From assembly GCA_002742935.1 (NCBI GenBank), contig PDON01000065.1, positions 6,894 through 70,893 on the forward strand: a DNA stretch of 64,000 nt, read 5' to 3'. Every line of letters begins with the position of its first letter. The first letter of the stretch is position 1. The translations under genes were made by a program, and so were the position numbers. Positions 1 through 64,000 of this stretch are shown piece after piece. The notes beneath the pieces were generated by a model. That model was not told where the DNA came from, made no database searches, and worked only from the letters and a program-made list of their open reading frames with translations. The DNA is from Candidatus Cloacimonadota bacterium (GTDB taxonomy: Bacteria; UBA4055).

Positions 1-723
1 AATTTTTGGTTTAAATCCGGAACTGCTACATTTTTAATAAAAAAGATTAAAGAGAATGGAATAAATATCAAAAATTATGATAAAATGATAAAAGTTCCTG
101 AAACATCTTTAGATTCTTACGAAATCAATAATATTGATATAACCGTTCTACTATTCCAAGCAGGATATTTAACTATAAAAGAAAAAATTGTTGATAGGAA
201 CGATTTTTCTCTATCCTATAAGTTGGGTTATCCAAATATGGAGATAAGAAAATCTTTATATCTACTTTTAGGAGCTGAATTTTCAGATATTCAGAGTGGT
301 ATTTTCTCCCAAATGTCCCAAAGTTTATTAGACTCTCTAAAAACAAATGATATAGACCTATTTATTGATACTTTGAGATCTATTTTTGCTTCCATACCAA
401 ACAATTTAGCCAGTGGAAGATATGAGAGTTATTATCATACTGTTATCTATTTAGCTTTAATGTTTATTGGAACAAATATCAAGGTTGAACAAAAAACAAA
501 TAATGGTATAATTGATGCTGTAGTTGAGACTGCTAATTTTGTTTATATCATGGAGTTTAAGATGAGCAGTGCTTCATCTGCCATAAAACAGATTAAAGAG
601 AAAAAGTATTACGAACCATACTTAGCCGATAAAAGAGAGGTTTTTTGTATGGGTATAGCCTTTGATGAAAAGGATAGGAATGTGGATGATTTTATAGTTA
701 TGGGTTTAGATGAGCTGAAATAA
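1..723 (+). CDS. C-terminal part of an AAA-ATPase-like / PD-(D/E)XK nuclease superfamily protein (DUF1703/PDDEXK_9-like). The gene begins upstream of the window.
   Basis: Frame 1 is open from nt 1 into the ORF-track ORF 85..723. The C-terminal pattern NFVYIMEFK...IKQIKEKKYYEPY...MGIAF is typical of the PD-(D/E)XK C-domain of the Bacteroides-type AAA-ATPase-like family. Confidence 0.5.
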   Translation, partial: NFWFKSGTATFLIKKIKENGINIKNYDKMIKVPETSLDSYEINNIDITVLLFQAGYLTIKEKIVDRNDFSLSYKLGYPNMEIRKSLYLLLGAEFSDIQSGIFSQMSQSLLDSLKTNDIDLFIDTLRSIFASIPNNLASGRYESYYHTVIYLALMFIGTNIKVEQKTNNGIIDAVVETANFVYIMEFKMSSASSAIKQIKEKKYYEPYLADKREVFCMGIAFDEKDRNVDDFIVMGLDELK

Positions 724-758
724 TAGAACTATATTTTACATATATTTTAACAGGAAAT

Positions 759-1310
759 TCACTTATACTCCTTCCACTCATATACTCCCCATAGAAAACT
801 TTTTTGATCATATATCTTTCCATGAGAATCAACTTTCTCTTCTGACTCATATAGTCCAAATAGAACATAAATATTGTTTTTGGACAATATTTTTTTCCCA
901 TCTCGACCACTTATCAAATGGCTTATCTCTTTCCTAAGTAGTTTTTTCTCTCTATGTAGTTCTAAAGTATCCTTTCTAAAAGAGTTTTCCAATATTTCTA
1001 TCTCTCTATTCAAACTCTTTTTTAACCCTTTTATCTTTTTGTTAAGAATATTTATATCCCTCTGTTTTGAGATAAGTTCTAACAAAAGATCCTGATTTTC
1101 TGTAATAGAAGGATATACATGACTACCAAAAAAATAGTTATTAGTTTTTGGAAAATTGATAGAGTCCAAATCAGCAGGAAGATTTAGTTTAGACTTGTAC
1201 CTATCAATAGTTGAATCGCTATAACTTATAGTTGTACAAGAAGAGAGAAATAATATAGAAATAGTTAGTACAATTTTTAAATAGATTGAGTAAAAAAATA
1301 TTTTTCTCAT
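759..1310 (-). CDS. Hypothetical lipoprotein with a coiled-coil segment.
   Basis: N-terminal signal peptide with a lipobox-like LSSC. K/E-rich heptad-like stretch. No recognisable family. Confidence 0.45.
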   Translation of the reverse strand: MRKIFFYSIYLKIVLTISILFLSSCTTISYSDSTIDRYKSKLNLPADLDSINFPKTNNYFFGSHVYPSITENQDLLLELISKQRDINILNKKIKGLKKSLNREIEILENSFRKDTLELHREKKLLRKEISHLISGRDGKKILSKNNIYVLFGLYESEEKVDSHGKIYDQKSFLWGVYEWKEYK

Positions 1311-1415
1311 AATAAATTACCCTTAAATTCTCTATTAAAATAAAAGTTTTCACTTTTGAGCTATCAATAAAATATCAACCTCTTAAATAAGATTTATTCT
1401 TTTTTTCAGTAGATC

Positions 1416-2372
1416 CTATTTAATCATAATTAAAAGTTTTTTACTCTTACTATAGTTAGGATTAAGCTCTAAAGATTTTTTTAGATAAGTCTTAGCATTT
1501 TCATAATCATTTTTAAGATGATATAACTTACCCAAAAGATAGTTTGCCCTAAATAATCTCGGCTGATTATCCAGTATATTGATTTTATCCTTTAGTTTTA
1601 AATATCTCTTTAAATATTCAATACCCTTATCATAGTTTAACTTTTTCTTTACCGAGTAATTTCCATAGTAAGACAGTAGTTTTGTAGATTCAATCTTAGA
1701 TATTCCTCTATCTAAAACTTCAAACCCTTTGTCATTCATATTTCGCATAAAATAACTTCTTGCTGTTAAGAAATAAAAATTAGGATTCAAACTATACTTC
1801 TCAATACATTTCTCTCCAAAAGATCCTGCATCATCCATATCACCACCGAAAAAGAAAAGCCTTAATTTACATAGATCAGAATATTCCTCATCAAATTTAT
1901 AGGTATCGCTTAATATTTTTTCAGTTTCATCATCATCTCCACCATAAAACCAAGGAACAATTTGGTATTCTAAAGCTAAGTGAAATATTAAACCTTTATG
2001 TTTAGGATTGAGTTTATACCCTTTTTTGAGAAAATCAAAGGTTTTATCAACTTTTTCCTTACCGGATGGAAGATTTGCATCTTTTGAGTTATCTGTCGAT
2101 AGTAAAAATTTTGCAGTCTTATATAAAATATCGGGATCATCATCTTTGAGTTTTAGGGCTTTTTCCATTATAAAATAGGCTTTTTCTGGATTTCCTTTAA
2201 GGTTTTCTATTAAACCGGTAAAATAGTATTGCTCAAATTTTTTCAAAGATGGTATAATCTTTTCTGCTTCATTGAGTTGATCTGTAGCTATTAATTTTTC
2301 AACCTTTTTGTTACTAATTGAAAAGAGAGAACTACTTAAAATCATCATTATTAAACAATAGTATTTTAACAT
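1416..2372 (-). CDS. Secreted TPR-like repeat protein, function unknown.
   Basis: Signal peptide. Repeated Y/L/K-rich helical motifs of the form KAxxYLKKSLELNPNY, characteristic of TPR. Confidence 0.5.
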   Translation of the reverse strand: MLKYYCLIMMILSSSLFSISNKKVEKLIATDQLNEAEKIIPSLKKFEQYYFTGLIENLKGNPEKAYFIMEKALKLKDDDPDILYKTAKFLLSTDNSKDANLPSGKEKVDKTFDFLKKGYKLNPKHKGLIFHLALEYQIVPWFYGGDDDETEKILSDTYKFDEEYSDLCKLRLFFFGGDMDDAGSFGEKCIEKYSLNPNFYFLTARSYFMRNMNDKGFEVLDRGISKIESTKLLSYYGNYSVKKKLNYDKGIEYLKRYLKLKDKINILDNQPRLFRANYLLGKLYHLKNDYENAKTYLKKSLELNPNYSKSKKLLIMIK

Positions 2373-2387
2373 TTTAGACCCTTATTC

Positions 2388-3521
2388 TTAATTTAATATT
2401 TTATACACTTCTATAGTTAATTTATCCTTGTTTAAAACAAAGATCTTATCCTTATATATTCTAAACTCAAGGGTAAGAAAAAGTTCTGGATTATTTACCT
2501 CAAAATCCATAGAAAGTGAGTTTTGGAAAATATTATCAATAAAAATATCAAACTTTACACCTTTCTCTTCATCTGGAACCGCAACCCAAACTCTGTTTAG
2601 ATGATCGATAAAGATACCGTTTATAGATTTTTTATAATCTAACCCTTTAAAACCTTTTAACTCATTACCCATGATAGAGTTTTTATTTTTTTTATCAGGA
2701 TTACTCTTTTTCTTTATATAGCTTTTTCTTATTTCAGAGATCTTCTCTTTATTGCTATTGAAAATATAGTATCTATAGCTATCACTACTATTTTCAGCTA
2801 TGTAGATATTTCCTCTAGAATCAAAATCTACTTTAGGAATCATACCTGTCAAAGATTCAGAACTATTGGTTTCAAATTTACTATATTTATATATCTCTCT
2901 TCCTTGAATAAAATAGCTATAATCAAAGAGATAGATATTATTACTAAGCTCCATCTCGCTCTTTGAAAAATCAGGCATTATTGCAGATCCTAGTAAAAGA
3001 TTATTCTGATACTTTTTTACATAGGTTGGCATAACCTGTTTTGGAAGGTCCCTTTTCTCAATAAAAGTTCCATCAGAATTAAAGATTAAAAATCTCTTAT
3101 TCCCAGGCATAAGGATATGAACTCTATCATTTATACAAACCATATTTACAACATAATCTCTTATGATAAACTCTCCCGGACCACTTCCCAATCCACCAAA
3201 AGAGAGAAGATAATTACCTCTATCATCATATTTAAAAACCTTTGACTGCTTTTTATCCAGTAGATATATATTTCCATTCTTATCAATATCAAATGAGGAA
3301 ATATCATTTATATAAATAGAATCATTTACCTGTGAACTTAATGTAAACAGTTTCTCTATTTCAATCTTAAAAGAATCATCAGCAGGAGTATTTTTATTTA
3401 TATAGTATGTTACCCCATTTTCTGTATAACTCTTGATTTTTTTGCTACAGCTAAAAGTAAAAAGAATTACAAATATGATTACAAAAGATTTTGACATATT
3501 TTTCATTATTTTTAATTCCAT
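2388..3521 (-). CDS. Hypothetical lipoprotein, beta-propeller-like.
   Basis: Signal peptide plus FSCSKK lipobox. Repeated GNIY/DxxGNxY beta-strand motifs. Confidence 0.45.
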   Translation of the reverse strand: MELKIMKNMSKSFVIIFVILFTFSCSKKIKSYTENGVTYYINKNTPADDSFKIEIEKLFTLSSQVNDSIYINDISSFDIDKNGNIYLLDKKQSKVFKYDDRGNYLLSFGGLGSGPGEFIIRDYVVNMVCINDRVHILMPGNKRFLIFNSDGTFIEKRDLPKQVMPTYVKKYQNNLLLGSAIMPDFSKSEMELSNNIYLFDYSYFIQGREIYKYSKFETNSSESLTGMIPKVDFDSRGNIYIAENSSDSYRYYIFNSNKEKISEIRKSYIKKKSNPDKKNKNSIMGNELKGFKGLDYKKSINGIFIDHLNRVWVAVPDEEKGVKFDIFIDNIFQNSLSMDFEVNNPELFLTLEFRIYKDKIFVLNKDKLTIEVYKILN

Positions 3522-4264
3522 TTTTTATCTTTATGCCCATACTTAAAGATAAGCCAGCTCTCTTTTTCATCACTACATTACATATTTCTTCTTTTTCTAG
3601 TAAATAAATATTTTGGTAACCAAAAGCAATTTCTACAATAAAAAATATATTCTTTTTATCAAACCAACAATCCTAATATTTTTGTCGCAGATTTAATCCT
3701 TGTGTACTAACTATTATTCTGTACTTTCATAATATTTAATTTTTTCTAAGTGCTACTCCTAAGTTTAGAATGATAAAACTATTTGATATATAATATAGAT
3801 ATAAATAAAAAAAATATTCGTGTCAAGGAGTAGAGATTAAATTTTAAACTTTATTTATAGCCCTTAGGATAGAACCTCTAGTATCCAAAATAATTTTTAT
3901 TAAATCTACAGATCTATTTTTGAAATCTATAAACTTTTTTTTTGGGAACTTTTTATAGCCAAAAGAAGCAAAAGAGGAATTAGGGTGAATAGATAAAACT
4001 ACTCTAAAAAATCAGACTGACTAGAAGCGAGCAGTACAAGGAATTACTTTTTTATGTAATTTAAGCCTATAATTACTAGGTGATTTGAACATAAAAATCA
4101 ACTTATCTTACTGACGGTTTATAGACAATCTGAATTTTTCACAAACTGAGATATACAAACCTATTTTTATCATACCCCGTATTAACTATAGTTTCTATTT
4201 TAGCAAACAGATATTTGCATTAAATTATAATCTATAAAGATAAATTAAAATAGAGGAAATCAGT

Positions 4265-6289
4265 ATGAACTATCCAAAAACTAGGAAATCCAACCAAGTT
4301 GATGATTATTTTGGAGTTAAAATTCCGGATCCCTACCGTCACTTAGAGGATGATCGCAGCCTTGAAACAGAGGAGTGGGTAAAAGAGCAAAATGCCCAAT
4401 GTGAACAATATCTAAACCAGGTAAAAGGTAGAGAAGAACTGGGTAAACAATTAAAAGATCTAATGAACTACCCAAGTTATACTACCCCTTTTAAAAAGGG
4501 TGATTACTACTACTTCTACCATAATGAAGGGTTACAGAACCAATTTGTTATCTACAGACAAAAAAGTTTAGATGATCCGGCAGAACTATTTTTGGATCCA
4601 AATACTCTATCTGATAATGGAACTACATCTGCTCATCTTAGTGGCTTTTCAGATGATGCTAAATTTGTTACAGTTTTTATATCTGAAGCGGGTTCAGATT
4701 GGCAAACTATTAAGGTTATGAATACCGAAACTAAAGAATGGTTAGAAGATGAGATAAAATGGGTTAAGTTTTCAGGTGCACAATGGATTGATAACGGATT
4801 CTACTACAGCGGATACTCAAAACCCGATAATAGTTCCAGTGATAAGAACCAGTTTCATAAAGTATATTATCACGAATTAGGAAAATCTCAGGAAAATGAT
4901 CAACTAATCTACGAAGATAAAGAAAACCCTCTTAGATTTCACACTCTATCTATAACTAAAGATAAGCAGTTTCTCATATTGTATATATCTGAAGGAACAA
5001 GTGGAAATAAAATAAAGGTTTTAAACAGAAGTAAAAATGGTAAAGAGTTTACAACAATTTTTGATAAAGATGGTTATGAGATGAGTATTGTTGATACCAA
5101 AGATGATAAGTTGATCACCATGACTAACTATCAAGCACCAAACTCTAAAGCTATTATTTTAGATCCTGAAGATCCTGAAAACTATACAGATTTGATCCCG
5201 GAAAAAGAGTATCCTTTAGAAGGTATAGTAATTACCAATTACGGTATAATTGCATCCTACCTCAAAGATTGCTCTACCTATGTTGAAGAGCTTGATGAAA
5301 ATGGTAAATTTAAAAGAGAGATTAAGTTTCCTACAATAGGTTCTATAGGAATTGGAAGTTACGAAAGGAGACCGGAAGAGCTATTTTTTAGCTTCTCATC
5401 CTATGTTCACCCTACAACAATCTACTCCTATAAAACAAAGGATGGAGAACTTAAACTTTTCAAATCAACACCAACTACTTTTACCCCTGAAAACTATACG
5501 GTTAAACAGATCTTTGTAGCTAGTAAAGATGGCACTAAGGTTCCTTTCTTTATGATCCATAAAAAAGGGTTAAAATATGATGGAAACAGACCAACAATTG
5601 TTTACGGTTACGGTGGTTTTAATATCAGTTTAACACCGAGCTATAATCCGGCACTTGTTCCTTTCTTGGAAAAAGATGGAATTTATGTTGTTACAAACCT
5701 GAGAGGTGGTGGAGAGTATGGCGAAAAATGGCATGAAGGTGGAATGAAAGAGAAGAAACAGAATGTATTTGATGATTTTATCTCTATCACAGAGTACCTT
5801 ATAGCAGAAAACTATACCAATCCTAAAAAGATTGCAATTAATGGTGGATCTAATGGTGGGCTCTTAGTGGGTTCTATTCTAACTCAAAGACCTGACCTTA
5901 TTGGAGCAGCTATTGCTGAAGTTGGAGTTTTGGATATGCTCCGTTTCCATAAGTTTACCATAGGTTGGGGATGGGCAGTAGAGTATGGAAGCAGTGATAA
6001 TAAAGAGGATTTTGAATATTTGATAAAATACTCACCTCTTCACAATATTAAGGAGGATTTTAACTACCCTCCAACTATGGTTATGACAGCAGATCATGAT
6101 GATAGGGTTGTTCCTGCTCACTCTTTTAAGTTTGTTGCAACTCTCCAAGAGAAAGCTCAGAAAAAGAACCCTTATCTTTTGAGGGTGGATATAGATTCAG
6201 GACACGGTAGCAGCAGTAGAGATAAATTGATTAAAAATGCAAAGGACAGACTATCTTTCGTTTTTAAAAATTTAGGTATGGAAGATTAG
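4265..6289 (+). CDS. Prolyl oligopeptidase (S9A family serine peptidase).
   Basis: 674 aa. N-terminal beta-propeller plus a C-terminal alpha/beta hydrolase with GGSNGGLL (nucleophile Ser) and downstream D and H. Strong family resemblance throughout. Confidence 0.9.
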   Translation: MNYPKTRKSNQVDDYFGVKIPDPYRHLEDDRSLETEEWVKEQNAQCEQYLNQVKGREELGKQLKDLMNYPSYTTPFKKGDYYYFYHNEGLQNQFVIYRQKSLDDPAELFLDPNTLSDNGTTSAHLSGFSDDAKFVTVFISEAGSDWQTIKVMNTETKEWLEDEIKWVKFSGAQWIDNGFYYSGYSKPDNSSSDKNQFHKVYYHELGKSQENDQLIYEDKENPLRFHTLSITKDKQFLILYISEGTSGNKIKVLNRSKNGKEFTTIFDKDGYEMSIVDTKDDKLITMTNYQAPNSKAIILDPEDPENYTDLIPEKEYPLEGIVITNYGIIASYLKDCSTYVEELDENGKFKREIKFPTIGSIGIGSYERRPEELFFSFSSYVHPTTIYSYKTKDGELKLFKSTPTTFTPENYTVKQIFVASKDGTKVPFFMIHKKGLKYDGNRPTIVYGYGGFNISLTPSYNPALVPFLEKDGIYVVTNLRGGGEYGEKWHEGGMKEKKQNVFDDFISITEYLIAENYTNPKKIAINGGSNGGLLVGSILTQRPDLIGAAIAEVGVLDMLRFHKFTIGWGWAVEYGSSDNKEDFEYLIKYSPLHNIKEDFNYPPTMVMTADHDDRVVPAHSFKFVATLQEKAQKKNPYLLRVDIDSGHGSSSRDKLIKNAKDRLSFVFKNLGMED

Positions 6290-6310
6290 TCAAAAGATTG
6301 GACAAGTAAT

Positions 6311-6345
6311 AAAACAGCTCTCCAAAACGGAGAGCTGTTTTTATT
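6311..6345. terminator. Bidirectional intrinsic terminator between the convergent S9A peptidase gene and the flgM operon.
   Basis: aaaacagctctcc-aaaac-ggagagctgtttt: a perfect 11-13 bp stem with a 5-nt loop. A/T tracts on both sides. Confidence 0.7.
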
Positions 6346-6363
6346 ATAAATAGAAAACATTGA

Positions 6364-6612
6364 TTAGTTGAGCAGTGTTCCAATATCTGAATCAAGTTGA
6401 GAAATTGAGGAGTCTAATCTAGCACTAATATAATCCATAAAGAAACTGCTACCCCTCTCTATAAACTCTATATGTTGACGTATAGCCTTTCTTTCATTCT
6501 CTCTTGCAACAGAAGTCAGATTTTTCTCTTTAATAGATTCTAAAACCTCTTTGACATCTTTTACAATATCCAATCTTGATATAAAAACGTGGTTGTTTGG
6601 AACTACCTTCAT
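6364..6612 (-). CDS. Hypothetical small protein co-transcribed with flgM, possibly flagellar-related.
   Basis: Overlaps the flgM stop by 4 nt (ATGA). No family recognised. Confidence 0.4.
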   Translation of the reverse strand: MKVVPNNHVFISRLDIVKDVKEVLESIKEKNLTSVARENERKAIRQHIEFIERGSSFFMDYISARLDSSISQLDSDIGTLLN

Positions 6613-6992
6613 AGATCTAAATCAACCTCATCTAAAATTTTACCCGCTGTTTCCAAGATAACATCATCTCTGGAATAGAATCCGGTTTCCATTCTTTTCT
6701 TAACCATTTCAATCTTATCTACTCTGGCTTGAGAGTCTCTGTTTAATATAGAGTTAACCATATATCTCTCTTTTTCATCACCCTTTAAATGATTTATCTT
6801 CAATTGAGAGTAACCATCCATACTATCAAGAGTAACTTTTTGATTCTCAGAAGGTGTTTCACAAGAAGTAACATTGCTGCTTCTCTTCATGAAATCTTTT
6901 AGCATATCAACAAAATGTTTATCTGAAGAGTTAACTTTTGAAATCTTTTCGGTTTTTAGATTTTCAGTATGTTGAGTCTTAACTACTTTCAT
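6609..6992 (-). CDS. flgM: Anti-sigma-28 factor FlgM-like protein.
   Basis: C-terminal region ...VDKIEMVKKRMETGFYSRDDVILETAGKILDEVDL matches the conserved FlgM C-terminal helix pair. The true start may be an internal Met. Confidence 0.55.
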   Translation of the reverse strand: MKVVKTQHTENLKTEKISKVNSSDKHFVDMLKDFMKRSSNVTSCETPSENQKVTLDSMDGYSQLKINHLKGDEKERYMVNSILNRDSQARVDKIEMVKKRMETGFYSRDDVILETAGKILDEVDLDL

Positions 6993-7225
6993 TACTGTTA
7001 CTTTTTCGTAAACTTAATTAACAAACACAATCTCACAATTAATAATATGGCAATAAATAAGCCAAAAAACTATAGTAAAATTATTTCATTTGCTATTTAT
7101 TTTAACAATAAAGAAAGTGTCACCTTATAGTATCATAAGCTGATTTCATTTACCACTATAGATACATATTTATTTAGAGTCTACTGGAAAAAGGTGATTT
7201 TGTAACAATGGTTACTCAAAAAAAA

Positions 7226-7254
7226 TTGATATTCCTCCCCTATTTAGGTATTAT
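7226..7254 (+). promoter_or_regulatory. Candidate sigma-70 promoter (TTGATA-17 nt-TATTAT) for the rrf2 operon. An upstream GTAAC-N4-GTTAC palindrome lies at 7202-7215.
   Basis: Near-consensus -35 and -10 hexamers with a 17-nt spacer about 40 nt upstream of the rrf2 ATG. A perfect inverted repeat lies immediately upstream. GGGGAAAGGA RBS before the ATG. Confidence 0.4.
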
Positions 7255-7293
7255 GGTTCTTAAATAGAGAAAAGGGGAAAGGATAAGTTTATT

Positions 7294-7701
7294 ATGAATC
7301 TTTTAAACATCTCCGAAGGTGCTTCTCTTGCAATGCACAGCTTAGCACTAATTGTAAAAAAATATCCTAAGAGAATGAATGCAAAAAGCTTAGCTGAAGA
7401 GCTGGGGGCTTCTCAATCCCATCTTTCAAAGATCTTTCAAAGATTGACAAAAATGAATCTGGTAAACTCTTTAAGAGGTCCTGCCGGTGGCTTTGAACTA
7501 AATGTATCGGCAAAAGATATCTCATTTTTGGATATTTATGAATCCATAGAGGGAAAGGTTATAGTGGATAAATGTCCTCTGGGTAAAAAGGGATGTGCCT
7601 TTGAAAATTGTATCTTTTCAAGCAAGATAAATGTTATAACCAAAGAGCTTTACAACACCTTAAAAGAGATTAAACTCTCCGATTTTGAAATGAAAAATTA
7701 A
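7294..7701 (+). CDS. Rrf2 family transcriptional regulator (IscR/NsrR-like, with 3 Cys for a probable Fe-S cluster).
   Basis: N-terminal wHTH with SQSHLSKIFQRL. C-x-x-x-x-x-x-C-x-x-x-x-C cluster DKCPLGKKGCAFENC. Confidence 0.85.
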   Translation: MNLLNISEGASLAMHSLALIVKKYPKRMNAKSLAEELGASQSHLSKIFQRLTKMNLVNSLRGPAGGFELNVSAKDISFLDIYESIEGKVIVDKCPLGKKGCAFENCIFSSKINVITKELYNTLKEIKLSDFEMKN

Positions 7702-7708
7702 AAATAGT

Positions 7709-8965
7709 ATGTATGAGGAAATCGAGATGAAATATTTTGATAAAAACAGTAGAATCTCAGAAATAATAGAGAAGTATCCAAACACAATACCCGTTTTTAT
7801 CTCTAAAGGATTTAAACAGATGGCAGATGAAGATAAAAGGAACACATTTGCTAAAAATATATCTTTGGGAATGGCACTTTCTTTTAAAAAACTGGACTTT
7901 GATACATTTTCAAAACTATTGATAGAAGCGATTGAAGAGAACTCAAAAGAGGATCTTTCTTTACGGGAGACAGATAAAAAAAACTCTACGAATAGTTTGA
8001 AGATTATGGGGCTTTTTCCTTGTCCCGTTAAGGTTCCTTTAATAGAGGAGTTTACATCTTTTGTAGAGGAGTATACCGAGAACTCAAAAGTTGAAGTGGA
8101 TTTTGATTTAAAGTCAGCTTCTATGGGTCTTGATTGGATTAAGGAGGATATTAAAGATTTAGAGGATCTCTCAACATATCCCGATATTTTGATCTCTCCG
8201 GGATTTGATCTGTTTTTTGACAGAGAGAGGGTAGATCTGTTTGAGAAGAGTAAAATCTTTCAAAATAGCATTAAGTATAAAGAGTATAATAGATCCTTTG
8301 ATGGTTTAAACTTGGAAGATCCTAGATCCTACTTTTCATTACTTGGGGTAGTACCGGCAATATTTATGGTAAACTTAAATGAGCTTGGGGATAGACCTAT
8401 CCCTTTAACTTGGAGTGATATTTTAAAGCCGGAATTTGAGAAAAGGGTTTCTCTTCCGGTAAAAGATTTTGTAATGTTTCACGGAATACTTTTAAATATC
8501 CATAAAATCTATGGAGATGAGGGTGTTATCAAGCTTGGTAAGAGCCTTTTGGAATCCCTTCATCCGGCTCAAATGTTAAAGAGTGAAAGGATAAAAACAG
8601 AGAAGCCGATAATAACTATTATGCCATACTTCTTTACTAAAATGGCGGGTAAAAATAGCAATATGAAAGTTATCTGGCCAAAAGATGGAGCTATAATAAG
8701 TCCTCTTTTTATGCTCGCTAAAAATGATCGCTTAGAGAAGTCCCAAGAGATAATAGATTTCTTTGGGGATAGAAAAATTGCGGAGATTCTTTCTCATAGA
8801 GGTTTTTTCCCAAGTGTAAATCCAGATATTGACAACAATATTGAGAAAGAGAACAGATTTATGTGGCTTGGTTGGGATTATATCTACAACAACAATATGA
8901 AAAATTTGATAGAGCATTGCGAAAAGATCTTTTATCAAAATTCAGATGAAAAAAGCGGTAAATAA
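7709..8965 (+). CDS. Cytoplasmic protein with an N-terminal DUF1858/ScdA_N-like domain fused to a type-2 periplasmic-binding-protein fold resembling Fe3+ ABC substrate-binding proteins (AfuA/FbpA-like). No signal peptide.
   Basis: N-terminus EIIEKYPNTIPVF...ISLGMALSF resembles DUF1858. The C-terminal two thirds (…WSDILKPEFEKRVSLP…KVIWPKDGAIISP…) follows the family-1 solute-binding protein pattern. Starts 8 nt after rrf2. Confidence 0.55.
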   Translation: MYEEIEMKYFDKNSRISEIIEKYPNTIPVFISKGFKQMADEDKRNTFAKNISLGMALSFKKLDFDTFSKLLIEAIEENSKEDLSLRETDKKNSTNSLKIMGLFPCPVKVPLIEEFTSFVEEYTENSKVEVDFDLKSASMGLDWIKEDIKDLEDLSTYPDILISPGFDLFFDRERVDLFEKSKIFQNSIKYKEYNRSFDGLNLEDPRSYFSLLGVVPAIFMVNLNELGDRPIPLTWSDILKPEFEKRVSLPVKDFVMFHGILLNIHKIYGDEGVIKLGKSLLESLHPAQMLKSERIKTEKPIITIMPYFFTKMAGKNSNMKVIWPKDGAIISPLFMLAKNDRLEKSQEIIDFFGDRKIAEILSHRGFFPSVNPDIDNNIEKENRFMWLGWDYIYNNNMKNLIEHCEKIFYQNSDEKSGK

Positions 8966-8974
8966 GGGGGGATT

Positions 8975-9667
8975 ATGAATTTAATTACAGTGTCAGGACC
9001 CCCTTCATCGGGGAAGACATCTATAATATTAAAAACGATAGACTCTTTGAAAAAGAGAGGGCTTAAAGTTGCGGTTGTAAAGTTTGATTGTCTTTATACA
9101 GATGATGATATACTATATGAGAAAGCAAATATTCCGGTAAAAAAGGGTCTTTCGGGTGTTTTGTGTCCGGATCACTACTTCATAAGCAATATTGAAGAGA
9201 TTACAAAGTGGGGAATCGATAACAATTTTGATGTTTTAATAAGTGAATCTGCCGGACTTTGTAACCGTTGCTCTCCATATATAAAAGGGATAAAGGCTAT
9301 ATGTGTTATAGATAATTTAAGTGGTATTAATACACCTAAAAAAATAGGTCCAATGTTGAAATCTGCCGATATTGTGGTAATTACCAAGGGGGATATTGTA
9401 TCTCAAGCGGAAAGAGAGGTTTTTGCTTCCAGAGTAAACACCGTAAACCCAAGGGCTATCATTATGAATATAAATGGTCTCACCGGTCAGGGAAGCTATG
9501 AACTTTCTACCTTGGTTTATGATGATGAGAATAATATTGATACTCTTGTAGGCAAGCAACTTAGATTCCCAATGCCTGCCGCTATCTGTTCATACTGTCT
9601 TGGAGAAACTAGAATAGGCGAGAGTTATCAAATGGGAAATGTTAGAAAAATTAAGTTGGACGATTAG
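8975..9667 (+). CDS. G3E-family P-loop GTPase, HypB/UreG-like metallochaperone homologue.
   Basis: Walker A GPPSSGKTS. ESAGLCNRCSPY parallels HypB ENVGNLVCP. VITKGD corresponds to the NKxD-like motif. CPDHY sits at the position of the HypB CH metal-binding motif. Confidence 0.6.
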   Translation: MNLITVSGPPSSGKTSIILKTIDSLKKRGLKVAVVKFDCLYTDDDILYEKANIPVKKGLSGVLCPDHYFISNIEEITKWGIDNNFDVLISESAGLCNRCSPYIKGIKAICVIDNLSGINTPKKIGPMLKSADIVVITKGDIVSQAEREVFASRVNTVNPRAIIMNINGLTGQGSYELSTLVYDDENNIDTLVGKQLRFPMPAAICSYCLGETRIGESYQMGNVRKIKLDD

Positions 9668-9670
9668 AAA

Positions 9671-10684
9671 ATGAAGTATAATAGTGAAAATATAAGGAAA
9701 GAGAGATTAAGGGATATTATAGAGAACTACCCTTTCATTGAGACCTATTTTAGTGATAATAATTTTGATATCAACGATAAAACAGATCTTACTCTTGAAC
9801 AGTTTTTAGGGGAGTTTGATACGGCTAAAATAGAGGATGATGCTATAGATATAGAGAGTTTCTATCTAAATATTGTTGAGTTTATAGATCAAATGTCCCA
9901 ATTTTTAGGTCAAGAGGATGAGGGGATATCATCTATAACAATCCTTCCGGGACAGGACAAATCAAAAACTCCTGAAAAATTTGAAAAGTTTGAGATAAAA
10001 AAGGGTGAGGTTATATGTATTGTAGGGCCTACAGGTTCAGGTAAAAGCCGTTTACTTGCAGATATTGAGTGGGTTGCCCAAAACGATACACCTACAAATC
10101 GTAAAATACTTATAGATAATGATATACCTGATACAAAATGGCGTTTCTCTATCTCTGATAAACTGGTAGCTCAAATTTCCCAAAATATGAACTTTGTTAT
10201 GGATCTCACAGTCTCCGAGTTTATAGAGCTCCACGCAGAGAGTAGACTTGTGGAAAATAAGGAGGAGGTTGTTCAAAAGATTATCTCAAGAGCAAATGAT
10301 TTAGCTGGAGAAAAGTTTACTCTAGATACCCCAATTACAAGTTTAAGTGGAGGTCAATCGAGAGCTTTAATGATTGCTGACACTGCTATTTTAAGTAAAT
10401 CTCCAATTATTTTAATAGATGAGATTGAGAATGCAGGAATTGATAGAAAAGAAGCGTTGAAACTTCTTTTGTCTGAAGATAAAATTGTTTTAATGGCAAC
10501 TCACGATCCTATCTTAGCACTTTTGGGGGATAAAAGAGTTGTTATAAAAAATGGTGGTATAGATAAAATTATCCATACAACTCAAAAGGAGAGGGAGATT
10601 TTAGGAACTTTGGAGCATATGGATAAAACCCTATTATCCTATAGAACTAAATTGAGAAATGGTGAAAGATTAAACCAATTATAA
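9671..10684 (+). CDS. Soluble ABC-type ATPase with no transmembrane domain and an N-terminal extension of about 100 aa.
   Basis: Walker A GPTGSGKS, signature LSGGQ, Walker B IILIDE, H-loop ATHD. No hydrophobic segments. Confidence 0.75.
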   Translation: MKYNSENIRKERLRDIIENYPFIETYFSDNNFDINDKTDLTLEQFLGEFDTAKIEDDAIDIESFYLNIVEFIDQMSQFLGQEDEGISSITILPGQDKSKTPEKFEKFEIKKGEVICIVGPTGSGKSRLLADIEWVAQNDTPTNRKILIDNDIPDTKWRFSISDKLVAQISQNMNFVMDLTVSEFIELHAESRLVENKEEVVQKIISRANDLAGEKFTLDTPITSLSGGQSRALMIADTAILSKSPIILIDEIENAGIDRKEALKLLLSEDKIVLMATHDPILALLGDKRVVIKNGGIDKIIHTTQKEREILGTLEHMDKTLLSYRTKLRNGERLNQL

Positions 10685-10695
10685 AGGAGTAAATT

Positions 10696-10941
10696 ATGCC
10701 TCATGAAGGATGTAGTGGATCATTTGAGAATGGAAAACAGGTTGTAGATAAGGTAAGATTAATGGGGTTTGCAAACCAGTATATGCCAGTTCCTATGAAC
10801 CTTAAATGTGAAAATTGTAATAATGAGTTTGAGATGGAAAGATATGAGGAGCATTGCCCTAAATGCAATATGGTTTATGCTGTTACCCCTTGCCACGCTT
10901 TTGATCCATCAAATGTTTCTGCAGCAGGGATTGATTATTAA
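10696..10941 (+). CDS. Small Cys-rich zinc-ribbon protein.
   Basis: CENCN...HCPKCN, that is a CxxC-(17)-CxxC arrangement. Last gene of the tightly spaced operon. Confidence 0.5.
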   Translation: MPHEGCSGSFENGKQVVDKVRLMGFANQYMPVPMNLKCENCNNEFEMERYEEHCPKCNMVYAVTPCHAFDPSNVSAAGIDY

Positions 10942-11074
10942 TCGAAAATATTAAAACTTTTTTGGCAATAAGAGAAGTAAAATTAATATATTCTTCCAAC
11001 ATAGAAGTATAAAAATATTATATTTATATAAAAGTTATTTATACCTAAAGTAGCTTTGTTTTATCTGCCTTTAG

Positions 11075-11110
11075 ATCTCTTCTCCCCCTGAAATAGAGAA
11101 GAGATTTTAA
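11075..11110 (+). terminator. Intrinsic terminator downstream of the rrf2 operon.
   Basis: atctcttctc-(11 nt loop)-gagaagagat: a perfect 10-bp stem followed by tttaag, a T-rich tail. Confidence 0.6.
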
Positions 11111-11486
11111 GATTCTTTGCCGAGAGAGGATTATCAATTTAAATTGGTAATCCAACCTAAGTTTGATACAAGGTATTTATCAACTATGTAGTATAATAAA
11201 TAGAGTATCATATACAACTATATCAATCATTCTTGGAAAAGTTTTAAGACTTTTTTAAAATCTATAAACTTTTTATGGTACTTCTTTTGTAGTCAAAAGA
11301 AACAAAAGCCCTTCTATTTTTCGAAAATATGAAATTATATTGTATATGTTGTAAAAAAGATCAATATCAATCTATAAAATGGAAATGATGATTGAAAAAA
11401 GTCTTGATTTTGAGATAAGATAAACATACATTTATTATTTAAGATTTGAGAATTTAATCAATCATAAAGAGTAGTAAAAAACTAAT

Positions 11487-12131
11487 TTGAGGTGTATTAT
11501 GAATGACAACAAACAAAAGTATCTTCCCCACTTTCTACTGGTATTATACATAATTGAAGCTTCCCTTTTAGCCATAAACCCTTACGATAGATCTGTATGG
11601 TTTGTTGAGAATCTTCCTATTTTTATACCGGTAGCAATCTTAATTCTAACTTTCAATAAATTTAGATTCTCAAATCTATCCTATCTATTAATTACAATCT
11701 TTTTTATGTTTCATACAATAGGTGGACACTACACTTTTGAAAAAGTTCCCTTTGATTTTTTTAATAACCTTCTTTCTCACCTAAATTTAGATTTTATATT
11801 CCCTGAAGGTAGAAATAATTTTGATAGAGTTGGCCATTTTATGATTGGAGTTTTAGCATATCCTATAGCAGAACTATTTTTAAGGAAAAAGTGGGTATCT
11901 AATATTTCAACGGCAATTTTTTTAGGTATTATGACTCTAGGTTTTTGGGGTGCTCTGTATGAAATTATTGAGATGACCTATGCAATTATTGATGGAGGAG
12001 AAGCCGGAGCAGCATTTTTAGGATCCCAAGGAGATATATGGGATGCTCAAAAAGATATGCTTTTGGATATTTTGGGTGCTATATCCGTATTTATAGTTTT
12101 TGGATTTAGGTTGAGGGAAAATTTAGATTAG
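11487..12131 (+). CDS. Polytopic inner-membrane protein (YjdF/DUF2238-like).
   Basis: 5-6 hydrophobic helices, and NNFDRVGHF and HYTFEKVP motifs reminiscent of DUF2238. The start may be the second Met at 11499. Confidence 0.4.
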   Translation: MRCIMNDNKQKYLPHFLLVLYIIEASLLAINPYDRSVWFVENLPIFIPVAILILTFNKFRFSNLSYLLITIFFMFHTIGGHYTFEKVPFDFFNNLLSHLNLDFIFPEGRNNFDRVGHFMIGVLAYPIAELFLRKKWVSNISTAIFLGIMTLGFWGALYEIIEMTYAIIDGGEAGAAFLGSQGDIWDAQKDMLLDILGAISVFIVFGFRLRENLD

Positions 12132-12182
12132 ATAGCTATGAGTAGTAATTTTTACTATCTTACTATGAGTGTATAGCTTTAT

Positions 12183-12365
12183 TTGAGGATTAAAACGGTC
12201 AGAAAAGTAAGATATATAGATCTATTTGCTGGTATTGGTGGTTTCCATCAAGCTATGAATGGGTTTAATGCAGAATGTGTTTTCTCTTCTGAGTGGGATA
12301 AAGAAGCAGCAAAAACCTATTTTGAAAATTATGGTATTAAGCTACATGGCGATATCACAAAGATA
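12183..12365 (+). pseudogene. Remnant (about the first 60 codons) of a DNA cytosine-5 methyltransferase gene.
   Basis: Motif I YIDLFAGIGGF, then SEWDKEAAKTY and GDITKI, all typical of Dcm-type C5-MTases. After about aa 60 the ORF-track translation (12183..12542, TTG start) degenerates into low-complexity sequence. No PCQ or ENV motifs. Confidence 0.55.
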
Positions 12366-12683
12366 AAAGAGAAATCCAAGAGAAGAGTTACTAAAAAATA
12401 TAAAAGTCGTATTGTAAGAGAAAATATAAACCGGGAATCTCTTAAGTCAACAGCATTGACCCTGAAGCTACTCAAAGGGTACAACTATGTTGATCACCTT
12501 CCGTCTTCGGCCTCCCCCTCTTCTACCTCCCACGATCCATAGCTATTACATAAGATGGACTATTATTTTTATATTTTAATGAGGTAGATTTAATGATTTA
12601 TAATGAGATTATCGTTTATAATATTTGGGAGTGTGACACTTTTTCTATATATGCCACACTCCCCTTTTCCACGGAGAATGGAT

Positions 12684-13754
12684 TTAAAAATCTAAAAGCA
12701 TTGCACTATCACCTATATTTCTTATAACTTCAACTTTTGTACTATCTTTTAAACTACCAACACCTATGGTAACTATACTATCCCCTGTTTTTATACCACT
12801 TAAGATCTCAACTCTTTCGCTGTTTGTGTATCCTGTCTTTACACTATGCTTAAAAACAAGAGAATCTTTTACAACAAAAACAGCCCTCTCTTCATCTTCG
12901 GCCAATAGAGCACTTTTGGGGATAAGCATGGTATCCTCATGTCTATCATGCTCAATCTTAACTCTTGCAAACATACCCGGCTTTAAAAGATTCAAATTAT
13001 CAAAAACCCTTATCTTAGCCCTGGAAGTTCCTGAAGTAGGATCAATTACAGGATTGATCCTTACAATTTCACCTTTAAAACTCCTACTCGGAACAGCATC
13101 AAAACTTACCTTAGCTTCCAGACCCTTACCTATTTTATGAAGTTCAAGCTCCGGAATATCAACATCTAAACATAGCTCATCAAAGTCCTCTACCTCAAAA
13201 GCTTTTGCACCGTTGGTAATCATATTACCTAGAAAGATATCCCTTTTTGAAATAATACCATCTATGGAAGATCTTATTTCTGTATTATTTTTTGCCCATA
13301 AAAGTTGCTTATATCTATTCTCTGCTGTTCTAAATTTATATAGATAGTTTTCAAAAGCTTCATCACTTATAAATGTTTTTTTGTAAGATTTTTCTGCTCT
13401 TTTAAAATCTTTTTCACTCTTATCAAGCTCAATCTTTGCTGCTTTAAGATCTAAAATTTGCCTCTCATTTTCCAGTACTGCAAGAAGTTGACCCTTTTTT
13501 ACTTTATCACCTTCATCTACAAGAATTTTATCTACATAACCACTTGCTTTGGCAACTATTTTAGCATTTTTTTCAGTGTATAAACTTGCGGTTGATGAGT
13601 AATAGGCACTTATCATACCCTTGCCTACAACAGCTATCTCAATAGGTATTTTAACATCTTTCTTTTTATCATCTTTATTATTTTTATCGTTACAACTTAT
13701 TAGCATTGACATTATAATAAGAGAAAACGCTATAAAACTAACTATTCTTTTCAA
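12684..13754 (-). CDS. HlyD-family efflux periplasmic adaptor subunit, orphan (no cognate pump gene adjacent).
   Basis: Lipoprotein-type signal, barrel-sandwich/coiled-coil hairpin region and a C-terminal beta-barrel domain typical of membrane fusion proteins. Confidence 0.8.
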   Translation of the reverse strand: MKRIVSFIAFSLIIMSMLISCNDKNNKDDKKKDVKIPIEIAVVGKGMISAYYSSTASLYTEKNAKIVAKASGYVDKILVDEGDKVKKGQLLAVLENERQILDLKAAKIELDKSEKDFKRAEKSYKKTFISDEAFENYLYKFRTAENRYKQLLWAKNNTEIRSSIDGIISKRDIFLGNMITNGAKAFEVEDFDELCLDVDIPELELHKIGKGLEAKVSFDAVPSRSFKGEIVRINPVIDPTSGTSRAKIRVFDNLNLLKPGMFARVKIEHDRHEDTMLIPKSALLAEDEERAVFVVKDSLVFKHSVKTGYTNSERVEILSGIKTGDSIVTIGVGSLKDSTKVEVIRNIGDSAMLLDF

Positions 13755-14112
13755 AATACCTCCAAAAATTTGTACTTAAGCTCTTATACCTATTAAGATG
13801 TAAATAGGATTTATCCTCATATTAGTTAGAAGATAAAAGCTTCTATAAAATAGATATAATCCGACATAAAAACAGATATGGAACACTCTTTTTATGCAGA
13901 TTCTAACTATAAGACTTCACTTTTTTGTTAATGGTTGTCATCTTTTTGTATTTTTTATTTTTTTATACAGACAAAGAGGAGTAAATAAACGAAATCAACT
14001 GAAAAAGTCATAAACAGATAAATTTTAAACTTTTTCAGTTGACCATAAATAAAAAGGTTATAAATAATTTGAAGCTAAAATAAGATTCTCCTCAACTTAA
14101 CTAGAAAAAGTA

Positions 14113-15363
14113 CTACTTTACTACAATCCAAGCATTCTCAAAATCAATAGATTGAGATCTAAAAAACTCTCTCGCTTCTTCTGCCTCTTTTCTAGTATAG
14201 TATCCGCCAACCAAAACTTTGTAGAGAGTGCTACTATCTAAAATAACAATATTGCTATAACCAAGACTATTTGCTTTTTTCTCAACCTTTTTTGCCGATG
14301 CCCTACTACTGAAAGCTCCTAACTGAACATAAAACATATTTTCAGAAGATATTCTTTTCTTTACTTTACTCTCTTTAGAAAAGCTTCTACTTTTTTTACT
14401 CTCTCCATTCTTAACTATGAAAGAATCAGGGAAATCATTTTTTAATATTTCAAGCTTACTGTTTAAAGATCCCTTATCATAAATGTTTACCATAACCTTG
14501 TTGAGGCCACTACTTCTATTTATGAAACAATCATAATTCTTAGATTTAAGTCTATTTTTAATATTTTCTGCTTTATCTGAATTTGAAGTAACAAAAACCT
14601 GAACCTTTACAGGATTATCTCCTTTCTTAATATAATTATTTGAAAAAACACTCTCTTTCTTCTCACTACTATTTTTCACTTCAAAATTTTTGTATTCATT
14701 AAAAAGAACTACCTTAGATGATGTCAAACCAAACTCATTAACAATTTTTTCTCTTAAAAGCTCAGCCTCTTCCCTACTATAAAATTTACCTGAAAACACA
14801 AAAAAATGGTCATCTTTTTCTGAAATATAGTTGTCTTTTGGGAACCTTTTTTCAATAATATCTCTTACTCTAACAGCATAGCTATAGTTTTCACCTTTAA
14901 ATATATTTACGGAGTATTGTTCCTTCATAACTTTTGAACTTTTTTTGGATAATTTTCTAACCTTTTTAGGAAAAACATAAAGCTTTTTATAGCCTAGCTT
15001 AGCTATATCGGATTTTAAAATTTCAGCTTCATCTCTACTGGTACAATCTCCGGCATATATATAATATCTGTCTACAAGAAAATCTATGTATAAACCAACA
15101 TCTATAGAACCTTTAACCCTCTCCTTTATTGCTTCAGCTTCATCCAATGTTTCAACAGCATCAATTTTAACTCTATAACCATCAATAAGCTCACTTTTAT
15201 CTATATCTTTAACTTCCGGCTCCTTCTCTTTTATAGGTTCTACAACATTATTTACCTGATCTTTCTTAGGTTTATCTACTACACTACTTTTATTTTCTAA
15301 AGGAGTATTAACGGCACAAGAGATAAAAATTATTATCAATATTAAATTTAAAATAAACTTCAT
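14113..15363 (-). CDS. SPOR-repeat (peptidoglycan-binding) domain protein.
   Basis: Signal peptide. Several ~75-aa repeats of the form Y.VQ.GAF....A........G......, typical of SPOR. Confidence 0.6.
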   Translation of the reverse strand: MKFILNLILIIIFISCAVNTPLENKSSVVDKPKKDQVNNVVEPIKEKEPEVKDIDKSELIDGYRVKIDAVETLDEAEAIKERVKGSIDVGLYIDFLVDRYYIYAGDCTSRDEAEILKSDIAKLGYKKLYVFPKKVRKLSKKSSKVMKEQYSVNIFKGENYSYAVRVRDIIEKRFPKDNYISEKDDHFFVFSGKFYSREEAELLREKIVNEFGLTSSKVVLFNEYKNFEVKNSSEKKESVFSNNYIKKGDNPVKVQVFVTSNSDKAENIKNRLKSKNYDCFINRSSGLNKVMVNIYDKGSLNSKLEILKNDFPDSFIVKNGESKKSRSFSKESKVKKRISSENMFYVQLGAFSSRASAKKVEKKANSLGYSNIVILDSSTLYKVLVGGYYTRKEAEEAREFFRSQSIDFENAWIVVK

Positions 15364-15413
15364 AAATCCTCCAAAACTTCATACAATCTATTTGTACTTA
15401 CAGATTAAATTTT

Positions 15414-16214
15414 CTAAAAGATTATTGTAGATGATTTAAACACCGGACCTTCCTTACAAACAAGAAAGAAACCATTCCCGCCCCTTTTCTCTACAGCACA
15501 ACCTTGACATACCCCAATACCACAAGCCATAGGCTCCTCTAGAGAGACTTGAGTTTCAACACCTTTTTCCAAGAAGTAGTTTGATACAGCCCTCATCATT
15601 GGAGTCGGACCAACAACATATATATCATAATCTTTAAAATCTCCAAACTTATCTATACTACTTTTTAAAAGATCCAAAACATTTCCGTTAAAACCTACAC
15701 TTCCATTATCTGAGGTAATAAAAAGTTTAATATTGGAGCTAAGATATTTATCCAATTCAAAAAATTGAGATTTATCTCTATTACCCCAAATTAATGCTAC
15801 ATCTCTATCTTTCTCTAAAAAATACTCCATAAGATATTTTATAGGAGCAATACCTAAACCTCCGGCAATCAGCAACTTTTTCTTATCATTATCAATATCA
15901 AAAAAGCTATTTCCCAAAGGTCCTGAAACATTGAAAACTTTACCAATCTTTAAATTTTCTTTAAATATATTTGTTCCTCTGCCAACCACATCAAATATGA
16001 GCTGAAAATTGTTTCCATCTATTGAAGATATGGCAAAAGGTCTTCTCAAAACAGGAATTGAGTTTTCAGTATTTGAAACTTGAACATTTATAAACTGTCC
16101 CGGCTTTGAATCTTTTACTATCTCTTTTGATTCTAACCAAACAGAGTATATATTTTTAGACTCCTCTTTAAAATCAACAACTTTTGCTTTTGACTCGTAG
16201 TATATTTTACACAT
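15414..16214 (-). CDS. PyrK-like FAD/NAD(P)-binding oxidoreductase subunit with a C-terminal 2Fe-2S motif (dihydroorotate dehydrogenase electron-transfer subunit / NfnA family).
   Basis: RRPFAIS FAD-binding motif, GGLGIAP NAD motif, and C-terminal C-G-I-G-V-C-Q-G-C cluster. Confidence 0.75.
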   Translation of the reverse strand: MCKIYYESKAKVVDFKEESKNIYSVWLESKEIVKDSKPGQFINVQVSNTENSIPVLRRPFAISSIDGNNFQLIFDVVGRGTNIFKENLKIGKVFNVSGPLGNSFFDIDNDKKKLLIAGGLGIAPIKYLMEYFLEKDRDVALIWGNRDKSQFFELDKYLSSNIKLFITSDNGSVGFNGNVLDLLKSSIDKFGDFKDYDIYVVGPTPMMRAVSNYFLEKGVETQVSLEEPMACGIGVCQGCAVEKRGGNGFFLVCKEGPVFKSSTIIF

Positions 16215-16253
16215 TTTTGCCTCTCTTAAAACTTTTCATAATATTGGAATATT

Positions 16254-17696
16254 CTATCTTGAGTATACATAATATCTTTTATTTTTAAAGATCTTATTAC
16301 TTTTAAGATTATTTATTTTCTTAAATTGGGATTGAGTCATACCAAACTTCTTACAAATTCTACCTATGTAATCTCCATACCTAGCCTTATACTTTTTGAA
16401 ATTATATCCTCTAAGATATAAAGTAGTTCCAACATTGAGATAAGATTTAGATGTTGACCTTGGATTCCACCTTTTTATAGATTTAACATCAGTCTTATAA
16501 AGCTTGGCTATTTTACCTAGAGTATCACCCCTTCTAACTTTATACTTCAAAGAGATATAAGAAGATCTCTTTTTAACACTTTTTCTACTCTTCTTTCTCT
16601 TTTTTCTCTTCTGCTTTTTAAACTTTTCAGGATTCTTTTTATAGATATTATAAGATTTTTTCCATTCAATATTCTTATTACCCAAATTAGTAGCTTCAAA
16701 ACCTATATCATTAGGATTGGAAAGTATAATTGAGAACGCAACAAACTCACTGAAAGAGGGATCATCTATATCCAAAGATGAAACACCGTTTCTAAAAGCT
16801 GTTCCTCTATCTTTAAGAATTGTAGAGACTATATCTAAATGATTTTTTCTACTGTTTCTCTTTACTCTCTTTACAAATTCAGCTGTAGAAGCTCCAATAT
16901 CACTTCTCATACCCAAGAATCCACTCCTTTCAAGCTTCCAAATTCCTCCACTATTTTTATTGTTATAGTAGGCTGAAAGAACTGAAGGTATAAATGAATA
17001 GTATTCAGGTAGAGATTCTAACTTTAGTATATCTTTTAAAAAGGATTCATATTTGCTATATCTTAAAAAAACCTCTTTAAGATTAAACAGATCATACTTT
17101 AATTCAGTATAATGAACGGCAACAGAACTGATAAATTGTTTGTTTCTAAGCCTTCTGTCTTTATAGATCCTTTTTATCTTATCTTCAATATATCTGTTCA
17201 ACTCCCCGGTTTCATCACTTTTTTCAGCATCCCTTGTTTCAATAACAAGCTGCTTAGTTGGAAAAGATCTATAGAGAGAGTTATATATTTTAAACATCTC
17301 GTCACTATCCCTTAAATGGGGGTTGTAACTATTTCTCGAAAGATCAAGAATCATTAGAGAATCACTTAATCTTTCTTCAGGATATAAATATTCAAGATTC
17401 TCAATAATAATATCAAAAAGCAGTTTAGCGGATCTGAGTTCTCCATTTGAGTAGTACTCCAACATCTCCAGATACCTGCTCTCACATCTGTTTAAAATCT
17501 GCTCTTTTTCAATCTTTACTACCTCATTGTTTGAACCACTACCGGCATCAACCATAAGCTCTGAAAGAGTTACATAACTCATATTTTCAAGATTCTGTGA
17601 ATCCTTTACAGATTCTACTCTGCCCTCATAACTTCTAAAAGGTTTAGTGGCACATGAAACAAGGAATAAAAATAGTAATACTACATATATTCTCAT
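16254..17696 (-). CDS. Secreted LysM-domain protein, MltD-like peptidoglycan-binding protein or lytic transglycosylase.
   Basis: Signal peptide. Two C-terminal LysM motifs (YKVRRGDTLGKIAKLY..., YKARYGDYIGRICKKF...) separated by a basic linker. Confidence 0.6.
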   Translation of the reverse strand: MRIYVVLLFLFLVSCATKPFRSYEGRVESVKDSQNLENMSYVTLSELMVDAGSGSNNEVVKIEKEQILNRCESRYLEMLEYYSNGELRSAKLLFDIIIENLEYLYPEERLSDSLMILDLSRNSYNPHLRDSDEMFKIYNSLYRSFPTKQLVIETRDAEKSDETGELNRYIEDKIKRIYKDRRLRNKQFISSVAVHYTELKYDLFNLKEVFLRYSKYESFLKDILKLESLPEYYSFIPSVLSAYYNNKNSGGIWKLERSGFLGMRSDIGASTAEFVKRVKRNSRKNHLDIVSTILKDRGTAFRNGVSSLDIDDPSFSEFVAFSIILSNPNDIGFEATNLGNKNIEWKKSYNIYKKNPEKFKKQKRKKRKKSRKSVKKRSSYISLKYKVRRGDTLGKIAKLYKTDVKSIKRWNPRSTSKSYLNVGTTLYLRGYNFKKYKARYGDYIGRICKKFGMTQSQFKKINNLKSNKIFKNKRYYVYSR

Positions 17697-17974
17697 ATTA
17701 AGCTTCCAATAAATAGTTCAAAATACAATCAAAACAGATTAATTTTAAAATCTTTTGGAAATAAAATCTAAACTGTTTCGATTGTATCATATTATAATGA
17801 TAGGTTAAAATCAAGTAAAATAACAGATATAATATTATAAATTTAATAAAAAAATTATTAAAAACATATTTCAATATGAAAACTTAAGTTTATTCAAAAA
17901 TTACCGATATATCTATATGAGGGTTTTGGAAAACTTATGAAAGAGAACTATATTCATACAAGGAGTTCTATAAT

Positions 17975-18346
17975 ATGGAAGATATGTTTAAAAAAGATAA
18001 AATAAAGTGGTTTCTGTTAATGATTATATTTGGAATGATTGCTATTTTCCTTAATCAGTCCACACAGTATCAATCTACTTATAGATCTTTTTTTAGAGAA
18101 ACTACCGGTATTTATATTCAAATGATGGATGTAGCTTTCTCCATTCTATTCTCAATATTTTTTACTATTGCTCTCTACTTTATTGCAAAAATATTTTATA
18201 GAATAATTATATTTATTCTCTCTGACGCAAAAGATTTTATAAATGTAATAAACCCCCAAAAGGAGAGCTTATTAGATTTTATAGAGTTTGCACCCGTTGA
18301 TAAAGATGGAAATATGATACCTATCAAAAATAAAAAGTTAAGTTAG
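17975..18346 (+). CDS. Small hypothetical membrane protein.
   Basis: Two predicted TM helices. No family recognised. Confidence 0.3.
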   Translation: MEDMFKKDKIKWFLLMIIFGMIAIFLNQSTQYQSTYRSFFRETTGIYIQMMDVAFSILFSIFFTIALYFIAKIFYRIIIFILSDAKDFINVINPQKESLLDFIEFAPVDKDGNMIPIKNKKLS

Positions 18347-18437
18347 GTGCTTGGGAGTAACTACTTAACCAATAATTTATAAAACTGATCCCCCCGGTAA
18401 AAAGAGATTGTTGTAAAAGCCTATATTCCTCAACAAT

Positions 18438-20339
18438 CTATTGGGAAAAGTAGCTATTCTCATCACCTAAATCAAAAATAATATTTTCATTCTTGATTGC
18501 TTTATTCACAAGTTTTTCTTTACTCTTATCAGCCCACCAAAAGTATAATGAACTGTAATAATCACCATCAAAGCCCAAAATATTTTTAGGTGTTCCAAAC
18601 CTATCCCAATATAAAATTCTCTCACTGTACGATGAATACCAACCCATTATAGAATGGTATTGATTATAGTACTCTTCATCTATTTGCTGAATATATCTCT
18701 TTCTATTTTTAAAATCATACTCCTCATTATACAGTTCAATTAAAGAGTCAACATAGGAGCTTTTAAAACCTGTAATATTATTTGTATTTTCAATATCACT
18801 TGTTGATGAATGTAAAAAGAAACCCGGTGAAGGTATATCTGTATTTTTCCAATAGCTAACTACCATATCAAAAGATTTAGAATAAACTCTATCACTAATT
18901 TCATCTCTATCCACTGATTCTATTTTTAGGTCTATACCCGCTTTTTTTAGATCATTCTTAAAAAAGCTTACAAACTTACTACTATATTCTGACTCCAATA
19001 TTGAAATAGAAAACCTCTTACCATCCTTAACCCTAAAACCATCAACCATATTCCAACCATTTCTTTTTAGTAGAGAATCAGCTAAATGAAAATTATACTT
19101 TACAGGAGTAATATTTTTGGAAGCATACTCTCCACTAACATATATAGATGGGGTTGGAGTATACTCATTGTTAAACAGCTTATCTATTATGTACTCTCTG
19201 TTAAAAAGATGAGCTATTGCCTTCCTAACTTCAATATTATCCAGCGGTTTAACCCTTGTATTCAAATCTATCCTAAAAGATGATTTTGGAAGATTATTAA
19301 ATACTTTTCGCTTTTTCACAACCCCTCTTTTTAAACAAGAAAATGATAAAGAAGGGTTTTCTCTATCAAACTCACTCTTCCACCAATCTGTTCTTGGAAC
19401 CGGAAGAATATCAATATTATCATGTTTGAAGCTATCTTTACAGATAAAATCACTTTGAAAAACCTTTAACTCTATTTTATCAAAATTTCCTGTTTTTTCC
19501 CAAAATCCTTTCTTATATCCCCAATAATCTTTTCTTCTCCTAAATTCAAAACTCTTTCCCTCATTAATATTAAAAGGATTAATTATGTAAGGACCGCTTC
19601 CAACTGGTTGACAGTTCTTATATCTATATATAAATGTATCTATTGAGTTTTTTTCGATCTCTCTCTTTTGGAGAATATACATGAATGTTGATATTTTACT
19701 AAAAGATCTCCAATTTTTGTTTGAGGTTGTTATTTCAATTATATACGGAGAAATAATTTTTGCTGAAAACTCTTTAAAAAAATTATTTTCAAATAAAGAT
19801 TCTGTTTTTGGATTTTTGATAAGTTCTAACGAAAATTTCACATCCTCAGCCGTTACCCTACTACCATCACTCCATCTTGCAAGAGGGTCAATTCTAAATG
19901 TATATTTACCCTTCTCATTATCTATTTTCCAATGAGAAGCTAAACTTGGGCAATATCCTCCTTCTAGAGAAGGGTCTTTCACAAGAAGAGTTTCAAAAAC
20001 TAAAGAGTTCAAATAAACAGAAACTTCCCAAAAACTATCTTTACCAATTGGAGACAATGTTTTAGGATATTGAAATATAGGAAATCTAAACACTCCCCCT
20101 TTAACAGCCTTTTGGGATTCGTAAGGGTCATAAAAACTACTTGTAACAAAACCCAAATCATCAGCAATTTCCTCAAAACCATTACCCCCCATTTCAGGAT
20201 CAACAGATAAGATGGCACCATCAGAAACCTCATATCTAGAGACAGAAACAGGACCATCATCGGGAAATTTATTTTTTCTTTTAGTTATACTTTCGCAGCA
20301 GATAAAAAAAAGAAATATTAATATTAAAAACCATTTCAT
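18438..20339 (-). CDS. ABC transporter substrate-binding protein, family 5 (oligopeptide/nickel type), orphan.
   Basis: 633 aa with a lipoprotein signal. Overall SBP_bac_5 architecture. No permease or ATPase genes nearby. Confidence 0.7.
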   Translation of the reverse strand: MKWFLILIFLFFICCESITKRKNKFPDDGPVSVSRYEVSDGAILSVDPEMGGNGFEEIADDLGFVTSSFYDPYESQKAVKGGVFRFPIFQYPKTLSPIGKDSFWEVSVYLNSLVFETLLVKDPSLEGGYCPSLASHWKIDNEKGKYTFRIDPLARWSDGSRVTAEDVKFSLELIKNPKTESLFENNFFKEFSAKIISPYIIEITTSNKNWRSFSKISTFMYILQKREIEKNSIDTFIYRYKNCQPVGSGPYIINPFNINEGKSFEFRRRKDYWGYKKGFWEKTGNFDKIELKVFQSDFICKDSFKHDNIDILPVPRTDWWKSEFDRENPSLSFSCLKRGVVKKRKVFNNLPKSSFRIDLNTRVKPLDNIEVRKAIAHLFNREYIIDKLFNNEYTPTPSIYVSGEYASKNITPVKYNFHLADSLLKRNGWNMVDGFRVKDGKRFSISILESEYSSKFVSFFKNDLKKAGIDLKIESVDRDEISDRVYSKSFDMVVSYWKNTDIPSPGFFLHSSTSDIENTNNITGFKSSYVDSLIELYNEEYDFKNRKRYIQQIDEEYYNQYHSIMGWYSSYSERILYWDRFGTPKNILGFDGDYYSSLYFWWADKSKEKLVNKAIKNENIIFDLGDENSYFSQ

Positions 20340-20410
20340 CTATATATCATAGTCATTAAAAATTTTAAATTCAAATTATAAAGAATCTTAGACTTAATAG
20401 AGTAAAACAT

Positions 20411-21427
20411 TTATGTTGTCAATCTTAATTGAGGAATTGCATCAAATTCAAGATTTTTTTCAAAAATTGTCTCTCCATAAAATTGAAACTTTTTAAAACC
20501 TGTCATTGCTACCATAGCAGCATTATCGGTACAATACTTTGGTGAAGATCTGTAAAATTTAAGATTATTACCCTTCTTATCTTCCAAAACCTCTCTAAGT
20601 CTTGAGTTTGCGGAAACGCCTCCGGCAACAACAATTCCTACAGATTTGTTAAGCTTTGCAGCTTTAAGAAGCTTTTGAGAAAGAGTATCTACAACAGCTT
20701 CCAAAAATGAGGCACATATATTGTTTATATTTTCTTTTATAAATGATTCATCTTTACTCTCAATATAAACCTTAACAGCTGTTTTTAAACCACTAAAAGA
20801 GAAATCCAAGCTATTACTCATGGCTCTTGGAAACCTATGAAATTTTTTATCACCCTTTTTAGCAAGTTCATCTATAATCCTACCACCCGGGAAACCAAGT
20901 CCCAGCATTTTCGAAACCTTATCTATACATTCACCTGCGGCATCATCTCTAGTTTTTCCTATAAGTTTATAGGATCCCACTTCATCAACTTGTATAAGCT
21001 CTGTATGTCCACCCGAAACAACAAGTACCGTAAGAGGAGGTTCCATATAAGGGTTTTCTATATAGTTTGAATATATGTGAGCCTCTATATGGTTTACCTT
21101 GATAATAGGTATATCTCTCGACAGAGATAAACCCTTTGCACTATTTACTCCAACAAGAAGAGCACCAACAAGACCCGGACCATATGTAACGGCAATGGCA
21201 TCAATATCTTCCAATGATTTATCGGCTTCCTTTAAAGCTTTATCAATAACGGGAATAATATTTTTTTGATGATTCCTTGAAGCAAGTTCTGGTATAATAC
21301 CACCATACTCAATATGAACCATTTGAGTAGAAACAATGGAGGATAGAACCTTTCCGTCCTCAACAATAGCAGCTGATGTGTCATCACAAGATGTTTCAAT
21401 ACCCAAGATCAGCATAAGATCCTCCAA
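20411..21427 (-). CDS. tsaD: tRNA N6-adenosine threonylcarbamoyltransferase TsaD (Kae1/Gcp).
   Basis: LGIETSCDDTS N-terminus, metal-binding H..H motifs and the GGVSAN motif. Confidence 0.9.
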   Translation of the reverse strand: MEDLMLILGIETSCDDTSAAIVEDGKVLSSIVSTQMVHIEYGGIIPELASRNHQKNIIPVIDKALKEADKSLEDIDAIAVTYGPGLVGALLVGVNSAKGLSLSRDIPIIKVNHIEAHIYSNYIENPYMEPPLTVLVVSGGHTELIQVDEVGSYKLIGKTRDDAAGECIDKVSKMLGLGFPGGRIIDELAKKGDKKFHRFPRAMSNSLDFSFSGLKTAVKVYIESKDESFIKENINNICASFLEAVVDTLSQKLLKAAKLNKSVGIVVAGGVSANSRLREVLEDKKGNNLKFYRSSPKYCTDNAAMVAMTGFKKFQFYGETIFEKNLEFDAIPQLRLTT

Positions 21428-21568
21428 TAGCTAAACTTTACAACAACCTCAAAATCTATTTTATAATTTACTAAAAAGCAAGAGATAAGAGATATTTATG
21501 GGATAAATTCTTTATTTTATAATTTAGTTTACTTATTTTGTACAAATGATTTTAAAGGGAACTATTTT

Positions 21569-22825
21569 ATGAACAGAATAGCACTAATTACAATAGGTGA
21601 TGAGATATTAAACGGATCTACTCAAGATAAGCACCTAAACTACATAGGAAAATCTTTATATAACAATGGAATAAAGGTTTCAACACATGTAACCATATCC
21701 GATGATAATAAAACCATAATAGAAACAATAAAATATCTATTAAAATCACACAATATTATTATTACTACAGGAGGTCTCGGTCCTACTCCCGATGATAAAA
21801 CCGTTGATACTGTTGCCAATCTATTCAATAGAAAATGTGTAATAAGTGAAGTTGTTTTAAACGATATAAAAGGTTTCTTTAAAAGAGTGAATAGAGAGGT
21901 TAACCCTCTATCAAGAGATCAAGCTTACATAATTGAAGGTGCAAACTTTTATAGAAATAAGTTTGGTACAGCACCGGGTCATTATATCCGTTTTAATGAT
22001 AGTTTTAATATAAATGACAAAGGAAATAATCATCTCTTTCTTCTTCCGGGAGTTCCTTACGAGATGAGGTATCTATTTGATACCCATGTAAAAAGGTGTG
22101 TTATTGATCTTTTTAATGAGTTTATAATTACAAGAAATGTTTACACCTACGGAATTGGAGAGAGTGATCTTGTATTAAAAATATCTAATTTAGAAAAGAT
22201 CTCAAAAGAGGTTGAGCTTGGTTTTTATCCTCAAAGTGGCGGGGTAAAAATAAGCTTAACAGCCAGAGGTAACAACAAAACAGATATTGAAAAAAGATTG
22301 GAAAAATCTTTAGAACTTTTATCTGAGGATATAGATACCAATATTGTTGAAGGAGGATCTGCCAGTAAACGACTTGTTGAGAAACTTAAAAAGAAAGATT
22401 ATAAGATCTCTTTCGGAGAGAGTTGTACGGGAGGGCTTTTAAGTAGCAGTATTGTATCTATACCGGGAGCATCAAAGGTTTTTGACAGGAGTTTTGTTAC
22501 CTACTCCAATAAATCAAAGTTTGAAGTTTTGAATGTTTCACCCTACACCTTAGAGATAAATGGAGCAGTATCAAAAGAGACTGTTGATGAGATGCTTGAG
22601 GGTCTTTTAGCTGAAACAAAATCGGATATTGTTGCAGCTGTTTCAGGTATTGCAGGTCCTGAAGGAGGCTCAAAAGAGAAACCGGTTGGAACTGTTTACA
22701 TTGGTATTGAGGAAAGAGGTAAGAAAAGAGTTGTGGAGAGAAGATTCTTCAATGGAGATAGAGAAGAGATCCAAAAGAGAACGGTAAGTTATCTGTTTAA
22801 TGAAATTACAAATCTACTACAATAG
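21569..22825 (+). CDS. cinA: Competence/damage-inducible protein CinA (MoaB/MogA-like N-domain plus CinA C-domain).
   Basis: N-terminal ITIGDEIL..G...D.N. C-terminal ESCTGGLLSS and SGIAGPEGG motifs. Confidence 0.85.
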   Translation: MNRIALITIGDEILNGSTQDKHLNYIGKSLYNNGIKVSTHVTISDDNKTIIETIKYLLKSHNIIITTGGLGPTPDDKTVDTVANLFNRKCVISEVVLNDIKGFFKRVNREVNPLSRDQAYIIEGANFYRNKFGTAPGHYIRFNDSFNINDKGNNHLFLLPGVPYEMRYLFDTHVKRCVIDLFNEFIITRNVYTYGIGESDLVLKISNLEKISKEVELGFYPQSGGVKISLTARGNNKTDIEKRLEKSLELLSEDIDTNIVEGGSASKRLVEKLKKKDYKISFGESCTGGLLSSSIVSIPGASKVFDRSFVTYSNKSKFEVLNVSPYTLEINGAVSKETVDEMLEGLLAETKSDIVAAVSGIAGPEGGSKEKPVGTVYIGIEERGKKRVVERRFFNGDREEIQKRTVSYLFNEITNLLQ

Positions 22826-22833
22826 AGGTTTTT

Positions 22834-23874
22834 ATGAGATATATTTTTATTATACTAATGACTATTTCATCCCTATTTTCAGAAGAGATAGTTAAAGTTA
22901 TTGCAACAGGTTTAGGATCTGATACGGAGCAAGCAAAAAAAGTAGCCCTTAAAAATGCAATTGAACAAGTGATTGGTCTTAAAATTGAGAGTGAAACATA
23001 TGTAAAAAACTATATAACATTAAAGGATAATATATATGGTAAATCTGAAGGTTTCATAAAATCATACAAGGTTATTTGGACTGAAAGAGATAAAGATATG
23101 AGCAGTGTTACTGTAGAGGCTCTGGTTTTAAAGAGTACTCTTATGGGAAAAATTGAGGAATTTGGTATAGTTCTTTCCAAAATGGATCAGCCAAGAGTTC
23201 TTGTTGCTCCTCTAAATGATGAAAATGAGAAACTAAGCAACAAATTTTACAGATCTTTAGTAAGTGTTCTAAGCGATCACGGTTTTTTCCTTTTAGACAG
23301 AAATAGTTTAGAGGAGTTTTACAAGGAACAGAAAGCTGTTTCATACAGTGATCTAAACAATAGGATTGCAGATTTTGGTCTAAAGGTAAATGCAGATTAT
23401 ATAATTAAATTTGACTTCTACAAAGAGGGTAAGCAAGGAGTGGTTGATTGTGAGGTAGTATCCACTTCAACAGGTAAAATTTTAAGCTCAATTGAGATGG
23501 ATACCGGTAAAAAGAGTATCAGTAGAAGATCTGTTTCCTCAATGGGTAAAGGTTGTGGTGAAAAACTTTACAAAAAGATAAGAGCAAACTGGGAGCTGAG
23601 AGTAAAAAACGGTAAATACTACACTTTGGTTATTGAAGGCTATAGAGGTTATCAATCTATACTTAGCTTTATAGATAAACTAAATATAAAAGATTATGTT
23701 AATAGTGTAACTGAAATTGAAAGTGGAAGTAATAAATCAACCTTACTAATCATATACAAGGGAAAAAGAACAGGATTCAAATCTGAAGTTTTTAAAGTAT
23801 TTAAAGAGATGAACTGGTCTATTAGATTGGTTAGAAGTGAAAATAGTAGAATGATTGTGAAAGTATTAAAATAA
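22834..23874 (+). CDS. Hypothetical secreted protein.
   Basis: Signal peptide only. Confidence 0.4.
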   Translation: MRYIFIILMTISSLFSEEIVKVIATGLGSDTEQAKKVALKNAIEQVIGLKIESETYVKNYITLKDNIYGKSEGFIKSYKVIWTERDKDMSSVTVEALVLKSTLMGKIEEFGIVLSKMDQPRVLVAPLNDENEKLSNKFYRSLVSVLSDHGFFLLDRNSLEEFYKEQKAVSYSDLNNRIADFGLKVNADYIIKFDFYKEGKQGVVDCEVVSTSTGKILSSIEMDTGKKSISRRSVSSMGKGCGEKLYKKIRANWELRVKNGKYYTLVIEGYRGYQSILSFIDKLNIKDYVNSVTEIESGSNKSTLLIIYKGKRTGFKSEVFKVFKEMNWSIRLVRSENSRMIVKVLK

Positions 23875-24587
23875 TGAGTGGAATTCTATACATTGTTTCA
23901 ACCCCTATAGGTAATCTTAAAGATATAACCTACAGAGCCGTAGAGGTTCTAAAATCTGTTGACCTTATTGCTTGTGAGGATACGAGAAAAACAGGGATAT
24001 TAACAAAAGAGTACAACATATCCACTCCACTAATCTCTTACCATGATCATAATAAGGAATCCAGAGGGAAACATATAATAAATCTCTTGGAAAGTGGAGA
24101 AAATATAGCTTTAGTAAGTGATGCCGGGACACCCGCAATAAATGATCCCGGTTTTAATTTGGTAAGAGATGCAAGAAATCTAAATATTAAAGTTACAGGT
24201 GTTCCGGGTGCATGTGCCGCAATAAATGGAATAGCAATATCAGGCTTAGCTACCGACAGATTCTGTTATGAGGGTTTCCTTCCGGTAAAAAAGGGAAGAA
24301 TGACATCATTGGAAAAGATTAAAAATGAGGAAAGAACTATAATTATTTATGAAGGTGTTCATAAAATTGAAAAGACATTAAAGGATCTTAAAGAATATAT
24401 AGGAGATAGAAAAATTGTTATTCTTAGAGAAATGACAAAGGTTTATGAGGAGTATATAAGAGGAACAGCTCAAGAGATTTTAAACCACTTTAAAGAAAAT
24501 CCTCTAAAGGGTGAGTTTGTACTCATAGTTGAGGGTTTTGATAAAAAGAAAGTTAAAAAAACAAATAAATACTCTAAAAAACCATAG
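23874..24587 (+). CDS. rsmI: 16S rRNA (cytidine1402-2'-O)-methyltransferase RsmI.
   Basis: LYIVSTPIGNLKDIT, tetrapyrrole-methylase fold, and VSDAGTP motifs. Start overlaps the upstream stop (ATGA). Confidence 0.85.
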   Translation: MSGILYIVSTPIGNLKDITYRAVEVLKSVDLIACEDTRKTGILTKEYNISTPLISYHDHNKESRGKHIINLLESGENIALVSDAGTPAINDPGFNLVRDARNLNIKVTGVPGACAAINGIAISGLATDRFCYEGFLPVKKGRMTSLEKIKNEERTIIIYEGVHKIEKTLKDLKEYIGDRKIVILREMTKVYEEYIRGTAQEILNHFKENPLKGEFVLIVEGFDKKKVKKTNKYSKKP

Positions 24588-24820
24588 TTTGGTATACTAA
24601 CCCAAAGGTTTATATAAAATAAGATTAAGTTAAGATCTTTCCAAAATCTTAGGTTCCCATAAAAAGTCAGCCTTTCTGGGAACGAGTAGTACAAGGAATC
24701 ATTTTTTATGCGATTTGATCCTAGAAATAGTAGGTGATCTATTGCAGAAAAAAATTAAGACGCAGTAATGCGAAGTTGGTAGGCAGTCTGGAGATCTTTC
24801 CAAGATCTCTAGAATCACTC

Positions 24821-25819
24821 TCAGTCAAACTGCTCAAAAGAATCAACAGCATCAAGGTAAACACCATCAAACCCTGCATTAATTATCTTTTTTAGGTATG
24901 AATCATCGTTTCCATAGATAATATCTTGCCAATCACTCTCCCAATATTTTACAATATAGTTTCCTTCCCAATTGGGGTTTTCACTATCTATAAAAGTTGG
25001 AGTCCCTATCTCCCAATCAGATTGCCAATAATATCTATAGTTTTCTGCTTCCCCAATGCTCATATAACAGATCAATAGTCGTTTCCCACCATTTTCTTTA
25101 TCTCTTAACTCCTCAATCTCATCAGGCGTAAACTCCTCTCCATTAAAAAAAAGATCCATTATTACATAATCGTAATTGGTTGATTTAACAGACTCTATAA
25201 ACTCCTCCTTGTTGGAGTATCCATTATCAGGATTGATAAGGTATAAATAGTTTTTTGCTTGGGACAGATCTGTTATTGTATCTGGACTCTCATTATATGT
25301 GGGAGTAGGATAAGTTGGTATATTATCAAGTTCTCTATGATCAGCTGCAAATGATATATAATCATACATATTATTTATGTGATATGAACTATCAACTTTT
25401 GACTCTGTAAAGCAATAATCCGTAACCATTATTTTAATATCTCCGTTGCTTTTAGCCATATCTAAGAATAGTTTTAATCTTTCAGTTTCATCACTTGGAG
25501 TTGCTTGATCATCTCCATTGTAACCATAGTTTAAACTCTCTTGACCAATACCATCAATACTGCTTATATAATCCATATCGGGAGAATCTCCACTTTCTCC
25601 GGTTATGCTTACAAGTTCCACTCCGTTTTGAGGGATTATGAAAAAGTGAGGATTTCTCTTTTTTGCATAAGAGCTAATATCTTTTATAAAACTTTTCATC
25701 TCCTGTTTATAATACATATTTGAAATCAATGGGTTTTTATTATTTTTACAAGAAAAGAAGTTTATTAATAAAGCTAAAAATATTACAACTTTACTAGTTT
25801 TTATAGATCTTGTTACCAT
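24821..25819 (-). CDS. Secreted TIM-barrel glycoside hydrolase-like protein (GH114/TM1410-like family).
   Basis: Signal peptide. YMSIGEAE...YRYYW motif region resembling the GH114 family. Assignment is tentative. Confidence 0.45.
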   Translation of the reverse strand: MVTRSIKTSKVVIFLALLINFFSCKNNKNPLISNMYYKQEMKSFIKDISSYAKKRNPHFFIIPQNGVELVSITGESGDSPDMDYISSIDGIGQESLNYGYNGDDQATPSDETERLKLFLDMAKSNGDIKIMVTDYCFTESKVDSSYHINNMYDYISFAADHRELDNIPTYPTPTYNESPDTITDLSQAKNYLYLINPDNGYSNKEEFIESVKSTNYDYVIMDLFFNGEEFTPDEIEELRDKENGGKRLLICYMSIGEAENYRYYWQSDWEIGTPTFIDSENPNWEGNYIVKYWESDWQDIIYGNDDSYLKKIINAGFDGVYLDAVDSFEQFD

Positions 25820-25955
25820 ATATTTAATTCTCTTTTGGTTTATAAGTTAATTTCCATACTCTAAATATACTCTAAATTATTAATACTGCCAAACAATTTA
25901 AGTTTTTAAATTTTATAATCAACTCTATTAAGAGTATTTAAACAAAAAAAGATAA

Positions 25956-26645
25956 CTAAGATCTCTTACTTTGATCATCAATCTCATTTTCACTGATAAG
26001 TTCTTTTCTATTCTCCCTTATTGCAAATTGTTCAGGAAGATAAATATTTTCTTTTTCGTTCTTACTTGGAATTGGTAGATTATTTTTGATTAATTCCTTT
26101 TCGATAGTTTCTATTCCTGACTTATCTAACTCAACTATTAGCTCTTTAAATTTTTTATAAATTTTATCAATTAAATCTTGCTTCTCATTTTCATTTAAAA
26201 CATCTCTATTTTGTTTAAATTTTTCTATATCATCAAAAAAACGTTTAATTTTTCCCGGAACTCCAAGTCTCCGTTCAACTCTTTGAATTCGATCCCCTAA
26301 GCTTAGATCTCTTGATATGGCTTTTACAATATTTTCAGTTATAGATTGGGAATCTTTAATAATATAATCAATTCCGGTTCTAATATTTCCATAACCTCCA
26401 ATACCTGCTATTATAATTAACGATAGGTTGCTAAAAATTTTAAGCCTTGATTTTAAAGAACCATCCTCAAATTCTACAGAAAAATACAGATCATTCCTTA
26501 AATACTCTTTATTGTAATATTTTTTAGCATACTTTTTACCGTAATATAAAAGATCCTTTTCAAATACTTTCTTAAATTCTTGATTAGCCTTTATATCCAA
26601 TTTAATGTAAGCTTGTCCTATTTCGTACACACTCTCTTTAATCAT
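25956..26645 (-). CDS. Hypothetical protein.
   Basis: ORF with a plausible RBS. No family recognised. Confidence 0.35.
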   Translation of the reverse strand: MIKESVYEIGQAYIKLDIKANQEFKKVFEKDLLYYGKKYAKKYYNKEYLRNDLYFSVEFEDGSLKSRLKIFSNLSLIIIAGIGGYGNIRTGIDYIIKDSQSITENIVKAISRDLSLGDRIQRVERRLGVPGKIKRFFDDIEKFKQNRDVLNENEKQDLIDKIYKKFKELIVELDKSGIETIEKELIKNNLPIPSKNEKENIYLPEQFAIRENRKELISENEIDDQSKRS

Positions 26646-26721
26646 AGTTTTATCCTTTTAGAAACAGGGTTTAATTAAAAAAATACAAAACTTTAGAAGT
26701 TAGAGTCGAATACTATATTAC

Positions 26722-26756
26722 AAAAAAGGGGAATCAAAAAATCCCCCTTTTTTTGT
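26722..26756 (-). terminator. Intrinsic terminator downstream of glyA.
   Basis: aaaaaagggga-atcaaaaaa-tcccctttttt: G/C stem plus T tract. Confidence 0.6.
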
Positions 26757-26775
26757 CTAATATATAATCTAATGT

Positions 26776-28050
26776 TTAGTTGTAAAGAGGATACTTTGTT
26801 GAAAGAGCAATAACCTCCTCTTTAATAGATGCCAAAAGCTCTTTATTTTTATGATCAGCAGCAACTCTACCAATAAATCCTGCAATAGTTCTCATATCAT
26901 CCTCATTGAAACCTTTAGTTGTTGCTGCAGATGTTCCAAGCCTTACACCACTTGTTATTAAAGGCTTTCTCTTATCATAAGGAACCATATTTTTATTGGT
27001 AGTAATACCCGCTTTTTCCAGAGCTTTCTCTAAACCTTTACCACTAACCTCTTTATCAGAAAGATCCAAAAGTACCAAGTGATTATCGGTTCCACCTGAA
27101 ACAACCTTAAATCCGAGTTTCATCAGCTCATCTGCCAGAGCTTTGGCATTTGCAACTACTCTCTTTTGGTAATCTACAAAATCTTCACTCAATGCTTCCT
27201 TGAATGCTACAGCTTTTGCTGCAATTACATGCATAAGCGGTCCACCTTGAATACCAGGGAAAACTACAAAGTCAGTAGCTTCAGTAATTGTTTTTGGCTT
27301 AGGCATATTTTTTAGTAAGATTTCACCACCTTCAAAATTTGAAAGGATCATACCACCTCTAGGACCTCTTAATGTCTTATGAGTAGTAGTAGTAACCAGG
27401 TGAGAGTATGGAAGTGGAGAAGGATGAAGACCGGTAGCTACCAAACCTGCAATATGAGCCATATCTGTCAATAGATAAGCTCCTACTTCATCAGCAATCT
27501 CCCTAAATCTTTTAAAATCTATAGTTCTTGGATAAGCTGATGCTCCGGCAATAATAACTTTTGGTTTACACTTACGAGCAATCTCTAACACCTCATCATA
27601 GTCAATAAAACCCTCTTTAGTAACACCGTAAGGTACAATATTATACAGTCTTCCGGAGAAGTTAACAGGAGAACCATGGGTAAGGTGTCCACCCATTGAA
27701 AGATCCATTCCCATAATAGTATCTCCAACCTCTGCCAAAGTCATTAAGGCTGCCATATTAGCTTGAGATCCACTGTGAGGTTGAACATTTGCCCATTTAC
27801 AATTGAAAAGCTTTTTCGCTCTCTCAATAGCCAAATTTTCAGCTTCATCAACATAGATACAACCACCATAGTATCTTTTACCCGGATATCCTTCTGCATA
27901 CTTATTTGTCATTACAGAACCCAAAGCTTCAATAACAGTTTTTGATACAAAATTTTCCGATGCAATAAGCTCTATCTTATTATTTTGTCTATCTTTTTCA
28001 TCCTCAATATTTTTAAAAATTTCAGGATCAAAATCTTTTAAACTCTTCAT
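26776..28050 (-). CDS. glyA: Serine hydroxymethyltransferase.
   Basis: Highly conserved throughout, including the PLP-lysine motif [14 protein letters not shown]. Confidence 0.95.
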
Positions 28051-28228
28051 CTAAACTCCTTATTATATAATAATTTAAAAAAACTAAGCTAGGTATTTTA
28101 AATAAAATATCAAATACCTGACGACAACTTATAAAATTATAACTATAATAGCAATAAAGATATTTAGGATTTAATTCAAAAGATTTTAAAATTTGTGAAA
28201 GGAAGTTATAATATCTCTTCAGTATATT

Positions 28229-31200
28229 CTAGGTATAAAACTTATTTTCTGTAGCATCTTTCATAGTTTTAGATAATGTTTCTATGGTAAAAGGTTTTTG
28301 GATATATCCTACATTATCATTTTCCGAAAGAACACTCTGTACCCTGTGATCTTGTTTAAAACCAGAAGTTAGAATGATTTTTTGAGTTGGATCTATCTCC
28401 CTTATTTTCTTAAAAGCCTCTTTTCCTGAAAGTATAGGCATAACCATATCCAAAAGTATAAGATCTATTTTATCCCCATTTTCTTCAAAAACATCTATTG
28501 CCTCTTGCCCATTATTAGCTGTTATAACAGAATAACCGCACTCCTCAAGAATTCCTCTTGAGGTTATTCTCATAATCTCTTGATCATCTACAACTAAAAC
28601 AGTTCCTAATCCCAAAGGGATATCCTCCTCTTCATCTTTAAGGTCTATTACATCTTCATTTGCTTCATAAGCAGGAATTAGTATTTTAACTTTAGTTCCT
28701 ACAGAAAGTTCAGAATCAACTTTTATTATACCACCATGTTGCTCTACAATACTGTAAACCATGGCTAATCCTAAACCTGTCCCTTTATCCTTATCTTTAG
28801 TAGTAAAAAAAGGATCAAATATTTTAGATAGATTTTCTTTAGAGATACCAACCCCATTATCCTCAATTGTCAGTGAGATATAATCTCCCGATATTTTAAT
28901 ACCATTCTCCTTAGCAAAATCAGGATCTACAAAAAACTTTTCTGTAACAATTTTTAAGATTCCTCCCCACCTAACATTTTCACCTCTCATAATTGTCATA
29001 GCATGACAGGCATTTACACATAAATTTAAAACAGTCTGCTCTATCTGTACAGGATCAGCATTTATTTTTGCAGGAGTACCTAGCATTACAGGTTTAATTT
29101 CAACACTTCTGTCAAATGATGATCTAATTATTTTTACAACATGATTTACTGTTTTATTTAAATCTACAGGAGCAAGTGCAGACTCCTGTTTTCTTGAAAG
29201 AGTAAGAAGTTGTTTAACCATTTCAGTAGCACTCTGACCCGCTTTCTCTAAGGTTTCAATATGCTTATTAAGATCTTCTCTATTTAACTCTCCGTTTCTA
29301 TTAAGCTTAAATTTCATAAAAGAGAGAGTTCCTACAATACCACCTAAAACATTGTTAAAATCGTGAGCAAGACCTCCTGCCAAAGTTCCAATAGTCTCCA
29401 TTTTTTGAGCCTGAATAAGCTGGAGTTCCTTATTCTCAATTTCAGTAACATCATCAATCTGTATAATCATTTCACTATTTTGATCATATAAAAGCTTAAA
29501 AAGCTTTATAGTAAAATATTTATTTTCTAAATTATCAAACTTAAATTTTGAAAATTCAAACCTTCTATTTTCATCAATAACCTCAAAGAAGTACTTATGA
29601 AACACTTCTAAAGAAGGTATAATATCAAAATAAAGATTTCCTCTCACCTTATTAGAGTCAAGATTGAAAAGCTTATCAACAACAAGATTAGTATGTGTAA
29701 TTCTTCCCTTATTATCAACTGAAATCAAACCTTGCGATATGGTATTTAAAATATAACTTTGATGTTCTCTAATTCTAATTATCGCTTTTTCATTCTTCCT
29801 CTTTTGGGTTTGATCTGTTACAAATATCATAACAGAATTTTTATCTTTCCACTTTATTGGCGTAATATTTAATTCTGCCCAAAGAGTATTACCGTTCTTA
29901 TGGATCATATTTACAACTAAATTTTTGACATTCATTGGCTTGAAAGTTAATCTTAAAAGGATCTCATTAAGATGCTCAATATCTTTTTTAGAAATAATTT
30001 TAGAAAGAACAATATCCTCATCTCTTTCATTATTGTAACCGGTAATATTCCTAAATACTGAATTAACATAAAGAATATTACCTCTTTCTAAAACAATTAT
30101 ACCCTCTGTAGAGTTTTCAATAATGGTTCTATAGATAGATTTAGACTGTTTAAGATCTGATTCTATCCTCTTTCTTTCTGTTATATCAAGATAAACACCA
30201 TCAAAAATTAAGATCTCCCCATCATCTTTTACTAGCTTTATATGCTCTTGAATCCACTTAACTTTGCCCTTCTTTGTTCTCACTCTATACTCAAAAAGAT
30301 TCTCCTTAACATTTGTATCAAAAATGAAAAACTCATCTCCTTGATCTTCCGGTAATATTATACTCTTATAAGCAGAAAAAGAGTTTGAAATAAAATATTC
30401 CTTATTATAACCTGTTATAGATTCAATATTATCACTTAAGAAGAGATACCGTGATTTTGTTCCTTTAGTTTCAATCCTAAAAACTGAAGCAGAAATATTG
30501 TTTATCATGGATTTATATTTATCTCTATCCTCTTTAAACTCCATTTCTGTAATGTGATGCTGGGTTATATCTCTTATAAGTATAAAGTAACTCTTATGAT
30601 TTTTTGTAGAGATACTAAATTCAGTAAAAATATTCTCTTCAACAAAAAACTCAAAACTTTGTTCATGAAGTTTCCTTGTATCCAAAAACTTAATTACCTT
30701 AAAAATTTTATTGAAAAGATCTGAGCCAAAAATATCCTTAATATTCTTTCCCGTTAAAGATATAGATTCTTTACTGCTCTTATAAAAACTTTCACTTGGA
30801 GAAAATTCATTTAGAATATTGTAGTTTCTATCTATTTCAATAATACATATAGGCAATACTTGAGATATTAATTTAAACAAATTTATATCATTACGCCTAT
30901 TTATATTTTTTTTCAAAATTTTATGCATAAGGACCAAAACCACAACAATGGTTATAAAAGTAAGTAAATCAAAAAAACTAAAAAAAGAACTCTTTTCTTC
31001 ATCATTGATATTTAACCACTTTTTTTCAAGAAACTCAATGCAACCATCATTCTTTAAAAATTCAAGCCTCCGATTGATAAAAGTGTAGAGTTCCTCTCTA
31101 TTTTTTTGTATCCCAATTCTTATACTTTTACAGAAAACAGATTCAGAGATTAAATTAACCTTATCTCTCAAACCTGTTCTGCTTATAGAATTATCCAAAA

Positions 31201-31726
31201 CATGAAGCTCACCAAAAACAGCTTTTAACCTTCTATTCCCCAAAGATACAATCGCAGAATCAATATCTAAGATTGGCTCTAATTTGAAATTGTAATCCAG
31301 ATTTTTTAAATATTGGAGAGAGTAGCTACCATATTGAACACCTACAACTTCATCACTATCTATATCATTGAGAGAGAGGAAATCTTTATCTCTACTCCTC
31401 TTTGCCAAATGAAATTTTATATGAGAGTAAACATCTGAATAATCTATTTTTTTACTTCTATTATCGCTAATTATAATGGTGGATAAAAGATCTGCACCTC
31501 CTTTGTTAACAATCTCAACACCCTTATCTACTGAAATAACACTCTCAAATTGTAGCTTATACTCTGAATTTTCAAAAATTTTATTTATTAAATCAATTGA
31601 AAATCCTATACTATTATCACCTTTTTTACTTGAGAAAGGATAAAGATTTTCCGGAAAAAGAACTTTCAAGTTTTTTGATATTAATGATGATGATAAAAGA
31701 AAAAGTATTAAAAATAATCTTAACAT
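28229..31726 (-). CDS. Hybrid sensor histidine kinase / response regulator. N-terminal periplasmic SBP_bac_3-like sensor domain, then a TM helix, multiple PAS domains, HisKA, HATPase_c and a C-terminal REC.
   Basis: Signal peptide plus an ~230-aa solute-binding-like domain, a TM segment, PAS repeats, the H-box LAGGLAHDFNN, N/G boxes, and a receiver domain with DDQ...LLDMVMP...K. Confidence 0.85.
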   Translation of the reverse strand: MLRLFLILFLLSSSLISKNLKVLFPENLYPFSSKKGDNSIGFSIDLINKIFENSEYKLQFESVISVDKGVEIVNKGGADLLSTIIISDNRSKKIDYSDVYSHIKFHLAKRSRDKDFLSLNDIDSDEVVGVQYGSYSLQYLKNLDYNFKLEPILDIDSAIVSLGNRRLKAVFGELHVLDNSISRTGLRDKVNLISESVFCKSIRIGIQKNREELYTFINRRLEFLKNDGCIEFLEKKWLNINDEEKSSFFSFFDLLTFITIVVVLVLMHKILKKNINRRNDINLFKLISQVLPICIIEIDRNYNILNEFSPSESFYKSSKESISLTGKNIKDIFGSDLFNKIFKVIKFLDTRKLHEQSFEFFVEENIFTEFSISTKNHKSYFILIRDITQHHITEMEFKEDRDKYKSMINNISASVFRIETKGTKSRYLFLSDNIESITGYNKEYFISNSFSAYKSIILPEDQGDEFFIFDTNVKENLFEYRVRTKKGKVKWIQEHIKLVKDDGEILIFDGVYLDITERKRIESDLKQSKSIYRTIIENSTEGIIVLERGNILYVNSVFRNITGYNNERDEDIVLSKIISKKDIEHLNEILLRLTFKPMNVKNLVVNMIHKNGNTLWAELNITPIKWKDKNSVMIFVTDQTQKRKNEKAIIRIREHQSYILNTISQGLISVDNKGRITHTNLVVDKLFNLDSNKVRGNLYFDIIPSLEVFHKYFFEVIDENRRFEFSKFKFDNLENKYFTIKLFKLLYDQNSEMIIQIDDVTEIENKELQLIQAQKMETIGTLAGGLAHDFNNVLGGIVGTLSFMKFKLNRNGELNREDLNKHIETLEKAGQSATEMVKQLLTLSRKQESALAPVDLNKTVNHVVKIIRSSFDRSVEIKPVMLGTPAKINADPVQIEQTVLNLCVNACHAMTIMRGENVRWGGILKIVTEKFFVDPDFAKENGIKISGDYISLTIEDNGVGISKENLSKIFDPFFTTKDKDKGTGLGLAMVYSIVEQHGGIIKVDSELSVGTKVKILIPAYEANEDVIDLKDEEEDIPLGLGTVLVVDDQEIMRITSRGILEECGYSVITANNGQEAIDVFEENGDKIDLILLDMVMPILSGKEAFKKIREIDPTQKIILTSGFKQDHRVQSVLSENDNVGYIQKPFTIETLSKTMKDATENKFYT

Positions 31727-32176
31727 AAAAACTCTATATTTTATTACATCTATCTGAGTTTAGGTTTAATGAATTAAAATAAATGCATCTAATAAAAGTT
31801 CATTCAATCTAAGAAGAATATACCTAATTTATCTTTTTTGAACAATAGTTTAATTGATTTTTAATTAGAGCTACCAATTTTTTTAATAGAGAAACAGTAA
31901 CTACTAAATTTAAAAGTTACTTTCTCCGAAAAATATTATTTCGAAGATTTTTTTTGGTATAATTTAATTACACCAAAAATTTCATTAAAAACTCAAAAGG
32001 GCTATAAACAATTAGTATAAAGAATCCAATTTTTATGTGATTTTACAATAGTATATAGAAATCTTTGAAGTTGTCTTATGAACTTGAAATATAAATCTTG
32101 ACTTTAAAAATAGCAGATAATATATTGTATAAAAGTACGGCGGTATTTTTTAGTTTTCACTTTTTAGGATATAATT

Positions 32177-32830
32177 ATGCAGGTAAAAAAAGAGAAAGTA
32201 AAACAATTTATTTTAGAAGCAGCAAGAAGTGAGTTTTTAGAAAAGGGTTTTGAGAAAGCATCTCTTAGAAATATTGCCCAAAAAGCAAATGCTACCAAGG
32301 GTAATATTTACATATATTTCAAAAGCAAAGATGATCTTTTCTCTCATCTTATTAAACCTGCCGAAGATATAATTATGCATTCCTTTGATGAATCTAACAA
32401 GAATATATTACGATCAATAAAAACCAATGAAAAAGGTACTCTTCAACCTTTGGAAGACTCTATAAATGAAACTAGAGATTGGTGTAATGCTATCATGAAA
32501 GAATATGATAGTTTTAAACTTCTCTTCTTTAGTGCCGGAGGTTCCAGTAAAGAGAATTTCAAAGAGAAACTTATTCAGCTATACACTAAGAAGAGTGAGT
32601 ACTACTACTCTGTGTTGGGAGAAAACAGACCGGAATTTAGGACTAAAGTATCCGAAATGTTTATACATACCATGGCAGGAACTTTTGTTACAATGATAGA
32701 GGAGCTCATTCTTCATAATCCAAATGAGAAAGAACTTGAAGAATATGTGGAGCAGGTAGCTCTTTTTGTTCATTTCGGTATAGAAAAGATGCTTCTTTAT
32801 GAGAGGAAAAAGGAGTTGAATGCTAAGTAG
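32177..32830 (+). CDS. TetR/AcrR family transcriptional regulator.
   Basis: N-terminal HTH ...GFEKASLRNIAQKANATKGNIYIYFKSKDDLF. Confidence 0.8.
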   Translation: MQVKKEKVKQFILEAARSEFLEKGFEKASLRNIAQKANATKGNIYIYFKSKDDLFSHLIKPAEDIIMHSFDESNKNILRSIKTNEKGTLQPLEDSINETRDWCNAIMKEYDSFKLLFFSAGGSSKENFKEKLIQLYTKKSEYYYSVLGENRPEFRTKVSEMFIHTMAGTFVTMIEELILHNPNEKELEEYVEQVALFVHFGIEKMLLYERKKELNAK

Positions 32831-32837
32831 CTATTAA

Positions 32838-34673
32838 TTGATGATAGGCATAAAAAAGATTTATATTTTACCAGTAATGATTTGTAGATATAGGAGCTCT
32901 ATTATGGAAAAGAGGGAGGAAAAAGTATCTATTTTAAAAAGACTGACACCCTTTATGGGGAAAAAGAAGTTTTTATTTCCTATTGCCTTAACTTTGTCAG
33001 CTTTATCGGCTCTATTTAGTTTGCTACCTTTTGTCTTTATTTGGATCATTGCAAAGAAATTGTTTACAATTCAGAATCTTAACTTTACGGATATTTCTAC
33101 TTATGCTTGGCTAACTTTAGGATCAGCCTTCTTGGCAATGTTACTCTATTTTTTTGCCTTAATGATTTCTCATTTAGCCGCCTTCCATGTAGAGGTTGAG
33201 ATGAGAAGATGGGCAATGAAAAAGATTATAAGTATGCCTTTAGGTTTTTTTGATAAAAATCAAAGTGGAAAGATTCGAAAAATTATTGATGATAATGCAA
33301 GCCAAACTCACACCTTTTTAGCTCATCAGATGCCTGACTTGGCAGGAACAATAATAGCTCCATTAATAATCTTGATTTTAATGTTTATTGTTGACTGGAG
33401 AATGGGTATTATTTCCCTGATACCTATTGTTCTTGGTTTTGTTTCTATGTTATTTATGATGAGTAGTGTTGGAAAGGTTTTCCAGAAAAAATATATGGAT
33501 AGTTTAGAAGAGATGAGTAGTGAAGCTGTGGAGTATGTTAGAGGAATACCTGTTGTAAAAACTTTTGGTCAGAGTGTTTTTTCATTTAAAAAGTTTGTGG
33601 GTAGTATTACTTCGTATCGTGATATGGTTTATGCTTATACATTAATGTGGAGAAGGCCTATGTCTTTTTACACTGTAATAATGCAGGGCACATCCTTCTT
33701 TTTGGTTCCTTTTGCCTTTCTATTTATAATCAAAAATGGAAATATTTCTCAAGTTTTAACAGATTTTCTTTTTTACATACTAATAGCTCCCCATTTTACC
33801 CTACTGTTTATGAAATCTATGTATTTTCAAAACTATTCAGCTATTGCAATGCAAGCAATGGATAGATTTGATAATATTTTGAACTACCCTGAAATGAAAT
33901 TTGAGAAGGAAAGTAGAAAAATTTTAAATTTTACCTTAGAGTTTAAAGATGTCTCTTTTGCTTACGAGGGAGCTAATAGTAACGCTATTGAAAAGATTAG
34001 TTTTAAAGTTGATGAGGGTGAAACCGTAGCTCTTGTTGGAGCATCCGGAAGTGGTAAAACAACAATTGCAAGACTCGCCGCTCGATTTTGGGATAGTTCT
34101 AAAGGCGAAATATTGATTGGTGGGATAAATATAAAGAATATATCTCGCAAAGATTTAATGGATTCAGTATCCTTTGTTTTCCAAAATACAAAGCTGTTTA
34201 AAACAACTATTAGAGAAAATCTTACATATGGTAGAAAAAAATGTGAGAAATCTGAGATTGAAAGAGCTCTTAAGCTATCTCAAAGTAAAGAAATAGTAGA
34301 TAGCCTTAAAAACGGCTTAGACACTATCATCGGTAAGGAAGGAACCTATCTCTCAGGAGGAGAACAGCAAAGAATTGCTATTGGAAGAGCTATTTTAAAG
34401 GATGCTCCAATTGTTATTTTAGATGAAGCCACTGCTTTTGCAGATCCCGAGAATGAGCACTTGATTCAATCTGCACTTCATGAATTGAGTAAAAATAGAA
34501 CAACTTTAATGATTGCTCACCGTTTAACTACTGTTAAAAATGTTGATAAAATTTTAGTTATTGATGGAGGTAGAATTGTAGAAAGTGGTACCCATAATGA
34601 GTTACTTTCAAAAAGAGGTTTATATGAAAATATGTGGAAAGAGTATCAAAAATCTGTTGACTGGAAGATTTAA
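32838..34673 (+). CDS. ABC exporter, fused permease plus ATPase (half-transporter).
   Basis: Six-TM domain, Walker A GASGSGKTT, LSGGEQQR, ILDEATA. Confidence 0.85.
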   Translation: MMIGIKKIYILPVMICRYRSSIMEKREEKVSILKRLTPFMGKKKFLFPIALTLSALSALFSLLPFVFIWIIAKKLFTIQNLNFTDISTYAWLTLGSAFLAMLLYFFALMISHLAAFHVEVEMRRWAMKKIISMPLGFFDKNQSGKIRKIIDDNASQTHTFLAHQMPDLAGTIIAPLIILILMFIVDWRMGIISLIPIVLGFVSMLFMMSSVGKVFQKKYMDSLEEMSSEAVEYVRGIPVVKTFGQSVFSFKKFVGSITSYRDMVYAYTLMWRRPMSFYTVIMQGTSFFLVPFAFLFIIKNGNISQVLTDFLFYILIAPHFTLLFMKSMYFQNYSAIAMQAMDRFDNILNYPEMKFEKESRKILNFTLEFKDVSFAYEGANSNAIEKISFKVDEGETVALVGASGSGKTTIARLAARFWDSSKGEILIGGINIKNISRKDLMDSVSFVFQNTKLFKTTIRENLTYGRKKCEKSEIERALKLSQSKEIVDSLKNGLDTIIGKEGTYLSGGEQQRIAIGRAILKDAPIVILDEATAFADPENEHLIQSALHELSKNRTTLMIAHRLTTVKNVDKILVIDGGRIVESGTHNELLSKRGLYENMWKEYQKSVDWKI

Positions 34674-34707
34674 GTTTTAGAAAAGATTATACTTTAAGGA
34701 GACACTA

Positions 34708-35475
34708 ATGGTTAATTCACCAAAAGAGATTTCAGAGATTATTATTGATCAAGGTATTGGCAAGGCGAATAAAAAGTTTTATAAAACGTTTTTGTTAGGT
34801 TTTTCAGGAGGACTTTTTATATCCCTTGCCTCAATTGGTTCTATTGTTATGTACGCCTACGCAGGAGATCATTCTCTCGGTAAATTTTTGGCAGGTTCAG
34901 TCTTTTCCCTGGCTTTAATGTTTGTTGTTTTAGCAGGTGGAGAGTTTTTTACCGGGAACAATCTAATGACTTTAGGTTTTTTGGAAAAAAAGTATAGGAT
35001 TAGTTTGGTTGCTAAAAATCTTATAGCTGTATTTTTGGGTAATTTTGCCGGTTGTCTTTTAATGGTTGGTATCAACTACTATGGGGGAGCTTTTGGTTAT
35101 GAAGCTGAAGCCACAAAACTTTCCCACAAGATTGTTGTTATTGCAGAAGCAAAAGCACATCTAACATTCATTGAAGCATTAATGAGAGGTATAATGTGTA
35201 ATATGCTAGTTGCAGGAGCTATCTGGATGCAGGCTTCCAGTAAAGATGTTGCAGGAAAGGTTTTAACCATATTTTTTCCTATAGTAGGATTCATTGTAAG
35301 TGGATTTGAACATGTTGTTGCAAATATGTTTTATATCCCTATGGGTATGGCTCTAGGTGCAGATGTAAGCGTACTATCTCTTTTTGGTAATATTATACCT
35401 GTAGCTTTTGGAAATATGATTGCAGGATCATTTATAATCCCTGTAATGTACTACTTTATCTACAGAAAGCAGTAA
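34708..35475 (+). CDS. Formate/nitrite transporter (FNT) family channel.
   Basis: 255 aa with a six-TM pattern. Conserved FNT regions AGGEFFTGN and SGFEHVVANMF. Confidence 0.8.
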   Translation: MVNSPKEISEIIIDQGIGKANKKFYKTFLLGFSGGLFISLASIGSIVMYAYAGDHSLGKFLAGSVFSLALMFVVLAGGEFFTGNNLMTLGFLEKKYRISLVAKNLIAVFLGNFAGCLLMVGINYYGGAFGYEAEATKLSHKIVVIAEAKAHLTFIEALMRGIMCNMLVAGAIWMQASSKDVAGKVLTIFFPIVGFIVSGFEHVVANMFYIPMGMALGADVSVLSLFGNIIPVAFGNMIAGSFIIPVMYYFIYRKQ

Positions 35476-35669
35476 ACATAAACTTCTGAAAAGGGTAAAT
35501 CACACTCTATTACTAAGTTATGTGAAAACTTAATATAAAATCATTTTTCAACCACAGAAAAAAGAGAAAATGAAAATAAAAAACGAACTCTTTTAGTTTT
35601 AATTAAGAGGTAAGAATTGGTAGCATCTATAAACGGCTCCTACCGTAAAAACAAATTTAGGAGGTTATT

Positions 35670-37394
35670 ATGATTAACTATTTTCAAAATAGATTTGGGT
35701 TGAGTAAAAAGGGAGCAAAAGATCTCCGGTTTGCTATAGTAACTCATACTTTCTTAAATTTAAGTTTTATGCTACCTATAATTATAGTTATGTTTTTTTT
35801 ACAAGAGTATATAGGTGTTCTATTTTCGGATAAAACAAGTACCTATTCTATTCTTTTCTACATATTCTTTGCACTTATCTCTTTTATAGTTATGTATGTA
35901 ATAGCAAGAGTAGATTATAACTCTACATATACTAAAATATATAATGAGAGTGCAAAAAACAGAATAAATCTAGCCGAAACATTGAGACAACTCCCAATGT
36001 CATTCTTTGGTAAAAAAGATATTGCTGACCTTAGTTCAACCATTATGGAAGATGCAACTCAGATTGAACAAATATTTTCTCATGCAGTACCTCAACTTTA
36101 TGCTTCTTTCATCAGTATGGCTATTATGACCACTATGATGTTTTTTTACAATTGGCAGATGAGCTTAGCTCTTTTTTGGGTTGTTCCTATAGGTTTTTTG
36201 GTTTTTAAACTTTCCAAAGGTGTCATGGAAAGAGATCACAGAAAGATCTACGAAGAGAAAAGGGTTATCTCCAACAAGATCCAAGAGGGTATGGATATGG
36301 TTCAGGAGATTAAGTCCTACAGTCAAGAGGAGAATTATTTAAACGATCTAAACACCACCCTTGATTATTATGAAAATGACCTTATTAAAAGTGAACTTTT
36401 AGGAGGAAGTTTAATTAATCTTTCCCACTTTATGTTAAAACTTGGATTTCCGACTGTTATTTTTGCGGGTGCATATCTTCTATCCCAAGGAGGAATCACT
36501 CTGTTTACATACATTGTTTTCTTGGTAATTGTAGGCAGAATCTATGATCCCATAACAGAAGTTATGAATAATTTTGCAATGCTACTCTATCTAGATGTTA
36601 GAATAAAAAGATTAAAAGATCTTAATGAGATGCCAAGACAGAGTGGGAAAAAAGATTTCACTCCAAAAAATTTTGATATTGAGTTTAAAAATGTAAACTT
36701 TTCATACCAAGATGGAATACAAACTCTAAAAGATGTGAACTTTACAGCAAAACAGGGTGAAGTTACGGCTCTAATTGGTCCTTCAGGAGGGGGAAAAACT
36801 ACAACAGCAAAACTATCTGCAAGATTTTGGGATATTGATAGTGGTAAGATAACAATTGGAGGTGAGGATATCTCTAAATTTGATCCTGAAGCATTGTTAA
36901 GCTCTTTTTCTATTGTATTTCAAGATGTTACACTATTCAACTCATCTATAATGGAAAATATAAGACTTGGTAAAAAGGATGCTACCGATAGTGAGGTTAA
37001 AAAGGCCGCTAAACTTGCTAATTGCGATGAGTTTATAGAAAAACTACCAAACGGATATAACACCCTAATTGGGGAGAATGTAGAGAGAATATCCGGTGGT
37101 GAACGTCAGAGAATCTCAATTGCAAGAGCTTTGTTAAAGGACGCTCCTATTATTCTACTTGATGAAGCAACCGCAAGTCTTGATGCTGAAAATGAGAGTA
37201 AGATACAGAGAGGTATAAGTGAACTTATAAAGAATAAAACCGTTTTAATCATTGCTCATAGAATGAGAACTGTTATTGCAGCAAATAAGATTATAGCTTT
37301 AAAAGAGGGAAAAGTTGTAGAGTGTGGAACTCCGGAGGAACTAAAGAAGAGAAATGGTCTATTTGCAAAAATGTTAAACAAACAGAAGGTATAA
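35670..37394 (+). CDS. ABC exporter, fused permease plus ATPase (second half-transporter).
   Basis: TM domain, Walker A GPSGGGKTT, ISGGERQR, LLDEATA. Confidence 0.85.
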   Translation: MINYFQNRFGLSKKGAKDLRFAIVTHTFLNLSFMLPIIIVMFFLQEYIGVLFSDKTSTYSILFYIFFALISFIVMYVIARVDYNSTYTKIYNESAKNRINLAETLRQLPMSFFGKKDIADLSSTIMEDATQIEQIFSHAVPQLYASFISMAIMTTMMFFYNWQMSLALFWVVPIGFLVFKLSKGVMERDHRKIYEEKRVISNKIQEGMDMVQEIKSYSQEENYLNDLNTTLDYYENDLIKSELLGGSLINLSHFMLKLGFPTVIFAGAYLLSQGGITLFTYIVFLVIVGRIYDPITEVMNNFAMLLYLDVRIKRLKDLNEMPRQSGKKDFTPKNFDIEFKNVNFSYQDGIQTLKDVNFTAKQGEVTALIGPSGGGKTTTAKLSARFWDIDSGKITIGGEDISKFDPEALLSSFSIVFQDVTLFNSSIMENIRLGKKDATDSEVKKAAKLANCDEFIEKLPNGYNTLIGENVERISGGERQRISIARALLKDAPIILLDEATASLDAENESKIQRGISELIKNKTVLIIAHRMRTVIAANKIIALKEGKVVECGTPEELKKRNGLFAKMLNKQKV

Positions 37395-37403
37395 GGAACA
37401 AAC

Positions 37404-38027
37404 ATGGAAAAGGATTGGTCAAATTTAGCTGAAAACTTTGATGATTTACAAAAATATATAGTGGGTGATGTTATAGATAAAATAATTAAAGATGAGCTTT
37501 TAAATTTAAAAAATTTAGGTAATGTTATTGAGTTTGGTTGTGGAGTAGGTAATTATACGAAACCTTTAGCCTCCTCCAGTAACAGCATATTAGCTACAGA
37601 TATCTCTGATGATATGATAAAGTTTGCCAAAGAGGAATTAGTAGATTTTTCAAACATAAAAGTAGAAAAAGCAAGTTGTTATGGTACTGATTTTGAAGAT
37701 AAAAGTTATGATACGGTTTTTATGGCGAACCTGATTCATGTTGTTAAGGATCCCAAAAAAGTTTTAGAAGAGTCTCACAGATTATTAAAAGATGGAGGAA
37801 AACTTATAATAGTTTCTTTCACACCTGATGGAATGAGTTTAACCAATAAGATGAAAATGATAGCCAAATATCTAAAAACTTTTGGACCGCCTCCAAAAGG
37901 AAGCACCCCTTTCAAACTAAAAAGTTTAACAGAGTTTGTGTCTACTCATAATTTCAAGATAGAAATATCAAAACTATTGGGTAAAAAAGAGAGTAAAGCA
38001 ATATTTATTGTAGCTGAAAAGGTGTGA
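37404..38027 (+). CDS. Class I SAM-dependent methyltransferase.
   Basis: Motif I VIEFGCGVGNYT. Acidic post-I residue (DISDDM). Motif II DTVFMANLIHVV. Confidence 0.75.
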   Translation: MEKDWSNLAENFDDLQKYIVGDVIDKIIKDELLNLKNLGNVIEFGCGVGNYTKPLASSSNSILATDISDDMIKFAKEELVDFSNIKVEKASCYGTDFEDKSYDTVFMANLIHVVKDPKKVLEESHRLLKDGGKLIIVSFTPDGMSLTNKMKMIAKYLKTFGPPPKGSTPFKLKSLTEFVSTHNFKIEISKLLGKKESKAIFIVAEKV

Positions 38028-38040
38028 TTTAAGAAATAAA

Positions 38041-38066
38041 AAGCCTCCTGTTTTGGAGGCTTTTAT
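38041..38066 (+). terminator. Intrinsic terminator after the methyltransferase gene.
   Basis: aagcctcc-tgtttt-ggaggctt followed by ttataat. Confidence 0.65.
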
Positions 38067-38213
38067 AATATCTAACAAAATATACTTTCTTAGTTAAAAT
38101 TATTTTAGCTGCTCAATTTCAGGTTAGAAGCTCCGCACCTTAGTATTGATTTTACCTTGAAACGGTTTGCACTCATGATCTTTTAAGCAGAACTTAAAGT
38201 AACCTAACTTTTA

Positions 38214-38660
38214 TTAACCAAGAGTAGCTCCAATAAACCATATCTCTTTATTAAAAAACTCTACATGAGATTCAAATAGAGATACAGCTGCAAACCAACC
38301 CTCTTTATCACTTCCGTTTCTTAAATCTGTTGCAACTTTTCTAAGTAATTTAATATCTTCTAAAACAATTTCCAATGCTTCGGAAGGTTTAAAATCTTTG
38401 GAATCAATCTCTTTAATGTGAGAAATTTTGAGATAGTTTTCAAGTTTAACTTCAGGATCGTGTCCATTCATTTTAATATGCTCTGCAACTTGGTCGTAGA
38501 ACTCAAAAGCTTGATCATATAGATCCTCTGTATGTTTGTGAACAGGAATAAACTGTTCACCTTTAATGTTCCAGTGTAGATTGTGTAGTTTAAAAGTAAA
38601 AACTGCCAGATCAGCCAAATATTCGTTAAACTCTTTTAGTAAAGTCATCTTTTCCTCCAA
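38214..38660 (-). CDS. dps: Dps family DNA-protecting mini-ferritin.
   Basis: Ferritin-like four-helix pattern with ferroxidase residues (HW...H...D...E), as in LHNLHWNIKG...HKHTEDLYD. Confidence 0.8.
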   Translation of the reverse strand: MEEKMTLLKEFNEYLADLAVFTFKLHNLHWNIKGEQFIPVHKHTEDLYDQAFEFYDQVAEHIKMNGHDPEVKLENYLKISHIKEIDSKDFKPSEALEIVLEDIKLLRKVATDLRNGSDKEGWFAAVSLFESHVEFFNKEIWFIGATLG

Positions 38661-38994
38661 TAATTATTTTAATTAGAAAACAATCTATTATTCAATAATA
38701 TTAAACACAATTATAAATATCATAAATAGAGAAAAGTTTAATATAAAATTTTGATTTTTTAATATTGATATTTATTAACATCTACCACCAAAATTTTCTG
38801 ATCACATTCAAATTTGAAGTATGGTTAGCTCTCCTTTTATTTTTGATTTTTCCTTTCTTAATTAAATAATCGTAATAGTTTCAATAAAAAGAGAATATTT
38901 TTTGGAAATATATAAACTTAAAGATATTTTTTTCTTGACAAAACAGAGTATTTATCATAAATTTTGCCGTGTCTTTTGGAAAGACTAAAAAGAT

Positions 38995-39067
38995 TCCGAA
39001 GTAGCTCAGTCGGTAGAGCAGTTGGCTGTTAACCAATTTGTCGGGGGTTCAAGTCCCTCCTTCGGAG
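38995..39067 (+). tRNA. tRNA-Asn (anticodon GTT).
   Basis: Cloverleaf folds by hand: 7-bp acceptor stem tccgaag/cttcgga, D arm gctc...gagc, anticodon stem gttgg/ccaat with loop ctGTTaa, T arm ggggg-ttcaagt-ccctc. No encoded CCA. Followed by a terminator hairpin at 39069-39099. Confidence 0.85.
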
Positions 39068-39068
39068 T

Positions 39069-39099
39069 AAAAGCTCAGTAGAAATACTGAGCTTTTTAT
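39069..39099 (+). terminator. Intrinsic terminator after tRNA-Asn.
   Basis: aaaagctcagta-gaaa-tactgagctttttatt. Confidence 0.7.
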
Positions 39100-39204
39100 T
39101 TAATCCCAACTATTAAAAATATATAATTGTGATAAAGAGCACAGATCCATAATAAATATTGTTTTATATTTTACTTTATTGCTTTTTATGAAAAAGGAAT
39201 CGGA

Positions 39205-39723
39205 ATGAAGTATATAACAATAATTGCTATAACTTTTCTATATTTTTCATGCTCTTTCGTATCTATTCCAGATGGTTTAAAACCTGTTGATAATTTTGAG
39301 ATTAAAAAATATCTTGGAAAATGGTATGAAATAGCAAGAATTGATAATAGATTTGAAAAAAATCTTATAAAAAAAACAGCAATCTACTCACTAAATGATG
39401 ATGGAACAATAAAAGTTTTAAACCGAGGATACAATATTGTTGATAAAGAGTGGAAAGAGTATGAAAGAAAAGCTAAATTTGTACAAAAAAGAAGTTTAGG
39501 CAGATTAAAAGTTTCATTCTTTGGTCCATTTTACAGAGGATATAATATTATTGATATTGATAAAAAAGGGTATGAATGGTCTATAGCTTCAGGTCCAAAT
39601 AGAGATTATTTATGGATCCTTTCAAGAAAACCAAGAATAAATGATAATCTTTTAATGGAACTTCTTTTGAAGGTTGAAGATTTTGGATATAAAACTGAAG
39701 ATCTTATATTTGTAGGAAACTAA
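39205..39723 (+). CDS. blc: Outer-membrane lipocalin (Blc family lipoprotein).
   Basis: Lipoprotein signal (FSCSF). GKWYEIAR lipocalin SCR1 motif. Conserved YWILSR. Confidence 0.8.
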   Translation: MKYITIIAITFLYFSCSFVSIPDGLKPVDNFEIKKYLGKWYEIARIDNRFEKNLIKKTAIYSLNDDGTIKVLNRGYNIVDKEWKEYERKAKFVQKRSLGRLKVSFFGPFYRGYNIIDIDKKGYEWSIASGPNRDYLWILSRKPRINDNLLMELLLKVEDFGYKTEDLIFVGN

Positions 39724-39743
39724 GAAGTTACAAAGGGGTAAAT

Positions 39744-40499
39744 TTGAAATTTTATAAAATAAACGGAGCCGGAAACGACTTTATTTTTCCCATTGACAAA
39801 GAAAATCTTACTGAAAATGAGATAAAAAACTATTGTAGGAGAGGTGTATCAATAGGTGGAGATGGTATTATCTTTGTTAAAAAACATGCCCATTACGATT
39901 TCGAGATGATCTATTATAATAGTGACGGATCTTTAGCACAGTTTTGTGGTAATGGAGCAAGATCTGCCGTTCTTTTTGCAAAAGAGAGAAATCTTATTAG
40001 CAAAGATTCTACAAATTTTTTAGCAGGTGATGGAGAACATAAAGCTTTTTTTATTGATAGAGAGAATATTAAGTTACAGATGAACTATAGTAAAAAATCT
40101 CAAAAGATTAGTATTAATAATTTTGAAGATATTACTTTCTTAAATACAGGGGTAGAGCATATAGTTGTTTATATTAACAGCTTGAAAGATTTTAATGTTA
40201 ATAAATATGGTAGAGAGTTAAGATATAACCCAATGTTTCCCAAAGGAACAAATGTTAATTTTGTAGAAAAAAATGGGAACAAATTATCCATTAGGACTTA
40301 CGAAAGAGGTGTAGAGTCTGAAACATACGCCTGTGGAACAGGTATTACTGCCGCCGGTATAGTTGAAATGGAGAGATTAGGAAGTAATGAGATAGATCTT
40401 AAAACTGTTTTAGGATACAGTATGAAGGTGAGCAATGAAAATGGAAAGTTTTTTTTAACAGGCCCTGCAAATATTGTCTACAAAGGTGAAACTTATTGA
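39744..40499 (+). CDS. dapF: Diaminopimelate epimerase.
   Basis: MKFYKINGAGNDFIF N-terminus. Catalytic Cys motifs FCGNGARS and ACGTG. Confidence 0.85.
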   Translation: MKFYKINGAGNDFIFPIDKENLTENEIKNYCRRGVSIGGDGIIFVKKHAHYDFEMIYYNSDGSLAQFCGNGARSAVLFAKERNLISKDSTNFLAGDGEHKAFFIDRENIKLQMNYSKKSQKISINNFEDITFLNTGVEHIVVYINSLKDFNVNKYGRELRYNPMFPKGTNVNFVEKNGNKLSIRTYERGVESETYACGTGITAAGIVEMERLGSNEIDLKTVLGYSMKVSNENGKFFLTGPANIVYKGETY

Positions 40500-40689
40500 T
40501 AAAATCAGTTCAATATAAAACCAACAGATGATCTACTGTATTAAAAAACTCTTACTGAGAAAGAATCTTAAACTGTAACCAGTGTCTACTAAAAAATGAG
40601 AAGCTTTGAACTTACGGTAAAATTGGGTTAATGAGCGTAGCCTACAAGAGTATAAAAGTAACATAAAAAATATTTTAACTCCAATCAAA

Positions 40690-40730
40690 AAGAAGCAGCG
40701 AAACTAAACCCTTTAGTTCCACTGCTTCTT
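40690..40730. terminator. Bidirectional terminator between convergent dapF and pyk.
   Basis: aagaagcag...ctgcttctt outer 9-bp stem with an inner aactaaa/tttagtt stem. T-rich flanks on both strands. Confidence 0.6.
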
Positions 40731-40790
40731 TATTCCAAGAAAACCGCAAGGTTTCTACAAATATAACTTTGTCTTTTTAGTAAATTCTAA

Positions 40791-42557
40791 CTATCCTATA
40801 CCCTTAATAACCTCTCCCCTCTTGGCATCTACTGTAACTAAAGTTCCACTTCTCAATATTTCAGTAGCATCTGAAGCATCATATAGAACAGGTATTCCTA
40901 AAGCTATAGCACCAATAGCCATATTAGATTGAGAATCCTCCTCTGTAATAACAGCGGAAGCCTCCCTTAAAAGAGAAACTAGTTTCAAGGTGCTCTTTGA
41001 AACTACCAAAACCCCTCCTCTTGTGAACCCTTCTAATATTTCATCTTCATTATCATCTTTAACAACATAAAGATTACCGGAAGCTACTTTATTGTTTAAA
41101 CCTTTTGCTTTCATTAGAACATTACCAACAATATGAACCTTAAGCATATTTGTAGTTCCACTCATTTTAGAAGGAAATCCACCTGTAAGAACAACCAAAT
41201 CTCCATCCTTCACCTTTCCAAGCTCCAAGGTTTTATCAACAGCTTGTTTTAAGATTGCATCTGTGTCACTCTTCTCTTTGGTAAATATTGGAGTTACACC
41301 CCAAGAAAGGGATAGCTGATAAAAGATCTTTTTTAAAATTGTTGGAGCAACAATTGGGCAAGCAGGTCTAAATTTTGAAATCATTCTGGCTGTAGTACCT
41401 GATTTTGTTACAGTAATTATGGCATTTGCCCCCAAATTATGTGCTGTTGAGCAGGTAGAATATGATATGGCACTTGTAATTGTAGATGTTGCTTTAATAT
41501 CTTGTTCTCTAAACCTTTTTTCATAATTAATATTCTGTTCAGTATTTAAAGCTATTTTTGACATAGTTTTAACCACATCTACCGGATACTTACCAACAGA
41601 GGTTTCAGCAGAAAGCATAATAGCACTTGTACCATCAAAAATAGCATTTGCAACATCGGAAGTTTCAGCTCTTGTAGGTCTTGGATTTTTTATCATAGAA
41701 TCGAGCATCTGGGTTGCAGTAATAACAGGTTTTCCTGATCTATTACACAATCTTATAATCTGTTTCTGTAAAACAGGAAGCTCTTCAAAGTGGATCTCAA
41801 CACCCATATCACCGCGAGCAATCATTATTCCGTCACTTAATCTAATAATATCCTTTATATTATCAACACCCTCTTTACTCTCAACCTTGGAGATGATTTT
41901 AATCTTAGAACCTCCATTACTATCCATAAACTCTCTTAAACATTTAAGATCACTTATATCTCTTATAAATGAAGCAGCTATAAAATCAAAATCATTTTTT
42001 ATGGCAAATAAAATATCCTCTTTATCCTTATCACTCATATAAGGTAGTTTTATCCTGATACCCGGTATATTTACACTCTTTTTGTTTGAAAGAGTTCCAC
42101 TATTAAGAACTTTACAGATAATATCTTTATCTTCAATATTTTTAACCTCAAGTTCTATTAAACCATCATCAATGAGCACCCTGTCATTTTTATGAAGGTC
42201 TTTATAAAGATCCTCATAGTTTACGGAAACACCATTTTCATCACCTATACTATCGTAACATCTTATTGAAAAAAGATCTCCATCTTTTAGATCAACAGAT
42301 CCATTTTTATAATCTTTTGTTCTAATTTCAGGACCTCTGGTATCCAATAGAAGTGCAACCGGAAGATTTAATTCCTCCCTTAACTCTTTTACGAGATCAA
42401 CCCTCTTTTTATGTGTTTTATGAACATCGTGGGAAAAATTCATTCTCGCTACATTCATACCGCTTAACATCATATCTTTTAGAATCTCTTTTGTATCCGT
42501 AGAGGGTCCTAAGGTACATATAATCTTTGTCTTTCTCATACTAATCTCCCAATTCAT
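40791..42557 (-). CDS. pyk: Pyruvate kinase with a C-terminal PEP-utilising-enzyme mobile domain.
   Basis: MRKTKIICTLGP N-terminus and conserved PK barrel motifs. The ~110-aa C-terminal extension matches the PEP-utiliser domain seen in Geobacillus-type PKs. Confidence 0.9.
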   Translation of the reverse strand: MNWEISMRKTKIICTLGPSTDTKEILKDMMLSGMNVARMNFSHDVHKTHKKRVDLVKELREELNLPVALLLDTRGPEIRTKDYKNGSVDLKDGDLFSIRCYDSIGDENGVSVNYEDLYKDLHKNDRVLIDDGLIELEVKNIEDKDIICKVLNSGTLSNKKSVNIPGIRIKLPYMSDKDKEDILFAIKNDFDFIAASFIRDISDLKCLREFMDSNGGSKIKIISKVESKEGVDNIKDIIRLSDGIMIARGDMGVEIHFEELPVLQKQIIRLCNRSGKPVITATQMLDSMIKNPRPTRAETSDVANAIFDGTSAIMLSAETSVGKYPVDVVKTMSKIALNTEQNINYEKRFREQDIKATSTITSAISYSTCSTAHNLGANAIITVTKSGTTARMISKFRPACPIVAPTILKKIFYQLSLSWGVTPIFTKEKSDTDAILKQAVDKTLELGKVKDGDLVVLTGGFPSKMSGTTNMLKVHIVGNVLMKAKGLNNKVASGNLYVVKDDNEDEILEGFTRGGVLVVSKSTLKLVSLLREASAVITEEDSQSNMAIGAIALGIPVLYDASDATEILRSGTLVTVDAKRGEVIKGIG

Positions 42558-42774
42558 TCTTTATTCAACTACGAAACAGACAATATAAATTTGTTTTCAC
42601 ATAAGAGCAAATTGCAAAACCAATAAAAAGTTTCAATCTAAACCAGAAAGATCTGTATACTAATTGTTGATATATACTTTTTAAGATAAAAATATAGTTT
42701 CTTCGGTCTGATTCTTCTAAAAACAAATGAGGCACTCTTTTTGCTACTCATATTAGAGCTATAACTAATTTTGG

Positions 42775-43893
42775 ATGGTTTGGAATATGAAATATATAGT
42801 TTTGCTTACCTTGATACCAATGATCTTTATACACTCCAAAGGTATAAGAGTTAAAGATATGGCTAAGATTGGATCTTTGGAGTCAAAAGAGCTTGTAGGG
42901 TACGGAATAGTTACGGGTTTAGATGGAACAGGAGATGGTAGCAGATCTATGTTTACCGTACAATCTGTTGCTAATATGCTTGAACACTTTGGAATTAAGG
43001 TTGATAAGAAATCTTTGAAACCAAAAAATGTTGCAGCTGTTATGGTAATGGCAACACTTCCTGCCTATGGGAAAAAAGGTACAAAGATTGATGTTTCCGT
43101 ATCCTCTCTGGGAGATGCAAAATCTTTGCAAGGTGGAAACCTTCTCATAACACCTCTTACAGATCCTGTTTCTCCATCAAAGAGTGAAGTATATGCAATG
43201 GCTTCAGGACCAATCTCCATTGGTGGATTTAATTTTGGATCAGGAGATAACAGCGTAAGAAAAAATTATACCTTGGTTGGTAGAATACCTGATGGAGCAA
43301 GAGTATACAAAGAGATTAACGGAAATCTTATTAGAGAAGGAAAGCTCTCTATATTTCTAAACTCTCCCGATTACACAACATCTGTAAGAACTGCAAAATC
43401 AATAAACAATTTTATAGGTGAAAAGGTTGCAACTTCAGTAGATATTGCTGAAATAGAGATAGACCTTCCTAAAAAGTATCAAGACAGATCTAAGGCTATG
43501 GAGTTTGTGGCACTTATTGAGAATGTAGAGGTATCTCCGGATGAAAAAGCCAAAATTGTAGTAAATGAGAGAACCGGAACAATAGTTATTGGTGAAAATG
43601 TAAAAATAGATCCAGTAGCTATCTCTCATGGTAATCTTTCAATTTCCATTGAAGATGAGAATAAGATTGTTCAGCCAAACCCATACTCACTTGGAACAAC
43701 CGAAACAGAAAATAACAGAGAACTAAAGGTTGAAGAGGAGAGGGGAAAAGTGATAAACCTAAAGGATAATACAACCCTTAAAGATCTTGTTGATTCTCTC
43801 AATAAACTAGGAGTATCTCCAAGGGATATGATATCAATATTTCAATCATTAAAGCAAGCAGGAGCTTTGAGGGCAGATCTAGTTTTAATATAA
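42775..43893 (+). CDS. flgI: Flagellar P-ring protein FlgI.
   Basis: Signal peptide, then RVKDMAKIGSLESKELVGYGIVTGLDGTGD, which is highly characteristic of FlgI. The start may be the Met at 42787. Confidence 0.9.
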   Translation: MVWNMKYIVLLTLIPMIFIHSKGIRVKDMAKIGSLESKELVGYGIVTGLDGTGDGSRSMFTVQSVANMLEHFGIKVDKKSLKPKNVAAVMVMATLPAYGKKGTKIDVSVSSLGDAKSLQGGNLLITPLTDPVSPSKSEVYAMASGPISIGGFNFGSGDNSVRKNYTLVGRIPDGARVYKEINGNLIREGKLSIFLNSPDYTTSVRTAKSINNFIGEKVATSVDIAEIEIDLPKKYQDRSKAMEFVALIENVEVSPDEKAKIVVNERTGTIVIGENVKIDPVAISHGNLSISIEDENKIVQPNPYSLGTTETENNRELKVEEERGKVINLKDNTTLKDLVDSLNKLGVSPRDMISIFQSLKQAGALRADLVLI

Positions 43894-43915
43894 GTAAATT
43901 TTAAAGTGATAAATT

Positions 43916-44728
43916 ATGGAATCGATCAATAAGTTAAACATATCCAATACTCTACAATCTATAAAGAGTAATAATATTGAGAATAAAGTCAATGCTTTAA
44001 AAGGTCAAGATAAGGAGAAACTAAAGAAAGCTTGCTACGATTTTGAATCTATCTTTGTTAAAATGATGTTGGATGAAATGCAAAAATCTACCTCTATAGA
44101 ATCCTCTTTTGGTAAAGGAGCCGGAGGAGCTTTTTTTAAGGATATGTACAACAATCAACTCAGCAGTGATATTGTAAAACAATCACCTTCAGGTATAGCA
44201 GGGACAATGTATAAACAACTTACAGGTGAAGATCTTGATATTAGTGGAGAGAATGAGATATTTGATGGAATGAGAAAATTGAATAGAGATGACTATTTGA
44301 GGATAAACAGAAAAAATATTGAGATTAAAACCCCTCTTTCCATGACCAAAAGATACTCAAAATTTATTGATAGCTACTCCGAAAAAATAGGTGTTGATTC
44401 AGCACTTGTAAAATCTATAGTTTTAAATGAGAGTGGAGGGGATTACAGGGCTGTTTCAAATAAAGGTGCCAAAGGACTTATGCAACTTATGGACAGCACA
44501 GCTAAAGATCTAAAAGTTTCAAATCCATTCGACCCTTACCAGAATCTAAAAGGTGGAATAAACTACTTGAAAAAGATGTTGGAAAAGTACAATAACGATA
44601 TAGATCTTTCACTTGCGGCTTACAATGCAGGACCGGGAAATGTGGATAAATATAAAGGTATTCCTCCATTTAAGGAAACGGAAAACTATGTAAAAAAGGT
44701 TAAGGAAAGTATTAAGCTATTTAAATAG
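43916..44728 (+). CDS. flgJ: FlgJ-like protein: flagellar rod-binding N-domain fused to a soluble lytic transglycosylase (SLT) domain.
   Basis: N-terminal Rod-binding-like region (ACYDFESIFVKMMLDEMQKS). C-terminal SLT motifs ESGGDYRAVSNKGAKGLMQLM and AYNAGPGNV. Confidence 0.7.
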   Translation: MESINKLNISNTLQSIKSNNIENKVNALKGQDKEKLKKACYDFESIFVKMMLDEMQKSTSIESSFGKGAGGAFFKDMYNNQLSSDIVKQSPSGIAGTMYKQLTGEDLDISGENEIFDGMRKLNRDDYLRINRKNIEIKTPLSMTKRYSKFIDSYSEKIGVDSALVKSIVLNESGGDYRAVSNKGAKGLMQLMDSTAKDLKVSNPFDPYQNLKGGINYLKKMLEKYNNDIDLSLAAYNAGPGNVDKYKGIPPFKETENYVKKVKESIKLFK

Positions 44729-44890
44729 GATCTGCTACTTTTCAATAATAACCCTATGAAAAACATATATTTTTTTTTACATTAATATACCGAAATAATA
44801 ACCAATGGTTAAAGCTAAATTAACAACCATAATTTTGGCTATAACTCATTAGTTTAAAGGAGAAGGATTTGTATAAAAATTTAAAATAGA

Positions 44891-46459
44891 TTGTGTGAAT
44901 ATATGGATTATTACGATAAAGAGATTCTTATAAATGTAGGAATGAATGAAACGAGAGTTGCGTTGGTTGAAAATGGCAAACTTGTAGAGATGCATATTGA
45001 AAGACCGGAAAATCAGAGAACTATTGGAAATATATATGCGGGTTTTGTAGAAAATATTTTGCCGGGTATAAACTCTGCTTTTGTTGATATTGGGGAGAGA
45101 TTAAACGGATTTATCCACCTAGATGAGTTTGTTAAAAATCTTATTCCGGAAGATTATATTATTGGAGATTATGAGTTTACGGATATAAATGAGGAGATAA
45201 AGGAGCTTGAAAAGAGCAGTAAGAGAAGAAATATCTCCATTGGTGATAAGGTTTTGGTTCAGGTTGTAAAGGAGCAGATAAATACAAAGGGACCAAGAAT
45301 TACTTCCCAAGTTACAATACCCGGAAGGTATGTTGTTTTAATGCCAAACTATCACGGTGTAAGGATTTCAAAAAAGATAAGTAAACCTAACGAAAGAAAG
45401 AGACTTAGAAAACTTATTACAGGGCTTATTCCCGATGATTTTGGTATAATAGTAAGAACAGCTGCCGAAAATAAAGATTCCGATATGTTTGTTAAGGATA
45501 TAATCTCAACCTATCAGATATGGAAAGATGCTATTGCGGAGTTTAAAAAGACAGAATCCCCAAAACTATTGTATAAGGACTACAATGTAAGTGCGAGTAT
45601 AGTTAGAGATCTTTTTAATGATGATGTAAAGAGAGTTCTTGTTGATTCCAACGAACTTTACAATAGTATATCCGATTATGTAAGAAACCTTGCTCCGGAT
45701 CTTTTGGACAGAGTTGAGCTTTACAATGATGATGAACCTATATTTGATAAGTTCTACAACATTAATAAAGATTTTCTCATAAGCCTTTCAAGAGAGGTTT
45801 TTATGAGAAGAGGTGGGTCTATTGTTATTGAACAAACTGAAGCAATGGTAAGTATTGATGTAAACAGTAAAAAATACTCCAAAAACAAACCCCAAGAGGA
45901 GAATAGTTTAACTATAAATCTTCATGCAGCAAGAGAGGTTGCAAGACAGCTTAGATTGAGAGATGTTGGTGGTCTTGTTGTCATAGATTTTATAGATATG
46001 ATGGAGCAGAGTAATAGAGATAAGGTTTACAACGAACTCAGATCCAGCTTTAGAAGAGATAAGGCAAAGATAAGTATTGAACCCGTAAGCAGATTTGGAC
46101 TTGTTGAGATGACAAGACAGAGATTAAAGCCTTCAATTGTTCAAACTGTTTACGATAGATGTCCTACCTGTGGAGGTAAGGGTATAGTAAGATCAAAAGA
46201 GACTATCTCGGGAATGATTGACAGGTGGATAAAAAACTTTAAATACGCTATGAATGGCCAAGAGGTGGATCTTTTAGTCAATGAGAAGCTTGCAGAGTTT
46301 TTAAATAGTGATGACAAAAACTTTATCACAGCCTCAATGCTAAAGCATTGGGTAAGGATCAACCTTATAATCGATAATAGCATTAATGAACACTCGTTTA
46401 GATTCTGTTATCCGGGAACATCTGAAGAGGTTAAATTTGAGCAAAAAGAGTATAACTAA
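44891..46459 (+). CDS. rng: Ribonuclease G/E family endoribonuclease.
   Basis: S1 domain, DNase-I-like catalytic core (VIDFIDM, RFGLVEMTRQR) and Zn-link CPTCGG. Confidence 0.85.
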   Translation: MCEYMDYYDKEILINVGMNETRVALVENGKLVEMHIERPENQRTIGNIYAGFVENILPGINSAFVDIGERLNGFIHLDEFVKNLIPEDYIIGDYEFTDINEEIKELEKSSKRRNISIGDKVLVQVVKEQINTKGPRITSQVTIPGRYVVLMPNYHGVRISKKISKPNERKRLRKLITGLIPDDFGIIVRTAAENKDSDMFVKDIISTYQIWKDAIAEFKKTESPKLLYKDYNVSASIVRDLFNDDVKRVLVDSNELYNSISDYVRNLAPDLLDRVELYNDDEPIFDKFYNINKDFLISLSREVFMRRGGSIVIEQTEAMVSIDVNSKKYSKNKPQEENSLTINLHAAREVARQLRLRDVGGLVVIDFIDMMEQSNRDKVYNELRSSFRRDKAKISIEPVSRFGLVEMTRQRLKPSIVQTVYDRCPTCGGKGIVRSKETISGMIDRWIKNFKYAMNGQEVDLLVNEKLAEFLNSDDKNFITASMLKHWVRINLIIDNSINEHSFRFCYPGTSEEVKFEQKEYN

Positions 46460-47066
46460 AATATTGATTCTTACCTCTACTGATTTTGAATCTGACTCTA
46501 GCTTAAACTCTAACAGAAGATTTAATGTTACTATAAAAAAAGTGGGAGTAGGTCCCACTTTTTCCGTTTTAAACAGCTATCAATATATAGAAAAGATAGA
46601 TCCTGACTTAATAATAAATTCAGGTATAGGAGGATCTTTTAACAGGTCTGACAAAATTGGAACCGTAGTAAATATTACAGAAGATATATTGGAAAATAGT
46701 AAAGCTTTAGAGGATGAAATTCTTCCCTTATCTTTTGATAGTAATTATTTTAAAGAGTATATGATAAAATCATATTTTGATAGAGTACTGGATCTTCCCA
46801 ATAGAAGAGGAATTACGGTTTCATTGGTTAGTGGAAATAGAGATCTTGCTTTAAGGCGTAAAAAAGTTTACAATGCAGAGATTGAATCTATGGAGGGATT
46901 TGCCATAATGTTGGCGGCAAAAAGATTTAAGATCCCCATAATGCAGATAAGATCTATAAGTAACTATACCGGAGATGAAAAGATTACAAAAGAGAACCTT
47001 TTCTACTCTATTAAAATGTTAAACAATAAGATAAAACAGATTTTAGAGGAGCAATCTTTTGAATAA
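46386..47066 (+). CDS. mqnB: Futalosine hydrolase (MTA/SAH-nucleosidase family), MqnB-like. True start likely downstream, since it overlaps the rng 3' end.
   Basis: Nucleoside-phosphorylase-I fold pattern (ILILTSTDFESD ... GIGGS ... SMEGFAI). Adjacent to an MqnD-like gene. Confidence 0.55.
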   Translation: MNTRLDSVIREHLKRLNLSKKSITKILILTSTDFESDSSLNSNRRFNVTIKKVGVGPTFSVLNSYQYIEKIDPDLIINSGIGGSFNRSDKIGTVVNITEDILENSKALEDEILPLSFDSNYFKEYMIKSYFDRVLDLPNRRGITVSLVSGNRDLALRRKKVYNAEIESMEGFAIMLAAKRFKIPIMQIRSISNYTGDEKITKENLFYSIKMLNNKIKQILEEQSFE

Positions 47067-47871
47067 ACTTAAACTTTCCATATCAACATGTCCAAACGAT
47101 ATATTTATGTTTTATGACATGATCAAAAGTGATGATTATAACTTTACTTTTGGAGATATAAAGGAGCTTAACGATGGTATAAAAAATGGTGAGGCTGATA
47201 TTTCAAAACTCTCATTTCTTACCTATTTTAAAAATATGAAAAAGTATAAACTTTTAAACTCCGGAACTGCTCTTGGTAAAAATTGTGGACCTTTGGTTAT
47301 TGGTAAGAGAGATATAAAAGATTTTAAGGGATTAAAGATAGCTGTTCCCGGTAAAAATACTACAGCATTTCTACTGTTCACCCACTTTTTTGGAAAAGAT
47401 TTTGAGGTTGTTGAAACCCTATTTTCGGATATAATGGAATTGGTTAAGAGAGGTAAAGTTGATGCAGGTGTGATTATACACGAATCAAGGTTTACATACC
47501 ATAAGTATGGATTAAAAAAGTTATATGATTTGGGAGAGCTTTGGGAAAACAATACAAATCTTCCACTACCTTTAGGAGCAATTGCAGTTAAAAGATCAAT
47601 AGATGAAAATATAGTAAAAATGTTTGAAAAGAACTTATCAAATTCCATTAAATACAATTTAGAGAATCTTGAAAAAGTAGATTTTGATTTTTTAAAGAGA
47701 TACTCCGATGAGATGGAGAATGATGTACTTTTAAAGCATATAAAACTGTATGTAAACAAATACTCTATTGATCTAGGAGATGAGGGTAAAGAAGCAATAA
47801 AAATATTATACAATACAGCTGTTAAAAGTGGATTTTGTGATAGTTTAGATCCATACCTTTTCGATGAATAA
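47059..47871 (+). CDS. mqnD: MqnA/MqnD family protein, probably 1,4-dihydroxy-6-naphthoate synthase (MqnD).
   Basis: N-terminal SISTCPNDIFMFY (the S/T-CPND motif of the futalosine-pathway MqnA/D family). PBP-like fold. Confidence 0.65.
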   Translation: MNKLKLSISTCPNDIFMFYDMIKSDDYNFTFGDIKELNDGIKNGEADISKLSFLTYFKNMKKYKLLNSGTALGKNCGPLVIGKRDIKDFKGLKIAVPGKNTTAFLLFTHFFGKDFEVVETLFSDIMELVKRGKVDAGVIIHESRFTYHKYGLKKLYDLGELWENNTNLPLPLGAIAVKRSIDENIVKMFEKNLSNSIKYNLENLEKVDFDFLKRYSDEMENDVLLKHIKLYVNKYSIDLGDEGKEAIKILYNTAVKSGFCDSLDPYLFDE

Positions 47872-48085
47872 TTTTAATCTTTTCTTAAATGGAGAAGCCT
47901 GACAAACTTCAAAGCTTTTGATAGATCTCATTTAAAAATTTTGCACTCTTTTTTAATTTTATACTCACAGACTACTAAATAGAATCTATATAAAAAGATT
48001 ACACTTTTCTGACAGATCTTAATCAAACAATCTAAAAAAAAGTGCAGTAAAATAATATTTTAGTTATATTTAATTTGTTTAATAT

Positions 48086-49414
48086 ATGGTTTATTTGAAT
48101 AGAGAAGGAGAAAAAGTGAAAAAGGATATTCTAATAAAAAATGGTCTCATAGTTACAGTGGATAATGAGATGAGAGTTATTGATAATGGTTTTGTATCTA
48201 TTAAAGAGAGCAAAATTGTAGAAGTTGGTGAGATGAAAAATTTACAAGATTGCGAAGCAGATAAAATTATTGATGCTAAAGGTGGTATAGTTATGCCGGG
48301 ATTGGTAAATACCCATTGCCATGCACCAATGACTCTACTAAGAGGTTATGCTGACGATTACCCACTTATGGATTGGCTAAACAACTATATATGGCCAATT
48401 GAAAGAGAGTTTATTAACAAGGATACCGTAGAAATAGGAACAAGACTTGCCGTTCTTGAGATGATAAAATCCGGAACTACAATCTTTAACGATATGTACT
48501 TCTTTGAAGAGGTGGTTGGAAATGTATGTAAAGAAGCAGGAATGAGGGTTGTCATTGGCGAGGGTGTAATGGATCTTGTTGGTGTTGCAGGAGAGATGAA
48601 CTTTGATCTCTTGGATAAATTTAAAGATGATGAACTTGTAGTAACCGCCGTTGCCAATCATGCTCCATACACCTGCTCTCCTGAACTTATGAAGAGATCA
48701 AGTGATATATCTACAAAGTATAATGTACCTTACCATATCCATCTTTCAGAAACAGAGACAGAGTTTAACGATATCAAAAAGGATAAAGGGCTCTCCCCCG
48801 TTGAGTATTTAGAGAGTATTGGAGCTTTAAATGAAAGAATGGTAGCAGTACACTCAGTTGTTTTAACCGATAAAGATTTGGAGATATATAAAAAGTATAA
48901 TGTTGGTGTCTCCCATAATGTTGAATCAAACTTAAAACTTGCTTCAGGGGTTGCCAGAATACCGGATATGCTTAAAATGGGCATAAAAGTTGGTCTTGGA
49001 ACAGACGGAACAGCATCAAATAACAACTTGGATATGTTTGAAGAGATGGCAACAGCAGCAAAGCTTCATAAGGCTATTGCAAAAGATCCTACGGTACTTA
49101 AAGCTGAAGAGATTGTTAGAGTTGCAACTATGGGGGGAGCTGAAGTTCTCTCTATGTCTGATAAGATTGGATCTATTGAGGTAGGTAAAAAGGCTGATAT
49201 TATCATAATTGATACAGATAAACCACACTTAACACCACTCTACAATCCATATTCACATCTTGCATATTCAGTACAAGGATCTGATGTATCACATACTATT
49301 ATTAATGGAAAACTTTTAATGGAAAATAGAAATATGTTAACCATTAATGAGAAACAAACTATTGAAGATGTAAATAGTGTAGCAAAAAAGATTAAAGAGT
49401 TTAAGAATAATTAG
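48086..49414 (+). CDS. Amidohydrolase of the MtaD family (5'-deoxyadenosine/MTA/SAH or aminofutalosine deaminase).
   Basis: Metal ligands HCHAPMT and HLSE, plus GLGTDG...N motifs. Confidence 0.75.
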   Translation: MVYLNREGEKVKKDILIKNGLIVTVDNEMRVIDNGFVSIKESKIVEVGEMKNLQDCEADKIIDAKGGIVMPGLVNTHCHAPMTLLRGYADDYPLMDWLNNYIWPIEREFINKDTVEIGTRLAVLEMIKSGTTIFNDMYFFEEVVGNVCKEAGMRVVIGEGVMDLVGVAGEMNFDLLDKFKDDELVVTAVANHAPYTCSPELMKRSSDISTKYNVPYHIHLSETETEFNDIKKDKGLSPVEYLESIGALNERMVAVHSVVLTDKDLEIYKKYNVGVSHNVESNLKLASGVARIPDMLKMGIKVGLGTDGTASNNNLDMFEEMATAAKLHKAIAKDPTVLKAEEIVRVATMGGAEVLSMSDKIGSIEVGKKADIIIIDTDKPHLTPLYNPYSHLAYSVQGSDVSHTIINGKLLMENRNMLTINEKQTIEDVNSVAKKIKEFKNN

Positions 49415-49596
49415 CATTAATGGGTGTAGGGAGTAAATCAATTTTCACCCTTTTTTGAAATACAGAAAGGGAAGATCCGGAATCTGCCCCTATACAATTT
49501 ATTTGAACATAAAAAAATAACGATATAGAAATAGGAAATTTATCAAAAATCGAGAGAGGGGAAACCCTCTCTCAACGATTAAATTCCACCTTAAAA

Positions 49597-50175
49597 CTAT
49601 TTAACAAGAGATTCTTCTAAATCAAGAGATTCAATAATATCAAGAGTTGCAATGACTACTCCATTAGAATCCGCTTTTTTAACACCATAAAAAGCTATCT
49701 CTCTTTTTATCAATCCTTTATCAGAGACATAATCATAGTATTCAGCGTTATCAAAAGATGAATCATCATGTTCATACTTTATCTTTAAGCAATCATACTC
49801 CTCACCATCTATAGATATAGTCTCTCTACCGATTACAGTTTTATCAATTTTCCAAGGCTCATATCTAAGTGTCCAACTAGAACCTACTCTAAGTGGATAC
49901 TTATACACTGTTATTTCATCGTAATAAATGGAATCATTTTCAGAGGTAGAGTTTCCCATAATAATCCTAGATACCTCATTACTAATATCAATAAGCGAAC
50001 TATACTCATTACCTCTAAATATATACTTTGAGGTAGCTTCACTCTCTATTTGTGGTGCAATTGGGATAGGATTAATATATCCATAACTTATTAGAGCATC
50101 TCCTGATCTATTGTAATACTTATTTCCTTGAATAAGTAATCCATTCTCAATAGTAGTTGATTTAAAGTTATACAC
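49597..50175 (-). CDS. Hypothetical protein.
   Basis: ORF only. Confidence 0.35.
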   Translation of the reverse strand: MYNFKSTTIENGLLIQGNKYYNRSGDALISYGYINPIPIAPQIESEATSKYIFRGNEYSSLIDISNEVSRIIMGNSTSENDSIYYDEITVYKYPLRVGSSWTLRYEPWKIDKTVIGRETISIDGEEYDCLKIKYEHDDSSFDNAEYYDYVSDKGLIKREIAFYGVKKADSNGVVIATLDIIESLDLEESLVK

Positions 50176-50474
50176 ATCAATACTATCAAAGATTATCTCC
50201 TCTCTAACTACTTCAACAGATGCATCAAAAGTTATTACAGTATCTGTAAATCCATTTGCTATAGCAAGAGAATCATATTTTAAAGTAAAAGTTCTGGAAT
50301 AGTCCCATCTATCTCCAACATTTAGAGGATACTCAAAATCTTTTTCTCCGGAATCATTATCAGAGTTAATATTAAAACAACCAACAACTCCAATAAGAAT
50401 AAAAACAAATAAAGCTCTTTTAATCCAGTTAATAAAATCTCCTTATTATTCTTACTATTAAAAAAACTATTGGT

Positions 50475-51341
50475 TTACGGATATTTAATCCCAAACCTTT
50501 CTTTATAATAATACCTGCCGATGATAAATACCAAAGCTATTGGAACTGTATATACGGAATAAAGATAAATTGCTTTAAAGGTTAAAGTCAAAATTAAAAT
50601 CTTTGCACTTTTATCAGGAGCAACCCTAGATATATTTAATATTATTGTTAAGAGAAAAGCTGAAGAGATAAATATATCACTACTTAATAGAGATAAAAAT
50701 ATTCCAATTACAGATAGTATATTTCCAACTATAAGAGATCTTTCAACTCCACAGTGTACAGCAAAACTATTTTTACCACAAATTTTATCCCCTTCAATAT
50801 CCGGTATCATTGTAAGGATAGATCCCACAACAATAATATTTCCATAGTTTATAAAATTTATAATAGAAAAATCTTGACAGGTAAGATCTACACCTAAAAG
50901 ATATGTTAAACTACCACCTAAAAATGAGGATAGGAGTGTTAAAAAAGGTCTTCCTTTCCAATCAAAGTATGGCAAGTTATAAAATAGAACAATGGATATA
51001 TAGAGAAATAGTTTAACTAGGAAAATATAGAAAGAAATGCTATAGACAAAAACAAATAATGATGATATAAAAAATAGAAAACAACCCTCTTTTAAGGATA
51101 TTATACCCTTTGAAAGATGGTAGTTTTTATTATTCAATTTATCATTCTCAATATCATAGATCTGATTTAGAATGTAGGAGGAAGCTAGAATATTTATATA
51201 TGAAAATAGCTCCCAAACAGAAAAAAGTTCTCCATTAGAGGACAGTAGTAAAAGTGTAATAGCAGGAAAGAAAAGAACAGGTCTCGTAAAAAAGATATAA
51301 TCTAGAACTTTGATAACTATATTTTTATTGATAAAATTCAC
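50475..51341 (-). CDS. UbiA-family aromatic prenyltransferase (possibly menaquinone-related).
   Basis: Eight to nine TM helices. Asp-rich motif NQIYDIENDKLN. Overlaps the rodA stop. Confidence 0.55.
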   Translation of the reverse strand: MNFINKNIVIKVLDYIFFTRPVLFFPAITLLLLSSNGELFSVWELFSYINILASSYILNQIYDIENDKLNNKNYHLSKGIISLKEGCFLFFISSLFVFVYSISFYIFLVKLFLYISIVLFYNLPYFDWKGRPFLTLLSSFLGGSLTYLLGVDLTCQDFSIINFINYGNIIVVGSILTMIPDIEGDKICGKNSFAVHCGVERSLIVGNILSVIGIFLSLLSSDIFISSAFLLTIILNISRVAPDKSAKILILTLTFKAIYLYSVYTVPIALVFIIGRYYYKERFGIKYP

Positions 51342-52555
51342 TAATAATCCCTTCTGTTTCTGGATATATTAACCAAGAGTGCAACAAGAACCATGTTAAA
51401 AAGAAGTGATGAACCTCCATAACTTAAAAAGGGAAGAGGAAGTCCCGTAATAGGCATAACACCTATAGTCATACCAATGTTGATAAAAACCTGATAGAGA
51501 AATATTGAAGCTATACCTACACAGAGAAGATAGTAATGCTTATTATTAACCTTAAGAGATATCATAATTGTTCTGTATATTATCACAAAAAAGAGGAAAA
51601 GAACCAAAATACCTGTAATAGCTCCCATCTCTTCAATAATTACTGAAAAAATAAAATCTGTATGACCTTCAGGTAAAAATCCCAGCTGAGTTTGGGAACC
51701 TCCATTTATTCCTCTACCAAAAAAGCCACCATTTGCAATAGCTGTCTTGGATTGTACTATTTGCCACCCACCCTTTTGGATATGCTTTTCAGGATTCAAA
51801 AAGCTTGTAATCCTAAGCTTTTGATAAGGTTTTAATCTATCCCAAATAAAAGATGTTCCCATTCCAATAGAGAAGTTAATTAACCATAAAGCTGCAATAT
51901 TTATTCTTTTCTTACCAAATTTAAACAGTATAAATCCATAAACTATTAAATATGAAACAAAAAATTGGTATCCTAATGCCTTAAAAATAATAGAAAAAAT
52001 AATCATAAAAAGATTAAATGCATGGAAATAATCTAAACCGTTGGCAAACATAATTACACCAAATATAGCCAAATAAACTAAAGATGTCCCTAGATCAGGT
52101 TGTTTATAAATTAGTAAAACAGGTAAAAGTGTAATTGCAGCCGCAATAAAATTTGTAAAATTAAATCTATTTATCTTTATGTTGAATTTTGAGTAAAAGT
52201 TTGCCAGTACAATAACTAGGATAATCTTTCCAAATTCAGATGGTTGAATTTCATAAAAACCTAAATTTAACCACCTTCTAGCCCCCATATGGGAAGTTCC
52301 GAAAAAGAGAACCGCTACCAAAGAAACTATCATAATAGTATAAAGGTATATAGATATGTTCATCAGCTTTTTAGGATTGATAAATTGAATAATAAAAGAT
52401 CCTGCCAAGCCAAGAATAAACCAAATTAACTGTTTTTGATATTTAGGAAACCCCAAATCTTCACCGGAACTGTATATTGCAATAATACCAATTAGAATAA
52501 GAATAATAGAGGATATTATTAGAGGATAATCTGTTTCTTTTTTAACCATTATCAA
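51341..52555 (-). CDS. rodA: FtsW/RodA/SpoVE family peptidoglycan glycosyltransferase (SEDS).
   Basis: Ten TM helices. Conserved PEGHTDFIFS and GLPLPFLSYGGSS motifs. Confidence 0.85.
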   Translation of the reverse strand: MIMVKKETDYPLIISSIILILIGIIAIYSSGEDLGFPKYQKQLIWFILGLAGSFIIQFINPKKLMNISIYLYTIMIVSLVAVLFFGTSHMGARRWLNLGFYEIQPSEFGKIILVIVLANFYSKFNIKINRFNFTNFIAAAITLLPVLLIYKQPDLGTSLVYLAIFGVIMFANGLDYFHAFNLFMIIFSIIFKALGYQFFVSYLIVYGFILFKFGKKRINIAALWLINFSIGMGTSFIWDRLKPYQKLRITSFLNPEKHIQKGGWQIVQSKTAIANGGFFGRGINGGSQTQLGFLPEGHTDFIFSVIIEEMGAITGILVLFLFFVIIYRTIMISLKVNNKHYYLLCVGIASIFLYQVFINIGMTIGVMPITGLPLPFLSYGGSSLLFNMVLVALLVNISRNRRDY

Positions 52556-52689
52556 AGCTTCCTAAAAGAGATAAATTATCTTTATCTATTCAACTATCTC
52601 TGGAAAATAAAAAATTTTTAGTTAATTTAAATTGATAAAAATAAAAAAGGAGCTATTTCAGCTCCTTTTTTATACAATAAAAGATTAGC

Positions 52690-54243
52690 CTACTTAACTA
52701 AAACCATCTTCTTGGTTAAAGAAGCGTTTGGAGTAGTTAAAGTGTAGAAATAAACACCTGCATTTAAGTTTAATGCATTAAACTTAACACTGTGATTACC
52801 TGTAGCCATTTCACTATTTAGAAGCTCTTTTACAAGCTCTCCATTTGAATTGAATACACTTAAATTAACCATACCGCTCATTGTGTTTCTAAAACTAATA
52901 GTAGTTTCAGGGTTGAAAGGGTTTGGATAGTTTTGAGCTAAAGTAGTAGAACCTGGAACTATTTCTGATTCAATACCAGACATTGTAGTTACATAAGCTC
53001 TTATATACCAGTTTCCTTCAAATCCTACTTCAGAAAGATGAATCCAGTCGCCATCAGCATATGCCCAGTTTCCATCAAGGTTTGTACTAACACTCTCATC
53101 ACGAGCCATATAGTTTCCACCTGACTCAAAAACAAAAGCCACTTTTCCGGTAATAACTTCTTCGGAATTAACACTTACAACTGTTCCTTCTCCACCAAGT
53201 GCATTAAATGTTCCTGTTAAATCACCAATTACATCATCAATACTTGGAGTAGTTCCATTATACTGAGTAACCTTCCAAGTAACACCATTTTCAGGATTTG
53301 AGTATCCAGCTTCAAGGGTATTTACTTTCACTGACGATTCACCAAAATCCCAAGTAATTGCAGAAGCCCATGGAGCATTAGCAATACCTACTGCACCATC
53401 AAAACTATAATTAGCACCATACTCTACCCAATACTCATTAGCATTAGGATCGGTAACACTTACAGCAAAAACATCTGTTTTTTCAAAAGAATCATTTTCA
53501 GCCTTAACTGTAATGTTAGCAATTCCACTACTAGAACCTGCAGTTACTGTAAGAGTGTTACCAGAAAGAGAAGCAGTTGCTACACTAGGAGATGAACTAC
53601 CTTCAACTGTTACAATTATTTCTACACCTGGCTCAGCACTGAAAACATCACTGATATCGATATCCATAGTTTCATTAACATTCATTGCAATATCTTCGAT
53701 AGGATTATCTACAAAGATATAATTAGGATCGAAAGAATCAATTGCATCCTTCATTGCTGCATCTAAGTTTGAGTTGTTATCGTTGTAGAAAACCCTATAA
53801 CCTTTTCCAACCACACCAAATAAAGGAACATAACCATTTCCAAAACCTCCCGAGTTATTGTATAAACCCGTAGAAACCGGATAGTTTTGACCTGACCAAT
53901 TATATGTAGCCACCCAGTATGATTTTCCCGCATAAGGACCTGAAGCATCAGGACCAAAAACATTTGCCCATTTTTGTTGCATTACCGGCGCCGCCGCTAC
54001 ACAACCAGGTCAACCTGCACTTCCCCAGAAGATCATTACAGGTTTGCCTGCATCAACCTGCTCATAGATTGATGTTGTAACACCATCAGTTGTTGTAAAT
54101 GTAATATTTGAGCATACATCTCCAACATCATACTGTCTAGTTTCTTGATTTTCTACCTTCTCAAATTTAGCAACTTTCCCCTCATTTGCAAAAGCGACAA
54201 AAGATACTGAAAGTAGAAAGATCAATAATGAAAACTTTTTCAT
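52690..54243 (-). CDS. Secreted thioredoxin-fold (redoxin/TlpA-like) protein with Ig-like middle domains and a T9SS type-A C-terminal sorting domain. It contains one in-frame TGA (complement of 54010-54012) at the first position of the redox motif (U-P-G-C), making it a candidate selenoprotein.
   Basis: ORF-track pieces 54010..54243 and 52690..53982 lie in the same frame, separated only by TGA plus 9 sense codons (PGCVAAAPV). The joined sequence reads ...GKPVMIFWGSAG-[TGA]-PGCV..., the canonical redoxin strand-loop with CxxC. The C-terminus NYPNPFNPETTISF is the T9SS CTD signature. Signal peptide and an AAGGGGAG RBS are present. Confidence 0.5.
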
Positions 54244-54440
54244 AGTTCTCCCCTTAATTTAAATTTGATTAAAAATATATGGTAATTTTAAAAAAAAAGT
54301 AACTAAAAAAGAAACAAAAACACCTTAATTGCTCTTTTGTTAATGTTTTTAGAGAGCCTAATTTAATCATATTAGGATCTAATTTAAAAAAAATAAAAAG
54401 CTTTAGAAGCCTGTTAAAAAATTATTCAAAAAAGCAAAAC

Positions 54441-55547
54441 TTACCATTGATCAGATCCTGATTTATCTCTCAAAAATTTAGATACCAACAAATTGTTTAA
54501 ACTCTTTTCCTCACTATTTCCACCTTCAAAAACTAAACTACCATCAGAAAATCTCCTCTGCCTTATCAATCTTTCGGAGCCGGGTATTGTATCAAATTTT
54601 CTCACAATTTCAGCAACCTTAAAACCTGAGTAATCCCACATACACTCCCTATTACCACAAGGTTGAAAATCTTCATTACAAGGATAACAACCCCTATTTG
54701 GAATATAGATTATAGCATCTGAAAATGGAGCTGTTTGAAAATAGTAGGCAGATATATTGTAGAGTCCTAAAATTTTAATCTCTGTTCTTGCTGCCATATG
54801 TATTGTTGCCGTATCGGGAGATATTAAAAGATCTGATGACACCAAAAGCTGATAAAGCTCTTTTAGAGATTGTTTCCCTGTAAGATTTTCTATATTTTCA
54901 AACTCTGTAAAAGGAGAATATATTTCATTTCCTTTATCTATATCAGTACCCACAAGAAACAGATTATAATCTCTTTTAAGATTTTCAATAAGATTTATGT
55001 AAAAACTATTGGGAAAATTTCTAATACTACTTCCCGTGTTCACATTAATAACTATATTTTTTATTGATCTACTATTTTTGGCAACAGGTATATTTTCTAT
55101 ATTTTCCAAATATGAAAGATAGAGTTGCGATATATTTATGGGAGCCTTTTTTCTATTATCAGCACTATTAAAGAGGAGAGAAAACTGTTTATCCTTAATA
55201 ATCTTTCTATCATCATAAGTTACACCTAAAACTTTTTTTCCAAAAAATGATGATATATAAAAACTAAGTTCAAAGGAGTTTAAGTTTATTGCATAATCAA
55301 ATGTAGAAGCTCTATCCTTTCCCAAAAGATAAGAAAATCTATCAAAATTTAGAGTTTTTGAGCACTCTAATAAACCATCTATATCAAGCTCAACAATTTC
55401 ACAATCAACTATCTCTTTTAAGAAAGATAAAACATTTAGTTTTGGGATAAAGAAAGTTACCCTCTCCCTTTTAGAAAGTTCCTCTATTAAAGGTAAGGAT
55501 TGGAGAAGATCTCCTAACCTCAACAGATTAACAACACATACTTTCAT
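54441..55547 (-). CDS. Glycosyltransferase family 9 (LPS heptosyltransferase-like) with a Cys-rich C-terminal extension.
   Basis: MKVCVVNLLRLGDLLQSLP N-terminus typical of GT9. The C-terminal ~60 aa carry CYPCNEDFQPCGNREC. Confidence 0.7.
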   Translation of the reverse strand: MKVCVVNLLRLGDLLQSLPLIEELSKRERVTFFIPKLNVLSFLKEIVDCEIVELDIDGLLECSKTLNFDRFSYLLGKDRASTFDYAINLNSFELSFYISSFFGKKVLGVTYDDRKIIKDKQFSLLFNSADNRKKAPINISQLYLSYLENIENIPVAKNSRSIKNIVINVNTGSSIRNFPNSFYINLIENLKRDYNLFLVGTDIDKGNEIYSPFTEFENIENLTGKQSLKELYQLLVSSDLLISPDTATIHMAARTEIKILGLYNISAYYFQTAPFSDAIIYIPNRGCYPCNEDFQPCGNRECMWDYSGFKVAEIVRKFDTIPGSERLIRQRRFSDGSLVFEGGNSEEKSLNNLLVSKFLRDKSGSDQW

Positions 55548-55652
55548 AGATAAACTACCCTCTACACTAAAAAATAAAGAGTAGAGAAAAGAGTTTCTAT
55601 AGAAATATATACTCTGTAATACTCTACTCTTCTTCTATTCTACAGATAGATA

Positions 55653-56210
55653 TTATTTTTTTAAATTATACTCATCTGTAATATCTTTTATAGGGTTTTC
55701 TATATACCCCTTTGCATAATCAACATATTTTTGGGCATGTTTTACAAGATATTCCGCCTCTTCGTTACTAACTTTTCTTCTAACCTTGGCCGGAACTCCG
55801 GCAATTAAAGAGTTATCCTCAAAAACAGCACCCTCCAAAACAACAGCACCTCCTGCAACAATAGAGTTTTTACCAATTTTAGCATTATCCAAAATTGTAG
55901 CTCCCATACCAACAAGGGTATTATCTCCAATAGTACAACCATGAATAGTTGCAGAGTGTCCAACCGTAACATTGTTTCCAACTACAGCATCAAACTCATT
56001 TGTCATATGGATACAGCTATTATCCTGAATACTTGTATTTTTACCTATTCTTGCGTAACCAACATCACCTCTAATGGTAACATTAAACCATATACTTGAA
56101 CCGGAATCAATCTCAACCTTTCCAATTACATCGGCAGAATCTGCAACAAAAACATCTTTTTCTATTTTAGGTTTAATACCCATATACTCATAAATCATAA
56201 AACTCTCCAA
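55653..56210 (-). CDS. Gamma-class carbonic anhydrase / left-handed beta-helix (hexapeptide repeat) family protein.
   Basis: Hexapeptide repeats with metal-ligand His pattern (IGKNTSIQDNSCIH...VGHSATIHGC). Confidence 0.8.
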   Translation of the reverse strand: MESFMIYEYMGIKPKIEKDVFVADSADVIGKVEIDSGSSIWFNVTIRGDVGYARIGKNTSIQDNSCIHMTNEFDAVVGNNVTVGHSATIHGCTIGDNTLVGMGATILDNAKIGKNSIVAGGAVVLEGAVFEDNSLIAGVPAKVRRKVSNEEAEYLVKHAQKYVDYAKGYIENPIKDITDEYNLKK

Positions 56211-56265
56211 TAGATTTTAGTTAGAAAAGATTAAAAATCTACCAACTAAAAATTTATATTCTAAT

Positions 56266-58044
56266 TTAAGATAAAGGTCTCGTTTTCTCCTCTAACCAAA
56301 TCTTCTCCTCTTCATTCAGATACGGAGAAACAAGATCAAACACACTCTTATGATATGAATCTATCCAATCAATCTGATCCTTACTTAAAAGAGAAGTATC
56401 CACAAGATCTCTTTCAATTGGAACCTTTGTCAATGTTTCAAATGAGAAAAATTTAATACCCTCATTTGTTTTCTCCTCTTTAACCACTATAAGATTTTCT
56501 ATCCTTATTCCATGACTATTGGCTAAATATCTACCCGGCTCATTAGAAACAATCATACCTTTTTCAAGTGAAACAGCCTTAGGAAAAGGACTTATATTTT
56601 GAGGACCTTCATGTACATTTAGAAAATGACCAACACCGTGACCCGTTCCATGACCATAGTTTAGGAAATAATCCCAAAGTGGTTTTCTTGCCAATATATC
56701 AAGCTGATAACCTTTTGTTCCTTCAGGAAATTTAACTTTAGAAAGTTCAACCATTCCTTTGAGGACTAAAGTATAATCCCTAATCTCCTCATTAGTTGGT
56801 TTTCCTATAGCTGCAACCCTTGTAATATCGGTAGTACCCTCAAAATATTGACCTCCAGAATCTATTAGATATAAACCATCCCCGGAAATTTTTCTATCAC
56901 TCTTCTCATCAACTCTGTAATGAATAATAGCACCGTTACCCTTAAATCCGGAAATAGCGGGGAAACTATCTTGAACATAGTTTTCCATAGATGCTCTAAA
57001 AGCAGTTAACTTATCAGAAGCGGAAAGTTCACTTATTTCTCCAGAACCAACATTTTTATAGATCCAGTGAAGAAATTTAACAACAGCAGCTCCATCTTTA
57101 ATGTGGGCAACTCTCATACCCTCAACTTCAACGCTATTCTTTTTAGCTTTCATAAGAGTTGAAGGGTTTGGAAGATTTACAATATCAGAAACAGTTTCAA
57201 GAGCTCTGTAGATAGAATAGTTTATTCTGTTAAAATCAATAACTACTTTAGATTTTTTTACTAAGGATTTAACTACTTCACCTGTGGTGTTATAACTTTC
57301 AATATCTACACCACTCTTTTTTAAACTACTCTTCACATCTTCGGGAATCTTTTCAGGGTTAACAAACAAAGTTACCTTTTCCATACCAATGAGAAGATAG
57401 GAGATAAAACAAGGATTGTAACTTATATCGCTTCCTCTTAAATTCAATATCCATGCAATATCATCTAGAGTTGAAATGAAGTTATAATCACCTTTTCCCT
57501 TAATACTCTCTCTAATTCTATCTATTTTACTTTCTCTGGATTCTCCTGAAAATTTAACATCAAGTTCAAAAACTTTATCCATTGGAACTGTAGGCCTATC
57601 ACTCCAAACTGTTTCAGCAAGATCATATTCTGCTACAACTTCAATCTTTTTAGTTAAAAACTTGCTTACCATTCCTTTAACAATACCGTAAGAAACAACA
57701 TAACCATCTAAACCAAACTTTGACCCCTCTTCAAGATTCTCATAAACCCAATCATTTATGGAAGGAACACCAGCTTCTCCCATTTTAAAAAGATCTATAC
57801 CGGAACCTTTAAGCTCCTCTTCTGCTTGTAAAAAGTATCTGCCATCAGTCCACAATCCAGCTTTATCAGCTAAAACAACTACAGTTCCTGCTGAACCTGT
57901 AAAACCTGAAATATAAGATCTAAAACTCCATCTCTCTGCAACATATTCAGAATCGTGAGGATCTGTTGATGGAATAAAATAACCATCAAGACCCTTTAAT
58001 TTCATCTCTTCTCTAATCTTTGCTACTCTTTTCTTTATATCCAT
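56266..58044 (-). CDS. Xaa-Pro aminopeptidase (M24B, aminopeptidase P-like with N-terminal creatinase-like domains). The ORF-track start at 58206 gives an unlikely 54-aa extension, so the Met at 58044 is preferred.
   Basis: Pita-bread fold metal ligands: D...D, HGTGHGVGHFLNVHE, E...E. A long N-terminal double domain as in the 3-domain APP family. Confidence 0.8.
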   Translation of the reverse strand: MDIKKRVAKIREEMKLKGLDGYFIPSTDPHDSEYVAERWSFRSYISGFTGSAGTVVVLADKAGLWTDGRYFLQAEEELKGSGIDLFKMGEAGVPSINDWVYENLEEGSKFGLDGYVVSYGIVKGMVSKFLTKKIEVVAEYDLAETVWSDRPTVPMDKVFELDVKFSGESRESKIDRIRESIKGKGDYNFISTLDDIAWILNLRGSDISYNPCFISYLLIGMEKVTLFVNPEKIPEDVKSSLKKSGVDIESYNTTGEVVKSLVKKSKVVIDFNRINYSIYRALETVSDIVNLPNPSTLMKAKKNSVEVEGMRVAHIKDGAAVVKFLHWIYKNVGSGEISELSASDKLTAFRASMENYVQDSFPAISGFKGNGAIIHYRVDEKSDRKISGDGLYLIDSGGQYFEGTTDITRVAAIGKPTNEEIRDYTLVLKGMVELSKVKFPEGTKGYQLDILARKPLWDYFLNYGHGTGHGVGHFLNVHEGPQNISPFPKAVSLEKGMIVSNEPGRYLANSHGIRIENLIVVKEEKTNEGIKFFSFETLTKVPIERDLVDTSLLSKDQIDWIDSYHKSVFDLVSPYLNEEEKIWLEEKTRPLS

Positions 58045-58533
58045 CTTTATCCCTCTAATTTTATTTAATTTAGTAATTGAAATATTAACTAAAAAACTCA
58101 TATGAAAATATGATAGATATTTTAATCTAGTCTTAAATATAGTTAAACTAATTAGGAGTTTCAAGTAAATAGACTTGACAGATTTAGGGAACTTAACACT
58201 AAACAATTTTACTCCAATTATATTGAATTAGAGAAAATAGATTAGGGTTTAGAACTTTATTCTTCTGTAGATAGTCTACATATTTCATGAGGCTTTAAAA
58301 TTTGGTATAATTTTTGAAAAATTATTGCTCAATGATAAAGAGTTCTGATATTATCTACAAAACACCGTGCTTTTCATCATTCTCTTCATGTTGTTTTCCC
58401 ACTTTATCCAATAGTGGCTTTGTAAACTTTTTTAGAATATTATTTTTGGGAATACCTACAACACAATTAATATTATTTCTTTACACATCAACTAAGAATA
58501 TCCTTTCTGGTTTCGTAATTGGAACCTCAACAA

Positions 58534-59889
58534 CTATTCTATTATTTTTAAATATTTTTGAGACATTTTTTGATGCTCTGGAGATTTTAAATAGGATTCT
58601 ATAACAGGTTTAACTTTCGCTAATTTTTTTAGATTATGGTATTTGTGATAAAATCTGGCTAAATGACAAGTTGAAAGCAAATAATTTCTTTCGTCAGCTA
58701 TTTGTCTAAACAAAAGCCTGGCTCTTAAAAAAGATTTTTCTGATTTTCTATGTTCTCCTGCAATATTTAAATAAGAAAGTCCCCTAACTAATTCAATCTT
58801 AGCTTTTTGATAGTTATTTTCTTTAGTATATTTTTCAGCTTTTTCTAAATATTCGGTTGCATTTGTGTACTCTCTTAATCCATTATAACACATTGCAATA
58901 TTTAAGCATACTTTACCATATTCATCATCCTTTTCCTTTTCAAATTTAAGTGATTTTTTGAAAGATTCTATGCCCTTTTGATACTTTTTAACTCTAGAGT
59001 TAGAAACTCCTAATGTTACTAAGATTTGAACTTTAATTTTAGGATTAGAGGTAGTTGTTAATTGATTTTTAAGCTCATTAATAGTTAATTCGTGATGTTT
59101 TCCCTTTAATTCTAAAGACCTACAAGCACCCTTTATAAATTCAAGGGTAAAACCATTATTACTTGTTTTTTCAAATGTCTCATAAGCTTTATGGTAGCTC
59201 TTTTCTGCTTCTTCTTTTTGGTTGTTAAATTTAAAACAATCTCCAAGATGATAATAAATTTCTCCCTCTATAAAGGAGATTTTACTCTTTAATTTTTCTA
59301 AATATCTTTCTTTTCTTTTTAATATTTTCTTGCCTACTTCAATAGCTTTACTAAAAAGACCCTTATCTCTAAATATGCGGAAAAAAGAATAAATTATTTC
59401 ATAGTAGTTAGGATGTTCTTTATTTTTCGCGAATTTCTGATACTCTTCTAATAATACTTCCTCTTCTTGCTTTTCATATTCTTCAAAATTTTCTAATGAA
59501 GGGAATTCAAAATGCTTATTATTGGTAAGTTTTGCCTTTTTTAGATAGTAGTAAATTGTACCTGCTGTAACTTTGCGACCTAAATTAGTGATAATTTCTT
59601 TGTATGAAATATGCTTATTTTCTTTTTTAAGCTTAACAATTTTTCTCTTTTCTCTATAGCTTAATTTATGTCTTATTTTAAAAGATTCCGGGATTTTTCT
59701 TTGATAAGGTTCTTTTTTATTATTTCTCTCTTTTAGCCAACGATAAATAGAGTTTCTAGAAAAACTATAGGTTGTTGCTAGCATTGAAACGCTAAATCCC
59801 TTGTCATATTCTGCCAAAATTTCGTTTTTAAGTTTTATTGCAACTGTCATGTTGATAGCCTTTTTTATATTGTTTTTTGACTGCCCCAA
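58534..59889 (-). CDS. Putative transcriptional regulator: paired N-terminal HTH motifs plus a TPR repeat array.
   Basis: The N-terminal ~120 aa carry two HTH-like segments (…SRNSIYRWLKE… and …ISYKEIITNLGRKVTAGTIYYYLKK…). Tandem TPR-like repeats follow. Divergent from the small secreted peptide gene. Confidence 0.5.
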   Translation of the reverse strand: MGQSKNNIKKAINMTVAIKLKNEILAEYDKGFSVSMLATTYSFSRNSIYRWLKERNNKKEPYQRKIPESFKIRHKLSYREKRKIVKLKKENKHISYKEIITNLGRKVTAGTIYYYLKKAKLTNNKHFEFPSLENFEEYEKQEEEVLLEEYQKFAKNKEHPNYYEIIYSFFRIFRDKGLFSKAIEVGKKILKRKERYLEKLKSKISFIEGEIYYHLGDCFKFNNQKEEAEKSYHKAYETFEKTSNNGFTLEFIKGACRSLELKGKHHELTINELKNQLTTTSNPKIKVQILVTLGVSNSRVKKYQKGIESFKKSLKFEKEKDDEYGKVCLNIAMCYNGLREYTNATEYLEKAEKYTKENNYQKAKIELVRGLSYLNIAGEHRKSEKSFLRARLLFRQIADERNYLLSTCHLARFYHKYHNLKKLAKVKPVIESYLKSPEHQKMSQKYLKIIE

Positions 59890-59976
59890 AACTAGTATTG
59901 ACTCGTTTTTATTTCTTTTGAATAACTTTTACACTCCTTTTGTGAAAACATCTTAAATTTTAAAAAGGAGAATCTT

Positions 59977-60183
59977 ATGCAGAAGAAACTAACAATTCTG
60001 ATTCTAATTCTTTCAGCTTTATTAACTACTCTCAAGGCTGAAAACCTATGTTCAAATTTGCAAAACCAACCTACAATTGAGAAGTCTGACATTATTTCTT
60101 TAGCTACCCAAAAAGGGGGTCGTACAGGAGATGATAGCGATGACCCCATTGATAACGACCTTGATTTTGACAACTACAAGTAG
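59977..60183 (+). CDS. Small secreted protein or propeptide (68 aa) with an acidic C-terminal tail.
   Basis: AGGAG RBS 7 nt upstream. Signal peptide MQKKLTILILILSALLTTLKA. Supersedes the overlapping antisense ORF 59892..60173. Confidence 0.45.
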   Translation: MQKKLTILILILSALLTTLKAENLCSNLQNQPTIEKSDIISLATQKGGRTGDDSDDPIDNDLDFDNYK

Positions 60184-60728
60184 TTATTTTGTAACATTCT
60201 CATAAAATTAAGAACAATAACTAGGAGTGGCTCCATCACTATATCTATTATAATATATAAATTATAAGTGTAGTTTTATAGGGAAACACTCTTAGTTTCG
60301 TTTATAATTCCCATCTATTTCAAACATATAATTTATCTAAATAATAAAGTTTACAAATTTGTTTATTTTGTCATCTTTTGCATTATAATAAAAAACATTG
60401 GGAAAGTCAACTCTAAAATTGTGGTGTTTTATTTGGATTTATTTGACAATTTACTAATAATTAGCAAGTTAGCTGTAAATATCTTAAATATGGCTTAATT
60501 ATTTCTTTAAGAATTAACTTTTTCTTTATCTATGTAGCTTAACTTACTTTAGATTAAGTAGTTAACCATATAAACTTCTTATACCTTCGTGTCCTAAAAC
60601 TAGAACTAACTCGTTTTGGGAGCTAAAATCTATTTGTTATCCTAAAAACAGAGCTTATGAGTCGCGACCAATTAAAAGCTTCGAAGTAAATTAAGTTTAA
60701 TTAAAACTCCTAAAAGGAGGTGAAAAGA

Positions 60729-60863
60729 ATGAAAGTTGAAAAGAAAGCACAAAGGAGTTTAAAAATGAGTAGCAATTCTAACTTGATGCATGGATTTTTT
60801 GGTCTGTATCAATGCGATTTTGATCTCAGAATTTGCTGTAATGGTTGTAGTTGTACTACTTAA
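60729..60863 (+). CDS. Cys-rich micro-ORF (44 aa, or 32 aa from the alternative start at 60765). Candidate RiPP precursor peptide.
   Basis: GGAGG at 60716-60720, 8 nt before the ATG, and a second AGGAG before the internal ATG at 60765. Translation MKVEKKAQRSLKMSSNSNLMHGFFGLYQCDFDLRICCNGCSCTT*. Sits 167 nt upstream of the radical SAM/SPASM gene and is followed by a hairpin. Confidence 0.5.
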   Translation: MKVEKKAQRSLKMSSNSNLMHGFFGLYQCDFDLRICCNGCSCTT

Positions 60864-61029
60864 TAGTGCCTTTGTACACTATCAATGAGGCTACTCCTTT
60901 GGGATAGCCTCATTATGATCGTTGCACAATAGATTCTTTAAGAAAAAAAAGAATCTTCAAATCATTATTTCAACTATAAATTCATTTTCATGTTAACTGT
61001 AATCTTAAAGTTTAATCGGAGATTTTACA

Positions 61030-62349
61030 ATGAAGTATAAACAGAGTTTTTATAATATATGGCAAGCTCAAAAAGAAAAAGTTTATCTACTAAATACTTA
61101 TTCGGGGAGTATTGTTTCTGTAAATAAAAATGAAATTGGGGTTGTAAACTCAATTCTTGAAGATAAAAATGATATAGATATTGTAAATGAAGAAAAAATA
61201 AAAGAATACATAAAGGTCTTACTTGATAACGGTTTTTTAATTCCTGAAGAGGTTAACGAAAGAGATAGTTTGCAATATATTTATAAATTAAACTATTTTG
61301 ACTCTTCAGTTCTTGATATTGTTCTACTTCCAACAATGAGATGTAATTTTAAATGTCCATATTGCTACGAAGAAGAAAAACAAATGACTTTAACTGAAGA
61401 AAGATTACAATCTTTAATAAAGTTTGCAGAAAAAAATTTTATAAATAAAAATCGAGTAACAATTGGTTTATTTGGAGGAGAACCATTATTAGAATGGAAA
61501 AAAATTAAGAAATTTTTTGATATCGTTTTAAACTTGTCAAAGAAATATGGTTTTATGTTCGCCCCGTCAATAACAACAAATGCTTATTTGTTTGAAAAAG
61601 ATATGATTAACGATATGATTGATAAATATCATTTCAGGTCATTTCAAATATCAATTGATGGATATAAAACGACCCATAATACAACACGAGTGCTAATAGA
61701 GAATGGCAAGGGAACTTATGAAACTGTTCTAAAAAATTTTAAACTTCTTTTAGAAAAGAAGAAACAATCAAAAAAAAATTACAGCTTAACATTAAGAGTT
61801 AATCTTATGAACACAGATGAAAAAAGCATACTAAAACTCTTTAATGAATTTGACTACAATGAAAAAGAACTGTTTTATATTTATTTTAGACCTATTTACA
61901 ATACGAAAAATTTTTGTATTTCAAATTCCAATTATAAAAATTTAGAATCATTTTATTCTTTAGCTATCAAAGAAGGATTTAATGTCGTAACTCCAGGGTC
62001 TAATAGTTTCACTAGCATTCAAGCATGTGAAGGAGACGGTGGAATACACCAAATAGAGATTATGCCTAACCTTTCAATTTGGAAATGCTCAAATAATTTA
62101 AATTGTAAAGAAGCAAATATCGGGGAAATCTGTAATGATGGTAATATTAAATTATTTTATGATAGACTGGAAAAATGGAGTAAAAACAATCCTTTTGAAT
62201 ACGAGAAATGCTCAAATTGTAAGTATCTTCCACTATGTTGGGGAAGCTGTCCATTAAACTTTCTTCTTAATAAGAAAAGAAATTGTTTTTACGAAAAAGA
62301 TTTCAATTTAGTTAATTTATTCTTAAATTCTAGAATTGGAGCTTCATAG
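61030..62349 (+). CDS. Radical SAM/SPASM-domain peptide maturase with an N-terminal PqqD-like RRE (sactipeptide/ranthipeptide-type RiPP maturase).
   Basis: CNFKCPYC (CxxxCxxC) radical SAM cluster. C-terminal SPASM Cys pattern CEGDGG...CSN...CSNCKYLPLCWGSCP. N-terminal ~90 aa winged-helix-like segment before the rSAM core. Confidence 0.8.
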   Translation: MKYKQSFYNIWQAQKEKVYLLNTYSGSIVSVNKNEIGVVNSILEDKNDIDIVNEEKIKEYIKVLLDNGFLIPEEVNERDSLQYIYKLNYFDSSVLDIVLLPTMRCNFKCPYCYEEEKQMTLTEERLQSLIKFAEKNFINKNRVTIGLFGGEPLLEWKKIKKFFDIVLNLSKKYGFMFAPSITTNAYLFEKDMINDMIDKYHFRSFQISIDGYKTTHNTTRVLIENGKGTYETVLKNFKLLLEKKKQSKKNYSLTLRVNLMNTDEKSILKLFNEFDYNEKELFYIYFRPIYNTKNFCISNSNYKNLESFYSLAIKEGFNVVTPGSNSFTSIQACEGDGGIHQIEIMPNLSIWKCSNNLNCKEANIGEICNDGNIKLFYDRLEKWSKNNPFEYEKCSNCKYLPLCWGSCPLNFLLNKKRNCFYEKDFNLVNLFLNSRIGAS

Positions 62350-62450
62350 CTTTTGATCCTTTAAGTTTTGAATATCAGATTTTTTATATTTATATTTTGA
62401 TATAAATATAAATATTTTAAAATTAAGTTTAAATATTAAGGAGTTAAAAA

Positions 62451-64000
62451 ATGAAATCATTGCTAAAGTTTTTTAAATTGTTACCTCTCAAGTATATTAT
62501 CAGCTATTTTATCATAGGGGTTATATTTTCAGTTGTTTTTGTGTTAGAATACTTTAGCCCTTTAATTCAAAAAAATTTGATTGATACTGCAATTAGAGAT
62601 AAGAATATTTTTAATGACTCCTTGTTTCATTTGATTTATCTTTATATACTTTATGCCATTTTTGTTTTTACAGCCACGCTCTCTATTTCCTTTTTGAGAA
62701 TAAAAGTTGGTAAATTGTTTTATTCTGTTTTTTTAAAAAAGATTTTCAGCTTAAAAAAGACTGCTATTCAGAAAAAAGGAACCGGATACTACTATGATAT
62801 TTTATCAAAGGATAAAGAGTCTGCTGTAGCATTGATAAGTTTGTCTTTTTTCTCTCTACTATTTAGTATCATTCAAACTTGCTTTATTTTAGTAATGATT
62901 TGGAAGTGGAGTCGTATTCTTTTTATAATTTTTATGATAGTTCTATTTTCATCTATAATTATAACATCTATTCTAGCTTTGTTTAATAGAAATAATTACC
63001 TAAATATGAGAAAAAACGGTACAACTTTAGCAAATGAGACAATAGATGCTATTTCAAACAATTTTTCAATCCAAAATTTTCTATCATCTAGTATTTTTCA
63101 AAATTTATTAACAAAAAAATATGCCTTTTTTGAGAAGTATATGAGAAGATACATTTACATTGCTACTTCCCCTCAAATAATTGTTTCAATTATTAAGACG
63201 GTTGCATTTGTATTTACCATAGTTTATTCTTTAAATCTGGTTATATCCGGAGAAATGACTTACGGTATTCTACTGGCTATAATCTCATATTTCCAAATGA
63301 TTTTGAAACCAATAGAAAATTTTCATTCAGTAATGAACAACATTGCAGAAAGTGAAGTAAGTATCAAAAGGTTACTTAATTTAATAAATCCTAAAACTAA
63401 TCAATTAAATTATCAAGATAAAGTTATACCTTTGAACAGTATAAATAATCTTACCTTTAAAGATGTTTATTTTGAATACGGAAATTCTAAAAAACAAAAA
63501 CATTATCTTGATTTTAAAATTGAAGATGAAAAAGTTGGAATTGTTGGAATTTCAGGAGAAGGTAAAACTACCTTATTAAAATTATTGTACTTGGAAGAGG
63601 TTGCAAAAGAGGGGAATATTTTTTTAGATGATACAATCTTGGGTAATCTTCCAATCTCTTACTTTCAAGCTATTTTTAATATTTACCCTCAAAATTTAGA
63701 AATTTTTAATAAAGACTTACTCTTTAATTTAACTCTAGGAAAAAAAGTAATACCAAATTCAACTGTGGATAGATATCTAAAAGATTATCAAAACAGATTA
63801 CAACTTTTCTTTGATTATCTTGAAAAAGAACTTCAAAACAGTAATATTTCAAATTCAAAAAAATTTATCAAAATACAAAAATATTTAGAGAAAGATGATT
63901 TTTTAAAGGAAATTTTAGGAGTTATTGATGTTTATGTAGAATCCTATCACATTTATGAAATTAACTTTGATACTTACATTAAATACCTTGATTTTATTGT
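62451..64000 (+). CDS. ABC transporter, fused permease plus ATPase. The 3' end lies beyond the window (partial).
   Basis: AAGGAG RBS 7 nt upstream. Six-TM region, then Walker A GISGEGKTT. Open to the window edge and not in the ORF track because it has no stop. Confidence 0.6.
   Translation, partial: MKSLLKFFKLLPLKYIISYFIIGVIFSVVFVLEYFSPLIQKNLIDTAIRDKNIFNDSLFHLIYLYILYAIFVFTATLSISFLRIKVGKLFYSVFLKKIFSLKKTAIQKKGTGYYYDILSKDKESAVALISLSFFSLLFSIIQTCFILVMIWKWSRILFIIFMIVLFSSIIITSILALFNRNNYLNMRKNGTTLANETIDAISNNFSIQNFLSSSIFQNLLTKKYAFFEKYMRRYIYIATSPQIIVSIIKTVAFVFTIVYSLNLVISGEMTYGILLAIISYFQMILKPIENFHSVMNNIAESEVSIKRLLNLINPKTNQLNYQDKVIPLNSINNLTFKDVYFEYGNSKKQKHYLDFKIEDEKVGIVGISGEGKTTLLKLLYLEEVAKEGNIFLDDTILGNLPISYFQAIFNIYPQNLEIFNKDLLFNLTLGKKVIPNSTVDRYLKDYQNRLQLFFDYLEKELQNSNISNSKKFIKIQKYLEKDDFLKEILGVIDVYVESYHIYEINFDTYIKYLDFI

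Follow-up and report, generated by a model that had tools for sequence, protein, structure and literature searches.

The 64-kb stretch of DNA analysed here (the window) encodes a regulator that combines HTH units with a TPR domain, and next to it a small protein with a Sec-type signal peptide. This pair of genes recurs beside distant homologs of the regulator, demonstrating that regulator and exported peptide form a recurrent module, which is probably the own regulator of the radical-SAM RiPP cluster beside it. The pair may work as a switch for peptide signalling, a type of circuit that has hitherto been known only in Gram-positive bacteria. As the best explanation for the whole of the data we tentatively favour a conserved two-gene peptide-sensing control module on a radical-SAM RiPP cassette. 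To our knowledge, cytoplasmic TPR receptors for exported oligopeptides are regarded as a speciality of Bacillota. If the peptide-sensing reading is true, the module would be the first of the RRNPP-like circuits to be found outside Bacillota. A module that follows the same logic with different parts, in a candidate phylum with an outer membrane, would mean that this way of signalling evolved on more than one occasion. One would then have to ask how a peptide signal gets across two membranes, and the regulator, its 22-nt box and the candidate inducer peptide would provide a handle to switch on silent radical-SAM RiPP clusters of uncultured bacteria.

The regulator gene and the 68-aa ORF were both confirmed in the ORF list of the window (Table 1). 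An initial annotation had proposed an HTH and TPR protein paired with a small signal-peptide propeptide upstream of a RiPP cluster; this arrangement is real, with a regulator of about 440 aa, a propeptide of the Sec type and a radical-SAM RiPP operon. The two genes had been described as lying back to back and immediately upstream of the RiPP cluster. They are instead divergent and head to head, with 126 bp between their start codons, and the small ORF is located 545 nt upstream of the RiPP precursor gene. The reported length of 451 aa for the regulator corresponds to the maximal ORF, which begins at a TTG (59889), while the HTH and TPR composition holds. The likely start is the ATG at 59850, giving 438 aa: a gene caller on an independent contig starts the regulator at the same ATG (438 aa), and this ATG is kept in the 88% paralog, in which DNA similarity starts only about 17 nt upstream of it. 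The view that the organism is of Gram-negative type was borne out, since a FlgI P-ring protein and a T9SS sorting-domain protein are encoded within the window. The source names are those of Candidatus Delongbacteria and Cloacimonadota MAGs, not Bacillota. The host is a diderm, Delongbacteria-like bacterium of the FCB group.

Table 1. Positions of the features discussed in the text (coordinates refer to the window)
Feature	Position	Strand	Evidence and remarks
HTH-TPR regulator CDS, 438 aa	58534..59850	-	ORF list; gene call on independent contig; Pfam/NCBIfam; AF2 model
TPR superhelix, residues about 130-438	58537..59463	-	TPR profile matches, AF2 secondary structure, Foldseek/PDB profile
Bipartite DNA-binding domain, residues 1-110	59521..59850	-	HTH profile matches, AF2 helices
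Box 1, 28-nt repeat copy, candidate operator	59882..59909	+	direct repeat family D1; two matches in 64 kb
Shine-Dalgarno AGGAG	59966..59970	+	sequence; 6 nt before small-ORF ATG
Small exported-peptide gene, 68 aa	59977..60183	+	ORF list, sequence; equivalents beside four regulator homologs
Signal peptide of 68-aa protein, residues 1-21	59977-60039	+	n/h/c-region rules
AT-rich non-coding spacer	60184..60589	.	no terminator-like structure after small ORF (fold z-score +0.9 for 60184-60270)
Box 2, second 28-nt repeat copy	60590..60617	+	palindrome 60596-60617; 133 nt upstream of precursor ATG
RiPP precursor, 44 aa, Cys-rich C-terminus (…YQCDFDLRICCNGCSCTT)	60729..60863	+	ORF list, sequence; adjoins radical-SAM/SPASM maturase
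Stable stem-loop after precursor gene	60884..60914	+	dG -23 kcal/mol, z -3.8, 0/200 shuffles as good
Radical-SAM/SPASM peptide maturase, 439 aa	61030..62349	+	Pfam Radical_SAM, Fer4_12; NCBIfam
ABC exporter, 671 aa in full	62451..64000	+	frame translation; NCBIfam; cut by window end

The AF2 model of the regulator is confident (pLDDT 85.6) and comprises two HTH units and a TPR superhelix. The two HTH units have three helices each (residues 5-16, 21-28, 32-43 and 65-77, 83-90, 96-105) and are connected by a disordered basic linker (residues 45-59, pLDDT below 50). The N-terminus matches Pfam HTH_23 with an E-value of 1.4e-5, and weaker matches to transposase-type HTHs (IS630, Tc3, IS481) were obtained. 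At E<=1 the HTH families in Pfam were HTH_23, HTH_Tnp_Tc3_2, HTH_Tnp_1, HTH_Tnp_IS630 and HTH_28, and no XRE-type HTH (HTH_3; PF01381 / SM00530) was matched. The best NCBIfam matches of the HTH are the N-termini of IS481 (E 3.7e-8) and IS630 (E 2.5e-5) transposases. Two HTH units joined by a basic linker are also found in the N-termini of IS630/Tc1-mariner and IS481 transposases. Judged by these matches, the DNA-binding domain is a domesticated, bipartite transposase-type HTH, IS630/IS481-like rather than XRE-type. The SIYRW motif of the recognition helix is conserved in close relatives, and W38 is invariant in an alignment of eight regulator sequences. The protein as a whole is not an IS630/IS481 transposase: transposase profiles match only the N-terminal ~130 residues (33 bits versus a cut-off of 224 bits), no DDE catalytic domain was found with Pfam, the remaining C-terminal 300 residues being TPRs, and no terminal inverted repeats flanking the gene were found.

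The C-terminal domain contains about 8 TPRs, modelled as about 16 antiparallel helices (residues 130-438). Pfam matches include TPR_12, TPR_8 and TPR_1 (E about 1e-9) as well as TPR_2, and the TPR_12 match (E 3e-9) covers profile positions 5-73 of 77. A TPR-like superhelix of about 5-9 repeats, a feature of RRNPP receptors, is present in the regulator, and the structural neighbours of the model are peptide-binding TPR superhelices, namely LGN/Pins, Rap, peptide-bound phage Rap and NprR. The protein had been tentatively likened to the Rap/NprR/PlcR/PrgX family, and a comparison with RNPP structures had been proposed as a check. In this comparison designed consensus TPRs and LGN/Pins came out above Rap and NprR: in the Foldseek list, LGN and consensus TPRs precede every RNPP protein (Rap pLS20 at rank 20, RapF at 23, phi105 Rap at 36 and NprR at 41). 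The TM-scores for NprR were 0.49/0.59, the former being the best query-normalised TM-score in the list. The single regulator sequence gave no PDB match better than E 0.1. With a profile of the regulator family, NprR is matched over 176 residues (E 6e-8), but designed TPRs and LGN score better. A sub-profile of the C-terminal 94 residues does not retrieve NprR, and we treated the NprR match as generic TPR similarity. No Rgg signature (TIGR01716-like or HTH_3) was matched in the regulator. With a transposase-type instead of an XRE-type HTH, and with generic TPR proteins matching first in sequence and in fold, membership of the regulator in the RNPP family is not supported, and any homology to RNPP receptors appears to be limited to generic TPR similarity.

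For the 68-aa protein, a signal peptide followed by an acidic region of ~47 aa had been suggested. This is supported by our analysis: in addition to the AGGAG site, the gene encodes an n-region (MQKK), a hydrophobic core of 15 residues, a cleavage site LKA/EN and a 47-aa tail with a net charge of -7. The signal peptide was judged by n/h/c-region rules and by the conserved site x-x-A followed by E or D. We also considered a lipoprotein and rejected it, since the residues up to Cys25 (E-N-L-C) are unlike the S/G-C lipoboxes of the neighbouring lipoproteins. A search of 5.8 billion proteins retrieved no sequence homolog but the protein itself. An identical gene is present on three other contigs, with no further homolog, and neither the 68-aa ORF nor its positional equivalents match any Pfam or NCBIfam model (NVEALA included).

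The neighbourhoods of regulator homologs were compared. A divergent small signal-peptide ORF lies at the same place beside four distant homologs (about 25% identity or less). Absence of the small ORF from related genomes had been named as an argument against the pair; contrary to this, an equivalent is found beside these four homologs. The closest relatives (42-46% identity, and the 88% paralog) have no complete small partner ORF. One of the four, L013, overlaps positions 1-7075 of the window at 100% identity; this second cassette of the genome, called cassette A below, directly precedes the window. Its small ORF has 52 aa and is 190 bp from the regulator. At L016/L017 a 65-aa ORF is 151 bp from the regulator, at L012 the small ORF (about 64 aa) is interrupted in a T8 run, and the small peptide of L015 is a clear homolog of that of L013. 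The small ORFs of the recurrent pairs share x-x-A followed by E, D or R near residue 20, a short Ile/Val-rich stretch and an acidic tail containing Pro, and their mature parts comprise 32-47 aa. The part best conserved between L013 and L015 is the internal Ile/Val-rich, hairpin-like core. Since the mature parts are not significantly similar (p 0.03-0.87 in composition-preserving shuffles), the recurrence is positional and architectural only, except for L013/L015. At L016/L017 the pair is found by itself, without any RiPP or beta-propeller gene in the vicinity, and therefore the small gene goes with the regulator and not with the biosynthetic genes. Two further candidates were set aside: the divergent signal-peptide ORF of L009 seems to be the beginning of a large protein of the FG-GAP type (DLNGDG motif), and the ORF of L001 is cut by the contig end and was left uncounted. 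About 10 representatives of the regulator family were found among 1.84 billion proteins. GTDB species genomes, searched with two different alignments, contained none, and neither did viral contigs or plasmids; a metagenome scan returned only an already known contig. Because the family is tiny, the comparative sample is small and derives from few metagenomes.

To get an idea of the background, small ATG ORFs with a signal-peptide-like N-terminus were counted. All six frames of the 64-kb window contain 3 of them, and a looser filter combined with a ribosome-binding site yielded only 2 in 154 kb outside regulator-adjacent positions. Beside regulator homologs, two strict and three looser or degenerate signal-peptide ORFs are present, all divergent and within 130-190 bp. 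These counts bear on the view that there is no functional link at all, i.e., that a decaying domesticated transposase fragment fused to TPRs lies by coincidence next to a chance or orphan small ORF. Several members of the regulator family are disrupted by frameshifts or stop codons, contigs frequently break off at these genes, three paralogs are followed by a repeat element and the 68-aa protein is an orphan, all of which would speak for it. Recurrence of the pair in five cassettes against a very low background makes this view highly improbable, as do the strong ribosome-binding sites, the conserved recognition-helix residues and confident fold, the lack of a DDE domain and of terminal inverted repeats, and a box that is duplicated upstream of two genes.

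This box is part of the two 28-nt repeat copies listed in Table 1. Box 1 holds a 22-nt imperfect palindrome, AAAACTAG-N6-CTCGTTTT, at 59888-59909; the distance to the start codon downstream is 38 nt for the regulator and 89 nt for the small ORF. The palindrome of Box 2 has extended arms (CCTAAAAC/GTTTTGGG). The 22-nt box has exactly two matches in 64 kb, compared to 0.02 expected, and both are in the same orientation, one upstream of the small ORF and the other upstream of the RiPP precursor. Its first 10 nt, AAAACTAGTA, also occur 92 nt upstream of the small ORF of cassette A (89 nt in the window), and the 22-nt box is absent from the intergenic regions of the 42-88% paralog loci. We consider it likely that the regulator binds the boxes and co-regulates the genes behind them.

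The genes behind Box 2 encode the RiPP precursor, maturase and exporter. The best NCBIfam matches of the maturase are maturases of Cys-rich peptides (TIGR04463, CefB, Clo7bot, PapB-like), none of which reaches its equivalog cut-off. Outside the window, the ABC exporter is followed by a DUF5128 beta-propeller lipoprotein, and the full RiPP cluster is present on L005 and L006. Cassette A likewise contains a Cys-rich precursor, a radical-SAM/SPASM enzyme and a beta-propeller lipoprotein. Between cassette A and the cassette of the window, identity is 24% for the regulators, 27% for the radical-SAM enzymes and 24-34% for the propellers; the whole cassette goes back to an old duplication after which all components were retained. 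The beta-propeller lipoprotein is the commonest neighbour of regulator homologs (window/L005, L004, L012, L013, L015). Regulator, small exported peptide, Cys-rich precursor, radical-SAM/SPASM enzyme and beta-propeller lipoprotein constitute a conserved, undescribed five-part unit, and this cassette would be an undescribed unit even if the peptide is not the ligand of the regulator.

How far does the pair resemble known peptide-sensing systems? Our comparison set for RRNPP (RNPP) comprised Rap/Phr, NprR/NprX, PlcR/PapR, PrgX, Rgg/SHP, ComR and AimR from Bacillota and their phages. RRNPP_detector looks for receptors of 250-500 aa with a TPR HMM match at E<1e-5 and for partner ORFs of 10-100 aa at -60 to 400 bp with a high-usage SD site and a Sec/SPI signal, and the large-scale RRNPP screen covered complete Firmicutes genomes only (PMC10075063). 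The window pair has the architecture that is looked for (438 aa; 68-aa ORF at 126 bp with AGGAG), the signal being judged by rule. RRNPP systems and the family described here have several things in common: the protein is cytoplasmic, is 250-500 aa long and carries its DNA-binding domain at the N-terminus and a TPR superhelix at the C-terminus; a small Sec-type propeptide gene with an SD site lies next to it at an intergenic distance of -60 to 400 bp; and multiple divergent paralogous pairs occur in addition to partner-less paralogs. In contrast, the HTH is bipartite and IS630/IS481/Tc3-like here and of the XRE/HTH_3 type in RRNPP (a 3-helix bundle in Rap), no specific sequence homology was apparent for the window regulator, the host is a diderm bacterium from the FCB group and does not belong to Bacillota, and the propeptides, with mature parts of 32-47 aa, are conserved in an internal Ile/Val-rich core.

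TprA/PhrA controls a lantibiotic cluster. RRNPP systems have been found next to biosynthetic gene clusters, and Rgg/SHP controls radical-SAM RiPP operons (PMC10075063, PMC9389541, PMC13361665). The RaS-RiPP operons of streptococci under Rgg/SHP control (streptide etc.) show the same order of genes as the window (regulator, divergent peptide gene, precursor, radical-SAM/SPASM enzyme, exporter) and likewise a shared operator-like box before the peptide gene and the biosynthetic operon (PMC9389541, PMC13361665). SHPs are short and hydrophobic and are exported by PptAB without a classical signal peptide, whereas in the window peptide a Sec signal precedes an acidic tail; moreover, the window regulator is unrelated to Rgg, and its cassette includes a beta-propeller lipoprotein. 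A RaS-RiPP-type quorum sensing operon proper was therefore rejected: the gene order fits, but there is no Rgg receptor and no peptide of the SHP form. In its architecture the module can be regarded as analogous to RRNPP and to Rgg/SHP-controlled radical-SAM RiPP operons, and it is probably convergent with them.

A model built on this analogy would work as follows. The 438-aa protein would be a cytoplasmic transcription factor with the TPR superhelix as its sensor. It would bind the 22-nt palindromic boxes before the small ORF, overlapping its own promoter region, and before the precursor/maturase/exporter operon, and by binding both would place its own gene, that of the small peptide and the RiPP genes under common control. 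The 68-aa product would be exported by Sec and cleaved after LKA, and a fragment of the acidic tail would serve as the cognate signal. Re-import of this fragment and its binding in the TPR groove would establish a positive-feedback circuit, probably a density-dependent one. In this way RRNPP and Rgg/SHP logic would be built from non-homologous parts in a diderm FCB-group bacterium. While we infer peptide sensing by the module, it is speculative that the small peptide is the ligand of the regulator and is re-imported. One orphan SBP_bac_5 binding protein of the OppA/DppA type is encoded in the window (18438-20339), which permits re-import of a peptide but does not support it. It is rather doubtful that we are dealing with a new family of peptide-pheromone receptors that evolved apart from RRNPP, with a transposase-derived HTH and a TPR sensor, in which each copy has its own fast-evolving Sec-exported propeptide and exerts pherotype-specific control of radical-SAM RiPPs in diderm Delongbacteria.

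In diderm bacteria Sec export ends in the periplasm, and a cell-to-cell signal must cross the outer membrane both ways. We counted this against a reading as cell-to-cell signalling.

Co-regulation of the small gene does not need to involve sensing of its product. The regulator could be the transcription factor of the cluster and the small exported protein no more than a co-regulated product. This product could serve in immunity or as an accessory factor, or it could be a partner or substrate of the DUF5128 beta-propeller lipoprotein in the periplasm; the TPR domain would then sense something else (the RiPP precursor or its leader, the RiPP in its mature form, a metabolite or another protein). 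We regard this as a possibility to be taken seriously, if held with reserve. The shared box demonstrates co-regulation only, and the beta-propeller lipoprotein is so often the neighbour of the regulator. The conservation of the small ORFs peaks in the internal Ile/Val-rich core and not in the C-terminal tail, the usual place of an RNPP signal, their mature parts are long for a pheromone, and the diderm envelope points in the same direction. A mere product of the cluster is harder to reconcile with L016/L017, where regulator and small ORF occur without RiPP or propeller genes nearby, with L012, where the propeller gene is on the other side of the regulator and not downstream of the small ORF, and with the constant head-to-head position of small ORF and regulator.

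The TPR region of the regulator also matches LcrH/SycD chaperones in NCBIfam, weakly (E 9e-4) and far under the family cut-off (18.9 versus 104.8 bits). This match would be in line with a partner switch coupled to secretion: before export, the TPR domain would be occupied in the cytoplasm by the small pre-protein or by the RiPP precursor, and export would then free the regulator for the boxes. T3SS class II TPR chaperones (IpgC, SicA) work this way with AraC-type activators, and cassette A has a fragment of an AraC-type HTH between its small ORF and its precursor gene. Such a mechanism implies no cell-to-cell signalling and avoids the problem of the outer membrane and of re-import. Nevertheless, we judge it improbable: no AraC remnant was found in the 545-nt spacer of the window cassette, and the regulator needs no AraC partner because it carries its own DNA-binding domain.

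In Bacteroidota, clusters are known in which 6-bladed beta-propeller lipoproteins (DUF5128 / BF3164-type) occur together with small NVEALA-type peptides and with radical-SAM/SPASM enzymes. The cassettes described here resemble them, with DUF5128 or TolB-like lipoproteins beside radical-SAM/SPASM genes and small exported peptides in an organism of the FCB group, but the small ORFs match no Pfam/NCBIfam model, NVEALA included. We know of no description of an HTH-TPR regulator as a component of these Bacteroidota clusters.

A scan for sigma-70 promoters and terminators was uninformative because the sites were no more numerous than in shuffles, and Bacteroidota-type -33/-7 promoter motifs placed by eye were dropped, since their spacing was inconsistent. 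No Rfam family matched the intergenic regions. Box 2 would fold as RNA at -11 kcal/mol (z -3.0). The RiPP precursor gene is preceded by the ribosome-binding site AAAGGAGGTGA, and the stem-loop behind it, which has no U-tract, is probably a processing or attenuation hairpin.

As the initial annotation had described, a regulator and a small exported peptide are encoded divergently, and both genes were recovered in the ORF list of the window. The proposed 451-aa regulator exists as an ORF starting with TTG (58534–59889), but ATG 59850 is the most likely start codon and yields 438 aa, since a gene call made independently on a different contig also chose this ATG and DNA similarity to an 88%-identical paralog sets in only some 17 nt before it. 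The two genes lie head to head, 126 bp apart, with the small ORF 545 nt upstream of the RiPP precursor gene. In the product of the small ORF, the n-region (MQKK) precedes a hydrophobic core of 15 residues; an LKA↓EN site then leads into a tail of 47 aa with a net charge of −7. Fold analysis found no terminator after this ORF. In RiPP operons a hairpin setting the precursor-to-enzyme ratio usually sits between the precursor and maturase genes, as does the stem-loop listed in the table. Contigs that extend further show a gene for a DUF5128 six-bladed beta-propeller lipoprotein after the exporter.

Table. Features of the window and of related contigs (L numbers; window positions where no contig is named)
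Feature	Position	Strand	Remarks
TPR-only protein	1416–2372	−	318 aa
DUF5128 beta-propeller paralog	2388–3521	−	
Prolyl oligopeptidase (S9)	4265–6289		apparently no signal peptide; ~5 kb from cassette A
OppA/DppA-type (SBP_bac_5) binding protein	18438–20339	−	633 aa; no adjacent permease genes
77-aa ORF	54010–54243	−	signal peptide, good RBS; ends …GKPVMIFWGSAG
Xaa-Pro aminopeptidase (M24)	56266–58206		directly downstream of regulator
HTH-TPR regulator	58534–59850	−	from the likely ATG
Palindrome copy 1	59888–59909		38 nt from regulator ATG, 89 nt from small-ORF ATG
Small ORF	59977–60183	+	68 aa; AGGAG 6 nt before ATG (sequence)
Palindrome copy 2	60596–60617		133 nt upstream of precursor ATG
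RiPP precursor	60729–60863		44 aa, Cys-rich
Stem-loop	60884–60914		−23 kcal/mol, z −3.8, no U-tract
Radical-SAM/SPASM maturase	61030–62349		
ABC exporter			after maturase; runs past window end
Cassette A	L013:943–5968		same genome; ends ~0.9 kb before window position 1
Interrupted small ORF	L012:7820–7860		T8 run
Interrupted regulator	L016:2700–2730		A9 run, also in L017 (identical in two assemblies)
Frameshifts, 88% paralog	L004:5099–5457		
In-frame stop, regulator	L015:about 2900–3190		
Repeat after regulator stop	L001:1904–2300, L002:4429–4900, L004:5607–6000		

The regulator begins with a transposase-type HTH, matched in Pfam and NCBIfam by HTH_23 (E 1.4e-5), the N-termini of IS481 (3.7e-8) and IS630 (2.5e-5), and HTH_Tnp_Tc3_2; several TPR models match at E near 1e-9. 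Two AF2 models (pLDDT 75, then 85.6 with ten sequences) both predict a pair of HTH units with three helices each, joined by a disordered basic linker, and a TPR superhelix. Searching the PDB with the single sequence gave no match below E 0.1. With a family profile, designed consensus TPRs and LGN/Pins came top and NprR was retrieved with E 6e-8 across a single stretch of 176 residues; when the profile was cut down to the 94 C-terminal residues, NprR was lost. LGN and consensus TPRs also led in Foldseek, with Rap pLS20 at rank 20, RapF at 23, a phage Rap with bound peptide at 36 and NprR at 41; the query-normalised TM-score of NprR (0.49) was the top of that list. The modelled fold would suit a peptide-binding TPR receptor, without singling out RNPP proteins. 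By these tests the regulator is not an RNPP protein: its HTH is not of the XRE type, and generic TPR proteins rank ahead of RNPP proteins among its matches. Membership in the Rap/NprR/PlcR/PrgX group, as initially suggested, was not borne out: as to family, the regulator fits the generic TPR scaffold with a transposase-derived HTH that had been named beforehand as refuting.

A profile search of 1.84 billion representatives yielded about ten full-length or near full-length regulators, followed by generic TPR proteins. No relatives were present in 185,579 GTDB species genomes, or in viral contigs or plasmids, and a search of 5.8 billion proteins returned the 68-aa protein itself and no other homolog. 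Several family members are interrupted (see table), which could reflect decay, phase variation or assembly error. In one metagenome assembly three regulator paralogs are followed, immediately past their stop codons, by an imperfect multi-copy repeat of roughly 120–155 nt; it may explain contig breaks at regulator genes, has no copy in the window and matches no Rfam family.

The contigs of all family members were inspected for divergent small ORFs. The initial annotation held that absence of the small ORF from related genomes would refute its reading of the pair; instead, directly upstream of each of four regulators whose identity to the window protein is about 25% or lower lies a small ORF in divergent orientation, with a signal-peptide-like N-terminus. 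On L013, 190 bp separate regulator P0011 from a 52-aa ORF (MKKIFLLIILIATLTSQVSA↓EIIYVMVDGKAIIIDTDRSDNNEGTDIPRLRN, RBS TAGGAG), followed by an AraC-like fragment, an 80-aa Cys-rich precursor, a radical-SAM/SPASM enzyme and a TolB-like/DUF5128 lipoprotein. L015 carries a clear homolog of this peptide (…TQAKA↓DIVTITVDGVTIVIDTGRGNDEETGFIKHKN) adjoining fragmented propeller lipoproteins, and on L012 a T8 run breaks an ORF of about 64 aa, with a DUF5128 gene on the opposite side of the regulator. In all five small ORFs an x-x-A↓E/D/R site around residue 20 is followed by a short stretch rich in Ile/Val and then by an acidic tail that contains Pro. Pure coincidence of the adjacency is most improbable: the entire window contains 3 signal-peptide-like small ATG ORFs, a looser filter plus ribosome-binding site gave 2 in 154 kb away from regulators, and by a rough estimate chance placement of just the two strict cases has a probability of ~1e-4. 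On the other side, the mature regions showed no significant similarity in shuffle tests, and the closest regulator relatives (42–46% identity) and the 88% paralog have no complete small partner, in an overall small sample.

The main rival keeps the regulator but sees in the small protein an exported accessory under the same control, or a partner of the propeller lipoprotein; we consider it possible, if doubtful. On L016/L017, from two JGI metagenomes, a 65-aa ORF (…SVLNA↓EATNSTIIVDNEIIIVNCQ…SSDNDDIEPIELPW) lies 151 bp from the regulator with no RiPP or propeller genes nearby, and this stand-alone pair is the strongest argument tying the small gene to the regulator and not to biosynthetic genes.

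Upstream of both the small ORF and the precursor lies a 28-nt direct repeat holding an imperfect palindrome, AAAACTAG-N6-CTCGTTTT, found exactly twice in 64 kb (0.02 expected) and in the same orientation. Its first 10 nt, AAAACTAGTA, also occur in cassette A, 92 nt ahead of its small ORF (post hoc; chance probability roughly 0.02). The bipartite HTH and the TPR domain, a possible dimeriser, would fit a site of this size, and the regulator probably controls the cluster through these putative boxes. That it also senses the peptide can be proposed tentatively. A convergent RRNPP-like receptor/propeptide module, which would control the RiPP operon via the two boxes, is the best explanation because the pair agrees, in architecture alone, with what RRNPP_detector screens for (PMC10075063) and the gene order (regulator, divergent peptide gene, precursor, radical-SAM/SPASM enzyme, exporter) is that of streptococcal Rgg/SHP-controlled radical-SAM RiPP operons (PMC9389541, PMC13361665). 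The RRNPP_detector study reported 196 biosynthetic clusters beside candidate systems, in Firmicutes only (PMC10075063).

Two points weigh most heavily against a pheromone: the envelope is diderm, and an internal core, not the C-terminal tail, is what the small peptides conserve. Source databases name the organism a Delongbacteria or Cloacimonadota MAG, and its initial description as Gram-negative-type holds, since FlgI and a T9SS sorting-domain protein are encoded in the window. A secretion-coupled partner switch is improbable, and it appears unlikely that cytoplasmic sensing of peptide pheromones arose independently outside Bacillota. TPR regulators, small exported peptides and rSAM RiPP clusters are known kinds; our literature search found no description of a transposase-type bipartite HTH joined to TPRs, of a conserved pairing of an HTH-TPR regulator with a Sec propeptide, or of such a pair in an FCB-group diderm.

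Proline-specific processing of the small peptides is conceivable because all have Pro in their acidic tails (DDP↓ID, DIP↓RL, IEP↓IELPW); the proximity of the S9 and M24 peptidases may be coincidence. The 77-aa ORF, adjoining the T9SS-sorted protein, resembles the N-terminal portion of a TlpA-like protein of the thioredoxin fold, truncated ahead of the CxxC motif.

L013 overlaps window positions 1–7075 at 100% identity and therefore represents the same genome, with cassette A just upstream of the window. The cassette A precursor has repeated A-C-x motifs (…DACAADACGWKGCAIQACGANACLAEACVLDMCAADICAIDTIIL), and the cassette includes an AraC-type HTH fragment (110–128 aa), a 449-aa rSAM/SPASM enzyme, the TolB-like lipoprotein and a 127-aa membrane protein. 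Comparison with the window set (cassette B) suggests that the cassette was duplicated long ago and lost none of its parts, because every component is shared (identities: regulators 24%, rSAM enzymes 27%, propellers 24–34%). The frameshifted 88% paralog adjoins a SPASM-only ORF, a DUF5128 gene and an ABC exporter, and the regulator family is linked to rSAM/propeller cassettes in five loci. Elsewhere in the window (1416–3521), a DUF5128 paralog lies beside a TPR-only protein, without an rSAM gene or HTH; this propeller is 34% identical to that of cassette A.

Follow-up and report, generated by a model that had tools for sequence, protein, structure and literature searches.

A Cys-rich precursor peptide gene beside a radical SAM/SPASM maturase in a Cloacimonadota genome

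Within a 64,000-nucleotide stretch of a Candidatus Cloacimonadota metagenome-assembled genome (contig PDON01000065.1; the whole stretch is referred to here as the window), a 44-codon Cys-rich ORF lies upstream of a radical SAM (rSAM)/SPASM gene that was previously annotated merely as 'hypothetical protein'. The locus raises the question of whether so short an ORF is a gene and, if so, what kind of peptide it encodes. The first-pass annotation, made from the DNA alone, described the ORF as unannotated, and this was correct: it is uncalled in both the NCBI (PDWJ01005518.1) and Logan gene calls for copies of the contig, where a 68-aa ORF further upstream is called, and the exact 44- and 47-aa sequences had no match in a collection of 15 billion proteins. 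We conclude that this ORF is a genuine gene, missed until now, that encodes a small Cys-rich peptide. It is very likely the structural ('A') gene of a RiPP whose product would be cross-linked by the neighboring rSAM/SPASM enzyme and exported by an ABC pump.

The gene occupies positions 60729..60863 of the + strand. From the ATG at 60729, 44 sense codons run to 60860 and are followed by a TAA stop (60861-63) and then an in-frame TAG; the product is MKVEKKAQRSLKMSSNSNLMHGFFGLYQCDFDLRICCNGCSCTT. Upstream is an extended Shine-Dalgarno (SD) sequence, AAGGAGGTGA (60714..60723, + strand), which over its 10 nt is a full complement of the anti-SD and whose GGAGG core (60716-60720) is spaced 8 nt from the ATG. 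The ORF listing gives a 47-aa version from a GTG at 60720, a position that falls within the SD. Five Cys are found among the final 18 residues (YQCDFDLRICCNGCSCTT) with the spacing C-6-CC-2-C-1-C. The putative leader comprises about residues 1-26 (60729-60806), including MKVEKKA and an FGxxG junction, and the putative Cys-rich core comprises about residues 27-44 (60807-60860), with the sequence QCDFDLRICCNGCSCTT. All earlier statements about the sequence itself (the ATG, the SD spacings, 44 codons, five Cys in 18 residues and a GFFGLY motif) proved accurate. The GFFGLY motif, assigned at that stage to the leader, takes the conserved form F-G-[ILF]-x-G in the four closest peptides and is probably the point where leader and core meet. 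Scanning 59800-61200 with Rfam returned nothing real, and the precursor intergenic region has no meaningful repeats. A translation-sequestering hairpin over the SD, formed by a CTCCT-AAA-AGGAG inverted repeat, was considered and dropped because it is no more stable than shuffled sequences (z -0.7).

The gene that starts 166 nt downstream of the precursor (61030..62349, + strand) encodes a 439-aa peptide maturase. Its rSAM motif, C105-N-F-K-C109-P-Y-C112 (CxxxCxxC), is invariant in 27/27 members of its clade, and the Pfam Radical_SAM model scores 56 bits against a cut-off of 29.5. Seven Cys are present toward the C-terminus (333, 353, 394, 397, 403, 407 and 419); C333, C353 and the block C394-x2-C397-x5-C403-x3-C407 are invariant in the clade, and C419 is at least 90% conserved. 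These residues conform to the 7-Cys SPASM pattern, and the Cx2Cx5Cx3C block aligns with that of the thioether synthase CteB, while the Pfam SPASM model gave no match to the protein. An AF2 model of the maturase (pLDDT 88) predicts an RRE-like domain (RiPP recognition element; strands first, then helices, as in a wHTH) at about residues 1-90 (E9-14, E17-22, E27-31, H33-43, H54-66 and H77-90; pLDDT 74-94). CteB is the best structural match to this model over its full length, including the RRE (E 7e-19, TM 0.64-0.68; the Foldseek alignment covers 452 columns with a TM of 0.68), and is also the sole match in a PDB sequence search. Full-length NCBIfam alignments are exclusively to rSAM/SPASM RiPP maturases. 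The fold and Fe-S motifs of the enzyme are those of a radical SAM/SPASM RiPP maturase at the superfamily level. Because neither the maturase nor the peptide reaches any curated family cut-off, more specific functions are transferred here from distant relatives (17-18% identity in the case of CteB). The clade to which the maturase belongs has at least 27 enzymes with 34-50% identity and spans Bacteria and Archaea.

The closest maturase homologs (43-50% identity) come from four independent loci, all of which have a homologous precursor in the equivalent position. The P0002 locus (50% identity) has two tandem precursors that follow the pattern MEVLKKA[NK]RTIATPND.PLFGILG..C.FFC.CRIYCPPPSA. The precursor of the P0006 and P0109 loci reads MEV[LI]KSGLR.MDDWS.I.FGLDGSGELDRFCDCTCP..., that of P0004 reads MKVLKKAERKL...CNTNGCKCGC and that of P0007 reads MKILKSG...CGGPCFGVGCGGGC. 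We examined about 25 loci in which the maturase has at least 30% identity (10 maturase homologs and about 15 genome or metagenome loci), and every one has an adjacent peptide with an M-[KE]-[VI]-[LI]-K-x-[AG] leader and a Cys-rich C-terminus. The best-conserved leader element among the homologous precursors is M-[KE]-V-x-K-K-A, and the Cys of a C-x-C pair, invariant in 20/20 peptides, are the only invariant core residues across the wider family. These are the general traits of a RiPP precursor: a small ORF next to its modifying enzyme, whose product has a leader that is conserved and a core that varies. The order precursor-rSAM-ABC-DUF5128 is conserved in four lineages. The first-pass annotation had read the micro-ORF as a real Cys-rich precursor gene linked to the rSAM/SPASM gene and had named lack of conservation in orthologous loci as the result that would tell against it; the SD, the homologs and the shared synteny with the rSAM/SPASM gene bear the proposal out.

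Database searches with the peptides recovered little beyond these loci. NCBIfam and Pfam scans of the window peptide and 19 relatives identified no family. Too much divergence in the family and a poor alignment kept a broad 19-member peptide HMM from singling out the window ORF; only a profile of the three nearest relatives did so. Apart from three spurious matches (to long proteins of 300-1698 aa, each matched in several stretches), a word-indexed scan of 5.8 billion proteins and an exhaustive profile scan of 1.84 billion representatives recovered nothing beyond the input relatives, and the profile scan picked up just two called relatives from the closest subgroup.

Two further features of the transcription unit accompany the precursor and the maturase. 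In the gap between them is a stable hairpin of 10+3 bp without a U-tract (60884..60914, + strand; fold -23.2 kcal/mol, z = -3.6), and equivalent hairpins are found 3' of the precursor in the sister loci L161 (z -3.9) and L165 (z -4.4, with a U-tract). The hairpin is probably a partial terminator or transcript stabilizer that raises the precursor:enzyme ratio. Downstream of the maturase is an ABC exporter gene (62453..64000, + strand, continuing past the window end; 671 aa in the full contig) with TMD and NBD regions and without an N-terminal C39 peptidase domain; its product is 41% identical over the full length to that of the ABC gene at the same position in L161. The gene next after it, beyond the window, encodes a DUF5128 six-bladed beta-propeller.

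From this arrangement we propose a pathway for the product. Translation would initiate at ATG 60729 via the very strong SD, and the leader (MKVEKKA ... FGLY) would bind to the RRE-like domain at the N-terminus of the rSAM/SPASM enzyme. The hairpin 3' of the precursor gene would probably hold precursor mRNA in excess of enzyme mRNA. Through 5'-deoxyadenosyl radical chemistry and auxiliary SPASM Fe-S clusters, the enzyme would then convert the Cys-rich core into a cross-linked form, most probably with several thioether bridges that join Cys-S to carbon within the peptide, as in sactipeptides or ranthipeptides, at putative positions. Export would be through the co-transcribed ABC transporter, and a later step, for instance leader removal or immunity, may involve the conserved DUF5128 beta-propeller lipoprotein. 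No leader protease was identified, and the transporter carries no peptidase domain. We infer a leader cleavage site and a biological role, antimicrobial or signaling, for the product.

Sactipeptides carry an rSAM-installed thioether that joins a Cys sulfur to an alpha carbon. In ranthipeptides, the rSAM-installed thioether joins a Cys sulfur to a non-alpha (beta or gamma) carbon (PMC10288494). In such thioether synthases, an auxiliary cluster serves to activate the Cys thiol (PMC9389541). The prerequisites for ranthipeptide formation are present here, namely a Cys-rich core with Asp, Asn, Thr or Ser nearby and a CteB/PapB-like enzyme, and no motif of the Cys-x-x-x-Asp type known from characterized ranthipeptides is evident in the window peptide. 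The sactipeptide class also stays a candidate, since sactisynthases are diverse in sequence (PMC10288494). Among experimentally characterized families, the best match to the maturase is PapB (105 bits over residues 97-410). The window peptide resembles the substrates of PapB (freyrasin) and of NxxcB-type (beta-thioether) ranthipeptide enzymes in having multiple Cys; it differs from the PapB substrate in lacking repeated Cys-x3-Asp units, the long N-terminal region aligned in the window maturase has no counterpart in PapB, and the score is far under the PapB cut-off of 340. The working mechanism for PapB/NxxcB-type enzymes is radical H-abstraction with Cys activation on an auxiliary cluster (PMC9389541; PMC9413430).

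There is a lesser but real possibility that the same cluster performs other chemistry: a C-C cyclophane or C-O link on F-G-x-x-G, epimerization or Cys conversion, with the Cys serving as disulfides or metal ligands. SPASM enzymes do catalyze many reactions, forming C-C and C-O links and epimerizing residues, among others (PMC9389541), and the other good structural matches to the maturase model include TigE, SuiB, anSME and an epimerase. Weak NCBIfam matches to the cyclophane-forming YhhB/XyeB/GrrM models (43-60 bits), the retention of F-G-[ILF]-x-G in the four closest peptides and the absence of a recognizable ranthipeptide acceptor motif would fit the same account. However, only the closest subgroup has FGxxG, whereas the enzyme clade is common to all, and across the wider family it is the two Cys alone that never vary in the core. 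The best sequence and structure matches, moreover, are thioether synthases (PapB, and CteB as the top PDB match), and the cyclophane and other models score lower. Thioether chemistry is the favored prediction for the window peptide.

The nearest curated relatives of the maturase, which are also its best full-length matches, belong to three bioinformatically defined families. TIGR04463 is the best match of all families (189.4 bits, cut-off 525), followed by CefB (Cys-every-fifth; NF038107, 163.8 bits, cut-off 600) and Clo7bot TIGR04334 (158 bits, cut-off 600; the genuine member L015 scores 814 bits), and in each case the maturase falls short of membership. CefB substrates carry Cys at every fifth position, a pattern that the C-6-CC-2-C-1-C spacing of the window core does not follow. 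All 27 members of the window maturase clade are far under these 525-600-bit cut-offs. The Clo7bot precursor model TIGR04333 gave no match to the window peptide at E<=10 (cut-off 31 bits), while the L015 and L017 Clo7bot peptides score 58 and 43 bits. There is nevertheless a likeness to Clo7bot: a leader beginning MKFIKKP.. or MKYIIKP.. compares with MKVEKKA in the window peptide, a G-aromatic junction and a Cys-rich core follow, and the precursor gene or genes are directly upstream of the maturase. In contrast to Clo7bot, the window leader is about 12 residues longer and carries the F-G-x-x-G motif, the precursor is present in one copy rather than about seven (two in the sister locus L161), a conserved ABC and DUF5128 pair lies downstream, and the host is a Cloacimonadota MAG rather than Clostridium. 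The earlier suggestion of a distinct ranthipeptide-like class thus holds in that the peptide and the maturase clade match no curated family, but both are recognizable relatives of the Clo7bot/TIGR04463/CefB group, with a common leader type. A literature search found no experimental paper on Clo7bot/TIGR04333/TIGR04334, TIGR04463 or CefB/Cys-every-fifth, and nothing for the core motifs (DACTCTGN etc.) or for Cloacimonadota RiPPs; searches for FlmE/OhkG/CefB returned unrelated acronyms only.

Upstream of the precursor are two genes that might relate to its control. One is divergent from the cluster (58534..59889, - strand) and encodes an HTH and TPR protein (Pfam HTH_23, TPR_12/TPR_8/TPR_1) of 451 aa from a TTG or 438 aa from the ATG of the public gene calls, a putative regulator. 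The other, between this gene and the precursor, is the 68-aa ORF (59977..60183, + strand). AAGGAG precedes this ORF by 7 nt, the N-terminus of its product resembles a signal peptide and the C-terminus is acidic. It matched no family, and whether it is part of the precursor/maturase system is uncertain. It has no detectable homology to the 53-aa signal-peptide proteins of the sister loci. Those loci have 716-719-aa TPR proteins upstream, with weak similarity to the window HTH-TPR protein. The layout recalls that of streptococcal RaS-RiPPs (shp/rgg, e.g. streptide strABC), with a divergent regulator, a small secreted-peptide ORF, a precursor, an rSAM/SPASM gene and a transporter (PMC9389541), an analogy of layout only, as the Lys-Trp chemistry of streptide is unrelated to a Cys-rich core. 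The HTH-TPR protein showed no detectable similarity to Rgg/RRNPP proteins, a PDB sequence search gave only generic TPR matches (E>0.1), and its single-sequence AF2 model was too poor for comparison (pLDDT 59, pTM 0.35). It seems quite unlikely that the window peptide and three sister lineages (MxVxKKA leader, F-G-x-x-G junction, Cys-rich core, rSAM/SPASM with peptidase-less ABC and DUF5128) form a new RiPP family with a cross-link type or topology unlike known sacti- and ranthipeptides, under RRNPP-like control by the HTH-TPR receptor and a divergently encoded, secreted 68-aa pro-peptide in a non-Firmicute, the Cloacimonadota. If this were true, control would parallel the shp/rgg regulation of streptococcal RaS-RiPPs.

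The first-pass annotation also suggested that a second start could give two leader lengths. An AGGAG at 60753-60757 precedes an in-frame ATG at 60765 (codon 13) by 7 nt (60753..60767, + strand), a sequence compatible with internal initiation, and use of both this ATG and ATG 60729 would yield 32- and 44-residue precursors. We give this only a slim chance and judge the internal pair incidental. The SD precedes the first Met in 9/9 homologous precursor genes compared, in most of them as (A)AGGAG at 6-8 nt, and none of the 8 genes other than that of the window has an internal SD and ATG. The internal AGGAG is simply the Arg-Ser codon pair AGG AGT, and in this AT-rich window 20/156 AGGAG sites (about 13%) have an ATG 5-10 nt downstream; chance explains the pair. 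The short form would also lose M-[KE]-V-x-K-K-A, the leader element that is most conserved.

That the 44-codon ORF itself arose by chance within the 5' UTR of the maturase and is untranslated is very unlikely, barely tenable on the evidence. It is short, no pipeline calls it, no family model matches the peptide, and a promoter scan revealed neither enrichment of promoter-like sites nor a convincing + strand promoter upstream. Against this, strong SD and ATG pairs such as the one formed by its 10-nt SD are scarce, with 25 in the 128 kb of both window strands; 12 of the 25 head ORFs of at least 60 aa, and the precursor ORF is the longest among the shorter remainder. Conservation with the four sister loci is specific to amino-acid position. 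A peptide profile of the three nearest homologs ranked the precursor ORF first among 1625 six-frame window segments (E = 0.011), and by HMMER the window peptide is modestly similar, in absolute terms, to its nearest relatives (12 bits). Aligned by Smith-Waterman to the precursors at the closest homologous locus, it scored 48 and 51, compared with 21 ± 4.4 for shuffles, of which 0/2000 reached these values; MEVLKKANRTIATPNDTPLFGILGFSCDFFCGCRIYCPPPSA is an example of a sister-locus precursor, with an alignment score of 48-51. Divergence in the family is biased to synonymous changes: the sister orthologs L165 and L177 differ at 20 codons by synonymous changes only and at 9 by nonsynonymous changes, and between the tandem paralogs in L161 the leader differences are silent while the core differences are replacements. 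Such a peptide, finally, universally accompanies this maturase clade. The ORF, its SD, its conservation, purifying selection in the sister loci and the obligatory pairing with the maturase clade are established.

SCIFF peptides have six Cys in forty-five residues and a conserved core motif of the GGCGECQTSCQSACKTSC type. The SCIFF systems (ScfA/ScfB; CteA-CteB, Tte1186a-Tte1186) have in common with the window locus a peptide of about 45 aa (44 aa here), a Cys-rich C-terminal half and an adjacent rSAM/SPASM maturase with an N-terminal RRE, and the SCIFF maturase CteB is the nearest solved structure, but a canonical SCIFF precursor with an ScfB maturase is refuted by the model scores, as the earlier reading of the peptide as not canonical SCIFF had anticipated: TIGR03973 gave no match to the window peptide at E<=10 (cut-off 50 bits), whereas a SCIFF-like control sequence scored 88.3 bits in the same run, the peptide has 5 Cys rather than 6 and a core without a GGCGECQTSCQSACKTSC-like motif, and the maturase reaches 69.2 bits with the ScfB model TIGR03974 (cut-off 425) and 77 bits with 'not_ScfB', a model related to ScfB (cut-off 855).

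The window peptide, which is not a SCIFF peptide, adds to a familiar kind of peptide natural product made by bacteria, and the cluster leaves the current view of RiPP biosynthesis unchallenged. For this Cloacimonadota MAG, it supplies an uncalled gene and accounts for the rSAM gene that had been labeled 'hypothetical protein'. More broadly, the sequences delimit an uncharacterized clade of rSAM/SPASM maturases whose cognate precursors, for which no curated model exists, mostly escape gene callers. For natural-product mining, they offer compact two- to four-gene cassettes suited to co-expression.

The DNA of the region reads ...ctaAAGGAGGTGAaaagaATGAAAGTT... and holds, on the forward strand, a 44-codon ORF (60729-60863) that begins with the ATG at 60729 and ends with a TAA (60861-60863) followed by an in-frame TAG. 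Its product is MKVEKKAQRSLKMSSNSNLMHGFFGLYQCDFDLRICCNGCSCTT, with five Cys among the last 18 residues and a GFFGLY motif, as the first-pass annotation had described. Also as described, a GGAGG (60716-60720) lies 8 nt 5' of the ATG, at the core of a 10-nt complement to the anti-Shine-Dalgarno (SD) sequence (AAGGAGGTGA, 60714-60723, forward strand). An ORF listing gives a GTG start (47 aa) for this frame, which is implausible because the codon sits within the SD. The window contains 25 strong SD+ATG pairs on both strands, 12 of them heading ORFs of at least 60 aa, and among the pairs that do not, the precursor ORF is the longest. The ORF had been called unannotated, correctly so because its peptide was not found in a collection of 15 billion proteins and no gene call exists for it on either the NCBI or the Logan copy of the contig.

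Two further features overlap this region. An inverted repeat, CTCCT-AAA-AGGAG (60707-60719), overlaps the SD and was flagged on the minus strand by a terminator scan; folded as RNA it was no more stable than shuffled sequences (z -0.7). A 32-aa hydrophobic ORF (MDFLVCINAILISEFAVMVVVVLLNSAFVHYQ, 60790-60888, forward strand) overlaps the 3' half of the precursor gene in another frame, lacks an SD and is probably a chance occurrence.

We consider the decisive evidence that the precursor ORF goes beyond chance to be comparative. For 26 relatives of the neighboring maturase (34-50% identity) the surrounding DNA was fetched, and in all four closest lineages a small ORF was present at the same place, on the same strand and in the same order relative to the rSAM/SPASM gene, so the peptide is kept in orthologous loci. 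The precursors are MEVLKKANRTIATPNDTPLFGILGFSCDFFCGCRIYCPPPSA, with a tandem paralogue, at the locus of maturase homologue P0002, MEVLKSGLRSMDDWSSITFGLDGSGELDRFCDCTCPTIPPPSR at that of P0006 and MEVIKSGLRTMDDWSTIEFGLDGSGELDRFCDCTCPAPKPPDA at that of P0109. In an alignment of these sister peptides and the window's own, M1, V3, K5, R9, G22, G25, C36 and C40 were invariant. Against the two P0002-locus peptides the window peptide reached Smith-Waterman scores of 48 and 51 (shuffles 21 ± 4.4, with 0 of 2000 as high), and a profile of three sister peptides ranked the window ORF first among 1625 six-frame segments (E = 0.011). Between the most similar orthologues (loci L165 and L177) 29 codons differ, 20 of them by synonymous changes only; across codons 19-36, 15 of 18 differ synonymously only and none nonsynonymously. 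The tandem paralogues at the P0002 locus (L161) have silent differences in the leader and replacements in the core. Conservation and substitution pattern are characteristic of a family of translated RiPP precursors. The gene is a conserved one with a very strong SD and looks translated, and it very probably encodes a genuine precursor that is modified by the adjacent rSAM/SPASM enzyme.

The first-pass annotation had also proposed two RBS-start pairs. Both exist in the window, the internal one being an AGGAG (60753-60757) 7 nt before an in-frame ATG at 60765 (codon 13), but dual use finds no support. Of nine homologous precursor genes that were compared, most have an (A)AGGAG SD ahead of the first Met; the internal SD+ATG is absent from all eight besides the window's, and two of these eight have an internal Met that no SD precedes. 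Because of this absence, because the internal AGGAG is an Arg-Ser codon pair, because an ATG lies 5-10 nt 3' of about 13% of AGGAG sites in the window, and because the short product would be missing the best-conserved leader element, we take the second start to be coincidental; that it is put to meaningful use is very unlikely.

The maturase gene (61030-62349, forward strand) encodes a 439-aa protein, which a Candidatus Cloacimonadota MAG contains in identical form as a 'hypothetical protein'. Besides a C105xxxC109xxC112 motif, the protein has seven C-terminal Cys that are conserved and include Cx2Cx5Cx3C; in Pfam it matches Radical_SAM and Fer4_12. All of its end-to-end NCBIfam alignments are to rSAM/SPASM RiPP maturases (TIGR04463, 189 bits; CefB, 164; Clo7bot, 158; FlmE/OhkG, 115; PapB, 105; ScfB, 69), with every score far under the cut-off, as for all 27 clade members. 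CteB, a SCIFF maturase of solved structure, was the sole PDB sequence match (E 2.7e-10, residues 20-421). In a confident AF2 model built from a 27-sequence alignment (pLDDT 88.4, pTM 0.87), the predicted N-terminal strands-then-helices module is typical of an RRE. Foldseek with this model placed CteB at the top, in a full-length match (E 7e-19, TM 0.64-0.68), followed by anSME, TigE, SuiB, ChlB and SkfB.

Among curated families, the Clo7bot, TIGR04463 and CefB systems are the closest relatives. In C. botulinum and Paraclostridium, Clo7bot peptides start MKFIKKP.../MKYIIKP... and continue with G-[YF]-C ahead of a Cys-rich core; they are clearly of the same design as the window peptide. However, the latter does not match the Clo7bot peptide model TIGR04333 (true members, 43-58 bits), and the maturase reaches 158 bits where the Clo7bot maturase model needs 600. 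Because no experimental work on these nearer relatives was found in the literature searched, functional transfer rests on CteB and PapB. A canonical SCIFF system, already rejected in the first-pass annotation, can be dismissed: the window peptide has five rather than six Cys and a different core, alignment to TIGR03973 gave no match at E<=10 (SCIFF-like control, 88 bits), and the maturase's 69 bits compare with a ScfB cut-off of 425. In its main points the first-pass interpretation is thus right: a real precursor, distinct from SCIFF, whose synteny with an rSAM/SPASM gene is conserved.

On the complete contig the gene order is a divergent HTH-TPR gene (58534-59889, minus strand), a 68-aa ORF, the precursor, the rSAM/SPASM gene, an ABC exporter, a DUF5128 gene and an unrelated UvrD helicase. 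The 68-aa ORF (59977-60183, forward strand; MQKKLTILILILSALLTTLKAEN...DDSDDPIDNDLDFDNYK), between the HTH-TPR gene and the precursor, is preceded at 7 nt by an AAGGAG; its N-terminus resembles a signal peptide and its tail is acidic. The analogous place in sister loci is taken by a conserved 53-aa signal-peptide protein ending PPPPP(V/I)K(G/L), with no detectable homology to the 68-aa ORF. Streptococcal shp/rgg-controlled RaS-RiPP operons have a similar layout (regulator, small secreted ORF, precursor, rSAM, transporter), but no homology to them could be substantiated. A stable hairpin (60884-60914, -23 kcal/mol, z = -3.6) lies downstream of the precursor; hairpins also follow the precursor gene in L161 and L165, that of L165 being a canonical terminator.

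The exporter is linked to the precursor and enzyme genes. It is 671 aa long and runs past the window end (62453-64000, forward strand, continued at 9541-11556 of L175, the contig beyond the window); a C39 peptidase domain was not found in it. Its Pfam ABC_tran match, to a model of 137 positions, covers residues 358-594, which implies that about 100 extra residues separate Walker A from the ISGGEKQK signature; the L161 homologue keeps this insertion. Just past the window end (L175 11639-12778) lies the gene for a DUF5128 protein of 379 aa, a six-bladed beta-propeller whose N-terminus resembles that of a lipoprotein; the gene is found 3' of the ABC gene in four lineages (L161, L165, L177/L178 and the window's contig). 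The rSAM-ABC-DUF5128 trio recurs in the P0002, P0006 and P0109 loci (ABC protein 41% identical), and more distant family members consist of just a peptide+rSAM pair or have an S41 peptidase. The cluster (58000-64000) has a G+C content of 24-30%, mostly 25-28%, compared with 31-36% for the housekeeping genes directly to its left and a window-wide value of 30.8%, and may be a horizontally acquired island.

A peptide of the same design adjoins the maturase gene, upstream or just downstream, in all ten homologues whose contigs were looked up, and at about 15 more genome or metagenome loci (maturase identity roughly >=30%); pairing of the precursor gene with an RRE-rSAM-SPASM enzyme is obligatory. 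The shared design is a leader M-[KE]-[VIL]-[ILV]-[KN]-x-[AG] and a Cys-rich C-terminus, and hosts include Spirochaetales, Brachyspira, Treponemataceae, Muribaculaceae, Lachnospiraceae, Bacilli, Nanoarchaeota, Methanothrix and Thermoplasmatota. Many family peptides have the core LDAC[TG]CTGNC, others QC[GT]CTDT.C or CKGNCGC, and the two Cys of a C-x-C are the only invariant residues of a 20-sequence alignment. The window peptide falls in a small subgroup in which F-G-[ILF]-x-G precedes the first core Cys. When 5.8 billion proteins were searched by word index and 1.84 billion representatives exhaustively by profile, the only members of this subgroup retrieved were its two called sister clusters.

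Other peptides were seen in passing. A widespread sister precursor family with the near-identical core LDAC[TG]CTGN(C/G) forms minimal peptide+rSAM cassettes, lying upstream of the rSAM match at L002, L004, L006, L007, L008, L082, L085, L086, L087, L173 and L174, in Bacteria (Muribaculaceae, Lachnospiraceae, Treponemataceae) and Archaea (Nanoarchaeota, Methanothrix, Thermoplasmatota); neither NCBIfam nor Pfam has a model for it, and a literature search for the motif gave no match. The locus of maturase homologue P0007 has a second, different Cys-rich ORF of 57 aa 3' of the S41 peptidase (L167 5711-5884 / L168 3177-3350; MFKVYGKKNKELLKVYNGCTIQCLNVCSSKCGVVCRAKCSSVCSPHDCHSDGCMVNN), with Cys at roughly every fourth to fifth residue. 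In a Leptothrix ochracea MAG (L010 1510-1907), two 57-aa peptides downstream of a more distant rSAM homologue share the family's leader type (MQVLSEG.., MEILNVG..), carry repeats of the CG[KDR]CGDCGKC type and match no NCBIfam model.

We propose that the RRE binds the leader (MKVEKKA ... FGLY) and that the enzyme would make several intramolecular cross-links from core cysteines, with thioethers somewhat favored as their chemistry. By analogy with CteB, PapB, NxxcB and sactisynthases, an auxiliary cluster would activate the Cys thiol and the 5'-dA radical would abstract H from the acceptor carbon, be it alpha, beta or gamma (PMC9389541; peptide class definitions follow PMC10288494). The hairpin may keep precursor transcripts in excess, the ABC pump would export the product, and a protease, possibly the DUF5128 lipoprotein, would remove the leader. 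The window peptide is a new, uncurated Cys-rich RiPP precursor of the rSAM/SPASM-matured kind, itself well known. It is conceptually no surprise and a useful lead for genome mining, and peptide and maturase are part of a clade, uncharacterised so far, with members in both Bacteria and Archaea.
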